From positions 210,862,001-210,926,000 of the forward strand of contig NC_091473.1 of NCBI RefSeq assembly GCF_036971445.1: a DNA stretch of 64,000 nt. The letters run 5' to 3'. The position numbers and the translations under genes are program-made. This DNA comes from Narcine bancroftii. Taxonomy: Eukaryota. Of the stretch, positions 1 through 64,000 are shown piece by piece. Numbering within the stretch: the first letter of the stretch is position 1; each line of letters starts with the position of its first letter. Below the pieces are notes generated by a model. That model did no database searches. It saw only the letters and a program-made list of their open reading frames with translations, and was not told the DNA's origin.

Positions 1-632
1 CTGCCCCTTCGTTAACATAGGAAGGAGTCAAGGGTACATTAGAATTAGGAGCAGGATACTGCTCGGCTTTCAATAAGAGACTTGATCTGGACTTGGACTC
101 GGCACCATTTCCCGTAACACTTAATCCTCTCTTCAGCAATCTCTGACTCTTGGAAGCATTTAATGAGGTAGCTTCACTGGGCAGAGAATTCTGCGGATTC
201 ACTTCCCTCAGGGAGAAGGCATTTCCTCATCTCCATCTCAAATCTACTCCCTGGATCGTCACTACGTGCCTGCCAGATCCCATCTCCTTCCATTTCACCC
301 CTGGAGCCTGTCTCCTGTCCCCACACCTCCCCTTCACGGTGAACAATCACCTTAACCCGGTTGATATGGGAAACCTCCCTGATTTGGATGCAGACACTTA
401 GGTCCCCACCTCACTCTCTCCCCCAGAATCTGCCTGAAGGAATTGTTGATGAACAGAGACAGGGGCCGATCACATCCCCAGACCGACTGAGGCCGGTCCC
501 AGACACCCCGTTCTTGGAGTTTTGTTTGGACACTGGTGCAGATAATGTGGTGGAGTTACCGGGGCTTGACGTGAATGATTCCCCACTGGAATGTGAACGC
601 GGTGTTGGGACAGGAGTGATGTGACTGGGGAG

Positions 633-673
633 CAGCTCTTCACTGAGGGATGTGGGTGGCTCTGAGAAGAGCC
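633..673 (-). terminator. H1 3' stem-loop and histone downstream element
   Basis: GGCTCTTCTCAGAGCC (673-658) followed by ACCCA, then GAAGAGCTG (641-633) on the minus strand. Confidence 0.95.
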
Positions 674-709
674 GTTGGGGTCAGGACTTTACACATTGAG
701 CTTTTTATT

Positions 710-1363
710 TCACTTCTTGGCCGCTGCCTTGGGTTTAGATTTTGGCCGGGCTCTGGATTTTGCAACTTTTTTGGTTGCCTTCACCTTGGTGACTTTGGCC
801 TTTGGTGGGCTCTTGAGCTTCTTCGTGGTCGCCTTCTTGGCCACTGGCTTCTTGGCCGCCGTCTTTTTAGCCGCTGGCTTCTTGGCGCCGTGTTTCTTGC
901 TGGGAGATTTCTTGGCCGCGGGTTTCTTGGAGGAAGATTTCTTGGTGACTGGTCTTTTGGCCGAAGATTTCTTTGCCACCGACTTCCTGGACTTCGACGC
1001 CGTGGCCGCTGGTTTCTTCGCTTTCTTTGCCAATGTCACTGTCCTTTCTTTCTTCCCGGCCTTGAAGTGACCCGACAAGCCCGAGCCTTTGCATTGAACC
1101 AGGAGGCCGCTGTCCAATTTCCTCTTAATGCTCGTCTTGATGTGCGAGGCGGACTTGCGCACATCGACGCCGCCTGCGGACAGAGCCTTCTTTATGGCGA
1201 AGTAGGACATCCCCCCGCGCTCACGGCAATCCGCCACAATCTGGTCGATCTGATCGCCCAGCTTAGGACCGGCTGGTTTGGGCCGGGCAGCCGCCTTCTT
1301 CTTCTTGGGAGCCTTGGTCTGGGCGCCAGGAGTGACAGGAGGAGCCGCTGCGGTCTCGGTCAT
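710..1363 (-). CDS. H1: Linker histone H1, replication-dependent, 217 aa
   Basis: MTETAAAP start, winged-helix globular domain, K/A/P-rich tail, no intron, downstream stem-loop. The likely start is ATG 1363, not 1633. Confidence 0.95.
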   Translation of the reverse strand: MTETAAAPPVTPGAQTKAPKKKKAAARPKPAGPKLGDQIDQIVADCRERGGMSYFAIKKALSAGGVDVRKSASHIKTSIKRKLDSGLLVQCKGSGLSGHFKAGKKERTVTLAKKAKKPAATASKSRKSVAKKSSAKRPVTKKSSSKKPAAKKSPSKKHGAKKPAAKKTAAKKPVAKKATTKKLKSPPKAKVTKVKATKKVAKSRARPKSKPKAAAKK

Positions 1364-1440
1364 GTCGGCGACTCTGTACCAATTTTTTCCGAGCTTTCGA
1401 CCTGAGTGAGAAATGAAGCGGGAGGCGGCGGCACAGAGCA

Positions 1441-1513
1441 ACTTAAAGGCAGCGAGCGGACGGGGCGGAGACATCCTGCTGTCAGCTCCCGCCACCACCG
1501 CCTCTCTGTGTTT
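1441..1513 (-). promoter_or_regulatory. H1 promoter: H1 box, GC box, weak TATA
   Basis: AAACACA (1513-1507), GGGCGG near 1463-1468 and TTTAAG near 1442-1447. No CCAAT lies between them. Confidence 0.7.
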
Positions 1514-2012
1514 CTGTCCCCTCCAAAATTCTCCCATTCCTATTAACATCGGAAACCCCGGAGTCCCGGACTCACCCCCGACTGTCTCCGAGCACCGAAT
1601 GTTTGTTGTAAAGGGATTTTGATCCGAATTCAATGAGACACTTCCCGTTTAAACCCGTTTCATTGCAGCACCGACCGCGTTCTCTCCCCCAATCACTGAC
1701 ATGTTTCCTGCTTTCCGACAGAAATATTAAAACCAACCAAAACTTTGTCGTTCATTCCCACTTCAGCACTGAGCTGGGGGTCGGCGCTATCCCGTGACAG
1801 GGAAATCTTGTCATCTTTCACAGGATGGGCCGGCAAATCCGGCACTAAGGTCGGATCCACAAACACAGTGACTCCAGTCAAAGACACCGCCCCTTGAACA
1901 CAGTCTCTCTGACACAATGTTCCCCTTCGCACCTTCACAGCACAAATAGTAGACGGGAGCACAGTTCCCAGCATCGGTTTATCGTCTAGAGTGCGGATTC
2001 TCGGGAGTTCCT

Positions 2013-2515
2013 TGTGATTTATATTTTATTTAAAGTTAACACATATATAATAATTAATTAAAATAATCTATCACATTATTTAAAACTTAATTACATACAT
2101 GTTAATTTATATAAAAGATAAGATTAAAAAATCTACAAAGAGAAAAAAACATCTGAATCCTGACTAATCCCTCCCCACTACCCCTACTAAAACAGCATCT
2201 AAATTATTAAAATATAAAATAAACATTATTACATATTTAATTGGATTGCTTCAGAAGATGATCAAAGTTAAAACAAATTTTTTTCCCTAAAAACACATTA
2301 TTTATTTTTGAGGGTAGACTTCTCTGGTCTGGAGAATTCAAAGGACTTATTTATAATTTCAAACCTAATGTTCGAGCATATGGACTCCAAATCTGTAAAA
2401 ATATAGAATATGTACCCATCAAATTATATGTATTTTTTTCTAATGTAATGTCGGGGACTCTGTACCAATTTTTTCCAAGCTCTGTTTGCCATCTTCCTAA
2501 TGTCAATCAAACAGC
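2013..2515 (-). mobile_element. L1 3'-end fragment
   Basis: The minus strand reads LGRWQTE...ITLEKNTYNL...IWSPY (ORF2 C-terminus), followed by an AT-rich 3'UTR. Confidence 0.7.
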
Positions 2516-2536
2516 TGATTTCAAAGCAAGAGCAAT

Positions 2537-4241
2537 ACATCTGGAAAATGTTGCATTTTGGGTATTTTCAAGATGGATGCCTCCACATGAGGTCTGGCAT
2601 GTGTATGTTTGGCTTAGTTAATAAATCTAGTTGTTTGAAAAAGAACCCGTTTATTTATTGTAATAAAATAAACATCACATGGTACCAAGAGTGGACAAAA
2701 CAGCCAAGAGTGGAAGAAACAGCCAAGTTCTGCTGTGCACAGGAGTGAAAGAAAAAAATAAGAAACACACAGAATGCATAGTAAGTCGATATCACCAGTG
2801 AAAATAGGGAGAGTTGAAAAACTCCTAATCCTTTAAAATGCATTGGAAATGATGACCATGACAGAAAGCTGTTTAATAAAGCTTTATGTTGTACCTGCAA
2901 TCAATTAGAATTGATAGCAAACTCAGAATACAGAAGATTGCACTGATACTTACCATGGTGGGACCTCAAGTACTAGAGGTTTTCAAAACATTTATTTTTG
3001 CCGACAAAGACAATCACAGCAAATTCGAGACTGTTCACCAAAGAAAAATGAAACCTTAAAGATGTATGTGTTTCATTATGCATGCAGATGGAGGGAGAGA
3101 GTTTTGATACATTTTTAACAGACTAAAAGCAAGAACATGCAGTTGTGGATCGCTGCAAGATTCAATGATCCATGCTCGGAATTAATGATAAGAAAATGAG
3201 AGAGAGGTTCCTGCAAGACTCAAAACTTACCTTAGCTAGAGCTACGAAGATATGCCACACCAGTGAAATAGCTCTACAGCACAAGAAAAAAATTGGTGTT
3301 AGTGTAAAAGCCAATGAAAATAAAGGCATAGTCTTAGCCACAGTGTCTGGGCACATACGCACACAAAATGAAATTCAGGAACCAGTGAAAAGATGGAGAA
3401 GCGACATTCAATTGTAAACAATATGGCAGTAAACGTGCACCAAAGCAATGCCCATTTTATGGAAAAAGTGTAGCAAGTGCAAAGGGCAGAATCAGTATGC
3501 CAAGTAATGTTTTTCCAAAGGGAAATGGAACAGAAGTAGAAGAGTTCACCCTATACAATACACTGTAGCAAAGAAGTCACTGTACAAACTATAAAAGAAA
3601 CAGCTCCCAGTGATACACTTTTCATGGGCATGGTGGTGCAGGAAATGAACAGTGTCGAGCAGGATAAATGGACTGTGTCATTGCATACAAGTGGAACAAA
3701 TATTCCTTTCTATTTAGACACAGGGCAATTTGATCTGTGAGCGCGACATCAGGGGAATGAAGATAAACTAATACATCCATGTATATCCTGTACTGCTCAA
3801 AACATGCAATAGACAGAGCATCGAAACGATAGGTGCATGTAAACTCAAGGCGAAAGTTAAAGATGAAGAGCATCACCTCGGGTTTACAGTAGTCCCAGAT
3901 GGACATTATTCATTGCTGGGTGACAAAGCATGTGAAAACTTTAACCTAGTCAAGAGGGTGTATCACATTAATAGTGACCATGTACTGAACAGCAAAGAGG
4001 AAATACCGGATCAATTTCCCAACATCTTCAAGGGCTTTGGAATTCTACCATTCACCTATAACATACAGTTAAAAGAGGATGCACAGTAGTACATGCCTCG
4101 AGGTGGGTTCCAGCACCCTAAAAGAAAAGTTCAAGCAGGAACTCAACCGAATGATGACACTAGGGCTCATGCCCAAACCCACAGAATGGGTGAATTCAAT
4201 GATGTGTGTCAAAAAGACCAGTGACCTACACGTATGCATGG
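2537..4241 (+). mobile_element. Degenerate Gypsy element, copy A (LTR end, PBS, gag, protease, RT start)
   Basis: LTR end CATCACA, PBS TGGTACCAAGAGTGG (2680-2694, tRNA-Leu-like), decayed CCHC knuckle, PTEWVNSM RT motif. Paralogous to 7661-9392. Confidence 0.85.
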
Positions 4242-4254
4242 CCCGTAACGTGGT

Positions 4255-4360
4255 TCAGCTTTTACTTCCTGTAGATGCTGCGTGACCTGCTGAGATTCTC
4301 CAGCCCTTTGGTGAACTGCCCTCGATCCCAACATCTGCAGGTTTTCTTGTTTAACTCAAG
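4255..4360 (+). mobile_element. SINE fragment (V-SINE-like)
   Basis: GATGCTGCGTGACCTGCTGAG...CTCCAGC...CATCTGCAG motif, recognised from memory. Confidence 0.5.
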
Positions 4361-5280
4361 GGGGACATTGCTTTGCATTTTCCTGAATGTTTTGTGAACG
4401 TTTCCTATGGTTGTTAAATTAATTGCGATCACTTTGTTTGACTTTAACTCCTCCTGGATCTAAACCAATTTTGGAATCACCACGTTCATGCAAACTCAGC
4501 AAGATATGGACAGAATGTTTGAAAGAGAAAAGAAAGCAGAGACTTGGACCTTTATGGACCATGAGAAATGTGTCAACAGAAGTGGGTTCCGTCTAAATGT
4601 GTGAGGAACTTAGGAAGTTTCTCAATGTCCATTCACCTGCTGCCTATGTGGGAAGGGATTCTCTCAGCAGGTCAGGAAATTAAAGACAATCTATGTTTCG
4701 GATTTGGGCCCTTTCTCAGGAATGTGGAAAAAAAGCCAGTTGCCCGATTAAACAAAGGGAGGGGCAGCAGCACAGGTGAACTGGTAAAAGGTCATAGGTG
4801 GATACAGGTGAGAGGGGAGAAGAGAAGTGACAGGGAGAGGACAGAGGGTTTCTCTCTGACAGGAGTTACTGGGCTGGCTGGTACGGATGGACTCTGTCTG
4901 ACTTGCACCTTGGCAGACATCAAATAAAAATGGATGCGACAGGAACATTCAGGCCTCATTCTTGACTCCTCAGCACCTTCTGGTTCACATTATTTCCACA
5001 CCCAACCACATGTAGCAGCCTGAATATCCTTTAAAATACTTCAACAAGTGCCTGTGCTACTGTAATACTATAATTTTGTTGACGGTTGACCTGAAGTTGC
5101 ATCCAAAACAAATACACACATAGCTTTTAATCAGGGCCAGATTAAGGAATTGCGGGGCCTGTAGCAGATATTTTAAAGAGGCCCTAAATTGTGCTGGCTG
5201 GTGCATGCATGTTGCAAAATTGCCAGCTAGAGCATGTGCAATGTGGGGGGAAGTGTGACTGTGCTGTGAGGGGGCACTTC

Positions 5281-5498
5281 TTCACACAGTGCTGGGAGTG
5301 TGGGTCGAGGTGCCAGCTGAAATGGTGAATGCAGGCTCCATTTTAACTTTGAGAAGAATTTGAACAAGTACATGGATGGAAGAGGTATGGAAGGAAATGG
5401 ACTGGGTACAGGTCAGTGGGACTAGGCAGAAAAATAGTTTGGCACAGACAAAAAGGGCCAAAGGGCCTGTTTCTGTACAGTAATCTTCTATGATTCTA
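5281..5498 (+). mobile_element. CR1 3'-end fragment
   Basis: Resembles the 3' end of the CR1 at 6117-6360, including the GGGCC...GGCCTGTTTC hairpin and a short TTCTA tail. Confidence 0.7.
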
Positions 5499-5882
5499 AA
5501 AGGGGTTAATGGAGATTGGAAGTCGAGGTTCATGCCATCTGGTTGGAGACTGGGGAGAATGGATATAAGGTGTCCCTCCAGTTTGCAGTGGTGTTGACGA
5601 TTGAAGTCCAAATTGTTGTTCTGATGGGGGTTTTCCCCTGCAGCTCCAGCTCTCCATGCATTTGTATAATCCCCAGTCAGCCTGCTGCATCTGTTCATTG
5701 GATTTTTCATCTAAACTGCATCAGATCTCCTGGGTCACTTCCTCTTTGTACTTGCTGGGATGGCCTGTATGGACGGATCCTGTCTGACCTGTACCTTGAT
5801 GGACATTTAATAAAAATGGCTCTGATGGGAAGATTCTGCCCTCTTTCTTAACTTCTGAAGCACCTTCTGGACGACATTATCA

Positions 5883-6116
5883 TCATGTACCTGTTGGAAA
5901 CTCATTGATCAGTGCCTTTGCTAATGTAATGCTATTTATTTGATGACCTATAGATGGCCCCCCTGTGATTTTTGCCCCGTTATTATGTCTAATCTCTACC
6001 CAGATCAATTCAACATTCTGCTCAATGGACACTAAATCATCTCTCACTATCACCCTGTTCTCATCCTGAATCAAGAGTGCTACCCCACCTCCCATAACTT
6101 CCTGCCTATCCTTTCA

Positions 6117-6154
<38 letters not shown>

Positions 6155-7265
6155 TTACAGCACGGAAACAGGCCATTAGGCCCTTCTAGTCCGCACCGAA
6201 CCAAACACCCCTTTCTAATCCCACCTCCCTGCACAATGCCCATAACCCTCCATCTTCCTCTCATCCATATACCTGTCCAACCTTTTCTTAAATAATACAA
6301 CTGACTCCGCCGCCACTATTTCTCCCGGAAGATCATTCCACACAGCTACCACTCTCTGAGTAAAGAAGTTCCCCCTCATGTTACCTCTAAACCTCTGCCC
6401 CTTAATTCTTAACTCATGTCCTCTTGTTTTAATCTTTCCTCCTCTTAACGGAAATAGTCTATCCACATCCACTCTGTCTATCCCTTTCATAATCTTAAAT
6501 ACTTCTATCAAATCCCCTCTCAACCTTCTACGCTCCAAGGAATAAAGACCCAATCTGTCCAATCTCTCCCCATACTCCAGATGCTTAAACCCAGGCAACA
6601 TTCTGGTAAACCTTCTCTGCACTCTCTCCACTCTGTTTATATCCTTCCTATAATTAGGCGACCAGAACTGCACACAGAACTCCAAATTAGGCCGCACCAA
6701 CGTCTTATACAATCTCAACATCACCTCCCAACTCCTATATTCCATGCAATGATTGATAAAGGCCAGCATACTAAAAGCCTTCTTCACCACCCTATTCACG
6801 TGAGTTTCTACCTTCAGGGAACGATGTACCGTCACTCCTAAATCTTTCTGCTCTTCTGTATTCCTCAATGCTCTCCCATTTACCACATATGTCCTATTCT
6901 GATTCTTCTTACCAAAATGAAGCACCTCACACTTATCAGCATTAAATTCCATCTGCCATTTTTCAGCCCACTTTTCTAAGCAGCCCAAATCCCTCTGCAA
7001 TCCTAGAAAACCTTCTTCATTATCCACTATTCCACCTATCTTAGTATCGTCTGCATATTTACTAATCCAATTCACCACCCCATCATCTAGATCATTAATG
7101 TATATAACGAACAACAATGGGCCCAATTACCTAAGATCCCAGGATATTTAATTCCCAATTATCTTCAACATGCAACCATATGTATGTAATAGCTATAAAC
7201 TCACACCCCTTTGGACTGATTACTAGTATTAACCTTTTCTGCAATGCTCTTGCCATTCAGATAAA
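5883..7265 (-). mobile_element. Old CR1 endonuclease-domain fragment, split by a younger CR1
   Basis: IAITxxWL...WELNI (7130-7200) continues as KDR...GGGVALLI...IWVEIR (below 6116). Confidence 0.75.
6117..7126 (-). mobile_element. Young 5'-truncated CR1 LINE with an open 303-aa RT C-terminal frame and (ATT)n tail
   Basis: GPLLFVIYINDLD, YADDTK, LERRRLRGDLIE. The tail is at 6117-6152. Confidence 0.95.
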
Positions 7266-10200
7266 TTATGGTCACACTTGTGACTGTTTTTAATGTGAAT
7301 TTTTGTCTATTGGATTGATTTTTTTCTGTCTCCACTTTGATTTTCCCCTTTTCTACCTTTTGCTTCTGTCTCTATTTTACTTCCTTCTGTCATCCTGTAG
7401 ATAATATCATTCACCTGCCATAGTCATCTCACCCTCCACAACACCACTGGCAAAAAAAATCTCCCAGGACATTGATCGCAGTCTTTTCCAAGTGTAGAAC
7501 ATCCAGACATTGTGATGGCATGGTCGGACACATGGGGGATGAAACATGGAGGTGAATGCAGAGAGGTACAGTCTGAAGAGCCCTGAGAGGGGTTGATGGA
7601 ATGTATCTGTGCTTGTAATGATAGATGGCTACCACCAGCAGGAGTTAGTCAGAGTGTGCAACATCTGGAGAATATTGCATTTTAGGAATACAGTTGCATC
7701 TTGGGTATTTTCAAGATGGATGCTTCCACATGAGATCTGACAAGTGTATGTTTGGCTTAGTTAATAAATCTAGTTGTTTTAAAAAGAACCCAAGTTTCTT
7801 TATTGTAATAAAATAAACATCACATGGTACCAAGCGTGGACAAAAATAATAAGAGTGGAAGAAACAGCCAAGTATTGCTTTGCATAGGAGTGAAAGAAAA
7901 CAAAAGAAACACACAGTGTGCATAGTAACAGTCAATATCTCCAGTGAAAATATGGAGAATTGAAAGATCCTAATCCTGTGAAATGAGTTGGAAATGGTGA
8001 CCATGATAGGAAGATGTTTAAATAAAGCTTTATCATGTACCTGCAAGCAATTGGAATCGATAGCAAACTCAGAATTTGGAAGATTGCATTGGCTTCTTAA
8101 CGTGGCGGGACCTCAAGTACTAGAGGTTTTCAAACCATTTATTTTTGCCGACACAGACAATCATAGCAAATTCAAGACTGTTCACCAAAGAAAAATTAAA
8201 CCTTCAAGATGTATGTGTTTCACTTATGCACGCAGATGCAGGGAGAGAGTTTTGATACTTTTTTAACAGACTAAAAGCAAGAACATGCAGTTGTGGATCG
8301 CTGCAAGATTCAATGATCCTTGCTCAGAATTAATGATAAGAAAATGAGAGAGAGGTTCCTGCAAGACTCAAAACTTACCTTAGCTGGAGCTACGAAGATA
8401 TGCCACACCAGTGAAATAACTCTACAGCACAAGAAAAAATTTGGTGTTAGTGTAAAAGCCAATGAAAATAAAGGCATAGTCATTACCAGAGTCTGGGCAC
8501 AGACACACACAAAATAAGATACAGGAACCAGTAAAAAGATGGAGAGACATTCAGTTGGACACAATGTGGCAGTAAACATGCACCAAAGCAATGCCCAGTT
8601 TATGGAAAAAGTGTAGCAAGTGCAAAGGGCAGAATCAGTATGCCAAGTAATGTTTTTCCAAAGGGAAATGGAACAGAAGTAAAAGAGTTCACCCTATACA
8701 ATACATTGTAGCAAAGAAGTCACTGTACACACTATAAAAGAAACAGCTCCCAGTGATACACTTTTCATGGGCATGGTGGTGCAGGAAGTGAACAGTGTCG
8801 AGCAGGATAAATGGAGTGTGTCATTGCATACAAATGGAGCAAATATTCCTTTCTATGTAGACACAAAGGCAAAGGTCAATTTGATCTGTGAGTGCGACAT
8901 CAGGGGAATGAAGATAAACTAATACATCCATGTATATCCTGTACTGCTCAAAACGTGCAATAGACAGAGCATCGACACGATAGGTGCATGTAAACTCAAG
9001 GTGAAAGTTGAAGATGAAGAGCATCACCTCGGGTTTATAGTAGTCCCAGATGGACATTATTCACTGCTGGGTGACAAAGCATGTGAAAACTTTAACCTAA
9101 TCAAGAGGGTGTATCGCATTAATAGTGACCATGTACTAAACAGCAAAGAGGAAATACTGGATCAATTTCCCAACATCTTCAAGGGCTTTGGAATTCTACC
9201 ATTCACCTATAACATACAGTTAAAAGAGGATGCACAGTAGTACATGCCTCGAGGTGGGTTCCAGCACCCTAAAAGAAAAGTTCAAGCAGGAACTCAACCG
9301 AATGATGACACTAGGGCTCATGCACAAACCATCAGAGTGGGTGAATTCAATGATGTGTGTCAAAAAGATCAGTGACCTACATGTGTGCATGGACACAAGA
9401 GACTTGAATGTCAATATAAAGAGGGAACATTATCAAATCCCAACCAGGGATGAAATTACAAGTGAGATGGCCAGTGCAAAGTTTTTCACTAAAATGGATG
9501 CATCCCAGGGCTTCTGGCAAATAAAACTGCATGATGATGGCACAAACTACTGTACATTGAATAGACCATTTGGCCAATACTTCTGTCTGAGGATGCCTTT
9601 TGGAATTTCCTCAGCTCCAGACGTGTTCCACAGGACAATTGATCACATCATCGAAGGCATAAATGGGGTATGTGTGTACATGGATGACATGATCCTATGG
9701 GGATCCACTCAAAAACAACACTACAAAAGGCTCATCAAAGTGTTACAACACTGTAATGGAGGATTAAAACCATGTGCCCAGATGCTTTTTTGCTTATGTG
9801 GAACTGACGACACTGGGGCCACACTCAGGTCACCTTAGTGTCAGAACTAGCAGATGTAATTAAACTCAGCCATGGGAATTTATCTGAAGATACACCTTTT
9901 TTTTTCCTTCGAAACTTTATTTATTAATTTTAACATATAAAGAAAGTAAGTAATACACGTACAAAAAAAATACAAAATAAAGTAATACAAGTATAATATA
10001 ACATAGTTAATACAATACCAATCTCGGCATCTCCCCCTATCGACTAAAAACTAAGACTAAGAAAAAAAAAACTATTTTTAAACCCTAAACCCCCCCTCCC
10101 CACCCCCACGATAAAGAGTGAAGAACTAATACTATTAGTATAATAATAATAAAAAATAAAAATATATATCTTAAAAAAAAGATCAATATATATATAAAAA

Positions 10201-10338
10201 CAAACAAAAAAAACAAAACAAAACAAAAAAAGGTATTAATTAAGTATTAATTATTAATCCAAAAATTTTTATTATATAAAAATATATATTAAAAAAACAA
10301 AAACAAAAAGAACTTAAATGAAAATAATTAATTCAAAC

Positions 10339-12491
10339 TTATTTAAATTGTATATAATCAATAAATGGGGTCCACTTTAACTCATAAAAAGACATCTTAT
10401 CTTGTATAGAAAATGATATTTTTTCCATAACCAAACAAAACTTCATCTCTGAATACCACTTATCTAAAGACAATACATTTCTATTCTTCCAAGTAATCGC
10501 TATACATTTCTTGGCCACTGCCAGCGCTAAATAAATAAAAGAGATCTGGTAATTATCTAATTCTAAATCAATCAACGGTTGCATATTCCCTAATAAAAAT
10601 ATATCAGGATGTAATACAATATGAAGATTATATAAATTATTAAATACAGATTGAATACCTTTCCAAAATTGTTGTAACCGATCACACAACCAAACAGCAT
10701 GTAAGAAAGTACCAGAAACCTGATCACAACGAAAACAAAGATCTGACTTACTGAAACCAAATTTTTTAAATTTTTCACTAAAATGGATGCATCCCAGGGC
10801 TTCTGGCAAATAAAACTGCATGATGATGGTACAAACTACTGTACATTTAATAGTAACCTAATTAATTAAAACTATAATTAATCATCGCCAATCTAGCATT
10901 AATCAATTTTCGAACACTATTACGGCAAATTTCAGACCAATCTTCTTCAGTTATTGTTAAATTTAAATCTTTTTCCCATTTCATTTTATCTTTATCCCAA
11001 TCTATTTTACTTTCACTTTCCAACAAAATACGATACAAACCTGATATATAACCCTTTTTTTGGAAATGAGAACATGTATTTCTCAAAATCAGTTTCAGAC
11101 AGTAAATTCATTTGACGACCGCATACCTGTTTTACAAAAGATCTTAACTGATAATACACAAATATAGAATGACCACTTATATCAAATCTCTTTTGCAATT
11201 CTACAAAAGAACAAAAATTATCTTCTAGAAAACAGTCAGATAAATTATGTATTCCTTTCTCCTCCCATTGTTTCAAAATAGTATTAGATACTGTGAAAGG
11301 AACAAGTTGATTATTATATAATGGTAATCTTCCCAACCACTTATTTTTTAATCCCATTTTGTGTAATTTACTTGTCTATAAGTTCATTAAATGTTTCAAT
11401 ATTGGTACATCATAAGTTCGTAACAAATTTTTATTCCATCGAAATAAAAATTCATTCAAATATTTTTCAGAAATAACTGCCAATTCTATCGGTGCCCAAC
11501 TAGGCGTATCTTGTGTGGCCATTAATGCGCTAAGAAATCTAAATTGAGCTGCTTCATAATAAAATTGAAAATTAGGTAGCCGTAACCCTCCAAATTGAAA
11601 ATCCCACATCAATTTTTTCAACGCCACCCTAGGAAATTTTCCTTTCCACATAAAATCCCTAATTACTTTATATAGATCCTTAAAAAATCTTTTTTGTAAA
11701 CAATAGGGAATTGATTTAAATAAATATTGTATACGAGGAAAAATATTCATTTTTATCGTATTAATTCTTCCTAATAAACCCAAAGGTAAATCTTTCCATT
11801 TAACTAAATCTGCCTTAATCTTCTTCGTTAAAGGAAGATAATTAAGTGAATAAAAATTTTGGTAGTCAGTATTAACATTAATTCCCAAATATTTAATTTG
11901 TTTCGTCCACTTCAAATTCATAATATTTCTAAACATTGAATAATCATCTTTACTAATTGATAAAATTTCACTTTTAGTCCAATTAACCTTATAACCAGAT
12001 AATTGACCATAAATCTCTAAGGAATCTTGAAGTGCTGGCAGAGAAACATCGGGATCCACCAAATACAGCAAAACATCATCCGCAAATAAATTTATTTTAT
12101 AAACTTCATTCAAGACTCTCATACCTTTGATACTATTATTCTGATGTATTAATTGTGCTAAAGGTTCAATAACGAAAGCAAACAAGGCAGGTGATAATGG
12201 ACATCCTTGTCTAGTAGATCTTGTTAAATTAAAGGATTCTGAAAGCAAACCATTAGTAACAGCTCTAGCTTTCGGACCATTATACAAAGCCCTAATCATA
12301 CCAATAAATGAGAGACCAAATGAAAACTTTTCAAGTACTTTAAATAAAAACTTACATTCTACTCTATCGAATGCCTTTTCTGCATCCAATGAAACCACCA
12401 TTGGATAATTCTTCTGAGATTTAGATCTATTTATCAAAGTAATTAATCGTAGAATATTATCCGAAGCATACCTATTTTTTATAAAACCTGT
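10339..12491 (-). pseudogene. L1 ORF2 C-terminal half (RT, C-terminal Cys-rich region), disrupted
   Basis: LDAEKAFDRVE, TRQGCPLSP, FADD, YLG, CFRC..GTFLHAVWLC. Confidence 0.93.
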
Positions 12492-12495
12492 GTGG

Positions 12496-12505
12496 CAAGA
12501 TGGCG
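12496..12505 (+). promoter_or_regulatory. YY1-type motif at the L1 5' end
   Basis: CAAGATGGCG right at the start of the 5'UTR, as in mammalian L1 internal promoters. Confidence 0.7.
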
Positions 12506-12623
12506 TAAGGATCAGACGTGCCTTCCAGTCCTCTCCTGACTCTATCTTATTGTTTTGTCTAGAAATGCCTGTTAAAATTCTTTAAAAGTTTAGATAATTT
12601 CAGTGCTGTTAATTTAACTTCGG

Positions 12624-14074
12624 ATGGTACAATTGGTGAGAAAGAGCAAAAAAACAACAACAACAGATCATCAAAAAACTACATTTTCCAAAAGTTCAAG
12701 TTTTGGAGCCTACCTACAGAAAAAACATCGGGTCTCAGCCTGAAATGGATCCCAGGAGAGAGGTACAGCTTTCGGATCTAGAGTTTAATGTTACATCGGT
12801 AGAGTCCCCTAAAGAGGGCGCCAAACAGTCTTTAGAACAAAGAGTTACTCAGGTTCGCACAAGTGCAGTAGCATCTGACGGCAATGTTATGAATGAACCA
12901 CGTGTAGTAACATCAGTTGAAGTACCGGCTGGGGAAAGGCATTTGTCAACTGTAGCGGTGGCACTGCAAACTGCACCTTTTGAGATAAAAGAACCTATAC
13001 AACTTGATAACCGGGAGAAATTAATACATTATGGACTGGGGAAAATCCCGGCCAGCGTCCTCCAGTCACTGCTGGAAAGGCTGTGGCTGGGGTTTCCACA
13101 TGCAGTTATACTACAAGGAAGGCAACTAGAATGAAGGAAGCAACAGAAGACCCTTTGGTTATGCAGAAGAAGCAGGAATCTGTTGAGCCAGAATTTCTTC
13201 CAATTGAAAAGATTCTTGTGAATCTTGAATCTAAATTATCTTATACAATGCAGGGATTATCTAAGATTATGACTGAACTTGGTACTAGGTTCAATACTCT
13301 GATGGAAATAAATTCTCAACAGATGGCTGAGTTTGGAGCTTTTAAGCTTGAAGTGAGAGATAAATTTAATTCGTGTGAAGAAGATATAGACAAAATACGA
13401 GATCAAGTTTCAGATGTGACCAAAATGGTCGAAGACTTACAAATTCAAAATAAAAATTTGGTGAAAAAGATTGATTATTTGGAAAACCAATCCAGACAGA
13501 ACAATTTAAAGATTATTGGTTTGCCGGAAGGAATGGAGGGACCAGACCCAAGAAAATTTTTTACTGAATGGATTCCGCAGGTGCTGGGTCAAGAACATTT
13601 CCCGGAAAGTATAATACTGGAACGTGCTCAGGTCAAAGTCCAAGACCTGTTTTGGTTCGTTGCTTGAATTATTACGACAGAGAAATAATTTTACGAGTGG
13701 CTATTAGAAATGCACAACAGAGAAAATCACCCTTGATGATTCAAAATAATCAAGTTTTCTTCTATGCGGATTTGAGTCAAGAAGTTATGTTCCAATGACG
13801 GGAATTCAACCCTGCTAAAGAGTTGTTGTGGAAGAAAGGTTATAAGGCAACCTTTAGATATCCAGCTGTTTTGAAGGTTTTTCAAGATGGTTACCAACCA
13901 AAGTTCTTTGATTCTCCAAAGGAAGCTATAGCATTTGCTCAAGAGCTACCAATCACTCAGTTTCAACAGAGACATAGTCCGCCGCGATCTCCAAGGAGAC
14001 AAGAGATGAAAGAAAAGAGCTGTGCTCCAAGAAGGAATGGTCGTAACGGTGACGCGGCTGTTGGAGCTGATTAA
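12624..14074 (+). pseudogene. L1 ORF1, frameshifted
   Basis: Coiled coil, ENQSRQNNLKIIGLPEG, PRPVLVRCL and FYADLS split over several frames. The start position is approximate. Confidence 0.88.
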
Positions 14075-14482
14075 AAGAAAAGTTGTTCTTTTTTTTTCTA
14101 ATGCTTTGTTTTAAAAAAAAAGGGATATTAAATCATGATGATGTTAGTTTAAGATGAAGTGAGAGTTGGGGGAGAGAACTGGTAGGCACTATTTTCTGAA
14201 AGTCATCTGCTACGTGTGAGTTATCTCACACCCATTTTTTTTGGGAGTTACCGCATTGCGTGGTTTAGACGGGAAGGGGTATTTTTAACCTCCTACCCAT
14301 TTTTTTCTTTTTTTTTCTATTATTAGATTAAAGAGTGAAGGGGGGGTTTTTGTTTATAAAAAAAAATTTAAAAAAAATTTTTTTCTCTCTTTTCCTTTTT
14401 TTCTCTTCTTTCTTTTTTTTATTGTATTAAGAGAGGGTAAGGGGGTAAGAGTTTGGGTTTTTTTTCCTAATTGTTGTAAGAC

Positions 14483-16140
14483 ATGTCGAAATTTAAATTT
14501 GCTTCTCTTAATGTTCAGGGTTTGAATAATCCTATAAAGCGTAAGAAAGTACTTGCTTATTTAAAAAAAATTAAAGTAGATGTGGCCTTTTTACAGGAAA
14601 CTCATTTGACAGATAAAGAACACTTGAAACTTAAGCGGGGCTGGGTTGGACAAGTCTTCTATTCTTCATTTAATTCAAAAGCAAAAGGAGTTGCGGTTTT
14701 GCTACATAAGAATTTACCGTTTCAATTGCAAGATGAGGAGAAAAATGGAGGAAGGCTACTTAAGTTGAATTGTATGATTTCTAATGAAGCCTGGACTTTG
14801 ATTGATGTTTATGTTCCAAATGTTGAAGATACTGCTTTTATTACAGAAATATCTTTATTATTGGGACAAGCTAATTCCAATGTGATGATTGGGGGGATTT
14901 AAATATGGTATAGAACTGTTATTGGATAAGTATCCAAAGGTAATTAATAAATCTAAGATGGTGATACATATGGCTAATATGATGAAAGATTTGAATTTAG
15001 TTGCTATTTGGTGTAGATTTAACCCTACACAGAAAGACTTTTCTTTTTATTCTTCTCGACATAATTCTTTCTCAAGACTTGATTATTTTTTAATTTCGGC
15101 ACATTTACAGGATAAGGTTATATCTGTGGATTATAAGGCGAGGTTAGTTTCGGATCATTCATTGTTATTATTGGAATATCAAAGTTCTCAAGTTACACAA
15201 CATACTTTAAGATGGAGATTTAATGCTATGTTATTACAAAAGCCAGAATTTATTGTTTATTTGAGAAAACAAATTGAGGATTTCATTGCTAATAATGTTC
15301 ACTTTGTTTCTGATCAGTTTGTTTTGTGGGACACAATGAAAGCTTTTTTACGAGGTCAAATTATCAGTTATGCATCTAAACTGAAGAAAGAGAGAGTTAG
15401 AGAAATTGAGGATTTGGAGAAGAAAATAACAATCTGTGAAAAAGAATTTCAAAAGAAAGTTACTGAATTCCAAAAGATCCAAATAACTAATTTAAAGTTG
15501 AAGTATAATAAGTTACAGTTATATCGATTTGAATGTTTGTTGAATCATTCAAAAAATAAATTTTATGAATGGGGTGAGAAAGCTCATAAAGTATTAGCTT
15601 GGCAGTTAAAAAAAGAACAGTTATCTAGGATTATACCAGCTATTAGAAATAAATCGGGTATTACTTTTAGTCAAAAAGAAATTAATGATGAATTTTGTAA
15701 TTTTTACAAAAAACTTTATTTGACTGAATGTAAAGAGATAAAAGAAGATGCAATAGACTCTTTTTTGAAAAATATTAATTTACCACAGTTATCTCAAGAA
15801 GATAGACAAGAGTTAGATAAACCTTTTACAGATAGTGAAATTGAAATGGCTATAAAAGATATGCCAAATGGAAAAGCGCCTGGTGGAGATGGCTTTTCTA
15901 TTGAGTTTTATAAGACTTTTTATGTTGATATATCTTCTTTATTTAAGATGTAATACAACAATTTTATGATACTTTTCAATTACCTGAGTCTTGTTCTAAT
16001 GCTATAATTACAGTTATACCAAAAAAAGATAAAGATCCTTTACAGGTAGCTTCTTATCGTCCTATATCTTTGTTAAATGTAGATTATAAAATAGTGGCTA
16101 AAGTTATGGCTAATAGGTTGGCTCAGTATTTACCGAAGAT
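14483..16140 (+). pseudogene. L1 ORF2 N-terminal half (APE endonuclease to RT start), frameshifted
   Basis: SLNVQGLN, LQETH, SRLDY, SDH, KAPGGDG, YRPISLLNVDYKI. Confidence 0.93.
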
Positions 16141-16974
16141 ACACCTTGAAATGGAATTCCACTGTGAGGCCCAGGGAAAGCAGTTGTCAAATACGACACT
16201 CTGAAATTGACAAATTAGTGACAACCTGTCTTGCTCGAGAAGTTTTAATAAGTCTTTGCATCTACGAGATAAACCAAGAAATCATAGCATCCTGGTTCCA
16301 TAATAATTAATCTTCTAAATTGTAGAATGGTATGTTCAGTTTTGATTTTGACTGACAAATGTTAGAAGGAGTAGGCGCATGATTAATTGTTTTTGGGGTA
16401 TATAAGCCTGTGGTCCTGCTGCTAAAATTTAGACTCTCCAAGGGGTGGGAACACCGCTTCTCAAGAAGGAAGAACAGCCAGAGTCCGAGCAACGTCCCAG
16501 TCGGGGGAGGTGAAGAAGCTGCTACCGGCACCCCGGCAACCTACTACAAGTGTGCTGTCATTGCCTCGCTTTGGCAGTTGGGAGCAGTCCAGGCGTTGTT
16601 AAGTATGATTAGTGAGGGCTTGCATATTGTAGTTTGAAATCTGCTTAAGATTTTGTAATAAAGATTTGTGTAAACTGAAGTGCTCTTGGTGTGTGTCTCT
16701 GTTTTCTTTCAGTCGCTCAAAAGCTCATCAAAGTGCTACAACACATCCAGAAGTATAAGTTAAACAGGGAAGAATGTCAGTTTGGTGCGAAGGAAATCAT
16801 CTGTCTGGGAGACAAACTGTCAGAGGCAGGTGTAGAGCCAGACATGAGCAAAGTGAAAGCAATTCTAGAAATGCATGGACCCACTGTCAAAAAAGGCATA
16901 TTGAGAGTGCTGGGAATGATCAATTTCATTGGTAAATTCAATTAAAATCTGTCTTTCAAAACAATGTTCCTATG

Positions 16975-17397
16975 GACTACAGCCATCAATGCATGGTTGG
17001 CTGGTGCAATATAATCTTTGCGCAAGCTGTACCTGATGCCACAAAAATTGAACAGTTCTAAACCTGAACCATCAGACCAATGTTTTAGATGTGGCATTGC
17101 AACAGGGATTTTGTGCACACAACTAGATCTTTATGTATTTCAGCCGGGGAAAGGTACCCTTTGTTGTGAGTGTCTTGGTCATTGTAAGTATAATTAGTTT
17201 AGCGTTAGGTGTTTAATGTCAGGGGGGAATGAGTGGTGTGGAAGGGAATAAAAACAAAACAGTCAAACTCAATGATAGGACTATAAGGAATTAACAGATA
17301 TGAAATGTAATTAATGTGGATATTGTTGATTATGATATTGATGATATTGATAAATGTTGGAGTTTGTGTGGAAAAATTACAAATAAAATATTCAAAA
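16975..17397 (+). mobile_element. L1 3'-end fragment of another subfamily
   Basis: KLYLMPQKL...DQCFRCG, then a 3'UTR ending AATAAAATATTCAAAA. Confidence 0.65.
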
Positions 17398-17421
17398 TGT
17401 CCCCAATGTACCTGAGGAAGT

Positions 17422-18019
17422 TGTGAGAAATGAGTAAAGCTAATATGAAAATATAAAAGACGAAGAAAGCTAGTATGGATATATGTGTAATGAATAAAGC
17501 CAGTATGAATAGGATAAGGATAGATAATAGAATGTAGGAAGTAAAGTTAGTCTGAATAAGATAAGGGTCTTCTAGCCTATTAGACAAGAATCAGCAAGTT
17601 CCACATATGTAATTAGTAAGCCTTAGACAGAATTAGCAAGTTCTGCATATAAGAGTTAGTAAGCCCTGAGGGGTGAGAAGGTGTGAATAAGGACAAAAGG
17701 CAGGTTTGTCAATAAGGACAATAAGGACAATGACATGATGGGACATAGACAGGATACCCCCTGGTCCTCCAAGTTCACAGAAACAGCACTTAGCAGACAG
17801 GATTGCCTAATGCCAAACTCATCCAGGAGGCAGAAGAATGTAAGGGGGAGGGTACTTCTATACTGAAATAAACTGTATAAAAGTTGGGTGAGCTCCAGTG
17901 TGTGTGTGTATTCCCAGGGTAAGGGGAAGCACCCAACTTTGCATTGTTGTATAATAAATGTTCTTTGTTCTCAATTTTTGTCTTGAGCAATTTCTGTGAA
18001 GGTACTTCTGTTTCTCATA
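17422..18019 (+). mobile_element. ERV LTR of the same family as 24976-25498, opposite orientation
   Basis: TGTGAGA...TCTCATA ends, TATAAAA near 17876 and AATAAA near 17953. Reverse-complement match to the proviral LTR. Confidence 0.93.
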
Positions 18020-18518
18020 ACTTATTTCAAGTGGAACATTAGACAGCCAGTCCTCTTCCCTTGCATAAACCACAAGGGCTTTGACCAGGTTGAACTAAGC
18101 AGTCACAACCCATCTTCCAAATGGGGTTTTACTACAAGCTTTCCATCTTGTCCTGTTCCAGTCCAGCTCCTGCTGCTGACTGTCACACTGCGGAACTAAA
18201 TGCTGTCACTCTCTCTCTCTCTCTCTCTCAGAGAAAAAGTGTGTGTTTTTCTCTCTGCTTGCAAAACCACATGACCCTGTTAGCAAGTTCCACTCCAGAC
18301 AGCTTGTGGCTCCAATGAGTCCTTTCATCTGTTGCCTTTTTTGTAAATAACAATCTATTATTAACACTCTCCAAAGCTTTTGCAAAGGCTATTGAAGCCA
18401 GACTGTCTTGCATGAGCAGAGCTTCAGTACTTTAAATACGACCTGTTTTAAAGAATGTGACCTACACTAAAAAACCTGCCCCAATTTATCTCCCAAAACA
18501 TATCTATAATCTGGCACA
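18020..18518 (-). mobile_element. Partial LTR, family X
   Basis: Homologous to 37948-38481 and ends ATAATCTGGCACA. Confidence 0.75.
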
Positions 18519-18774
18519 AAGTACACCACCAAATTGGGGAAACCGCACCATGTATTCTATCTTGACACTCTCAGACCAGACAGCATTAATGACTTCCTTG
18601 AACCATCTCCCCTGGTCATTCTCTATCCTAATCCCTCCATCTCCTTTCCTCCCACTCCACTTGCGTGTTGCCAAATGCAGTCTTCGGAAGGGTCCTGACC
18701 CATCTTGCGCCAATTGAATGGGGCGACGATTCAGCCCGTCTAACCACGCAATCACTTGGCCCCCCCAAATTGCT

Positions 18775-19545
18775 GACACCCTTTGAGCAAGTCACAGTAC
18801 TGCTCTGTCTGAGTAGAAGCCCATTGACAGCATTCAGCTTATCTCTGATGTTGCAGTATGGCTGGCATTCACCTCTAGCCCATTCTTCAATCAGATCCTT
18901 AACGAGCTTCTGTAGAACTGTGTTCTTTTCTGTTTCATCTGTGATCTCCTTGGATTTCATGTCAGGTACGGGAAGAGATTCAGTGATCAGGTTCACATGG
19001 AGATTCACATCTGTCTCTGTGGAACTCTCATTGTGTGCTTCACTCTGTATCATTGCCCTGGATATTACATCAGCCAGCACAATAAGTTTACTCCTGTGTA
19101 CACCAGTTCAAAGTCATAATGTTGTAGCTTCATCATCCATCTTTGGATTCTCAGTGACATTTCACTGAGATATTTCTTGATTATTTCTACTATTGGCTTG
19201 TGGTCTGTCTCTGCCATGAATGTTGGTAGAGCATACACATAACTGTGAAATTTCTTGAGTGCATAGACCAGATCTAGACTCTCTCTTTCTCAATCTGTGT
19301 ATATCGACAGTCAGATATGGTCATCGATCTTGTTGCATATTCTACTGGCCTCTGATCTTCCCCCACGGCCTGCAGTAGTACCGCACCTATTCCATCTTTT
19401 GAAGCATCTGTGGAAATTTTTGTCTTTCTGGATGCGTCAAAGAACATCAGAAGTTCTGGTCTGTAGATAGAATGAACTTCAGTCATCCCCTTTCTTCTTC
19501 ATGGTTGTCTGTGCACTTGAATTCACATTTGTCCTGTAACAACTT
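18775..19545 (-). mobile_element. Inverted continuation of Gypsy copy B (RT end, RNase H)
   Basis: KLLQDKCEFK continues MYLRK from 17406-17421. Also TDASKDGIGAVLLQ, YTQIEKE and ADVISRA. Confidence 0.88.
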
Positions 19546-19697
19546 TGTGAAGGTACCTCTGTTTCTCACAAAATTGGGAACCAACAAGTAAACAAAACAG
19601 AAAATGGTAAAAACAACATTACAGCACTTTTTCCCGGCGTAGTGTAACTTTCAGATCAGAAGGATGAAGGACTGCACGCCAGGTGGAGGGTAGATTA

Positions 19698-22600
19698 TCA
19701 ATGTTGTTCAGCAGCTCGTTTAATTCGTTGGATGTGGCTCCATCCCTTTTCTTTCGTTCGCACGGCAGTGTCTGTAATCAAAAGTACACAATAGGTTTTA
19801 GTTAGTGATCTTGCCATGCTTTTACATATATCCAATCATCAGGTTTAATAGAATGAATAGGATACTCCAGGGGTGAGATTTGAGCTAATAAACTCTTCTG
19901 TCGTAAGTCATACAGAGAAGTAGAAAGTCCCTGTAGATATTTAGATATGTACTGGTCATTAGCCTCAGGGATAGGGGTATCAGTGTGGAATCCCATGTAA
20001 GGAAGACCAAACATCATTTCATATGGTGAGACAGCAAGGTCCTTATGAGGAGCTGTGTGAGTCCTAATTAAAGCTAAGGGTAAGCATTTAATCCAGGAGA
20101 GGCCAGTTTCCTCATGAAGTCGAGTGAGCTGATTTTTCAAGGTCTGATTCATTCGTTCAACACAGCCTGAGCTCTGGGCGTGCCATGGGGTATGGAGCTG
20201 CCAATCTATTACCAGTATTTTACACACACCCTGGAGTACCTGAGAGGTAAAATGTGTACCTCGATCTGAGTCAATAGTTTGAATCATACCGTATCGTGGA
20301 ATCACAGACTCCAGTAGTATCCTAATAACGGTCCTGGCACGATCATTAGGGGTCGGGAAAGCCTCAACCCATCGTGTGAAATGATCTACTGTGTAAACCC
20401 CTATCTTAGGTAATTCCGTAAAATCAATTTGTATCCATTGAAATGGGCATACAGCTATATCGCGACCACCAGGCATTACCTGGCACATAACCCCGCGTAC
20501 TCTGCTTGGCTATAGTGTATATTCCCGAGCAATGCAAAGACCGTACAAAAGTATCCACAAGTGCCTGTGTTCCCCAGCGTGTCTGCTGGTGGAGCTGATC
20601 AATAATTTGCCGAGCCAAGGCTTTGTTCAGCACTTGGCGTCTTTCTGCCGTCCACCACAACTCATCAACAGTTTGACGCATTCCCTGGTCCTTCATGTAA
20701 ACCTCCTCTTCCCATGAAAAGATGGCAGTCTTTTTAACCTCAAGTGGGGTGGGCAGTAACAGCTGCATGTCTATTTTCTCCGTGAGCACAGCCTGTTTAG
20801 CAGCTGCATCTGCCTGTCTGTTCCCCTGTGCTTCAGGACTGTCACCACTTTGATGGCTTCGTACATGAACTACAGCTATTTCCTCAGGTAATGTAAGAGC
20901 ATCTAGAGATTGGACAATTAAGTTTTCATGGATCAACTTTTGTCCTTTCCCAGTTATCATTCCCTGCTCTTTCCAGATCTTCCCAAAGGTGTGCACTACA
21001 GCAAAAGCGTTCTTTGAGTCTGTGTAGATCGTGCCCACCTTGTTCTCTAGACCCTGGAGAGCTCTACGGAGGGCATACAATTCACAAGATTGTGCTGACC
21101 AATGACCGGGAAGGCGACTGGCTTTAATCACTACTCCTTCCTTCCCATCCACTACACTATACCCGCTATAGCGAGTGCCATCAATGCAATGGGAAGATCC
21201 ATCAATAAACCACCTTTCACCCTCCTGTAAAGGCTCATCGCTTAAATCCTCTCTAATTTTGGTCTGTAAATCTATTACCTCTAAATATACATGCTCTAAA
21301 TCATTTGGAGAAACCAAGAAAGCTGCTGGATTGTGTTCTTTATTCGTAATCAGGGTCAAATCATCCCTATCCATTAGGATCGCTTCATATTTTAAAATTC
21401 TAAGCCACCTTCCAGCACGTTGTAAGAGAATATTGCTGACTGTGTGAGGGGTGTGAACTATCACCGGGGCACCAAACGTAATCTTTCATCCTTCCTCAAC
21501 TAAAATAGCAGTGGCTACGATGGCTTGCACACATTCTGGCCAACCACGACAAACAGGGTCTAAAACTTTTGACAGAAAAGCAACTGGCTGTCTACAGCCT
21601 GCCCTCTCTTGTGTTAGTACTCCGGTGGCCACATCTCCTTTCGCATTGGTATATAGGTCAAATGGCTTATTTAGGTTGGGTAAAGCCAACACTGGGGCAC
21701 TAATAAGGCGCTGTTTCACAAAGTTAAAATCTTTAATCTCTTCCTCTGTCCAGACAACAGCTTCGCCCCCTAGAATCGTGAGTTTATCATAGAGAAATCT
21801 GACCAGGCTAGAATAATTTTCAATCCAGATTCGGCAGTATTCCACTAAACCAAGGAATTTCCTAAGTTCTTTGGCATTCTTGGGAGGGGGGATCTGTAGA
21901 ATACCATGCATTCTCTCTCAACTTATTTTCCTAGTTCCCTGACTTACCAGATGACCTAAGTTTTTAACTTCTGATTGAACAAATTGCAATTTGGATTTGC
22001 TCACCCTGAGACCCTTATTCTCCAGAAAATTCAAAAGTTCAACAATATACTGTTTAACTAATTCGTACGTTTTTCCCGTAATTGACAAATCATCAACATA
22101 TTGTATCAACAGACAATTCTCTCTCCGAGGAGCCTCATCTAATATTTGTTCTAAGACCTGGCCGAATAAATTTGGTGATTATGTAAAGCCCTGGGGAAGG
22201 ACCGTCCACCGGTATTGATTCTTGTGTCCAGTAAAAGGATTTTCCCATTCAAAGGGAAACATGTCTCTGCTCTCTGTTGCTAACGGACAGGTCCAGAAAG
22301 CATCTTTGAGGTCAATCACACTAAACCATTTACTATGGGGATCAATTTTACTCATTATTGTATAGGGATTAGATACAACTGGGTGACAGGTGAGAATAAT
22401 TTTGTTCAGCTCCCTCAAATCCTGCACTAATCGATAGGTACTGTCTGGTTTTTGGACAGGTAAAATTGGGGTATTAAAAGGTGACATACAAGGTTCGAGT
22501 ATACCATCTTTTACCAACTGGTCAATTACTGGCTGCAGCCCCTTTCGGCCAGCTATAGGAATTGGGTACTGCTTTCGTCTAATTATTTGCTCAGGATCTT

Positions 22601-23066
22601 TTAAAGTAACTTGCAGGGGAGGAATATCTAACACTCCTCTTTTGCCTATTTTTGCCCATACTCCAGGATTTATTAGTTCCCGATCCTCCTCGGTTAATAC
22701 ATACAATTGAACCCCAATACCTGATTCCAGTGGCCTGGTGCCGCTGGCCAATTGGTCCTGTAAATCTCAACCTAACAAACAGACTCCAGCTTGGGGAACT
22801 AGTAAAATATCCTCTGTTATTACCTTTTCTCCCATTTGAATTCTTACATCTCTTAATACAGGGACTCTAAAGTCTCTTCCTCCTACTCCTGAAACTATCA
22901 CTGTCCCTTCTATCCTAACACCCTCGGGTGGTTGTAAAATACTAGACCAGGCTGCCCCAAAATCTACTAAAAAGGTCATCTTGTCACTATGGGGTCCTAT
23001 GCTTAAATTTACCAATGGTTCTCCGTGCAGCCCCACGGTGTGTATTGACTGAGAACCGTGACCCCC
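19698..23066 (-). pseudogene. pol: ERV pro-pol (protease, RT, RNase H, integrase), frameshifted
   Basis: FLVDFGA, DLKDAF, LPQGF, YVDD, WFIDGSS, QIDFTELP, DSDRGTHF, ERMN. Confidence 0.93.
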
Positions 23067-24725
23067 CTATTCATAATCTGCTTCCATCAGGGCGTAGAAT
23101 CATGTCTCCCTGGCTCGCATTGGGCATTCTCTCTTAAAATGTCCCTCCTTTTTACAATGGTAGCAAACTAATGCTCCTGTTTCCCAATTCCTACCAGGGT
23201 CTCCATGGGGTCCTGGGAATGGTCGTCATCCCCGGAATTCTCCTCTACCCCTGCCGCTGCTCTGGTCTCTACTTCCCCATTCCTGGCGCTCCTCCCAATG
23301 TCCAGGAGCTGGCACACAGCCCCTACCCTTTCCTTGCTGTCCCTCCATGACTTCCTTGACTGCCTGCATCAAAATCTTAGCCTTTCCTTTCTGTTTTTCC
23401 TCAGACCTCTGGATGTATGCCCTTTGTGCGATCTGTAAAAGCTGTGTTATTCCCTGTTCATGCCAATTCTCAGTCTTCTGCAATTTTCTCCTGATGTCTG
23501 GGGCTGAATTAGTAACGAAGCCCGTTAATACCAATTGTTCACCCGCTGGGGATTCTATATCCAGACCCCCATATTGCTGTATGGCCGTACGCAATCTATT
23601 CAGAAATGCAGAGGAGGTCTCCTCGGGACCTTGGGGAACCTCAAATGCTTTCTTAAAATTCTGTCCCTTTGGAACAGATTCCTCGATTCCTTTTATCAGA
23701 TTAACCCTATATTCCTCCATTAATGTGTGACCATCATTAGTATTCTTATCCCAATTTGGTTTTGCCAGGGGGAATTTAAGTTCCCCAGGTATCGCCTCTG
23801 GTCCCCCTTGGTGTTCCCTATCCCAGACTCTAATCCCTGCCTGGCGAATCATTCCACATTCATCCAAAGTAAACAGAGCCCTAAAAATCGGTGTTAACTC
23901 ATCCCATGTATATATATTTGGTTGAAAAAATTGATCTAATTGTTCGGCACATCCCTGAGGATCCTCTATCAGGGAGGTCATTTCTCTCTTAAAGTTACGC
24001 ACCTCCGTACTAGTCAGGGGCTCATTTACAAAACCGAGACCCTCTCCCACGGGAACTTCCCGTAAAGGTCTCATCCAGTTAATTTCTGGCTTATAATGTC
24101 TAGGTTCCTGCTCTCCGGGAAATAAATCAAAGGGTTCTGCCCTTTCCTCCCGGAAGGTCTCACACTGTTCTGAGTCCAAGTCTCCTCTAGTACTTTGTGA
24201 ACGGGTCATCATACCACCCCTACTTTCTTCTCCTTTCTTTAGCTGTGGGGGAGGAGGGGATGGTGAAGAAGGGTAGAGCATAGGAGAGAGGCGAAAGATA
24301 GGAGCCGGTATAGGAGGAGCATAAGGTGGAGGAAGGGAATGTAACACATCCCATCCTTGTGTTTCAGGGACAAAAGGTTCCTCATCCTTCTTGTCCTTAC
24401 ATTCCTTTTCATTCAAAACCAGTTGATCAACCGATCCACTGAGCCAGCAGGCTGCACATTTTCTGCTCTCAATATTATCTCTTTGGTTTTGATAAAGCCA
24501 GATGTTCAACGCCTGACACATCCAGTCCTCATCGGATCCGAACTTTGGCCAATATACCGAATTCCCTTTTATCAGGTTTTTAACCCATTCCAGACAGCAA
24601 TACCTGACCATGGTCTATTTGTCTTTCCCGCGGATTCTCCCCGCACCCCAATCAGATAGCATTAATCCTAACGGACTTTGCTTAGTTATCTGATCATCCC
24701 GTCCTTCCTTACGACTATCTCCCAT
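23067..24725 (-). pseudogene. gag: ERV gag, frameshifted
   Basis: MG...SPLGLML start, PPPY late domain, capsid MHR-like QGPEETSSAFLNRL, CYHCKKEGHFKREC knuckle, TAG at 23069-23067. Confidence 0.9.
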
Positions 24726-24955
24726 GCCACTCACACCTCCCATACTAACAGGTAAATAAAATTCCTCTTACCGTGATCCAGTAGCTATTCCTAGCGCACT
24801 TCCTTAACGTCCTCCCGTCGTTTGTTCTCAATGCCTCTTCTCGGATATCACTCGCTTCATCCACTGACCAGTCACTCACCATCCATGAGTCCAGCTGAAT
24901 CAGCCGGGGTGCACCTACCCTCGTCGTCGGGCACTCTGTCAGTGGAGGGAGTGGG

Positions 24956-24973
24956 ATCCCGGATGAGTCCCCA
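24956..24973 (-). promoter_or_regulatory. Primer-binding site, tRNA-Pro
   Basis: TGGGGACTCATCCGGGAT matches canonical TGGGGGCTCGTCCGGGAT at 16 of 18 positions, 2 nt after the LTR. Confidence 0.9.
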
Positions 24974-24975
24974 TT

Positions 24976-25498
24976 TGTGAGAAACAGAAGTACCTTCACA
25001 GAAATTGCTCGAGACAAAAATTGAGAACAAAGAACATTTATTATACAACAATGCAAAGTTGGGTGCTTCCCCTTACCCTGGGAATACATACATACACTGG
25101 GGCTCACCCAACTTTTATACAGTTGATTTCAGTATAGAAATACCCTCCCCCTTGCATTCTTCTGCCTCCTGGATGAGTTTGGCATTAGGCAATCCTGTCT
25201 GCCTACGTGCTGTTTCTGTGAACTTAGAGGACCAGGGAGTATCCTGTCGGTGTCCCATCATGTCATTGTCCTTATTCACACCTTCCCGACTCTCAGGGCT
25301 TACTAACTTCTTATATGCAGAACTTGCTAATTCTGTCTAAAAGGCTAGAAGACCCTTATCTTATTCAGACTAACTTTACTTCCTACATTTTATTATCTAT
25401 CCTTATCCTATTCATACTGGCTTTATTCATTACACATATATCCATACTAGTTTTCTTCATCTTTCATATTTTCATATTAGTTTTACTCATCTCTCACA
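24976..25498 (-). repeat. ERV 5' LTR, 523 bp
   Basis: TGTGAGA...TCTCACA inverted termini, adjacent to the PBS. Confidence 0.93.
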
Positions 25499-25529
25499 TT
25501 ACCAATAATCTATGGAAACAATATGATAC

Positions 25530-25773
25530 TGTGACAGATTATGTCATATTTTATATTATGTATAGATATGATTTTGGAAGAGTTAAATTGGGAGTTTTAG
25601 TGTAGGTCACAAACACAAACACTTCACAAAATAGATGTCATGTAAAAAGCAAGAGCTCTGCTCAAACCTGATGCTCCAGGCCCAGTGCCTTTGTAAAGAC
25701 AATGCTGAAGGACTTCACAAGTAGGTGTTAATTGGACATGCTGTGGAGTAATGGATTATTGTTTTGAAAGGAA
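25530..25773 (+). mobile_element. Partial LTR, family X
   Basis: Starts TGTGACAGATTATG. Reverse-complement homolog of 38235-38481. Confidence 0.75.
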
Positions 25774-25783
25774 TAGGTGAGCG

Positions 25784-28700
25784 TGTGATGGTACACTGCA
25801 GTACATCACTTGGACAACAGGTGGATAAGCGACATAGCTTCTGGCCTATTGACACCTGACCCCCAGGTAGGCCCAAAGGGCTCATGGTATAAAGCCAAAG
25901 TCCCAACTGTGCTCTCTCTCTCTCCCCCAGGTTTACTGTAAGCACAGCTAGCAGCCAACTAGATATTTATGTGTGGAATAAAGCTGTGTTGCCCTAAACA
26001 GTATTGTGCCTGTGTTTTCCTTTGACACAGCCTGCCACAATTTATTCCACTCACATAAATATCTACCATATACCCCAGCAACAGGCAGGTTCTCCTAGTG
26101 TCCAATAATCACTCAGTGAAAGTAAAGGGTTACTGTGTGGTGCCAATAGAAATTAAAGGGATGGAGTATAGGGACTTCTGTCTGCTGGTCCTGGAACAGT
26201 TCTGCGTCACGGTGCTGTTGGGATTAGACTTCTAGTGCCAGCTGGAGAGCCTCATGGTAGTCCACAATGGACCACAGCCCCCCTAGTGCTTATGAGGCAA
26301 AAGCATTGTGCACTATTAATCCTTAATATCGAGCCCCATCCCTTATTTACCTACCGCACCCCAGACTAAACCATAGCCATAAATATCAGGAGGTACGGCC
26401 CCAGAGACCGAACTTTTATTAAAATGAAGACACGCCGAATGCTGCAGGAGGGCATCATTGAACCCAGCAGCAGCCCGTGGCGAGCCCAAGTAGTCGTAGC
26501 AAAGACAGGAGAGAAACTATGCTTAGAGGTCGACTACAGCCAGACCATTAATGTTCACACAGCTGGATGCATACCCTCTCCCCTGGATTAGCAAAATGGT
26601 GATTACGATAGCCCAGTATAAGGTCTTCTCCACCACCAACCTCAAGGCTGCATACCACCAGGTGCCTATCAGGAGGATCGTCCGGCCCTATATGGCATTT
26701 GAAGCCAATGGCCGACTCTATCAGTTCCTCCGACTCTCTTTCAGAGTAACTAACAGGGTATCACTGTTCCAGAGGGAAATGGACTGACTGGTGGATGACT
26801 ATAGCCTGGAGGCTATTTTCCCGTACTTGGACAATGTTACCATCTGCGGGCACTCAGTGAACAACCACAACACAAACCTAAAGAGATTCCTGGAGGCAGC
26901 CAAAGAACGCAACCTGACATACAATGAAGACAAGTGTGTGTTCGGAGCTAGGTAGCTGGCTTTGTTGGGTTACGTAGTACAGAACCGGGAGGTGGGACCA
27001 GATCCAGCTTGCATGCAGGCTCTGATGGACTTACCCATCCCCAGTATGCCTAAATCACTCAAAAGATGCCTGAGCTTATTTGCCTATTACACACAGTGGA
27101 TAACCCAGTATGCAGATAGGGCCCAGCCACTGATGAGAGCAAAAGAATTCCCTCTGCCCAGTAAGGCGGTCCAGGCATTTAACAGCCTGCACGACAACTT
27201 GGCACACATCACCATGAGGGCTGTGTGGTGAATGTCTGCCAAGCTGCCTGTCTCTCCCCTCTGGCAAGCCTTGCTGTACTAACATTGGCTGTGCATTATC
27301 TCTACTGATAAGGATACTCCTGTTAAGGACACTGTATATGCATCTATTGTCTTTCATTATAGTACCACGAGTTTCTACTAATAATAGCCATGATTATTTT
27401 TTGACCACATCGTCTTGGTCTACTTCATCAACTGGCACTTCAATTTTATTAGCAGAAATGGATGCAGCCCTCAACCCAGAGAGGCTAATAATCAACCAGT
27501 CTGCCCCGAGGGCCAAAGAAATTTTCAACCACTGGATTGGATTATTTCGATTACCACATGGCTCAAAACAATGTGGTCGATGAGGCGATACAGTAGGGCC
27601 ACCTGAACTCTGCTGAGTGAGGTCCCTTTTGCCATAATGCAAGGAGCTACCACTCCGGCTATAGCTCGGGAATGTCTGACTACTTACTATGCAGCGCCAC
27701 GGATTGTGGTGCTTGCTTGACACCATTTGCTGACTAGACGCCATTTGCTGACTAGACGCCAGAATCCCGGGGAAAGAGGTGCTGCTTAAGGCACTACATT
27801 CTATTCGGTCTTTATTGTGTACTGCAACAAATCAAACACCTCATGAACGTGTTTGCCTTTCCGAGGAAATCAGGAACTGTGATGGACTGGCCAGTCTGTT
27901 TATCTGAGCCTGGAATCGTGCTGCTGAAGGGCCATGCTCGGGCATGTAAAACAGACCACCGAGTCCAACCAGTTCAGCTACTGCATACTAACCCCAACTA
28001 CGCTCATGTTAGATTCCCAGACGGGAGTACTGACCCTGTACCCCTAAGAGATCTGGCCTTGCCTGGTTCGCCCCTTCCTCACAGCCCTACTCAGAGTGAG
28101 CCTGAGAAATTGGACGAACCCCCCCTCCCAGCCTGTGACCCCTAGTCAGCTTTCAGATGACCAAGCTGAGGCTCCACTGCCTCACGCTGGCGATTCTGGA
28201 GCGGGCCCAGAAGCCATTCCTTCCCAGACTACAGACCCAGGAACTGTACCAGTTCCCAAGGTTGCAAAGGAGCCACCTGTTTTGAGACAAAGCACCAGAA
28301 TTCGTAAACAACCTGAGAGGCTGACATATTCATAAAACATCTCATTATATTTCAATTGCTTGCTAGATACTGACATATTTTGGCTATTAGAGTATCTCAA
28401 GGCCAAACATGGTATCCATGTATCGCTTGCTTCAGTCTTTCCTAGCAGCTGTCCTTTTGATTTTAACCCTTCTTCTGCTGGGGAGACTGTGGTGAATGTC
28501 TGCCAAGCTGCCTGTCTCCCCCCTCTGGGGAGCCTTGCTGTACTAACATTGGCTGTGAATTATCTCTACTGTTAAGGACACTCCCCTTGGGTATAACTGT
28601 GTATGCACCAATTGTCATTATTGTACCATGAGTTTCTGCTAATAAAACCCATGATTATTGTTTGACCACATCATCTTTGTCTACTTCATCAACTGGCACT

Positions 28701-30122
28701 TCAGGCTGTAGACGAAACACTCCCCTTCCACCCTGAACCAGGAGGGACGCCCGGTGGCTTTCTTTTCTCAAATGCTGCAGGGCTTAGAAACCATGCACTT
28801 AGCAGTGGAGATAGAGGCCCAGGCCATAGTGGAGGCAGTAAGGCACTGGAAGCACTACCTGGTGGGCAGCCATTTTACACTGGTCACAGACCAACAGTCT
28901 GTAGCTTTCATGTTTGACAACCAGAACAAGGGGAAAATTAAGAATGATAAAATGTTACGTTGGATGATTGAACTGTCTACTTACTCGTATGACATCTGAA
29001 TCCGCCCGCTAAGTTAAATGAACCCCCGGATGCACTGTCCAGGGATGCTTGCATGACCACTCAACACATATCCCAGCTGCAGAACATTCACAGCGAGCTG
29101 GGGCACCCCAGAGTGACCAGGATGTTTCACTTCATTAAGAACGCCAACCTGCCATTCTCGGCAGAAGTGGTAAGGACTACTACAAAGGGTTGTCGTATAT
29201 GTGTGGAATGCAAACCACAGTTCTACCGCCCACCTGAGGCAGACCTTATCAAATCCACCTGGCCATTAGAGCATTTCAGTATTGATTTTAAAGGCCCCCT
29301 CCCGTCCACCAATAACAACTGTTACTTCCTCACTGTGATAGATAAGTTCTCCTGGTTCCCCTTCGCCATCCCCTGCGCAGATGTGTCCACGGCAGCAGTA
29401 ATAATGTGCCTGAAACCCATCTTCATCATGTGTGGATACCCTAACTATATCCACACAGGGGGGGGGGGGGGGGGGGAAAGCCTTCATGAGTGCCGAGCTG
29501 CAGCAATACTTCTGAGAGAGGGGGATTGCTACCAGCCGCACCACAAGCTACAACCCCCAAGGGAATGGGCAAGTAGAGAGGGAGAATGGTACCATTTGGA
29601 AGATGGTCCTTCTGGTATTAAAGTCAAAGGACCTCCCTGGTATCCAGGTGGCAGGAAGTGTTACCCAAGACGTTACACGTGATATGCTTGTTATTGTGTA
29701 CTGCCATAAACATGACCGCACATGACAGAATTTTCTCTTTTACAAAGAAATCGACCCTGAGCTCGGAGATGACACATTGGATGATCTCACTGGGCCCGGT
29801 GCTGATCAAGAAACATGGCCCAGTGCTGATCAAGAAACATGGCACGAGATGGACCCTCTGGTCGAGAAGGGAGAGCTGATCCACGCAAACCAAAACTATG
29901 CATTTGTGACTTTCCCTGTGTGAGCAATACCAGGACGTTTTAAAGGGGGTGAATGTGATGATACACTGTAGTACATCACTCGGCCAACAGGTTGCCTTGA
30001 GACACAGCACCCGATCTAATGACATTCGACCACCAGGTGGGCCCAGAGGGCCCATGGTATAAAGCCTAGGTCTTGACCATGTGCTCGCTCTCTCTCTCTC
30101 CCCCGGGATCTCTGTAAGGACA
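25784..30122 (+). mobile_element. Gypsy element Y, gag-deleted; LTRs 25784-26039 and 29954 to the gap
   Basis: Related LTRs, RT (QLDAYPLP, YLDN), RNase H, integrase (SIDFKGPLP) and PPT AAAGGGGGTGAA. Confidence 0.88.
27224..28703 (+). mobile_element. Internally deleted Gypsy element Z nested in Y; LTRs 27224-27442 and 28488-28703
   Basis: TG...CA LTRs and 5-bp TSD GGCTG (27219-27223, 28704-28708). The gag start MDAALNPERL is joined to an integrase tail. Confidence 0.93.
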
Positions 30123-30322
30123 NNNNNNNNNNNNNNNNNNNNNNNNNNNNNNNNNNNNNNNNNNNNNNNNNNNNNNNNNNNNNNNNNNNNNNNNNNNNNN
30201 NNNNNNNNNNNNNNNNNNNNNNNNNNNNNNNNNNNNNNNNNNNNNNNNNNNNNNNNNNNNNNNNNNNNNNNNNNNNNNNNNNNNNNNNNNNNNNNNNNNN
30301 NNNNNNNNNNNNNNNNNNNNNN
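30123..30322. other. Assembly gap of 200 N
   Basis: Run of N with a round length, so probably a placeholder. Confidence 0.99.
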
Positions 30323-30440
30323 TGGAGATTGAATTCATGATCCTGCAGGTCATGGCTGCAAATGATGATTGTTGCCCAGAAAGGCTCATAAAATTTGTCT
30401 TAAAGAATTAACAACAATTTAAAGCAAAAGTAACCTACAC

Positions 30441-33295
30441 TGTAATAATGAGAAACCATGAGAACCCATCTGTGAACTGTGCAGTTTGAAAGCTGGCTAG
30501 ACACCTGCGACCTTGAAAAGATAAGCCAGGAGAATTGGCAGGAAGCCCAGGAAATGTTCTTATAAACAAGAGATTTGTATTTGTTTCCACACATATCCAT
30601 TCAGCCAGCAGTAAATTCTCTTAAAGGTACAATGTAAGATACAAATTTATTTACAGTTCTCAGGAACCAGGAGAAGATGCAGTGTGAAGAACCCAAGATG
30701 GATAAGGAGAAGTCGCGTCGGGCTAAAGACCTCAAGCAAATAGATCCTCTCAAAGAACTGCTTGGCAGGAGGTAGGAGCCAGCCACCAAAGAAGAAGCGG
30801 CTTCAACTACCAAGCAAGAAGAGGACTCTGTCAAGGCACTGCAGGCCTCATTAGCTGGCTTAAAGGTTAGTGGAACTGAAACAGATGAATGTAAATTGCA
30901 AAGCCCCACTGGTTCTGTACCAAGCGAGATGCTAAAGATAGAGACTCAATTGGCAGTATCTGAAAGTTCAGATTTGAATCTTGATGATAGTTCAGATATT
31001 TCCAAGGTTATGAGTGCAGGAAGATCTTCAAAGGTATCTAGAGCAAGTACAGCTTCAGGTGCTTTAAGCATATCAACTAAGCATGTTAAGGCACAAGCAG
31101 CTACTGTTTGTGCACAACAAATTGGCTGGAGAAAAGATGTGCTTTGGAAGATAGGGAAGTTCAAATTAAGAATCAGCCAGAAGAACAAAATAGATTGTTG
31201 AATAGAGAAAAGACTAGAGCTTGACGAACAACGTGCTTTGAATATGGCCAAAGTGAAAGCATAACCTCAGGCTTCTGCAAGATTTGTCACTCAAAGTGAC
31301 ATCCTGAAGGGCTGGCACCCAGCATTCCAGTAGAGCCATGGATGACACAGCTACAAGAAACAAATATTCTTGAACTAGGAGCTATGGGTGCCACTGCTAG
31401 TGCGCAAATGACAATGACCAATCCTAGAGAAAGAGCTAGCGACATCCAATCTCTCCAGAGTGCACAATACAAGGATCTTCCTGAAAGGAGGGTATTTTGA
31501 AAAAATTCAACCATGCAGTTGATCATATTCAACAACCAGCTACAAATAAAGGATCTCCACCAATGATATCACTTATAAGTCAAGGTCCCACACCTATGGC
31601 ACTAGTTCAAGATCCATTTTCTCCATTCACCTCAAGACAACCAGTCACAAGCCATGGTGGACAGGACAATATATCGCTCAAAGCAAAACAAAATTAAATT
31701 TCTGCTATGTTAGCACAGCAACAAGGTTCATATGATTTGCTTAAGAAGGAAATTCCAGGTTTTAATAGTGATTCATTACAACATCTGACGTTCATAAAAT
31801 CCTTTGAACATCACATTGAAAGTAATAAAATGCTAAAGATTATTTTTATTACCTGGAACAGTATACTAGAGGACAGGTGAAGGAGTTATTCAAAAGTTGC
31901 CAATATATGAATCCAGAACAAAAGGGCAAAAGAATTATTGCATCATCATTATCGCAAGTGCCCACATAGACAAGATTCTTTATTGATCCTCTTTCTGAGA
32001 GGATGTAATGCAACGGGAAGTCATGGACATTTACCAGAGCTGAATTTGCTTGCTAATTTGTCGATTATTATAAACAAATTGCCTTATAAGCTGAAGGATT
32101 TATGGAGAACCAAAGTTGCAGAGCTTAAAATGCTTCCAAGAAGGGATGCCACTTTTGAGGATGTTGTACAACTTTTGAATGGCATGTGCATGTTAACAAT
32201 GTACCAGTATTTGGAAATATTAAGGATACTTCAATAGTTCCTAAAGATGTAAAGAAGTAATTATCTCAACAGAAACCAAAGGGAAGGACCTTTGTTTCTG
32301 CTGTGTTAGATACAAACACAAGAAAAAATAAGGAAAGAAAGGAAAAGGAAGATCAGACTATTTAGGAAAGCTGTTTGTATTGCAAGGATAAGCATGCTTT
32401 AGAAAGATGTTCATGATTGGAGAAAAAAAAATCACATGACAAGAAAGTAACCTTTGTTTTGGCTGCTTGTATAAAGAACACATCAGCAAAACTTGTAATA
32501 AGCGATTTAGTTGTGATATAAGCAGCTTAAAGCATCCCACGTTACTGCATATTCAAAAAAGTCAAGTTGAGAAGGAAGACAAACAATCTGAATCCAAGAC
32601 TTAAAGACACAGTCAGAGAGGATGCTTCACCTTCGGTCCAGACAAACAGTCTGACTGAGGCCAGTGACAGATCTCTCTCAATAGTTCCTGTGCAGGTTAA
32701 AGCTAAAAAGGGGAGCTTCATACTGAAGATCAATGCATTTCTTGATCCAGGAAGTACTGCATCATTTTGTACTGTTGAATTAATGAATAAAATTAATCTT
32801 CATGGAAAAAGATCACAGATCTTATTGAAGAGGATGAATGATGAAAGGAACATTGAAACTAATATAATTTCAGGTTTACAGATTGCTGGATTGAATAGCA
32901 ATGAATTTTTGCAATGTTCCAAGTGTATATACTCAGAAGATGATGCCAGTGAATAAGGAGAATATTCCATATCAGAATGATATCAAACAGTGGGCTCATC
33001 TAAAAGATATTTGCTTACATAAGATTGATGCCAAGATTGAGATGTTATTTGGATTAGATGCACCAAAAGGTATTGAACCTCTAGATTCTAGATGTAATGA
33101 TGGACCTTATTCTGTGAGAACATTGCATGATGGACAATTAATGGACCATTAGGAGGAAAAATTAATAATGAGCAGGAGACATTGAATGTAAATGTCAACA
33201 GAATTTCAGTTGTCAAACTTAATGATCTGTGGGAACAACAATTTAAAATTGATTTTCCTGAATGTCTCACAAATATTCAAGAACTTTCAAAGGAT
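30441..33295 (+). mobile_element. Degenerate BEL/Pao LTR retrotransposon (gag and protease)
   Basis: YYLEQYTRG, IINKLPYKLKDLWR, LCFGCL..H...C knuckles, SIVPVQV..AFLDPGSTASF, WEQQFKIDFPE. Confidence 0.8.
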
Positions 33296-33780
33296 GTGAA
33301 GAAGCGTAAGCATGAGAAAATTTTCTTTGAATTGATATGTATCTCTTTAAAGTTTGAGCTTCTTTATATACATTTTATATCTCCATCAATATTCAGTAAA
33401 TACTTTGTTATTCATCGTTATGAAAATTTTAATGCAAAGCTTTGCAAAATGTGTATATTTATCAACAAATTAAAACTACGTAAAGGAAGAGCCACAGAGT
33501 TTGTTCCCGCTTTTTGAATTTGAAATTAGGATTTATTAGAAAAAGGAAAGTGCCATCTATACTGCCCACCTGGTTAAGGGTGGCGGCCAGGGAAAAGTTG
33601 AACACATTGTTTTCCACCTGGAATGGGGTGGATTCAACCATAGCTTGCATTGCAGCCTTGGCAATGTCTGCCTTGATGTGGCTTAAGACCGCACTGGCCT
33701 TTGACTTCAGGGGAAAAGAGGTATATTTGACAAGGGGGCATGCCTTGTCTGGGGACCCACTGGGCATAGTAGAAGTAGCC

Positions 33781-33999
33781 TGTAGCGTGTCGAATGACAC
33801 AAATACTTGTTAGCTCAAACCAAGGATTTAATCAGCAAAAGAATGGAGCATATTACAGCACGGTCGACCAGTCCAGACTGACTTAGGTCTGGCTAGCAGC
33901 AGTCCTTTATGACCTGCCAGTAGGCATGGCTAAAACTCTCAGTCAATCACAACAGCTATAAGCAAATATATATTGGTGATAGTATCCTGAACTGTCACA
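33781..33999 (-). mobile_element. Solo LTR, 219 bp
   Basis: TGT...ACA ends and TSD TAGCC/AAGCC. The host frame KRCRG|FYYAQW rejoins across it. Confidence 0.8.
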
Positions 34000-34141
34000 A
34001 AGCCTCGGCACCTTTTCATAGTTCCAAAAGAGGGCACATGTGGTTGGGATCGGGACCAATGTTTCCATCCTCTGCGATGCAGTCAAGGTTAATGAGGTGG
34101 GTTATGCGAGATACACATTTATCCTTATTGTATGCAAGGTT

Positions 34142-37100
34142 TTTTTTAAAAGACTTTATTTAAAATTTTTATAACATGAATACAATAAAGAATTACATTT
34201 AAAGAAAAATAGAAAAAAAAATTTAAAAAGGTATGATTACAATATTACATCAGGAAACTACACAAAATAATGCCCCCCCGTTATTTGTAACACAATAATA
34301 ACACAAAAACCTCACAAAGATAAGCGTATACAGAGCCGTTGTCATACCCACACTCCTGTTCGGCTCCGAATCATGGGTCCTCTACTGGCATCACCTACGG
34401 CTCCTAGAACGCTTCCACCAGCGTTGTCTCCGCTCCATCCTCAACATTCATTGGAGCGCTTTCATCCCTAACGTCGAAGTACTCGAGATGGCAGAGGTCG
34501 ACAGCATCGAGTCCACGCTGCTGAAGATCCAGCTGCGCTGGGTGGGTCACGTCTCCAGAATGGAGGACCATCGCCTTCCCAAGATCGTGTTATATGGCGA
34601 GCTCTCCACTGGCCACCATGACAGAGGTGCACCAAAGAAAAGGTACAAGGACTGCCTAAAGGAATCTCTTGGTGCCTGCCACATTGACCACCGCCAATGG
34701 GCTGATATCGCCTCAAACCGTGCATCTTGGTGCCTCACAGTTTGGCGGGTAGCAACCTCCTTTGAAGAAGACCGCAGAGCCCACCTCACTGACAAAAGGC
34801 AAAGGGGGAAAAACCCAACACCCAACCAATTTCCCCCTGCAACCGTGTCTGCCTGTCCCGCATCGGACTTGTCAACCACAAACGAGCCTCCAGCTGACGT
34901 GGACATTTACCCCCTCCATAAATTTTCGTCCGCGAAGCCAAGCCAAAGAAGATTAATAGTCTAACTTAAAATTAGTCCAACCCTCCCCCCCAAAATAAAG
35001 ATTGAAGAGTTAATAAAATTGACATTATATAAGAAAAAAAAATACCCACTTACAAAAGAGATAAAACTTAACCTAAAAAAATTCTAACAACAACAAAAAA
35101 AAAATTGTCAATACTAAAATATCACACTTAAACATATATTTAAATCAAACTTAAATGCATATAATTAGCAAACGGAGTCCACTTTAAGTTATAAAAAGAC
35201 ATCTTATCCTGAATTGAAAAAGATATCCTTTCCATAGTCAAACAAAATTTCATTTCCAAATACCACTTATCTAAAGCTAGTATATTTCTATCTTTCCAAA
35301 TAAGTGCTATACATTTCTTAGCCCCAACTAAAGCTAAATAAATAAATGAAATCTGATAATCCTCTAAACCTAAATCGATTAATGATTGCATGTTCCCTAA
35401 TAAAAATATATCGGGATCTAATACAAGATAGATATTATATAAACTGTTAAGAACAGATTGAATACCTTTCCAAAACTGTTGCAATCGATCACAAAGCCAA
35501 ACAGTATGCAAAAAAGTATTGGCCGTCTGATCACATCGAAAACAGGAATCCAACTTTCTAAAACCAAATTTTTTAAATTTTTCTGGCGTTAAATATAGCT
35601 GATGAATAAAATTATAATTAATCATCGCTAGTCTAGCATTAGTTAATTTCCGAATACTATTCTGACAAATTTCCATCCAAGCTTCTTCAGCTATTTTATG
35701 TCCTAAATCTTTTTCCCATTTCAACTTATCTTTATCCTAGTCTTTTTTACTATCAATTTCTTGTAAAATACAATACAAATCAGATATATATCCCTTTTTT
35801 TGGTATTGAAAGTACATATTCTTCAAAACTAGATTCAGGCAATAAAATCATATGTCGACCACATAACTGTTTTACAAAAGATCTTAATTGATAATATACA
35901 AATGTAGAATTTGCACTAATATCATATTTCCTTTGTAATTCGTCAAAGGAACAAAAACAACCCTCAGAAAAACAATCAGATAAATTTTTTATTCCCTTCT
36001 TTTCCCATTGTTTCAAAGTGGCATTGGAGACCGTAAAAGGAACAAGTTGATTATTATATAATGGCAATCTTCCAGAATATATATTTTTAAGTCCCAATTT
36101 TTTAAGTTCACTTGTCCATAAATTCAATAAATGTTTCAATATTGGCACATCATAAGTTTGTAATAAATTTTTCTTCCATCGAAACAAAAACTCATGAGGA
36201 AATTTTTCTAAAATAACCGCCATTTCTATCTTTACCCAACTAGGTGGGTCGTCCATATTCATTAATGCACTAAGAAATTTGAATTGAGCTGCTTCATAAT
36301 AATGCTGAAAATTCAGTAATCTTAAACCTCCAAATTGAAAATCCCACATCAATTTTCTCATTGCTACTCTTGGAAATTTTCCCTTCCATAAGAATTCTCT
36401 AATCGCTTTATATAAATCCTTAAAAAACTTTAAAAAAAAAAGGAATTGATTGAAACAAATATTGTATTCTAGGAAAAATATTCATTTTTATGGCATTAAT
36501 CCTCCCTAGTAAACCCAAAGGTAGACCCCTCCACCTAATCAAATCTAATTTAATCCTTTTTATTAAAGGAAAATAATTAATTGAATATAATTCTTGAAAT
36601 TCCGTATTAACATTAATTCCTAAATATTTAATTTGTGTAGTCCACTTCAAATTTGTAATATTTTTATATACTGAATAATCACCGTTACAAATTGGTAAAA
36701 TTTCACTTTTAGCCCAATTTACTTTGTAACCAGTTAATTGGCCATAAATTTCTAAACGTTCTTGAATTGCAGGTAAAGAAATATCCAGATCCACCAAATA
36801 TAATAAAACATCATCAGCAAATAAATTAATCTTATATTCCTCATTCAGAACTCTCATACCTTTAACATTTTCATTTTGACGTATTAATTGTGCTAAAGGT
36901 TCAATAACTATAGCAAATAAAGCAGGTGACAACGGACATCCTTGTCTAGTAGATCTTGTCAAACTAAAAGATTCTGAAATTTGGCCATTAACACCAATTC
37001 TAGCCTTCGGGCTATTATATAAAGCCTTTATCAACCCAATAAATGAAGAACCAAAACAAAATTTCTCAAGTACTTTGAACAGAAACTTCCATTCCACTCT

Positions 37101-37305
37101 ATCAAAAGCCTTTTCTGCATCCAATGAAACCACTATTGGATAATTCAACTGAAATTTAGATTTATTTATCAAGGTAATTAACTGTAAAATATTATCTGAC
37201 GCATACCTGTTTTTTATAAATCCCGTTTGATCACCATGTATAATTTTAGGCAGATATTGAGCTAATCTATTAGCCATAATTTTAGCTACAATTTTATAAT
37301 CTACA
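34142..37305 (-). mobile_element. 5'-truncated L1 (RT to 3' end)
   Basis: 16-bp TSD TATTGTATGCAAGGTT (34126-34141 and 37306-37321), poly(T), and ORF2 fragments homologous to 10339-12491. Confidence 0.95.
34305..34952 (+). mobile_element. 5'-truncated RTE LINE inserted in the L1 3'UTR
   Basis: QLRWVGHVSRM...RGAPKKRYKD and 3' end GCCAAGCCAAAGAAGA. Confidence 0.9.
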
Positions 37306-37498
37306 TATTGTATGCAAGGTTAAGGAGTTTGGTGGTCTGGAGTAATATATTGAGAGTGGACTCATGATCTTGCAGGTCATGGCTGCAAATGGTGATGTTG
37401 TCTAGATACGGGAATGTGGTCTGCAACTTGTATTGGTCTACCATTCAGTTCATTTCCTGCTGGAAGACTGAGATGCCGTTGGTGACACCAAAGAGAAC

Positions 37499-38481
37499 TG
37501 TTATGGGCCCAGAGGACCCCAAAATCCAGCAGCAATAGATATTCACCAAGACAAATGGTTACTAACAAAAGTTACTTTTAATTTTGTTTAAACATAAAAA
37601 CAGGATCAAACTTTAACCTATTAATATAACCTTAATTAAACCTAACAACCCCTTCTAATTCTAAGAGCACAAGTATGTTCAGAAAAATTATTTGATTCAC
37701 AGTCTAATCTCACTTCTCATTCCTCCAAGTCCACTGGTTGCAGGTAATTCTTATACTGTGCACAGAATTTAACATTTATGAATCTTCACCAGGTTTTGGT
37801 GCTTGAAAGGTAAATGGCTCATTAGACACAAACTGATTCCTTTTGATCAGCCACTTCAGTGTCTTGCTGAAGAAACTTACCCCATTAGGGTTTTCAAGAT
37901 GATAACCTCTTTTTTTCAGGTCACCACAGAGTGCCTTTTCTGTTTCCCTTATCTCAGGCAAAACACCACACAGTCAGCCATCTCCTCTTGTATGGACCAA
38001 AAGGACTTTCAATAGGCTGAAGTCAGAACTCACAACTTGTCTTCCAAAATGGGGTTTCCACAACCCTGCCAGCTTGTCATATTCCACTCCCAGCTGTTGC
38101 TGTTGAACTGTAGAACTGAATTCTATTTCTCTCTATTTCTCTCTCAGAGAAAACCACATGACTATCTTAGAATGGTAAACTGCACTCAGACAGACTGCAG
38201 CACTGGACCCAATCTTCTGAGTCTGTTCGCCTGTTGTTTTCCAAAACAATAATCCATTACTCCACAGCATGTCAAATTAACACCTACTTGTGAAGTCTCT
38301 ACAGGCATCCTTCAAAGTTTTTCCAAAGGTACTTGCAGCTTGGACTGTCTGGCTTAAGCCAAGGTCTGGCATTTTAAATGAGATCTATGTTGTGAAGTAT
38401 TTGTTTGTAAACTACACTAAAAAAAACACAATTTATCTCCCCAAACATATGTATGCAAAAAATATAACATAATCTGTCACA
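37499..38481 (-). mobile_element. Full-length solo LTR, family X (~980 bp)
   Basis: TGTTA...TGTCACA ends. It interrupts Gypsy W RT, with partial copies at 18020 and 25530. Confidence 0.8.
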
Positions 38482-38715
38482 GAGATGGTAGAGGCAGCTA
38501 TCTGCCTCAAAGGCAGTATATTGGCGGTCCTCTGGGCTGGATGTGCAGGGAAAAGGGTACGTGCCCAGCTGTGTATATCTATTAATGGTATGACTGTAGT
38601 CAATGATATAGAAGTTGTATAGAAACTGATAAACATGCTGGCCAACTGTCCTGGACTGAGGTGGGAGCTGCGGCACAGTCAGCAAGGGGCATGTCCAGAC
38701 AAACTAGAAGAAGTC

Positions 38716-39954
38716 CTCTTTCTTTGGCTTGGCTTCGCGGACGAAGATTTATGGAGGGGGTAAATGTCCACGTCAGCTGCAGGCTCGTTTGTGGTTGACA
38801 AGTCCGATGCGGGACAGGCAGACACGGTTGCAGCGGAAAATTGGTTGGTTGGGGTTGGGTGTTGGGTTTTTCCTCCTTTGCCTTTTGTCAGTGAGGTGGG
38901 CTCTGCGGTCTTCTTCAAAGGAGGTTGCTGCCCGCTGAACTGTGAGGTGCCAAGATGCACAGTTTGAGGCGATATCAGCCCACTGGCGATGGTCAATGTG
39001 GCAGGCACCAAGAGATTTCTTTAGACAGTCCTTGTACCTCTTCTTTGGTGCACCTCTGTCTCGGTGGACAGTGGAGAGCTCGCCATATAACACAATCTTG
39101 GGAAGGCAATGGTCCTCCATTCTGGAGATGTGACCTACCCAGCGCAGTTTGATCTTCAGCAGCATGGATGCAATGCTGTCGGCCTCTGCCATCTCGAGTA
39201 CTTCGATGTTGGAGATGAAGTCACTCCAATGAATGTTGAGGATGGAGCGGAGACAACACTGGTGGAAGCATTCTAGGAGCCGTAGGTGATGCCGGTAGAG
39301 GACCCATGATTTGGAGCCAAACAGGAGTGTGGGTATGACAACGGCTCTGTATACGCTAATCTTTGTGAGGTTTTTCAGTTGGTTGTTTTTCCAGACTCTT
39401 TTGTGTAGTCTTCCAAAGGCGCTATTTCCCTTGATGAGTCTGTTGTCTATCTTGTTGTCGATCCTTGAATCCGATGAAATGGTGTAGCCGAGATAGGTAA
39501 ACTGGTTGACTGTTTTGTGTGACCGATGGAGATGTGGGGGGGGGGGGGGGGCTGGTAGTCATGGTGGGGAACTGGCTGATGGAGGACCTTCAGTTTTCTT
39601 CAGGCTGACTTCCAGGCCAAACATTTTGGCAGTTTCCGCAAAACAGGACGTCAAGCGCTGAAGAGCTGGCTCTGAATGGGCAACTAAAGTGGCATCGTCT
39701 GCAAAGAGTAGTTCACGGACAAGTTGCTCTTGTGTCTTGGTGTGAGCTTGCAGACGCCTCAGATTGAAGTGACTGCCATCCGTGTGGTACCGGATGTAAA
39801 CAGCGTCTTCATTGTTGAGATCTTTCATGGGTTGTTTTAGCATCATGCTGAAGATGATTGAAAGAGTGTTGGTGCGAGAACGCAGCCTTGCTTCACGCCA
39901 TTGTTAATGGAGAAGGGTTCAGAGAGCTCATTGCTGTATCTGACCCGACCTTGT
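38716..39954 (-). mobile_element. 5'-truncated RTE LINE
   Basis: GVKQGCVLAPTLF, LLFADD, LRWVGH. Possible TSD GTCCT. Confidence 0.92.
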
Positions 39955-40124
39955 CCTAACACTGCCAAAAAGATGCAGTGGATCGCCACAGAAACCTGTT
40001 CCTTTCTCGGACCCGCCTCCAGGCCAATCATCACACGTGGCAATGAAAACTGTCAATCATGCTCCCTCGCACCTGCGCACTGGGCGCCCTGAGGGGGAGG
40101 GTGACCGCGCTTCTTTTGCAGTTA

Positions 40125-40222
40125 AAACAGAAACGCTGAAGGATCCAGCAGGTCCCGCAGGGTCCTCAGGAGATAAAGATCTATCCCCGACGGGGCGGGC
40201 CTAAGCCCTTCAGGATGTGAGG
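40125..40222 (-). mobile_element. Degenerate SINE fragment (V-SINE-like)
   Basis: Reverse-strand similarity to the GACCTGCTG...CAGC motif at 4270-4305. Confidence 0.4.
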
Positions 40223-40769
40223 AAAAAGTCACCGCGAGGAGTACTCATCCCCCATTCTTCCAGCCCCATTGGCTATAGCCGGATAAGAACGAAAATATGA
40301 TGCCAGAGCCTCCACACTCTCCCCCGCTCACTTTAACATCCTGGAGTAGATTTCCTCCAGTGCACAGGAGCTGAACTCACTGTCACCCTCTCTCCTCCAA
40401 TGTTTATCCGATCCAATAACTCACCCCGTCCTCTTCGTGAAGGCACCGGCTTCACCCCCTGCGCCGTGAAGACACCCAGTGGGGACAACGTCGCCCTCAC
40501 GCCCCGCTTTCACACAGAAATGGGCCTCACAGGTCAACGCTCTCCCTCCGTCTCCTGCTGGCCGTTTACAATTTTTATATTTTGTGTATATTATATTTGC
40601 TTTTCATTTGCGTTAAAACATCCGCCTGCCTGAGTTTTCCAATTAAATTAAATAATCTCCCACACACTATCCACAATTCCGTGCTTTCTATGTTAAACGG
40701 CAGCAGGAACTGCACTGGTTCGACTCCGATTGCCGTCCGCAGTGACCCGGACAAAGAGAGCGACTTCTG

Positions 40770-40904
40770 ATTGGTGGAGCGAGGCGCTGGGATTTGTTCG
40801 CTCGGGTATCCAACCAGAATGAGTTACCGCAAAATACATCACCAATAACTATTCTTTCCGTCTCCGATCCCTCATTAGCATGGGGCGACGGGCTGCCTAT
40901 TTAA
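40770..40904 (+). promoter_or_regulatory. H2B promoter: CCAAT boxes, variant octamer, TATA
   Basis: ATTGG at 40770, CCAAT at 40842, ATTAGCAT at 40874-40881 and TATTTAA at 40898-40904. Confidence 0.8.
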
Positions 40905-40956
40905 CCTGCGCTCTCAGATATTGTGGTTACTTCAGTGTTTGAAGGTGATCGAGAAA

Positions 40957-41331
40957 ATGCCTGAACAGCAGAAACCAGCTTCCAAGAAGGGCGCAAAGAA
41001 AGCCTTGGCCAAACCAGCAGGCAAGGCCGGCAAGAAGCGCAGGAGGGTGAGGAAGGAGAGTTACTCCATCTACATCTACAAGGTGATGAAGCAGGTTCAT
41101 CCCGACACCGGGATCTCCTCCAAGGCCATGAGCATCATGAACTCGTTCGTTAACGATATTTTCGAGCGCATCGCGGGCGAGGCTTCCCGCCTGGCCCATT
41201 ACAACAAGAGGTCAACCATCAGTTCCCGGGAGATCCAGACCGCCGTGCGCCTGCTGCTACCCGGGGAGTTGGCCAAACACGCCGTGTCGGAAGGGACAAA
41301 GGCGGTGACCAAGTACACCAGCTCCAAGTAA
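40957..41331 (+). CDS. H2B: Histone H2B, 124 aa
   Basis: [12 protein letters not shown]...[21 protein letters not shown]...TKYTSSK. Confidence 0.99.
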
Positions 41332-41375
41332 AGCTTCACAGGGAACTGACCAGACAGACAGACAGAAAACCCAAC

Positions 41376-41416
41376 GGCTCTTTTAAGAGCCACTCACAGT
41401 CTCACTGAAAGTGTTG
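41376..41416 (+). terminator. H2B stem-loop and HDE
   Basis: GGCTCTTTTAAGAGCC (41376-41391) and AAAGTGTTG (41408-41416). Confidence 0.93.
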
Positions 41417-41990
41417 TACCACAGTTTCCATAATAATTTCCGAGCGATTGATTATCCTGAAATTTCCGCTTCACGCGTTTATTCTCAGTTTGTGTTGATC
41501 CAAGTTTGCGGTTTCGATGCTGCATGTTCCTGGTGTCGCTGTTGAATTCCTGCCCCCTAAAGGGCCATGGAAACGTTTTATTCTCATCTGTTTTTAACGG
41601 TCATTAAATATGTTGACAATTAGGAGCGATTAATGTGGGCAAAATACAAGCGTTTTCACTGTTCAATTGCTACTGTGGGTGCGTTCTATGATCTGAACCC
41701 CCGCATGATGCTACTGCCCCCAACGCCATCACCACCCCAGATCAGTCAATTCACGGTGTTTTCCCGGAGGAACATTTACTGCTGAGAATCGTTTCCTTTC
41801 CCACATCTGTTACTTCTTGAAATAAATCGGGTAACTGTTCACAGCGATTCTCGGGATATGAATACACACGATGTAAATGTGTCGTGATTGAGTGATCACT
41901 GATGAGCAGAAATCACACCAACAATCAGATTCACAACAACGTTTTCAGACTCTGCACAGATGAAATTTTACGGCCTTTTCACATTTCGGC

Positions 41991-42142
41991 GATTGGAGAA
42001 ACGGGCCGTTATTCTCCGCGTTCAACGAGCAGCCGCCTGTTCATTGGTTGCTCTCGGAATGGGGACCTCGCTCAGCCAATGACAATGAGCATTGAAGGTC
42101 CAATCATCAGGCTCCCTTTCCATTCCTCCAAAAGGTACAAAA
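41991..42142 (+). promoter_or_regulatory. H2A promoter with multiple CCAAT boxes
   Basis: ATTGG/CCAAT near 41992, 42043, 42076 and 42100. TACAAAA sits at the TATA position. Confidence 0.7.
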
Positions 42143-42161
42143 AGGGCGACTGCGACCTTAG

Positions 42162-42581
<420 letters not shown>

Positions 42582-42611
42582 AGCGGCACGAAGTGAACCT
42601 ATTGACCCAAA

Positions 42612-42650
42612 GGCTCTTTTCAGAGCCACTCACAGTGTCTGGAAGGGCTG
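42612..42650 (+). terminator. H2A stem-loop and HDE
   Basis: GGCTCTTTTCAGAGCC (42612-42627) and GGAAGGGCTG (42641-42650). Confidence 0.93.
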
Positions 42651-43160
42651 ACCAGGCTGGGGAGAGCGGGGGTAACGAGTTATACGTAAAATTCTTCATA
42701 TATTTGGGCAAGTTTCTTGGCCGAATTGAACAGAGAATGGTCGGGACCGAAACAGAATTAAGGTTTAAGCATTTTGACGTTAACTTGGCTGAACTACATT
42801 CTCCAGGTCAATTAAACCAGCAACAGGATAAATCCATACGAAAAACAAGTGGCTGGAAATGGGGACGGGTGTGCAGGATGTTGTCTGATTCAGGAACCAC
42901 CCGACGGGAGGGACTGAGTAGCGGATTCCATGGCATTTTATCAATGGCAATCGGTGTTGATCTTGTTCGTAGGGCACGACCGAGGAAATTATAATACACC
43001 CTGACCAAGCTCACAATGTTGGGAGGAACGAGAATCATTGGGGCTTCTAAATGAATGCCCCAATCCGGCCAGGAGCGTAAATTGTGCTGAAGAGCCGTGA
43101 CAATTGCACAGCTGTAACAGAAGCCTAGCAGACCCAGGAACAAATTCGGTCTACAACGGC

Positions 43161-43202
43161 ACAACCCTTTGAACTGTCAAAATCATGGCTCTGAAAAGAG
43201 CC
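43161..43202 (-). terminator. H3 stem-loop and HDE
   Basis: GGCTCTTTTCAGAGCC (43202-43187) and AAAGGGTTGT (43170-43161). Confidence 0.92.
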
Positions 43203-43230
43203 TTTTTGGTACTAGGTGCCGAGGCCGGGC

Positions 43231-43647
<417 letters not shown>

Positions 43648-44735
43648 TCAACAATACAATCAGAGACAGGAGGATTTGAATGATGAAACCGGCTCAGGCT
43701 CCCACTTATAAACAGTTGGTGAAGATCCGCCCCATCGCTCTGAATGGCTGGAGCAGAGATGGCAATCATCGTGTTCCAGGGCTGTGATTGGCTCCATCAT
43801 CATATGACTAAGGAGCCGTTTCAGATCTGCAGCGCAAATGGTACATTGACCCTGATAGAGTTTGTGACTGAGAACCTGAGAGAGAGAGAAAAACACTGGC
43901 TGCAGTGCGATTGGCTGTAGTTTATTTTCAAATCACCCGCCAATTTTGGAGAATGGTTTGATGGAAACCGGTTCTCCCTGATTCTAACTCAGATCATTTT
44001 AAATATCGGTGAATTTTCTCATTCAACCAGTGTGTCTGAAAATGGGCTGCGGATGGACTGAACCGCTGCTGAAGCGGATGGAATTCAGCTCTGGCGGAAG
44101 CTGGAGAAAAGAGACTGTTCCCGGGAGGGAGATTCCAGACCGTTTTAATGACACCGCATTATCAAGAGTTGTGAGGGTCAGAGAGGGAAACCGGCTGTAG
44201 ATCACCCTTCATTCTTTAAATCCACCATGAATGTCGACATTATCTCCTCTTTCCTCGTCAGCTAACTCCTGATTATTGTAGATGGATTCGAAATGCACAA
44301 ATGAAGAGTTTCTAAAGCACAATTAATTACATTTTATTTTAAAATCTTTATTGGATATAATTAAAACATTAATACACATACATGGGCTGAAATATAAGTA
44401 GATAGTTTGTACTTTTCAAATAATACCTTCATTTATGTATAAATTGTTTGTACCCTTGTCAAACCCATTTTATAAAAGTACAACAGAACAAAAAGGAAAA
44501 AAAATCAATAAATTGAACGCCTTCCTCTCATCAAGGCAGTTGGTTCAGCCTAAACTTCCCGATTTTCCATGGATTTCTGAAACGAATGTTCCTGATTTAT
44601 TTTCATTTCAAATTTTATCTATTACTTAAATTTGGACGAGAAAAAGTTCAAAAAAGAAAATTGCCCCTGAACTAGTTTACAAATCAATATTTTAATTCCC
44701 AGTGCTGGTTACTTACTCCCTGTGAGGCGGTGGGC

Positions 44736-44751
44736 GGCTCTTAGAAGAGCA
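44736..44751 (-). terminator. H4 stem-loop, mutated
   Basis: TGCTCTTCTAAGAGCC has lost its first G-C pair. No clear HDE follows. Confidence 0.8.
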
Positions 44752-44785
44752 TTTGTTTTGTTGTGTGGAGAAAGGACGGAGTTCT

Positions 44786-45097
<312 letters not shown>

Positions 45098-46032
45098 GGT
45101 CCCACTCACTGAAGTTGCTGATCAATGACAGCCCCACTGCTGCCGACCCCTTTTATACACAGCGCCCCGACCTGGCTGAGGACGCGCAGTGAAGGGGAGG
45201 GGAGGAGACAGAGTCAGAGTGACAGACAGAGCAGAGAGCGGCCTCTCATCTTCCGCCCCGGCCCCGGAAATCGCTAATTTCCAAACGTTATTAGCAGAAC
45301 AGAAACAGCGACCGCGAACAACACACACGGGGTTACATTTTTTCCGATTTTCTGAAATACGAAATCTTTAAATAAGCACCGTGATATTCCCGCTGAAGCT
45401 CTGCCCCTTCGTTAACATAGGAAGGAGTCAAGGGTACATTAGAATTAGGAGCAGGATACTGCTCGGCTTTCAATAAGAGACTTGATCTGGACTTGGACTC
45501 GGCACCATTTCCCGTAACACTTAATCCTCTCTTCAGCAATCTCTGACTCTTGGAAGCATTTAATGAGGTAGCTTCACTGGGCAGAGAATTCTGCGGATTC
45601 ACTTCCCTCAGGGAGAAGGCATTTCCTCATCTCCATCTCAAATCTACTCCCTGGATCGTCACTACGTGCCTGCCAGATCCCATCTCCTTCCATTTCACCC
45701 CTGGAGCCTGTCTCCTGTCCCCACACCTCCCCTTCACGGTGAACAATCACCTTAACCCGGTTGATATGGGAAACCTCCCTGATTTGGATGCAGACACTTA
45801 GGTCCCCACCTCACTCTCTCCCCCAGAATCTGCCTGAAGGAATTGTTGATGAACAGAGACAGGGGCCGATCACATCCCCAGACCGACTGAGGCCGGTCCC
45901 AGACACCCCGTTCTTGGAGTTTTGTTTGGACACTGGTGCAGATAATGTGGTGGAGTTACCGGGGCTTGACGTGAATGATTCCCCACTGGAATGTGAACGC
46001 GGTGTTGGGACAGGAGTGATGTGACTGGGGAG

Positions 46033-46073
46033 CAGCTCTTCACTGAGGGATGTGGGTGGCTCTGAGAAGAGCC
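46033..46073 (-). terminator. H1 stem-loop and HDE, copy 2
   Basis: Identical to 633-673. Confidence 0.95.
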
Positions 46074-46109
46074 GTTGGGGTCAGGACTTTACACATTGAG
46101 CTTTTTATT

Positions 46110-46763
46110 TCACTTCTTGGCCGCTGCCTTGGGTTTAGATTTTGGCCGGGCTCTGGATTTTGCAACTTTTTTGGTTGCCTTCACCTTGGTGACTTTGGCC
46201 TTTGGTGGGCTCTTGAGCTTCTTCGTGGTCGCCTTCTTGGCCACTGGCTTCTTGGCCGCCGTCTTTTTAGCCGCTGGCTTCTTGGCGCCGTGTTTCTTGC
46301 TGGGAGATTTCTTGGCCGCGGGTTTCTTGGAGGAAGATTTCTTGGTGACTGGTCTTTTGGCCGAAGATTTCTTTGCCACCGACTTCCTGGACTTCGACGC
46401 CGTGGCCGCTGGTTTCTTCGCTTTCTTTGCCAATGTCACTGTCCTTTCTTTCTTCCCGGCCTTGAAGTGACCCGACAAGCCCGAGCCTTTGCATTGAACC
46501 AGGAGGCCGCTGTCCAATTTCCTCTTAATGCTCGTCTTGATGTGCGAGGCGGACTTGCGCACATCGACGCCGCCTGCGGACAGAGCCTTCTTTATGGCGA
46601 AGTAGGACATCCCCCCGCGCTCACGGCAATCCGCCACAATCTGGTCGATCTGATCGCCCAGCTTAGGACCGGCTGGTTTGGGCCGGGCAGCCGCCTTCTT
46701 CTTCTTGGGAGCCTTGGTCTGGGCGCCAGGAGTGACAGGAGGAGCCGCTGCGGTCTCGGTCAT
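46110..46763 (-). CDS. H1: Linker histone H1, copy 2
   Basis: Identical translation to 710-1363. Confidence 0.95.
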   Translation of the reverse strand: MTETAAAPPVTPGAQTKAPKKKKAAARPKPAGPKLGDQIDQIVADCRERGGMSYFAIKKALSAGGVDVRKSASHIKTSIKRKLDSGLLVQCKGSGLSGHFKAGKKERTVTLAKKAKKPAATASKSRKSVAKKSSAKRPVTKKSSSKKPAAKKSPSKKHGAKKPAAKKTAAKKPVAKKATTKKLKSPPKAKVTKVKATKKVAKSRARPKSKPKAAAKK

Positions 46764-49700
46764 GTCGGCGACTCTGTACCAATTTTTTCCGAGCTTTCGA
46801 CCTGAGTGAGAAATGAAGCGGGAGGCGGCGGCACAGAGCAACTTAAAGGCAGCGAGCGGACGGGGCGGAGACATCCTGCTGTCAGCTCCCGCCACCACCG
46901 CCTCTCTGTGTTTCTGTCCCCTCCAAAATTCTCCCATTCCTATTAACATCGGAAACCCCGGAGTCCCGGACTCACCCCCGACTGTCTCCGAGCACCGAAT
47001 GTTTGTTGTAAAGGGATTTTGATCCGAATTCAATGAGACACTTCCCGTTTAAACCCGTTTCATTGCAGCACCGACCGCGTTCTCTCCCCCAATCACTGAC
47101 ATGTTTCCTGCTTTCCGACAGAAATATTAAAACCAACCAAAACTTTGTCGTTCATTCCCACTTCAGCACTGAGCTGGGGGTCGGCGCTATCCCGTGACAG
47201 GGAAATCTTGTCATCTTTCACAGGATGGGCCGGCAAATCCGGCACTAAGGTCGGATCCACAAACACAGTGACTCCAGTCAAAGACACCGCCCCTTGAACA
47301 CAGTCTCTCTGACACAATGTTCCCCTTCGCACCTTCACAGCACAAATAGTAGACGGGAGCACAGTTCCCAGCATCGGTTTATCGTCTAGAGTGCGGATTC
47401 TCGGGAGTTCCTTGTGATTTATATTTTATTTAAAGTTAACACATATATAATAATTAATTAAAATAATCTATCACATTATTTAAAACTTAATTACATACAT
47501 GTTAATTTATATAAAAGATAAGATTAAAAAATCTACAAAGAGAAAAAAACATCTGAATCCTGACTAATCCCTCCCCACTACCCCTACTAAAACAGCATCT
47601 AAATTATTAAAATATAAAATAAACATTATTACATATTTAATTGGATTGCTTCAGAAGATGATCAAAGTTAAAACAAATTTTTTTCCCTAAAAACACATTA
47701 TTTATTTTTGAGGGTAGACTTCTCTGGTCTGGAGAATTCAAAGGACTTATTTATAATTTCAAACCTAATGTTCGAGCATATGGACTCCAAATCTGTAAAA
47801 ATATAGAATATGTACCCATCAAATTATATGTATTTTTTTCTAATGTAATGTCGGGGACTCTGTACCAATTTTTTCCAAGCTCTGTTTGCCATCTTCCTAA
47901 TGTCAATCAAACAGCTGATTTCAAAGCAAGAGCAATACATCTGGAAAATGTTGCATTTTGGGTATTTTCAAGATGGATGCCTCCACATGAGGTCTGGCAT
48001 GTGTATGTTTGGCTTAGTTAATAAATCTAGTTGTTTGAAAAAGAACCCGTTTATTTATTGTAATAAAATAAACATCACATGGTACCAAGAGTGGACAAAA
48101 CAGCCAAGAGTGGAAGAAACAGCCAAGTTCTGCTGTGCACAGGAGTGAAAGAAAAAAATAAGAAACACACAGAATGCATAGTAAGTCGATATCACCAGTG
48201 AAAATAGGGAGAGTTGAAAAACTCCTAATCCTTTAAAATGCATTGGAAATGATGACCATGACAGAAAGCTGTTTAATAAAGCTTTATGTTGTACCTGCAA
48301 TCAATTAGAATTGATAGCAAACTCAGAATACAGAAGATTGCACTGATACTTACCATGGTGGGACCTCAAGTACTAGAGGTTTTCAAAACATTTATTTTTG
48401 CCGACAAAGACAATCACAGCAAATTCGAGACTGTTCACCAAAGAAAAATGAAACCTTAAAGATGTATGTGTTTCATTATGCATGCAGATGGAGGGAGAGA
48501 GTTTTGATACATTTTTAACAGACTAAAAGCAAGAACATGCAGTTGTGGATCGCTGCAAGATTCAATGATCCATGCTCGGAATTAATGATAAGAAAATGAG
48601 AGAGAGGTTCCTGCAAGACTCAAAACTTACCTTAGCTAGAGCTACGAAGATATGCCACACCAGTGAAATAGCTCTACAGCACAAGAAAAAAATTGGTGTT
48701 AGTGTAAAAGCCAATGAAAATAAAGGCATAGTCTTAGCCACAGTGTCTGGGCACATACGCACACAAAATGAAATTCAGGAACCAGTGAAAAGATGGAGAA
48801 GCGACATTCAATTGTAAACAATATGGCAGTAAACGTGCACCAAAGCAATGCCCATTTTATGGAAAAAGTGTAGCAAGTGCAAAGGGCAGAATCAGTATGC
48901 CAAGTAATGTTTTTCCAAAGGGAAATGGAACAGAAGTAGAAGAGTTCACCCTATACAATACACTGTAGCAAAGAAGTCACTGTACAAACTATAAAAGAAA
49001 CAGCTCCCAGTGATACACTTTTCATGGGCATGGTGGTGCAGGAAATGAACAGTGTCGAGCAGGATAAATGGACTGTGTCATTGCATACAAGTGGAACAAA
49101 TATTCCTTTCTATTTAGACACAGGGCAATTTGATCTGTGAGCGCGACATCAGGGGAATGAAGATAAACTAATACATCCATGTATATCCTGTACTGCTCAA
49201 AACATGCAATAGACAGAGCATCGAAACGATAGGTGCATGTAAACTCAAGGCGAAAGTTAAAGATGAAGAGCATCACCTCGGGTTTACAGTAGTCCCAGAT
49301 GGACATTATTCATTGCTGGGTGACAAAGCATGTGAAAACTTTAACCTAGTCAAGAGGGTGTATCACATTAATAGTGACCATGTACTGAACAGCAAAGAGG
49401 AAATACCGGATCAATTTCCCAACATCTTCAAGGGCTTTGGAATTCTACCATTCACCTATAACATACAGTTAAAAGAGGATGCACAGTAGTACATGCCTCG
49501 AGGTGGGTTCCAGCACCCTAAAAGAAAAGTTCAAGCAGGAACTCAACCGAATGATGACACTAGGGCTCATGCCCAAACCCACAGAATGGGTGAATTCAAT
49601 GATGTGTGTCAAAAAGACCAGTGACCTACACGTATGCATGGCCCGTAACGTGGTTCAGCTTTTACTTCCTGTAGATGCTGCGTGACCTGCTGAGATTCTC

Positions 49701-51516
49701 CAGCCCTTTGGTGAACTGCCCTCGATCCCAACATCTGCAGGTTTTCTTGTTTAACTCAAGGGGGACATTGCTTTGCATTTTCCTGAATGTTTTGTGAACG
49801 TTTCCTATGGTTGTTAAATTAATTGCGATCACTTTGTTTGACTTTAACTCCTCCTGGATCTAAACCAATTTTGGAATCACCACGTTCATGCAAACTCAGC
49901 AAGATATGGACAGAATGTTTGAAAGAGAAAAGAAAGCAGAGACTTGGACCTTTATGGACCATGAGAAATGTGTCAACAGAAGTGGGTTCCGTCTAAATGT
50001 GTGAGGAACTTAGGAAGTTTCTCAATGTCCATTCACCTGCTGCCTATGTGGGAAGGGATTCTCTCAGCAGGTCAGGAAATTAAAGACAATCTATGTTTCG
50101 GATTTGGGCCCTTTCTCAGGAATGTGGAAAAAAAGCCAGTTGCCCGATTAAACAAAGGGAGGGGCAGCAGCACAGGTGAACTGGTAAAAGGTCATAGGTG
50201 GATACAGGTGAGAGGGGAGAAGAGAAGTGACAGGGAGAGGACAGAGGGTTTCTCTCTGACAGGAGTTACTGGGCTGGCTGGTACGGATGGACTCTGTCTG
50301 ACTTGCACCTTGGCAGACATCAAATAAAAATGGATGCGACAGGAACATTCAGGCCTCATTCTTGACTCCTCAGCACCTTCTGGTTCACATTATTTCCACA
50401 CCCAACCACATGTAGCAGCCTGAATATCCTTTAAAATACTTCAACAAGTGCCTGTGCTACTGTAATACTATAATTTTGTTGACGGTTGACCTGAAGTTGC
50501 ATCCAAAACAAATACACACATAGCTTTTAATCAGGGCCAGATTAAGGAATTGCGGGGCCTGTAGCAGATATTTTAAAGAGGCCCTAAATTGTGCTGGCTG
50601 GTGCATGCATGTTGCAAAATTGCCAGCTAGAGCATGTGCAATGTGGGGGGAAGTGTGACTGTGCTGTGAGGGGGCACTTCTTCACACAGTGCTGGGAGTG
50701 TGGGTCGAGGTGCCAGCTGAAATGGTGAATGCAGGCTCCATTTTAACTTTGAGAAGAATTTGAACAAGTACATGGATGGAAGAGGTATGGAAGGAAATGG
50801 ACTGGGTACAGGTCAGTGGGACTAGGCAGAAAAATAGTTTGGCACAGACAAAAAGGGCCAAAGGGCCTGTTTCTGTACAGTAATCTTCTATGATTCTAAA
50901 AGGGGTTAATGGAGATTGGAAGTCGAGGTTCATGCCATCTGGTTGGAGACTGGGGAGAATGGATATAAGGTGTCCCTCCAGTTTGCAGTGGTGTTGACGA
51001 TTGAAGTCCAAATTGTTGTTCTGATGGGGGTTTTCCCCTGCAGCTCCAGCTCTCCATGCATTTGTATAATCCCCAGTCAGCCTGCTGCATCTGTTCATTG
51101 GATTTTTCATCTAAACTGCATCAGATCTCCTGGGTCACTTCCTCTTTGTACTTGCTGGGATGGCCTGTATGGACGGATCCTGTCTGACCTGTACCTTGAT
51201 GGACATTTAATAAAAATGGCTCTGATGGGAAGATTCTGCCCTCTTTCTTAACTTCTGAAGCACCTTCTGGACGACATTATCATCATGTACCTGTTGGAAA
51301 CTCATTGATCAGTGCCTTTGCTAATGTAATGCTATTTATTTGATGACCTATAGATGGCCCCCCTGTGATTTTTGCCCCGTTATTATGTCTAATCTCTACC
51401 CAGATCAATTCAACATTCTGCTCAATGGACACTAAATCATCTCTCACTATCACCCTGTTCTCATCCTGAATCAAGAGTGCTACCCCACCTCCCATAACTT
51501 CCTGCCTATCCTTTCA

Positions 51517-51554
<38 letters not shown>

Positions 51555-52526
51555 TTACAGCACGGAAACAGGCCATTAGGCCCTTCTAGTCCGCACCGAA
51601 CCAAACACCCCTTTCTAATCCCACCTCCCTGCACAATGCCCATAACCCTCCATCTTCCTCTCATCCATATACCTGTCCAACCTTTTCTTAAATAATACAA
51701 CTGACTCCGCCGCCACTATTTCTCCCGGAAGATCATTCCACACAGCTACCACTCTCTGAGTAAAGAAGTTCCCCCTCATGTTACCTCTAAACCTCTGCCC
51801 CTTAATTCTTAACTCATGTCCTCTTGTTTTAATCTTTCCTCCTCTTAACGGAAATAGTCTATCCACATCCACTCTGTCTATCCCTTTCATAATCTTAAAT
51901 ACTTCTATCAAATCCCCTCTCAACCTTCTACGCTCCAAGGAATAAAGACCCAATCTGTCCAATCTCTCCCCATACTCCAGATGCTTAAACCCAGGCAACA
52001 TTCTGGTAAACCTTCTCTGCACTCTCTCCACTCTGTTTATATCCTTCCTATAATTAGGCGACCAGAACTGCACACAGAACTCCAAATTAGGCCGCACCAA
52101 CGTCTTATACAATCTCAACATCACCTCCCAACTCCTATATTCCATGCAATGATTGATAAAGGCCAGCATACTAAAAGCCTTCTTCACCACCCTATTCACG
52201 TGAGTTTCTACCTTCAGGGAACGATGTACCGTCACTCCTAAATCTTTCTGCTCTTCTGTATTCCTCAATGCTCTCCCATTTACCACATATGTCCTATTCT
52301 GATTCTTCTTACCAAAATGAAGCACCTCACACTTATCAGCATTAAATTCCATCTGCCATTTTTCAGCCCACTTTTCTAAGCAGCCCAAATCCCTCTGCAA
52401 TCCTAGAAAACCTTCTTCATTATCCACTATTCCACCTATCTTAGTATCGTCTGCATATTTACTAATCCAATTCACCACCCCATCATCTAGATCATTAATG
52501 TATATAACGAACAACAATGGGCCCAA
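51517..52526 (-). mobile_element. Young CR1, copy 2
   Basis: Duplicate of 6117-7126. Confidence 0.95.
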
Positions 52527-55298
52527 TTACCTAAGATCCCAGGATATTTAATTCCCAATTATCTTCAACATGCAACCATATGTATGTAATAGCTATAAAC
52601 TCACACCCCTTTGGACTGATTACTAGTATTAACCTTTTCTGCAATGCTCTTGCCATTCAGATAAATTATGGTCACACTTGTGACTGTTTTTAATGTGAAT
52701 TTTTGTCTATTGGATTGATTTTTTTCTGTCTCCACTTTGATTTTCCCCTTTTCTACCTTTTGCTTCTGTCTCTATTTTACTTCCTTCTGTCATCCTGTAG
52801 ATAATATCATTCACCTGCCATAGTCATCTCACCCTCCACAACACCACTGGCAAAAAAAATCTCCCAGGACATTGATCGCAGTCTTTTCCAAGTGTAGAAC
52901 ATCCAGACATTGTGATGGCATGGTCGGACACATGGGGGATGAAACATGGAGGTGAATGCAGAGAGGTACAGTCTGAAGAGCCCTGAGAGGGGTTGATGGA
53001 ATGTATCTGTGCTTGTAATGATAGATGGCTACCACCAGCAGGAGTTAGTCAGAGTGTGCAACATCTGGAGAATATTGCATTTTAGGAATACAGTTGCATC
53101 TTGGGTATTTTCAAGATGGATGCTTCCACATGAGATCTGACAAGTGTATGTTTGGCTTAGTTAATAAATCTAGTTGTTTTAAAAAGAACCCAAGTTTCTT
53201 TATTGTAATAAAATAAACATCACATGGTACCAAGCGTGGACAAAAATAATAAGAGTGGAAGAAACAGCCAAGTATTGCTTTGCATAGGAGTGAAAGAAAA
53301 CAAAAGAAACACACAGTGTGCATAGTAACAGTCAATATCTCCAGTGAAAATATGGAGAATTGAAAGATCCTAATCCTGTGAAATGAGTTGGAAATGGTGA
53401 CCATGATAGGAAGATGTTTAAATAAAGCTTTATCATGTACCTGCAAGCAATTGGAATCGATAGCAAACTCAGAATTTGGAAGATTGCATTGGCTTCTTAA
53501 CGTGGCGGGACCTCAAGTACTAGAGGTTTTCAAACCATTTATTTTTGCCGACACAGACAATCATAGCAAATTCAAGACTGTTCACCAAAGAAAAATTAAA
53601 CCTTCAAGATGTATGTGTTTCACTTATGCACGCAGATGCAGGGAGAGAGTTTTGATACTTTTTTAACAGACTAAAAGCAAGAACATGCAGTTGTGGATCG
53701 CTGCAAGATTCAATGATCCTTGCTCAGAATTAATGATAAGAAAATGAGAGAGAGGTTCCTGCAAGACTCAAAACTTACCTTAGCTGGAGCTACGAAGATA
53801 TGCCACACCAGTGAAATAACTCTACAGCACAAGAAAAAATTTGGTGTTAGTGTAAAAGCCAATGAAAATAAAGGCATAGTCATTACCAGAGTCTGGGCAC
53901 AGACACACACAAAATAAGATACAGGAACCAGTAAAAAGATGGAGAGACATTCAGTTGGACACAATGTGGCAGTAAACATGCACCAAAGCAATGCCCAGTT
54001 TATGGAAAAAGTGTAGCAAGTGCAAAGGGCAGAATCAGTATGCCAAGTAATGTTTTTCCAAAGGGAAATGGAACAGAAGTAAAAGAGTTCACCCTATACA
54101 ATACATTGTAGCAAAGAAGTCACTGTACACACTATAAAAGAAACAGCTCCCAGTGATACACTTTTCATGGGCATGGTGGTGCAGGAAGTGAACAGTGTCG
54201 AGCAGGATAAATGGAGTGTGTCATTGCATACAAATGGAGCAAATATTCCTTTCTATGTAGACACAAAGGCAAAGGTCAATTTGATCTGTGAGTGCGACAT
54301 CAGGGGAATGAAGATAAACTAATACATCCATGTATATCCTGTACTGCTCAAAACGTGCAATAGACAGAGCATCGACACGATAGGTGCATGTAAACTCAAG
54401 GTGAAAGTTGAAGATGAAGAGCATCACCTCGGGTTTATAGTAGTCCCAGATGGACATTATTCACTGCTGGGTGACAAAGCATGTGAAAACTTTAACCTAA
54501 TCAAGAGGGTGTATCGCATTAATAGTGACCATGTACTAAACAGCAAAGAGGAAATACTGGATCAATTTCCCAACATCTTCAAGGGCTTTGGAATTCTACC
54601 ATTCACCTATAACATACAGTTAAAAGAGGATGCACAGTAGTACATGCCTCGAGGTGGGTTCCAGCACCCTAAAAGAAAAGTTCAAGCAGGAACTCAACCG
54701 AATGATGACACTAGGGCTCATGCACAAACCATCAGAGTGGGTGAATTCAATGATGTGTGTCAAAAAGATCAGTGACCTACATGTGTGCATGGACACAAGA
54801 GACTTGAATGTCAATATAAAGAGGGAACATTATCAAATCCCAACCAGGGATGAAATTACAAGTGAGATGGCCAGTGCAAAGTTTTTCACTAAAATGGATG
54901 CATCCCAGGGCTTCTGGCAAATAAAACTGCATGATGATGGCACAAACTACTGTACATTGAATAGACCATTTGGCCAATACTTCTGTCTGAGGATGCCTTT
55001 TGGAATTTCCTCAGCTCCAGACGTGTTCCACAGGACAATTGATCACATCATCGAAGGCATAAATGGGGTATGTGTGTACATGGATGACATGATCCTATGG
55101 GGATCCACTCAAAAACAACACTACAAAAGGCTCATCAAAGTGTTACAACACTGTAATGGAGGATTAAAACCATGTGCCCAGATGCTTTTTTGCTTATGTG
55201 GAACTGACGACACTGGGGCCACACTCAGGTCACCTTAGTGTCAGAACTAGCAGATGTAATTAAACTCAGCCATGGGAATTTATCTGAAGATACACCTT

Positions 55299-58200
55299 TT
55301 TTTTTCCTTCGAAACTTTATTTATTAATTTTAACATATAAAGAAAGTAAGTAATACACGTACAAAAAAAATACAAAATAAAGTAATACAAGTATAATATA
55401 ACATAGTTAATACAATACCAATCTCGGCATCTCCCCCTATCGACTAAAAACTAAGACTAAGAAAAAAAAAACTATTTTTAAACCCTAAACCCCCCCTCCC
55501 CACCCCCACGATAAAGAGTGAAGAACTAATACTATTAGTATAATAATAATAAAAAATAAAAATATATATCTTAAAAAAAAGATCAATATATATATAAAAA
55601 CAAACAAAAAAAACAAAACAAAACAAAAAAAGGTATTAATTAAGTATTAATTATTAATCCAAAAATTTTTATTATATAAAAATATATATTAAAAAAACAA
55701 AAACAAAAAGAACTTAAATGAAAATAATTAATTCAAACTTATTTAAATTGTATATAATCAATAAATGGGGTCCACTTTAACTCATAAAAAGACATCTTAT
55801 CTTGTATAGAAAATGATATTTTTTCCATAACCAAACAAAACTTCATCTCTGAATACCACTTATCTAAAGACAATACATTTCTATTCTTCCAAGTAATCGC
55901 TATACATTTCTTGGCCACTGCCAGCGCTAAATAAATAAAAGAGATCTGGTAATTATCTAATTCTAAATCAATCAACGGTTGCATATTCCCTAATAAAAAT
56001 ATATCAGGATGTAATACAATATGAAGATTATATAAATTATTAAATACAGATTGAATACCTTTCCAAAATTGTTGTAACCGATCACACAACCAAACAGCAT
56101 GTAAGAAAGTACCAGAAACCTGATCACAACGAAAACAAAGATCTGACTTACTGAAACCAAATTTTTTAAATTTTTCACTAAAATGGATGCATCCCAGGGC
56201 TTCTGGCAAATAAAACTGCATGATGATGGTACAAACTACTGTACATTTAATAGTAACCTAATTAATTAAAACTATAATTAATCATCGCCAATCTAGCATT
56301 AATCAATTTTCGAACACTATTACGGCAAATTTCAGACCAATCTTCTTCAGTTATTGTTAAATTTAAATCTTTTTCCCATTTCATTTTATCTTTATCCCAA
56401 TCTATTTTACTTTCACTTTCCAACAAAATACGATACAAACCTGATATATAACCCTTTTTTTGGAAATGAGAACATGTATTTCTCAAAATCAGTTTCAGAC
56501 AGTAAATTCATTTGACGACCGCATACCTGTTTTACAAAAGATCTTAACTGATAATACACAAATATAGAATGACCACTTATATCAAATCTCTTTTGCAATT
56601 CTACAAAAGAACAAAAATTATCTTCTAGAAAACAGTCAGATAAATTATGTATTCCTTTCTCCTCCCATTGTTTCAAAATAGTATTAGATACTGTGAAAGG
56701 AACAAGTTGATTATTATATAATGGTAATCTTCCCAACCACTTATTTTTTAATCCCATTTTGTGTAATTTACTTGTCTATAAGTTCATTAAATGTTTCAAT
56801 ATTGGTACATCATAAGTTCGTAACAAATTTTTATTCCATCGAAATAAAAATTCATTCAAAAATTTTTCAGAAATAACTGCCAATTCTATCGGTGCCCAAC
56901 TAGGCGTATCTTGTGTGGCCATTAATGCGCTAAGAAATCTAAATTGAGCTGCTTCATAATAAAATTGAAAATTAGGTAGCCGTAACCCTCCAAATTGAAA
57001 ATCCCACATCAATTTTTTCAACGCCACCCTAGGAAATTTTCCTTTCCACATAAAATCCCTAATTACTTTATATAGATCCTTAAAAAATCTTTTTTGTAAA
57101 CAATAGGGAATTGATTTAAATAAATATTGTATACGAGGAAAAATATTCATTTTTATCGTATTAATTCTTCCTAATAAACCCAAAGGTAAATCTTTCCATT
57201 TAACTAAATCTGCCTTAATCTTCTTCGTTAAAGGAAGATAATTAAGTGAATAAAAATTTTGGTAGTCAGTATTAACATTAATTCCCAAATATTTAATTTG
57301 TTTCGTCCACTTCAAATTCATAATATTTCTAAACATTGAATAATCATCTTTACTAATTGATAAAATTTCACTTTTAGTCCAATTAACCTTATAACCAGAT
57401 AATTGACCATAAATCTCTAAGGAATCTTGAAGTGCTGGCAGAGAAACATCGGGATCCACCAAATACAGCAAAACATCATCCGCAAATAAATTTATTTTAT
57501 AAACTTCATTCAAGACTCTCATACCTTTGATACTATTATTCTGATGTATTAATTGTGCTAAAGGTTCAATAACGAAAGCAAACAAGGCAGGTGATAATGG
57601 ACATCCTTGTCTAGTAGATCTTGTTAAATTAAAGGATTCTGAAAGCAAACCATTAGTAACAGCTCTAGCTTTCGGACCATTATACAAAGCCCTAATCATA
57701 CCAATAAATGAGAGACCAAATGAAAACTTTTCAAGTACTTTAAATAAAAACTTACATTCTACTCTATCGAATGCCTTTTCTGCATCCAATGAAACCACCA
57801 TTGGATAATTCTTCTGAGATTTAGATCTATTTATCAAAGTAATTAATCGTAGAATATTATCCGAAGCATACCTATTTTTTATAAAACCTGTGTGGCAAGA
57901 TGGCGTAAGGATCAGACGTGCCTTCCAGTCCTCTCCTGACTCTATCTTATTGTTTTGTCTAGAAATGCCTGTTAAAATTCTTTAAAAGTTTAGATAATTT
58001 CAGTGCTGTTAATTTAACTTCGGATGGTACAATTGGTGAGAAAGAGCAAAAAAACAACAACAACAGATCATCAAAAAACTACATTTTCCAAAAGTTCAAG
58101 TTTTGGAGCCTACCTACAGAAAAAACATCGGGTCTCAGCCTGAAATGGATCCCAGGAGAGAGGTACAGCTTTCGGATCTAGAGTTTAATGTTACATCGGT

Positions 58201-61200
58201 AGAGTCCCCTAAAGAGGGCGCCAAACAGTCTTTAGAACAAAGAGTTACTCAGGTTCGCACAAGTGCAGTAGCATCTGACGGCAATGTTATGAATGAACCA
58301 CGTGTAGTAACATCAGTTGAAGTACCGGCTGGGGAAAGGCATTTGTCAACTGTAGCGGTGGCACTGCAAACTGCACCTTTTGAGATAAAAGAACCTATAC
58401 AACTTGATAACCGGGAGAAATTAATACATTATGGACTGGGGAAAATCCCGGCCAGCGTCCTCCAGTCACTGCTGGAAAGGCTGTGGCTGGGGTTTCCACA
58501 TGCAGTTATACTACAAGGAAGGCAACTAGAATGAAGGAAGCAACAGAAGACCCTTTGGTTATGCAGAAGAAGCAGGAATCTGTTGAGCCAGAATTTCTTC
58601 CAATTGAAAAGATTCTTGTGAATCTTGAATCTAAATTATCTTATACAATGCAGGGATTATCTAAGATTATGACTGAACTTGGTACTAGGTTCAATACTCT
58701 GATGGAAATAAATTCTCAACAGATGGCTGAGTTTGGAGCTTTTAAGCTTGAAGTGAGAGATAAATTTAATTCGTGTGAAGAAGATATAGACAAAATACGA
58801 GATCAAGTTTCAGATGTGACCAAAATGGTCGAAGACTTACAAATTCAAAATAAAAATTTGGTGAAAAAGATTGATTATTTGGAAAACCAATCCAGACAGA
58901 ACAATTTAAAGATTATTGGTTTGCCGGAAGGAATGGAGGGACCAGACCCAAGAAAATTTTTTACTGAATGGATTCCGCAGGTGCTGGGTCAAGAACATTT
59001 CCCGGAAAGTATAATACTGGAACGTGCTCAGGTCAAAGTCCAAGACCTGTTTTGGTTCGTTGCTTGAATTATTACGACAGAGAAATAATTTTACGAGTGG
59101 CTATTAGAAATGCACAACAGAGAAAATCACCCTTGATGATTCAAAATAATCAAGTTTTCTTCTATGCGGATTTGAGTCAAGAAGTTATGTTCCAATGACG
59201 GGAATTCAACCCTGCTAAAGAGTTGTTGTGGAAGAAAGGTTATAAGGCAACCTTTAGATATCCAGCTGTTTTGAAGGTTTTTCAAGATGGTTACCAACCA
59301 AAGTTCTTTGATTCTCCAAAGGAAGCTATAGCATTTGCTCAAGAGCTACCAATCACTCAGTTTCAACAGAGACATAGTCCGCCGCGATCTCCAAGGAGAC
59401 AAGAGATGAAAGAAAAGAGCTGTGCTCCAAGAAGGAATGGTCGTAACGGTGACGCGGCTGTTGGAGCTGATTAAAAGAAAAGTTGTTCTTTTTTTTTCTA
59501 ATGCTTTGTTTTAAAAAAAAAGGGATATTAAATCATGATGATGTTAGTTTAAGATGAAGTGAGAGTTGGGGGAGAGAACTGGTAGGCACTATTTTCTGAA
59601 AGTCATCTGCTACGTGTGAGTTATCTCACACCCATTTTTTTTGGGAGTTACCGCATTGCGTGGTTTAGACGGGAAGGGGTATTTTTAACCTCCTACCCAT
59701 TTTTTTCTTTTTTTTTCTATTATTAGATTAAAGAGTGAAGGGGGGGTTTTTGTTTATAAAAAAAAATTTAAAAAAAATTTTTTTCTCTCTTTTCCTTTTT
59801 TTCTCTTCTTTCTTTTTTTTATTGTATTAAGAGAGGGTAAGGGGGTAAGAGTTTGGGTTTTTTTTCCTAATTGTTGTAAGACATGTCGAAATTTAAATTT
59901 GCTTCTCTTAATGTTCAGGGTTTGAATAATCCTATAAAGCGTAAGAAAGTACTTGCTTATTTAAAAAAAATTAAAGTAGATGTGGCCTTTTTACAGGAAA
60001 CTCATTTGACAGATAAAGAACACTTGAAACTTAAGCGGGGCTGGGTTGGACAAGTCTTCTATTCTTCATTTAATTCAAAAGCAAAAGGAGTTGCGGTTTT
60101 GCTACATAAGAATTTACCGTTTCAATTGCAAGATGAGGAGAAAAATGGAGGAAGGCTACTTAAGTTGAATTGTATGATTTCTAATGAAGCCTGGACTTTG
60201 ATTGATGTTTATGTTCCAAATGTTGAAGATACTGCTTTTATTACAGAAATATCTTTATTATTGGGACAAGCTAATTCCAATGTGATGATTGGGGGGATTT
60301 AAATATGGTATAGAACTGTTATTGGATAAGTATCCAAAGGTAATTAATAAATCTAAGATGGTGATACATATGGCTAATATGATGAAAGATTTGAATTTAG
60401 TTGCTATTTGGTGTAGATTTAACCCTACACAGAAAGACTTTTCTTTTTATTCTTCTCGACATAATTCTTTCTCAAGACTTGATTATTTTTTAATTTCGGC
60501 ACATTTACAGGATAAGGTTATATCTGTGGATTATAAGGCGAGGTTAGTTTCGGATCATTCATTGTTATTATTGGAATATCAAAGTTCTCAAGTTACACAA
60601 CATACTTTAAGATGGAGATTTAATGCTATGTTATTACAAAAGCCAGAATTTATTGTTTATTTGAGAAAACAAATTGAGGATTTCATTGCTAATAATGTTC
60701 ACTTTGTTTCTGATCAGTTTGTTTTGTGGGACACAATGAAAGCTTTTTTACGAGGTCAAATTATCAGTTATGCATCTAAACTGAAGAAAGAGAGAGTTAG
60801 AGAAATTGAGGATTTGGAGAAGAAAATAACAATCTGTGAAAAAGAATTTCAAAAGAAAGTTACTGAATTCCAAAAGATCCAAATAACTAATTTAAAGTTG
60901 AAGTATAATAAGTTACAGTTATATCGATTTGAATGTTTGTTGAATCATTCAAAAAATAAATTTTATGAATGGGGTGAGAAAGCTCATAAAGTATTAGCTT
61001 GGCAGTTAAAAAAAGAACAGTTATCTAGGATTATACCAGCTATTAGAAATAAATCGGGTATTACTTTTAGTCAAAAAGAAATTAATGATGAATTTTGTAA
61101 TTTTTACAAAAAACTTTATTTGACTGAATGTAAAGAGATAAAAGAAGATGCAATAGACTCTTTTTTGAAAAATATTAATTTACCACAGTTATCTCAAGAA

Positions 61201-61534
61201 GATAGACAAGAGTTAGATAAACCTTTTACAGATAGTGAAATTGAAATGGCTATAAAAGATATGCCAAATGGAAAAGCGCCTGGTGGAGATGGCTTTTCTA
61301 TTGAGTTTTATAAGACTTTTTATGTTGATATATCTTCTTTATTTAAGATGTAATACAACAATTTTATGATACTTTTCAATTACCTGAGTCTTGTTCTAAT
61401 GCTATAATTACAGTTATACCAAAAAAAGATAAAGATCCTTTACAGGTAGCTTCTTATCGTCCTATATCTTTGTTAAATGTAGATTATAAAATAGTGGCTA
61501 AAGTTATGGCTAATAGGTTGGCTCAGTATTTACC
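55299..61534. mobile_element. Full-length 5'-inverted L1, copy 2
   Basis: Duplicate of 9899-16134 with the same TSD. Confidence 0.95.
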
Positions 61535-62821
61535 GAAGATACACCTTGAAATGGAATTCCACTGTGAGGCCCAGGGAAAGCAGTTGTCAAATACGACACT
61601 CTGAAATTGACAAATTAGTGACAACCTGTCTTGCTCGAGAAGTTTTAATAAGTCTTTGCATCTACGAGATAAACCAAGAAATCATAGCATCCTGGTTCCA
61701 TAATAATTAATCTTCTAAATTGTAGAATGGTATGTTCAGTTTTGATTTTGACTGACAAATGTTAGAAGGAGTAGGCGCATGATTAATTGTTTTTGGGGTA
61801 TATAAGCCTGTGGTCCTGCTGCTAAAATTTAGACTCTCCAAGGGGTGGGAACACCGCTTCTCAAGAAGGAAGAACAGCCAGAGTCCGAGCAACGTCCCAG
61901 TCGGGGGAGGTGAAGAAGCTGCTACCGGCACCCCGGCAACCTACTACAAGTGTGCTGTCATTGCCTCGCTTTGGCAGTTGGGAGCAGTCCAGGCGTTGTT
62001 AAGTATGATTAGTGAGGGCTTGCATATTGTAGTTTGAAATCTGCTTAAGATTTTGTAATAAAGATTTGTGTAAACTGAAGTGCTCTTGGTGTGTGTCTCT
62101 GTTTTCTTTCAGTCGCTCAAAAGCTCATCAAAGTGCTACAACACATCCAGAAGTATAAGTTAAACAGGGAAGAATGTCAGTTTGGTGCGAAGGAAATCAT
62201 CTGTCTGGGAGACAAACTGTCAGAGGCAGGTGTAGAGCCAGACATGAGCAAAGTGAAAGCAATTCTAGAAATGCATGGACCCACTGTCAAAAAAGGCATA
62301 TTGAGAGTGCTGGGAATGATCAATTTCATTGGTAAATTCAATTAAAATCTGTCTTTCAAAACAATGTTCCTATGGACTACAGCCATCAATGCATGGTTGG
62401 CTGGTGCAATATAATCTTTGCGCAAGCTGTACCTGATGCCACAAAAATTGAACAGTTCTAAACCTGAACCATCAGACCAATGTTTTAGATGTGGCATTGC
62501 AACAGGGATTTTGTGCACACAACTAGATCTTTATGTATTTCAGCCGGGGAAAGGTACCCTTTGTTGTGAGTGTCTTGGTCATTGTAAGTATAATTAGTTT
62601 AGCGTTAGGTGTTTAATGTCAGGGGGGAATGAGTGGTGTGGAAGGGAATAAAAACAAAACAGTCAAACTCAATGATAGGACTATAAGGAATTAACAGATA
62701 TGAAATGTAATTAATGTGGATATTGTTGATTATGATATTGATGATATTGATAAATGTTGGAGTTTGTGTGGAAAAATTACAAATAAAATATTCAAAATGT
62801 CCCCAATGTACCTGAGGAAGT

Positions 62822-63419
62822 TGTGAGAAATGAGTAAAGCTAATATGAAAATATAAAAGACGAAGAAAGCTAGTATGGATATATGTGTAATGAATAAAGC
62901 CAGTATGAATAGGATAAGGATAGATAATAGAATGTAGGAAGTAAAGTTAGTCTGAATAAGATAAGGGTCTTCTAGCCTATTAGACAAGAATCAGCAAGTT
63001 CCACATATGTAATTAGTAAGCCTTAGACAGAATTAGCAAGTTCTGCATATAAGAGTTAGTAAGCCCTGAGGGGTGAGAAGGTGTGAATAAGGACAAAAGG
63101 CAGGTTTGTCAATAAGGACAATAAGGACAATGACATGATGGGACATAGACAGGATACCCCCTGGTCCTCCAAGTTCACAGAAACAGCACTTAGCAGACAG
63201 GATTGCCTAATGCCAAACTCATCCAGGAGGCAGAAGAATGTAAGGGGGAGGGTACTTCTATACTGAAATAAACTGTATAAAAGTTGGGTGAGCTCCAGTG
63301 TGTGTGTGTATTCCCAGGGTAAGGGGAAGCACCCAACTTTGCATTGTTGTATAATAAATGTTCTTTGTTCTCAATTTTTGTCTTGAGCAATTTCTGTGAA
63401 GGTACTTCTGTTTCTCATA
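62822..63419 (+). mobile_element. ERV LTR, copy 2
   Basis: Duplicate of 17422-18019. Confidence 0.93.
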
Positions 63420-64000
63420 ACTTATTTCAAGTGGAACATTAGACAGCCAGTCCTCTTCCCTTGCATAAACCACAAGGGCTTTGACCAGGTTGAACTAAGC
63501 AGTCACAACCCATCTTCCAAATGGGGTTTTACTACAAGCTTTCCATCTTGTCCTGTTCCAGTCCAGCTCCTGCTGCTGACTGTCACACTGCGGAACTAAA
63601 TGCTGTCACTCTCTCTCTCTCTCTCTCTCAGAGAAAAAGTGTGTGTTTTTCTCTCTGCTTGCAAAACCACATGACCCTGTTAGCAAGTTCCACTCCAGAC
63701 AGCTTGTGGCTCCAATGAGTCCTTTCATCTGTTGCCTTTTTTGTAAATAACAATCTATTATTAACACTCTCCAAAGCTTTTGCAAAGGCTATTGAAGCCA
63801 GACTGTCTTGCATGAGCAGAGCTTCAGTACTTTAAATACGACCTGTTTTAAAGAATGTGACCTACACTAAAAAACCTGCCCCAATTTATCTCCCAAAACA
63901 TATCTATAATCTGGCACAAAGTACACCACCAAATTGGGGAAACCGCACCATGTATTCTATCTTGACACTCTCAGACCAGACAGCATTAATGACTTCCTTG

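Follow-up and report, generated by a model that had tools for sequence, protein, structure and literature searches.

Locus and window element

A stretch of 64,000 nt from Narcine bancroftii (contig NC_091473.1), hereafter the window, contains a Gypsy element that, judged by its sequence, is a decayed and dead member of the Cigr-1 type, without a chromodomain and outside Tf1/sushi (Table 1). The ends of its 5' long terminal repeat (LTR) were set by family copies with 5-bp target-site duplications (TSDs), and they agree with the earlier note on this DNA, which had read the LTR as ending in GCCACA at 26039 without a following TGG; the next base is an A. The TATAAA that it had placed near 25888 is also present, as part of TATAAAG.

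Behind the single spacer base, the primer-binding site (PBS) at 26041–26065 is the reverse complement of 25960–25982 with a 2-nt bulge. RNA folding of the locus, a check proposed in the earlier note, returns this stem (z = -3.92), and 0 of 200 shuffles are equally stable. The pairing, the bulge and the AATAAA end are all as first described, but neither the bulge nor the full length holds for the family. The bulge is damage to the window copy, as the family LTRs have both extra bases, and the stem in the 12 PBS-bearing 5' LTRs found among 28 loci of the family is unbroken and 19–22 bp long, with the gag ATG following closely. The last three pairs (26063–26065) fall outside this norm and lie where ~1.35 kb of gag has been deleted; this deletion is private to the window copy and begins immediately past the 25-nt complement. 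The PBS of this copy is likely a short overrun, of 3 nt only.

The two LTRs of the window element are 76% alike (25784–25924 versus 29954–30094), and the 5' LTR is closer to other family copies (80–86%). Given this divergence, the sequences suggest that the element may be a recombinant. The RT active site at 26824–26835 reads YLDN, with N at the second aspartate, as in 91 of 120 homologues, including those of the clade of a young family.

Table 1. Features of the window element and of the element nested in it
Feature	Positions	Strand	Basis or remark
5' LTR (TG...CA, 256 nt)	25784..26039	+	ends GCCACA; 76% repeat at 29954
TATA box TATAAAG	25888..25894	+	sequence; also present in 3' LTR
Predicted transcription start, pyrimidine tract ~30 nt past TATA; putative 5' end of primer RNA	25915..25921	+	analogy with the positions at which overruns end in families F and B
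Left arm of stem, putative 3' end of self-primer	25960..25982	+	AATAAA at 25977–25982 closes the arm; 2-nt deletion in window copy
Loop, 57 nt, putative template for minus-strand strong-stop DNA	25983..26039	+	sequence; 30–65 nt across 25 families
One spacer base (A) 3' of LTR end	26040..26040	+	A or T in 25/25 families
Self-complementary PBS	26041..26065	+	family norm 26041–26059/62; 26063–26065 a likely overrun at the deletion junction
Protease-RT-RNase H remnant, stops and frameshifts, RT motif YLDN	26066..27223	+	~1.35 kb of gag deleted ahead of remnant
Nested, internally deleted element of a second Cigr family	27224..28703	+	LTRs 27224–27442 and 28488–28703; TSD GGCTG
PBS of nested element	27444..27458	+	complementary to own LTR: 27372–27386 with 2 mismatches, 28633–28647 perfect
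RNase H end and integrase remnant, without chromodomain	28709..29941	+	
Polypurine tract (PPT)	29942..29953	+	sequence; relatives carry the same motif ahead of their 3' LTRs
3' LTR	29954..30122	+	assembly N gap from 30123, before the stem region

The nested element has the same LTR as the full-length element L170. Its PBS differs in sequence from that of the element into which it is inserted, yet pairs with its own LTR likewise.

Several neighbours deserve mention. A 45.4-kb tandem duplication joins window positions 1–18600 and 45401–64000, which are 100% identical where compared; it is either a recent duplication or an assembly artefact. The duplicated segment includes an open reading frame (ORF) labelled by eye as histone-H1-like (710–1648, minus strand). 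At 19802–24614, also on the minus strand, gag and RNase H-integrase remnant frames look by eye like an endogenous retrovirus. A Mag-like Gypsy RT lies at 9224–9838, and its family, which has TGG primer sites, was used as a control.

Placement in the Cigr-1 clade

The closest named proteins come first from sharks and rays, then from corals, an insect and an isopod. The window remnants and the 1425-aa ORF of a relative show the Gypsy order PR-RT-RH-IN within one compact ORF, and the single ORF, this order and a length of 4–5 kb are shared with the Cigr-1 clade. A chromodomain, which the earlier note had failed to see, was not found in the window integrase remnant, in three full-length relatives or in the Pfam lists of the 120 homologues.

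To our knowledge, self-priming has been proven only for fission-yeast Tf1, and it is counted as a Tf1/sushi trait. In the RT tree, a 33-row clade with support of 99/98 unites the 27 self-paired rows with six named homologues. It is separate from two Mag-like rows, four other rows with TGG sites and one row, long-branched and presumably sushi-like by its motifs, all of the same genome; the long branches meet at the root. Two of the four Mag-like rows and an endogenous retrovirus row had been dropped for lack of alignment. The tree, another check suggested at the outset, sets the clade outside Tf1/sushi and excludes the sushi-like row from it. A search of the same genome for sushi elements gave one RT and no LTRs, and a scan of viral contigs gave no relative. 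Cigr elements also occur within bacterial metagenome-assembled genome (MAG) records (L163–L169), likely as contaminating host DNA.

We use the name Cigr-1 clade for the Ty3/Gypsy group of Ciona Cigr-1 (LTR/Gypsy-Cigr in RepeatMasker), which is recognised as a clade present in tunicates, molluscs and annelids according to the available text of PMC6238403 and PMC8556966. By eye, RT motifs PWRAQV, DYSQT.N.FT.LDAYPLP and PFGVTNG, as well as integrase motifs, are common to the window clade and the Cigr1 rows in the available supplement of PMC8220671, while the TF1 row of that alignment does not have them. Most members here carry YLDN and the Cigr1 rows YLDD. As Cigr1 itself is absent from the RT tree, the assignment to Cigr1 is made at the level of motifs.

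Pairing of the PBS with the element's own LTR across families

In 25 related families, from sharks and rays to marine invertebrate contigs (L169 excluded), a single base separates the LTR end from an 11–22-nt reverse complement of the family's own LTR. The stem is unbulged and 11–22 bp long and the loop spans 30–65 nt; sequences differ among families and the pairing is kept, which is the compensatory change that the earlier note had proposed to look for. At most of positions 5–12 the families use three or four kinds of base pair, counts that show variety rather than significance, as the arms were picked for pairing. A further comparison comes from 11 families with independently fixed LTR ends, set by LTR pair plus TSD or, for family A, that of the window element, by family alignment. 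All 11 have an own-LTR match of 11–22 nt, which 0 of 500 shuffles reach in each. Against the LTRs of other families the PBS matches 4–11 nt, and four Mag-like controls with TGG sites match 3–8 nt. The window copy itself scores an exact run of only 10 (1/500 shuffles) because of its bulge.

A blind inverted-repeat scan was also performed on 49 metagenome or MAG loci with enough upstream DNA. A repeat of at least 10 bp is found in 32, with the right arm directly behind CA in 27 of these; equal control stretches have a 10–11-bp repeat in 5 of 44 cases. The other 17 loci show no stem; many have no detectable LTR pair, and one, L131, has an LTR pair and no stem.

The pairing is found in recently active elements. 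A young family with 99–100% identical LTRs and open frames carries the self-complementary PBS; these are 240-nt LTRs (L173–L181), with many open frames of 1400–1500 codons. Contigs of runs guessed to be RNA span this family end to end, and the contig sets of four such runs cover the families and show no transcript starts or ends. One contig ending 12 nt past AATAAA was not used as evidence.

A PBS starting with TGG occurs in 0 of 25 families, and both the Mag-like and a second control clade in the same genome do have TGG. Could a host RNA, a tRNA fragment or other small RNA, nevertheless be the primer, the LTR match being secondary? A loose common motif in the arm, with G at position -10 in 23 of 25 families although adjacent positions vary, would fit such a primer. 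Against it, at least six families in the Narcine bancroftii genome have different PBS sequences, each matching its own LTR only, no PBS starts with TGG, and an Rfam search of the locus gives no hit above chance (a single chance miRNA match, E 6.1). We regard a host primer as extremely unlikely. ARAGORN finds no tRNA within the 64-kb window.

Two further candidates for conserved signals were considered. A second conserved helix or hairpin starting right behind the arm appeared likely by eye and was not above shuffles, in a test that included two mis-picked rows (L057 and L169). An RC dinucleotide past the arm, present in 24 of 25 families, was not taken as a cut signal because AATAAA-RC is common in LTRs.

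The stem and the poly(A) signal

The stem ends on AATAAA or ATTAAA in 17 of 25 families. This overlap, together with a partner strand that exists at the 5' LTR only, favours a reading in which the stem mainly hides the 5' poly(A) signal, with priming achieved otherwise. The signal is missing at the stem end in the remaining 8 families, however, three of which have it unpaired in the loop, so that masking is not the universal purpose of the stem. Moreover, the right arm begins one base past the LTR end in 25 of 25 families, exactly where a primer must sit, and no alternative primer site is seen. Masking as the main role is very unlikely; masking of the 5' signal as a by-product of the pairing in the 17 families is plausible.

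Insertions that overrun the PBS

If a primer made of LTR RNA reached upstream of the stem, plus-strand synthesis would at times continue past the PBS into additional LTR complement. Family A gave four such matches: the window copy twice, a palindrome that reaches LTR base 1 and has a TSD, and a match that runs past the PPT into integrase. The young family F gave 261 overrun junctions versus 763 normal ones, and 90 overrun loci were examined.

Class I insertions comprise a full LTR, the overrun and then a jump; 15 of 18 family-F loci rejoin the element, 13 of them independent. Among these 13, eight end at LTR 136–143, four at 148–155 and one further up. Microhomology at the junctions is 0–6 nt, and all eight are compatible with a stop at about 138–143. 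Family F has a TATA-like TTAAAG at LTR 109 and an initiator-like TCATTC at 139–144, which places 8 of the 13 stops ~30 nt past the TATA-like box. The binomial probability of finding 8 ends of 16 within 9 nt out of 172 is 5e-7; this window, like the interval 136–143, was chosen after seeing the data. All seven class I loci with both ends visible have a TSD; the rearrangement therefore preceded integration. For family B, sampled as 70 loci of 160 matches, positions 86–90 were written down in advance, and ends at 86, 87 and 87 account for 3 of the 13 away from base 1 (p = 0.015). One of these three rejoins the element and one lies in a more complex rearrangement. The other family B ends scatter; five (17, 25, 52 and others), as well as the family-F locus L237, fall elsewhere. 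Overruns that stop ~30 nt past the TATA-like box in two families fit a primer of ~50–60 nt.

These end points bear on whether the plain Tf1 mechanism, in which the transcript begins at the first base of the stem, would suffice. The geometry is the same, the stem is of similar length, and many invertebrate LTRs have no clear TATA. Yet in two families the overruns end 35–45 nt before the stem is reached, and TATA-like boxes lie ~70 nt upstream of it, which makes the plain Tf1 scheme very unlikely. Other causes of the class I ends can be named. Predicted DNA hairpins overlap the end zones (around 129–152 in family F; weakly, near 86–99, in family B) and are a possible alternative cause of pausing there, and a template switch onto the uncut 5' end of the RNA could give the same ends.

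Class II insertions are palindromes that end at LTR base 1, the commonest overrun product: to within a few bases, this is the end point of about 57 rows out of 91 and about 50 out of 72. A 5-bp TSD, with 4 or 5 of 5 bases matching, is found in 17 of 20 palindromes in each of two families, and they were therefore inserted by integrase. Among L206–L295 and L296–L365 are palindromes in which the LTR and an A are followed by a reversed LTR that reaches base 1, both ends being U3. This class is best read as a fold-back of plus-strand DNA and leaves the identity of the primer unspecified. A stem devoted to masking, with the odd insertions as DNA fold-backs, would account for the many overruns that end at base 1; fold-back alone, however, leaves the stops ~30 nt past TATA in two families unexplained.

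Class III insertions consist of a reversed 3' part of the element, then a U5 copy that begins at 182–202 in 26 of 28 loci (two loci share a junction), and then the overrun. These starts, around the predicted cut at 192/193, fit strong-stop DNA or a free loop ending near 193. They also bear on a primer taken from the 3' end of the genomic RNA, in which the 3' LTR copy of the segment, trimmed to AATAAA, would pair with the PBS. The segment is present in both R copies, and L205 and L238 cross U3 and the PPT into integrase, so that a 3'-side template was copied there. But only 1 of the 90 family-F loci passes the PPT, compared with eight independent stops at the predicted start; the U5 copies from 182–202 fit a 5' template ending near 193; and a 3'-end primer requires removal of the poly(A) tail. 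This source of the primer is very unlikely, though slightly less so than the other alternatives.

Two single cases stand apart. In L178, PBS position 15 is the base that the LTR would template, as if copying had gone one base further into the primer. L263 has an LTR without 142–190, almost exactly the predicted primer segment.

A model for priming

Taken together, the locus is that of a decayed Cigr-1-clade Gypsy element whose pairing between PBS and own LTR is kept clade-wide, and we consider it likely that in this clade minus-strand DNA is primed by the 5' portion of the element's own RNA and not by a tRNA. The tRNA-independent self-priming suggested by the earlier note thus gains support from compensation across 25 families, from placement outside Tf1/sushi and from overruns that end at the predicted start upstream of the stem.

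From the observed geometry, compensation, clade structure and overrun products we infer a start site, a cut and a primer. Transcription would start ~30 nt past the TATA-like box, 35–45 nt upstream of the paired segment, and the R segment of the RNA would fold onto the PBS. Cleavage directly 3' of the left arm (past AATAAA in the window family), probably by the element's own RNase H as in Tf1, would yield a ~50–60-nt primer that begins at the start site, ends with AATAAA and is paired only by its last 11–22 nt, from which RT would then copy the loop. Poly(A) sites generally lie 10–30 nt past AATAAA, and this interval would give the homology for the first jump. Plus-strand synthesis would copy the primer and rebuild the PBS, keeping both arms matched, a step that the fossil insertions support. 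An overrunning plus strand would stop at the 5' end of the primer and then jump wrongly, or fold back onto the LTR. Normally the 5' portion of the primer, which is unpaired, would have to be removed, perhaps, as a speculation, by RNase H after the minus strand copies R, with overruns resulting where this fails.

Comparison with known systems

Self-priming has been demonstrated experimentally for Tf1, Tf2 and Tj1, which are Tf1/sushi chromoviruses (available text of PMC4600332, PMC5341516 and bioRxiv 10.1101/2022.12.06.519325). As in the Cigr elements, a PBS immediately downstream of the 5' LTR is complementary to part of the LTR, and the primer is presumably a piece cut out of the element's RNA. 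The Cigr elements differ in forming a separate RT clade without a chromodomain, in a paired segment that lies 35–45 nt inside the predicted transcript, whereas the Tf1 primer pairs from its first base, and in usually covering the poly(A) signal with that segment, unlike Tf1/sushi as described there. No counterpart of the flanking helices of the Tf1 'pretzel' was found for Cigr, the helix right behind the arm not being above shuffles. The window element likely works like Tf1 yet is not a Tf1/sushi member.

In plants, Tcn1 (gypsy) and TAR/Houba/Osr-1 (copia) are predicted self-primers, likewise from PBS-LTR complementarity of at least 10 nt; they belong to other lineages, and the available text of PMC6317226 gives neither primer-length evidence nor a poly(A) overlap. 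In the fungal element GalEa a tRNA PBS is replaced by conserved pairing, as here, but both arms lie downstream of the LTR, whereas one Cigr arm lies inside it (available text of PMC5445492). GalEa and bivalve TRIMs, as far as these sources describe them, do without a PBS in other ways, and the available parts of PMC3601003, PMC3670739 and PMC11042837 provide context only.

The poly(A) overlap has a parallel in HIV-1. Its 5' poly(A) hairpin holds AAUAAA in a helix at the 5' end that is local to R and is present at both ends; in Cigr, by contrast, the signal pairs with a strand outside the LTR that also serves as the PBS.

What appears to be new here is the pairing of PBS and own LTR as a trait of the whole Cigr clade; self-priming itself is already known from Tf1. 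We found no report of self-priming for Cigr in the literature, and Repbase or GyDB entries or the original Cigr-1 paper may already note the PBS.

Implications

A wider proposal, which we advance tentatively and would not yet favour, is that Cigr represents an independent, animal-wide invention of self-priming. One helix would hide the 5' poly(A) signal for read-through, and a cut exactly behind the signal would free a long capped primer, leaving 10–30 nt to the poly(A) site for the jump. The by-product palindromes with two U3 ends would then be a new class of integrase-made inverted repeats, hundreds per family.

The mis-copied insertions record primer length, give exact predictions of start and cut sites, and offer a general means of deducing the mode of priming from assembled genomes. 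A self-complementary PBS would also explain why PBS-based finders can miss Cigr elements. If they do self-prime, Cigr elements would be freed from control by tRNA fragments. Self-priming with an internal arm and a long primer is likely in this second Gypsy clade of animals, which was recently active in the genome of a vertebrate, and would show that independence from tRNA arose again.

Follow-up and report, generated by a model that had tools for sequence, protein, structure and literature searches.

Two Gypsy retrotransposons with dissimilar LTRs, here called Y and Z, lie one inside the other in the stretch of 64,000 nucleotides from Narcine bancroftii that we analysed (the window), and in each of them the leader just past the 5′ LTR can pair with part of that LTR. 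This raises the question of whether the resulting stem is a genuine feature of these elements and, if so, whether it serves priming of reverse transcription, polyadenylation or translation. An earlier, sequence-only reading of the window had described the stem as conserved in structure without being conserved in sequence, and had proposed from it a clade-wide mechanism linking priming, polyadenylation and possibly translation start.

Nested elements Y and Z

The features on which the argument depends are these, in order along the window.

25784..26039, + strand: 5′ LTR of Y, 256 bp; TATAAAG at LTR nt 105, AATAAA at nt 194
25960..25982, + strand: LTR arm of Y, with AATAAA at its end
26041..26065, + strand: putative PBS of Y, 10 bp + 2-nt bulge + 13 bp; 1-nt spacer at 26040
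26065..29917, + strand: pol remnant of Y (PR, RT, RH, INT) with stops and frameshifts, split by Z at 27224-28708
27219..27223, + strand: left TSD of Z, GGCTG, within the RT/RNase H region of Y
27224..27442, + strand: 5′ LTR of Z, 219 bp, TG...CA, ending CTTCA
27372..27386, + strand: 5′ LTR arm of Z, putative self-primer; pairs with the leader at 13/15, its hexamer now AATAAT through decay
27443..27443, + strand: spacer of Z, a single unpaired A at the LTR/PBS boundary
27444..27458, + strand: putative non-tRNA PBS of Z, without TGG; complement of the LTR arm
27458..27772, + strand: gag 5′ remnant of Z, start MDAALNPERL, interrupted by stops and frameshifts
near 27722-27761, + strand: short tandem duplication in the gag remnant of Z
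27773..28335, + strand: integrase C-terminal remnant of Z
28480..28487, + strand: putative polypurine tract of Z, GGGGAGA + C, so labelled from its position adjoining the 3′ LTR
28488..28703, + strand: 3′ LTR of Z, 216 bp; candidate TATA (TATAACT) at LTR nt 105
28633..28647, + strand: 3′ LTR arm of Z; 15/15 complementary to the PBS, AATAAA at 28641-28646
28704..28708, + strand: right TSD of Z, GGCTG
29954..30122, + strand: 3′ LTR of Y, cut before the arm by an N gap (30123-30322)

Z (27224-28703) is an internally deleted Gypsy element with Y as its host sequence. Its interior of 1045 bp retains only the disrupted beginning of gag and the C-terminal part of integrase; deletion has taken PR, RT and RH completely and gag for the most part. 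Y is the older element; its LTRs are identical at 130 of 163 sites, those of Z at 192 of 215 aligned sites, and the LTRs of Y and Z have no real similarity to each other (local scores 19-21). The complementarity first reported for Z was reproduced at the same coordinates, 15/15 with the 3′ LTR arm and 13/15 with the 5′ LTR arm. The two mismatches in the 5′ arm fall at 27377 and 27385, the change at 27385 being the one that turns AATAAA into AATAAT, and they are ordinary decay, since the Z LTRs differ at 23 of 215 sites. Shuffling bore out the expectation that the complementarity is commoner than in shuffled LTRs: none of 2000 dinucleotide-shuffled LTRs reached the 15-bp run found with the 3′ LTR, and 7 of 2000 reached the best-of-15 score of 13 found with the 5′ LTR. 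The longest perfect run between the leader and its own 5′ LTR was 7 bp, which was not significant (170/2000 shuffles), and it is thus the 3′ LTR copy that yields 15/15. Folding of the local 5′ RNA gave z = −1.5 for Z. The gag ATG of Z begins at 27458, the last base of the stem, and the loop is 57 nt long in Z and 58 nt in Y. The whole 5′ LTR of Z is without stops in the gag frame (27218-27583, 121 codons from stop to stop), probably by chance.

In Y the stem (25960-25982 with 26041-26065) gave z = −6.05 and proved longer than the sequence-only reading had it, consisting of 10 bp, a 2-nt bulge and 13 bp; the PBS and its own 5′ arm are a 2-nt indel apart. The 3′ arm of Y falls in the N gap. An internal deletion of Y, in which gag was lost, starts just behind the PBS stem and joins the stem to mid-protease, leaving the priming structure intact.

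The window itself consists of a 45.4-kb unit and the beginning of a second copy, and positions 1-18600 and 45401-64000 differ by one mismatch in 18.6 kb, old transposon insertions all included. The unit contains reading frames for H1, H2B, H2A and H3, a piece of H4 seen on antisense translation and a pair of histone stem-loops, and many transposon remnants share it with the histone genes. The repeat may reflect either a tandem array, very young or homogenised, or a duplication introduced by the assembly. Rfam detected only the histone stem-loops in the window, and ARAGORN no tRNA. Other LTR elements of the window served as controls, namely two partial copies, 93% identical, of a tRNA-type Gypsy element (2550-4241 and 7693-9392; LTR end, TGG PBS and gag-pro) and a degraded ERV on the minus strand (17422-25498; LTRs ~83% identical, 2-nt spacer, TGG-type PBS), to which a solo-LTR-like stretch near 37948-38153 is related. 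In keeping with the earlier claim of tRNA PBSs, each of these controls (the ERV and the two Gypsy copies, at 2680 and 7825) has a TGG-type PBS, with TGG 0-2 nt from the LTR end; their LTR complement is at most 5-6 bp. A third, fragmentary copy of the Y/Z lineage (33564-38616, minus strand) consists of RT/RH pieces interrupted by other repeats, and no 5′ junction is visible in it. The short motif CANTTTAHY was rejected as a detector of such junctions, as it occurred in the window at chance frequency (25 observed, 25.6 expected) and misses Z, which has four Ts.

The stem in related elements and the lineage that carries it

Loci outside the window were picked by pol peptides alone, the stem not being used in the search: genome contigs were scanned with two pol peptide patterns, which gave 10 loci (L001-L010) from 51 candidate stretches. 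All are animal-type LTR retrotransposons, some with satellite-rich flanks, in bacterial MAGs (GTDB species representatives), which points to eukaryotic carry-over or contamination of those records. The 5′ junction is missing in L003, L004, L006, L009 and L010, and these are uninformative on the stem. All five loci with a junction (L001, L002, L005, L007 and L008) have an LTR-leader stem, in which the CA of the LTR is followed by one unpaired base and then by a perfect complement of 13-17 bp to an arm ending TAAA(A). The stem measures 14 bp in L001 (arm ending GATTAAA), 13 bp in L002 (AATAAAA), 14 bp in L005, 17 bp in L007 (GGGTAAA) and 14 bp in L008; in each locus it is the longest inverted repeat in ~490 nt around the junction, and the observed run was reached in 0-2 of 2000 shuffles. 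In L005 and L008 the perfect copy is the 5′ arm, and the 3′ arm deviates. As L001 is stop-free for 1162 codons, and both pieces of L002 are stop-free until the terminal stop, the stem occurs in apparently intact elements. A parallel test used protein read-through: 148 proteins had an intact Gag start, and six of them an extension of at least 10 aa. Two of the six were compatible with a stem, P0095 (0/200 shuffles) and P0039 (5/200 shuffles); P0069, P0063 and P0175 had no significant stem, nor had P0096, in which a junction-like YNLF was recognised only by eye.

Y, Z and the five outside loci make up seven families, a small sample to which one window contributed two. Across these the observed run was attained in 0-2 of 2000 shuffles, with Z scored against its 3′ LTR. 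In 7/7 exactly 1 nt separates the stem from the LTR CA, in agreement with the 1-nt spacer of the sequence-only reading; TGG was found 0-5 nt from the LTR in none of the seven, and no alternative PBS was seen. Perfect runs with the family's own arm were 10-17 bp long, as against 4-9 bp between families (11 bp for the related pair L005/L008). All 70 pairs at the first ten stem positions are Watson-Crick pairs, with no G-U among them. At positions 1-3 the pairs are invariably A-T, and positions 4-13 are highly variable, pairing with the own arm at 69/70 and with the arms of other families at 222/420. The stems end sharply: pairing extended past the perfect stem, which we tried and discarded as a feature, was no better than in shuffled sequence in 6/7 families, Y being the exception. 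The spacer base never pairs with the base behind the arm, which is G in 5/7. The loop ranges from 24 to 60 nt, and the nearly fixed length of ~57 nt seen in Y and Z is not general. From these sequences we conclude that the LTR-leader stem is real and general within the lineage sampled; conservation of structure without sequence extends beyond the window, to all seven junction-bearing families, with many base-pair types per position. Sharp-ended stems free of G-U would be better explained by a DNA-templated copy than by a selected RNA helix, and the covariation of arm and PBS may come from templated copying, not from selection on RNA structure. An R-scape covariation test would not discriminate between the mechanisms.

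Y and Z belong to one lineage of compact, single-ORF, chromodomain-less animal Ty3/Gypsy elements, and in their relatives the ORF codes for one polyprotein of ~1200 aa that begins M(D/E)xxLRPERL. A search with Gag returned 300 proteins at E 1e-10 or better. Among the 120 listed, the named matches came from cnidarians, crustaceans, moths and a snail; tandem CCHC knuckles were present in 114 of these 120 and CHCC in none. The named relatives of highest identity to Y and Z are from rays (Hypanus, Mobula, Hemitrygon). No chromodomain was found among the precomputed domains of the 120 listed proteins, in 6 scanned proteins or in 14 divergent relatives, and a domain scan showed that an RNase H domain is present in the lineage. 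Membership in Ty3/Gypsy is borne out by the TG...CA LTRs, 5-bp TSD and PPT of Z and by the pol order PR-RT-RH-INT of Y, with which full-length relatives agree, Ty3 Gag-Pol being the best relative of solved structure (E 1.8e-71). Wherever a TSD is visible (Z, L005, L008), it measures 5 bp. The RT of Y shares 48-57% identity with the RTs of L001, L002 and L005. In an RT tree (FastTree, 91 of 256 segments, with no named chromovirus RT included) the stem-bearing tips were dispersed in a group of 54 tips, the base and deep nodes of which were without support; the tree is without Z, L007 and L008, whose RT is absent or of insufficient length.

Placement was judged on these features and by description. 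CsRN1 elements have a CHCC Gag, a tRNA-Trp PBS and a 4-bp TSD (PMC2582038, in the portion available), and the LTR start of Z, TGTGGTG, fits the CsRN1 5′ motif TGTGGYG (PMC3601003 Table 3). Membership in CsRN1 was rejected, with CHCC in 0 of the 120 listed proteins, no TGG in 7/7 families and a TSD of 5 bp. Since the knuckles are CCHC and not CHCC, the chromodomain is lacking and the TSD is 5 bp, CsRN1 is excluded and chromovirus membership is argued against; by the features tested, the lineage is not part of Tf1/sushi. No clade name could be attached: the accessible parts of the literature and supplements searched (PMC6238403, PMC8556966, PMC3670739, PMC2774666) held no matching reference sequence, and Atlas gave generic Gag clusters only, with no clade name.

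Priming, polyadenylation and the alternatives

A published rule calls self-priming from a complement of at least 10 bp that starts 0-5 bp after the LTR (PMC6317226, accessible text), and all seven families have 10-17 bp at offset 1, Z by its perfect run with the 3′ LTR copy. As the stem starts 1 nt after the LTR in 7/7 families and replaces a tRNA PBS, priming is its best explanation, and by analogy with Tf1 we think it likely that the lineage primes minus-strand DNA synthesis on itself, with no host tRNA. What is seen is an LTR segment ending TAAA or TAAAA that complements 13-17 nt (~25 in Y) one base past the 5′ LTR. The transcript would start at or upstream of this arm and fold back across a loop of 24-60 nt. 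As in Tf1, the RNase H of the element would then cut just behind the arm and leave a 3′-OH, from which RT would extend through the spacer, U5 and the remaining R. During plus-strand synthesis the retained primer would be copied into the new PBS, and such copying would keep PBS and arm exact complements while the LTR drifts. A plausible side effect, not needed in every family, is that the duplex would hide the 5′ poly(A) signal and leave the 3′ copy free.

The position of the transcript start bears on this scheme. In Y, TATAAAG at LTR nt 105 is retained in both LTRs and the arm starts at nt 177; the conserved TATA suggests that transcription begins ~40 nt upstream of it. In four families (Z, L005, L007, L008) AGTT/Inr-like motifs lie where the arm begins, and these would favour a 5′-end primer like that of Tf1.

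The arm always ends at the position of the poly(A) hexamer, which is AATAAA or AATAAAA in 5/7 families, ATTAAA in L001 and GGTAAA in L007, where it pairs with TTTACC and a 17-bp stem is retained. An invariant AATAAA was therefore discarded, and the stem is not constant at AATAAA/TTTATT as first supposed. With the leader present, the first four bases of the hexamer were predicted to be paired at a probability of at least 0.99, and without it much less or partly (5/5 tested). In L005 a second AATAAA lies free, outside the stem. AATAAA also occurs at LTR nt 7 of L001 (locus 243) and L007 (locus 558), both of which have a non-canonical arm hexamer, and there it may be a distant substitute signal, the LTR start of L007 being tentative. 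The proposed link to polyadenylation thus survives in part, in the constant position and predicted pairing of the hexamer, and is weakened by L007 and L005, from which it is clear that the stem does not serve masking alone. The link to translation start had to be given up as a general trait: in 5/5 outside elements the gag ATG lies 8-21 nt past the last stem base, and its overlap with the stem is peculiar to Z. In L007 a six-codon upstream ORF (782-804) begins directly behind the stem and ends in a TGA that shares bases with the gag ATG.

Occlusion hairpins mask the poly(A) signal in some retroviruses, and a stem that did nothing but mask the signal, with priming by other means, would suit both the six families whose arm ends at AATAAA, AATAAAA or ATTAAA and the predicted pairing of the hexamer. 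It would leave unexplained why L007 retains its long stem around GGTAAA/TTTACC while an AATAAA of L005 lies outside the stem; masking, moreover, needs neither the fixed 1-nt offset nor the absence of G-U, and no other PBS is to be seen. We consider a mask alone quite unlikely. A primer that has the sequence of the arm but is supplied in trans or by the opposite end (as the R copy at the 3′ end of the genomic RNA, a short transcript of the LTR or a TAAA-trimmed small RNA) is unlikely as well, even though the arm is present in both LTRs, the Z leader agrees better with the 3′ copy (15/15 against 13/15), the flanking duplexes of Tf1 were not recovered, and a primer in trans would leave the same templated complement. 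In L005 and L008, however, the perfect copy is the 5′ arm and it is the 3′ arm that differs; as the asymmetry there is the opposite of that in Z, the latter looks like decay. Fold-back over 24-60 nt should also be kinetically favoured, and Tf1 provides a precedent for it.

The short run of Z with its own 5′ LTR, and the degraded and deleted state of both Y and Z, would be compatible with chance complementarity in AT-rich DNA or with a deletion or assembly artefact in these two elements. This reading is refuted by the outside loci, in which five of five independent elements share the geometry at 0-2/2000 shuffles, and by the cross-family runs, which fall below the self runs; its probability is negligible. 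Self-priming on the LTR arm is the reading that we retain, and with it one part of the clade-wide mechanism proposed earlier: priming is the best explanation, given offset 1 in 7/7 families and no TGG, polyadenylation is partially connected with it, and translation start is not.

Comparison with known elements and implications

Published systems are compared here from the available portions of the sources cited. Self-priming is described in them for Tf1/sushi, Tcn1, Tj1 and plant TAR, and GalEa, Skipper and biv-TRIM as PBS-less. Among Gypsy elements it has hitherto been described mainly for the Tf1/sushi chromoviruses, with Tf1/Tf2 of Schizosaccharomyces pombe (PMC7175516, PMC4600332, bioRxiv 2022.12.06.519325). 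In Tf1 the mRNA's initial 11 bases anneal to the PBS and RNase H cleaves between bases 11 and 12 (PMC7175516), and ~50% of the cDNA carries, at its 3′ end, a PBS that has been reverse-transcribed (PMC11042837). As in Tf1/sushi, the PBS of the present lineage lies just past the 5′ LTR and complements an LTR segment, and a tRNA site is absent; because an LTR-complementary PBS is the known signature of Tf1/sushi self-priming, we regard the stem as a variant of a described mechanism. Unlike Tf1/sushi, the lineage has no detected chromodomain and has a Gag with tandem CCHC (114 of the 120 listed). It differs from Tf1 in its 1-nt unpaired spacer, where the Tf1 PBS, in our own reading of PMC11042837, appears to abut the LTR; in a duplex of 13-17 bp and not 11, with the primer end at the poly(A) hexamer; and in the likely transcript start, since the Tf1 primer is the first 11 bases whereas the TATA of Y points upstream of the arm. 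The three-duplex pretzel of Tf1 was not recovered (loop versus post-PBS pairing, Fisher p = 0.76), and loop hairpins were clear in only 2/7 families (Z and L002), mononucleotide shuffles serving as the control.

Plant TAR (Houba/Osr-1) copia and Tcn1 elements are predicted to be self-priming by the LTR-complement rule (PMC6317226), and TAR, like our lineage, places the trait outside the chromoviruses. In contrast, TAR is Ty1/copia and Tcn1 a chromovirus, both are from plants, and no link to poly(A) is mentioned for them in the available text of that paper. Like the non-chromoviral 'Branch 2' Gypsy element Cigr-1, which has two CCHC, no chromodomain, no env, a lost GPY/F and INT after RH (PMC2774666 supplement 3), the lineage has two CCHC and neither chromodomain nor env, traits that are not exclusive to Cigr-1. 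Compared by description, the protease flap is TANG there and MAS(T) here, the match of the regions being inferred. The MolGy clades, with which the lineage was likewise compared by description, are also 'Branch 2'. Mollusc and annelid surveys list many unnamed clades, and their main texts, in the parts available, nowhere mention a PBS. Fungal GalEa, biv-TRIM and Skipper also are without a tRNA PBS (Skipper has a polypyrimidine tract), but the hairpins of GalEa and biv-TRIM are internal where one arm here is inside the LTR, and for GalEa and Skipper the available descriptions gave no LTR complement. In the literature searched, as far as its text was accessible, which also included PMC5006619, PMC6238403, PMC5445492, PMC6934838, PMC5341516, PMC8556966 and PMC3670739, we found neither self-priming for this lineage nor a primer ending at a poly(A) signal; Repbase and GyDB lay outside the scope of the search.

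We propose, as a tentative and somewhat doubtful extension, that tRNA-free priming arose separately from Tf1/sushi in a non-chromoviral lineage found in cnidarians, arthropods, molluscs and rays, with the poly(A) signal as primer tip. If this is true, one LTR segment would end the RNA in the 3′ LTR; in the 5′ LTR it would be masked by the leader and, once cleaved at a TAAA^G-type site, would serve as the primer, and copying of the primer would match lock and key automatically. Masking by the leader would also offer an LTR element a compact means of escaping polyadenylation in its 5′ LTR.

For annotation, the rule of CA, 1 nt and TTT, complementary to the LTR, sets the 5′ LTR end to the base, and tools that require a tRNA PBS will overlook or downgrade elements of the lineage. 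Fragments of tRNA reportedly silence LTR elements by targeting the PBS, and elements without a tRNA PBS should evade such silencing. A second, broad animal lineage with self-priming would mean more than one origin of this mode of priming, or its persistence. It would also bear on whether hairpin priming came before tRNA priming in evolution, an order put forward as speculation in the accessible part of PMC3601003.
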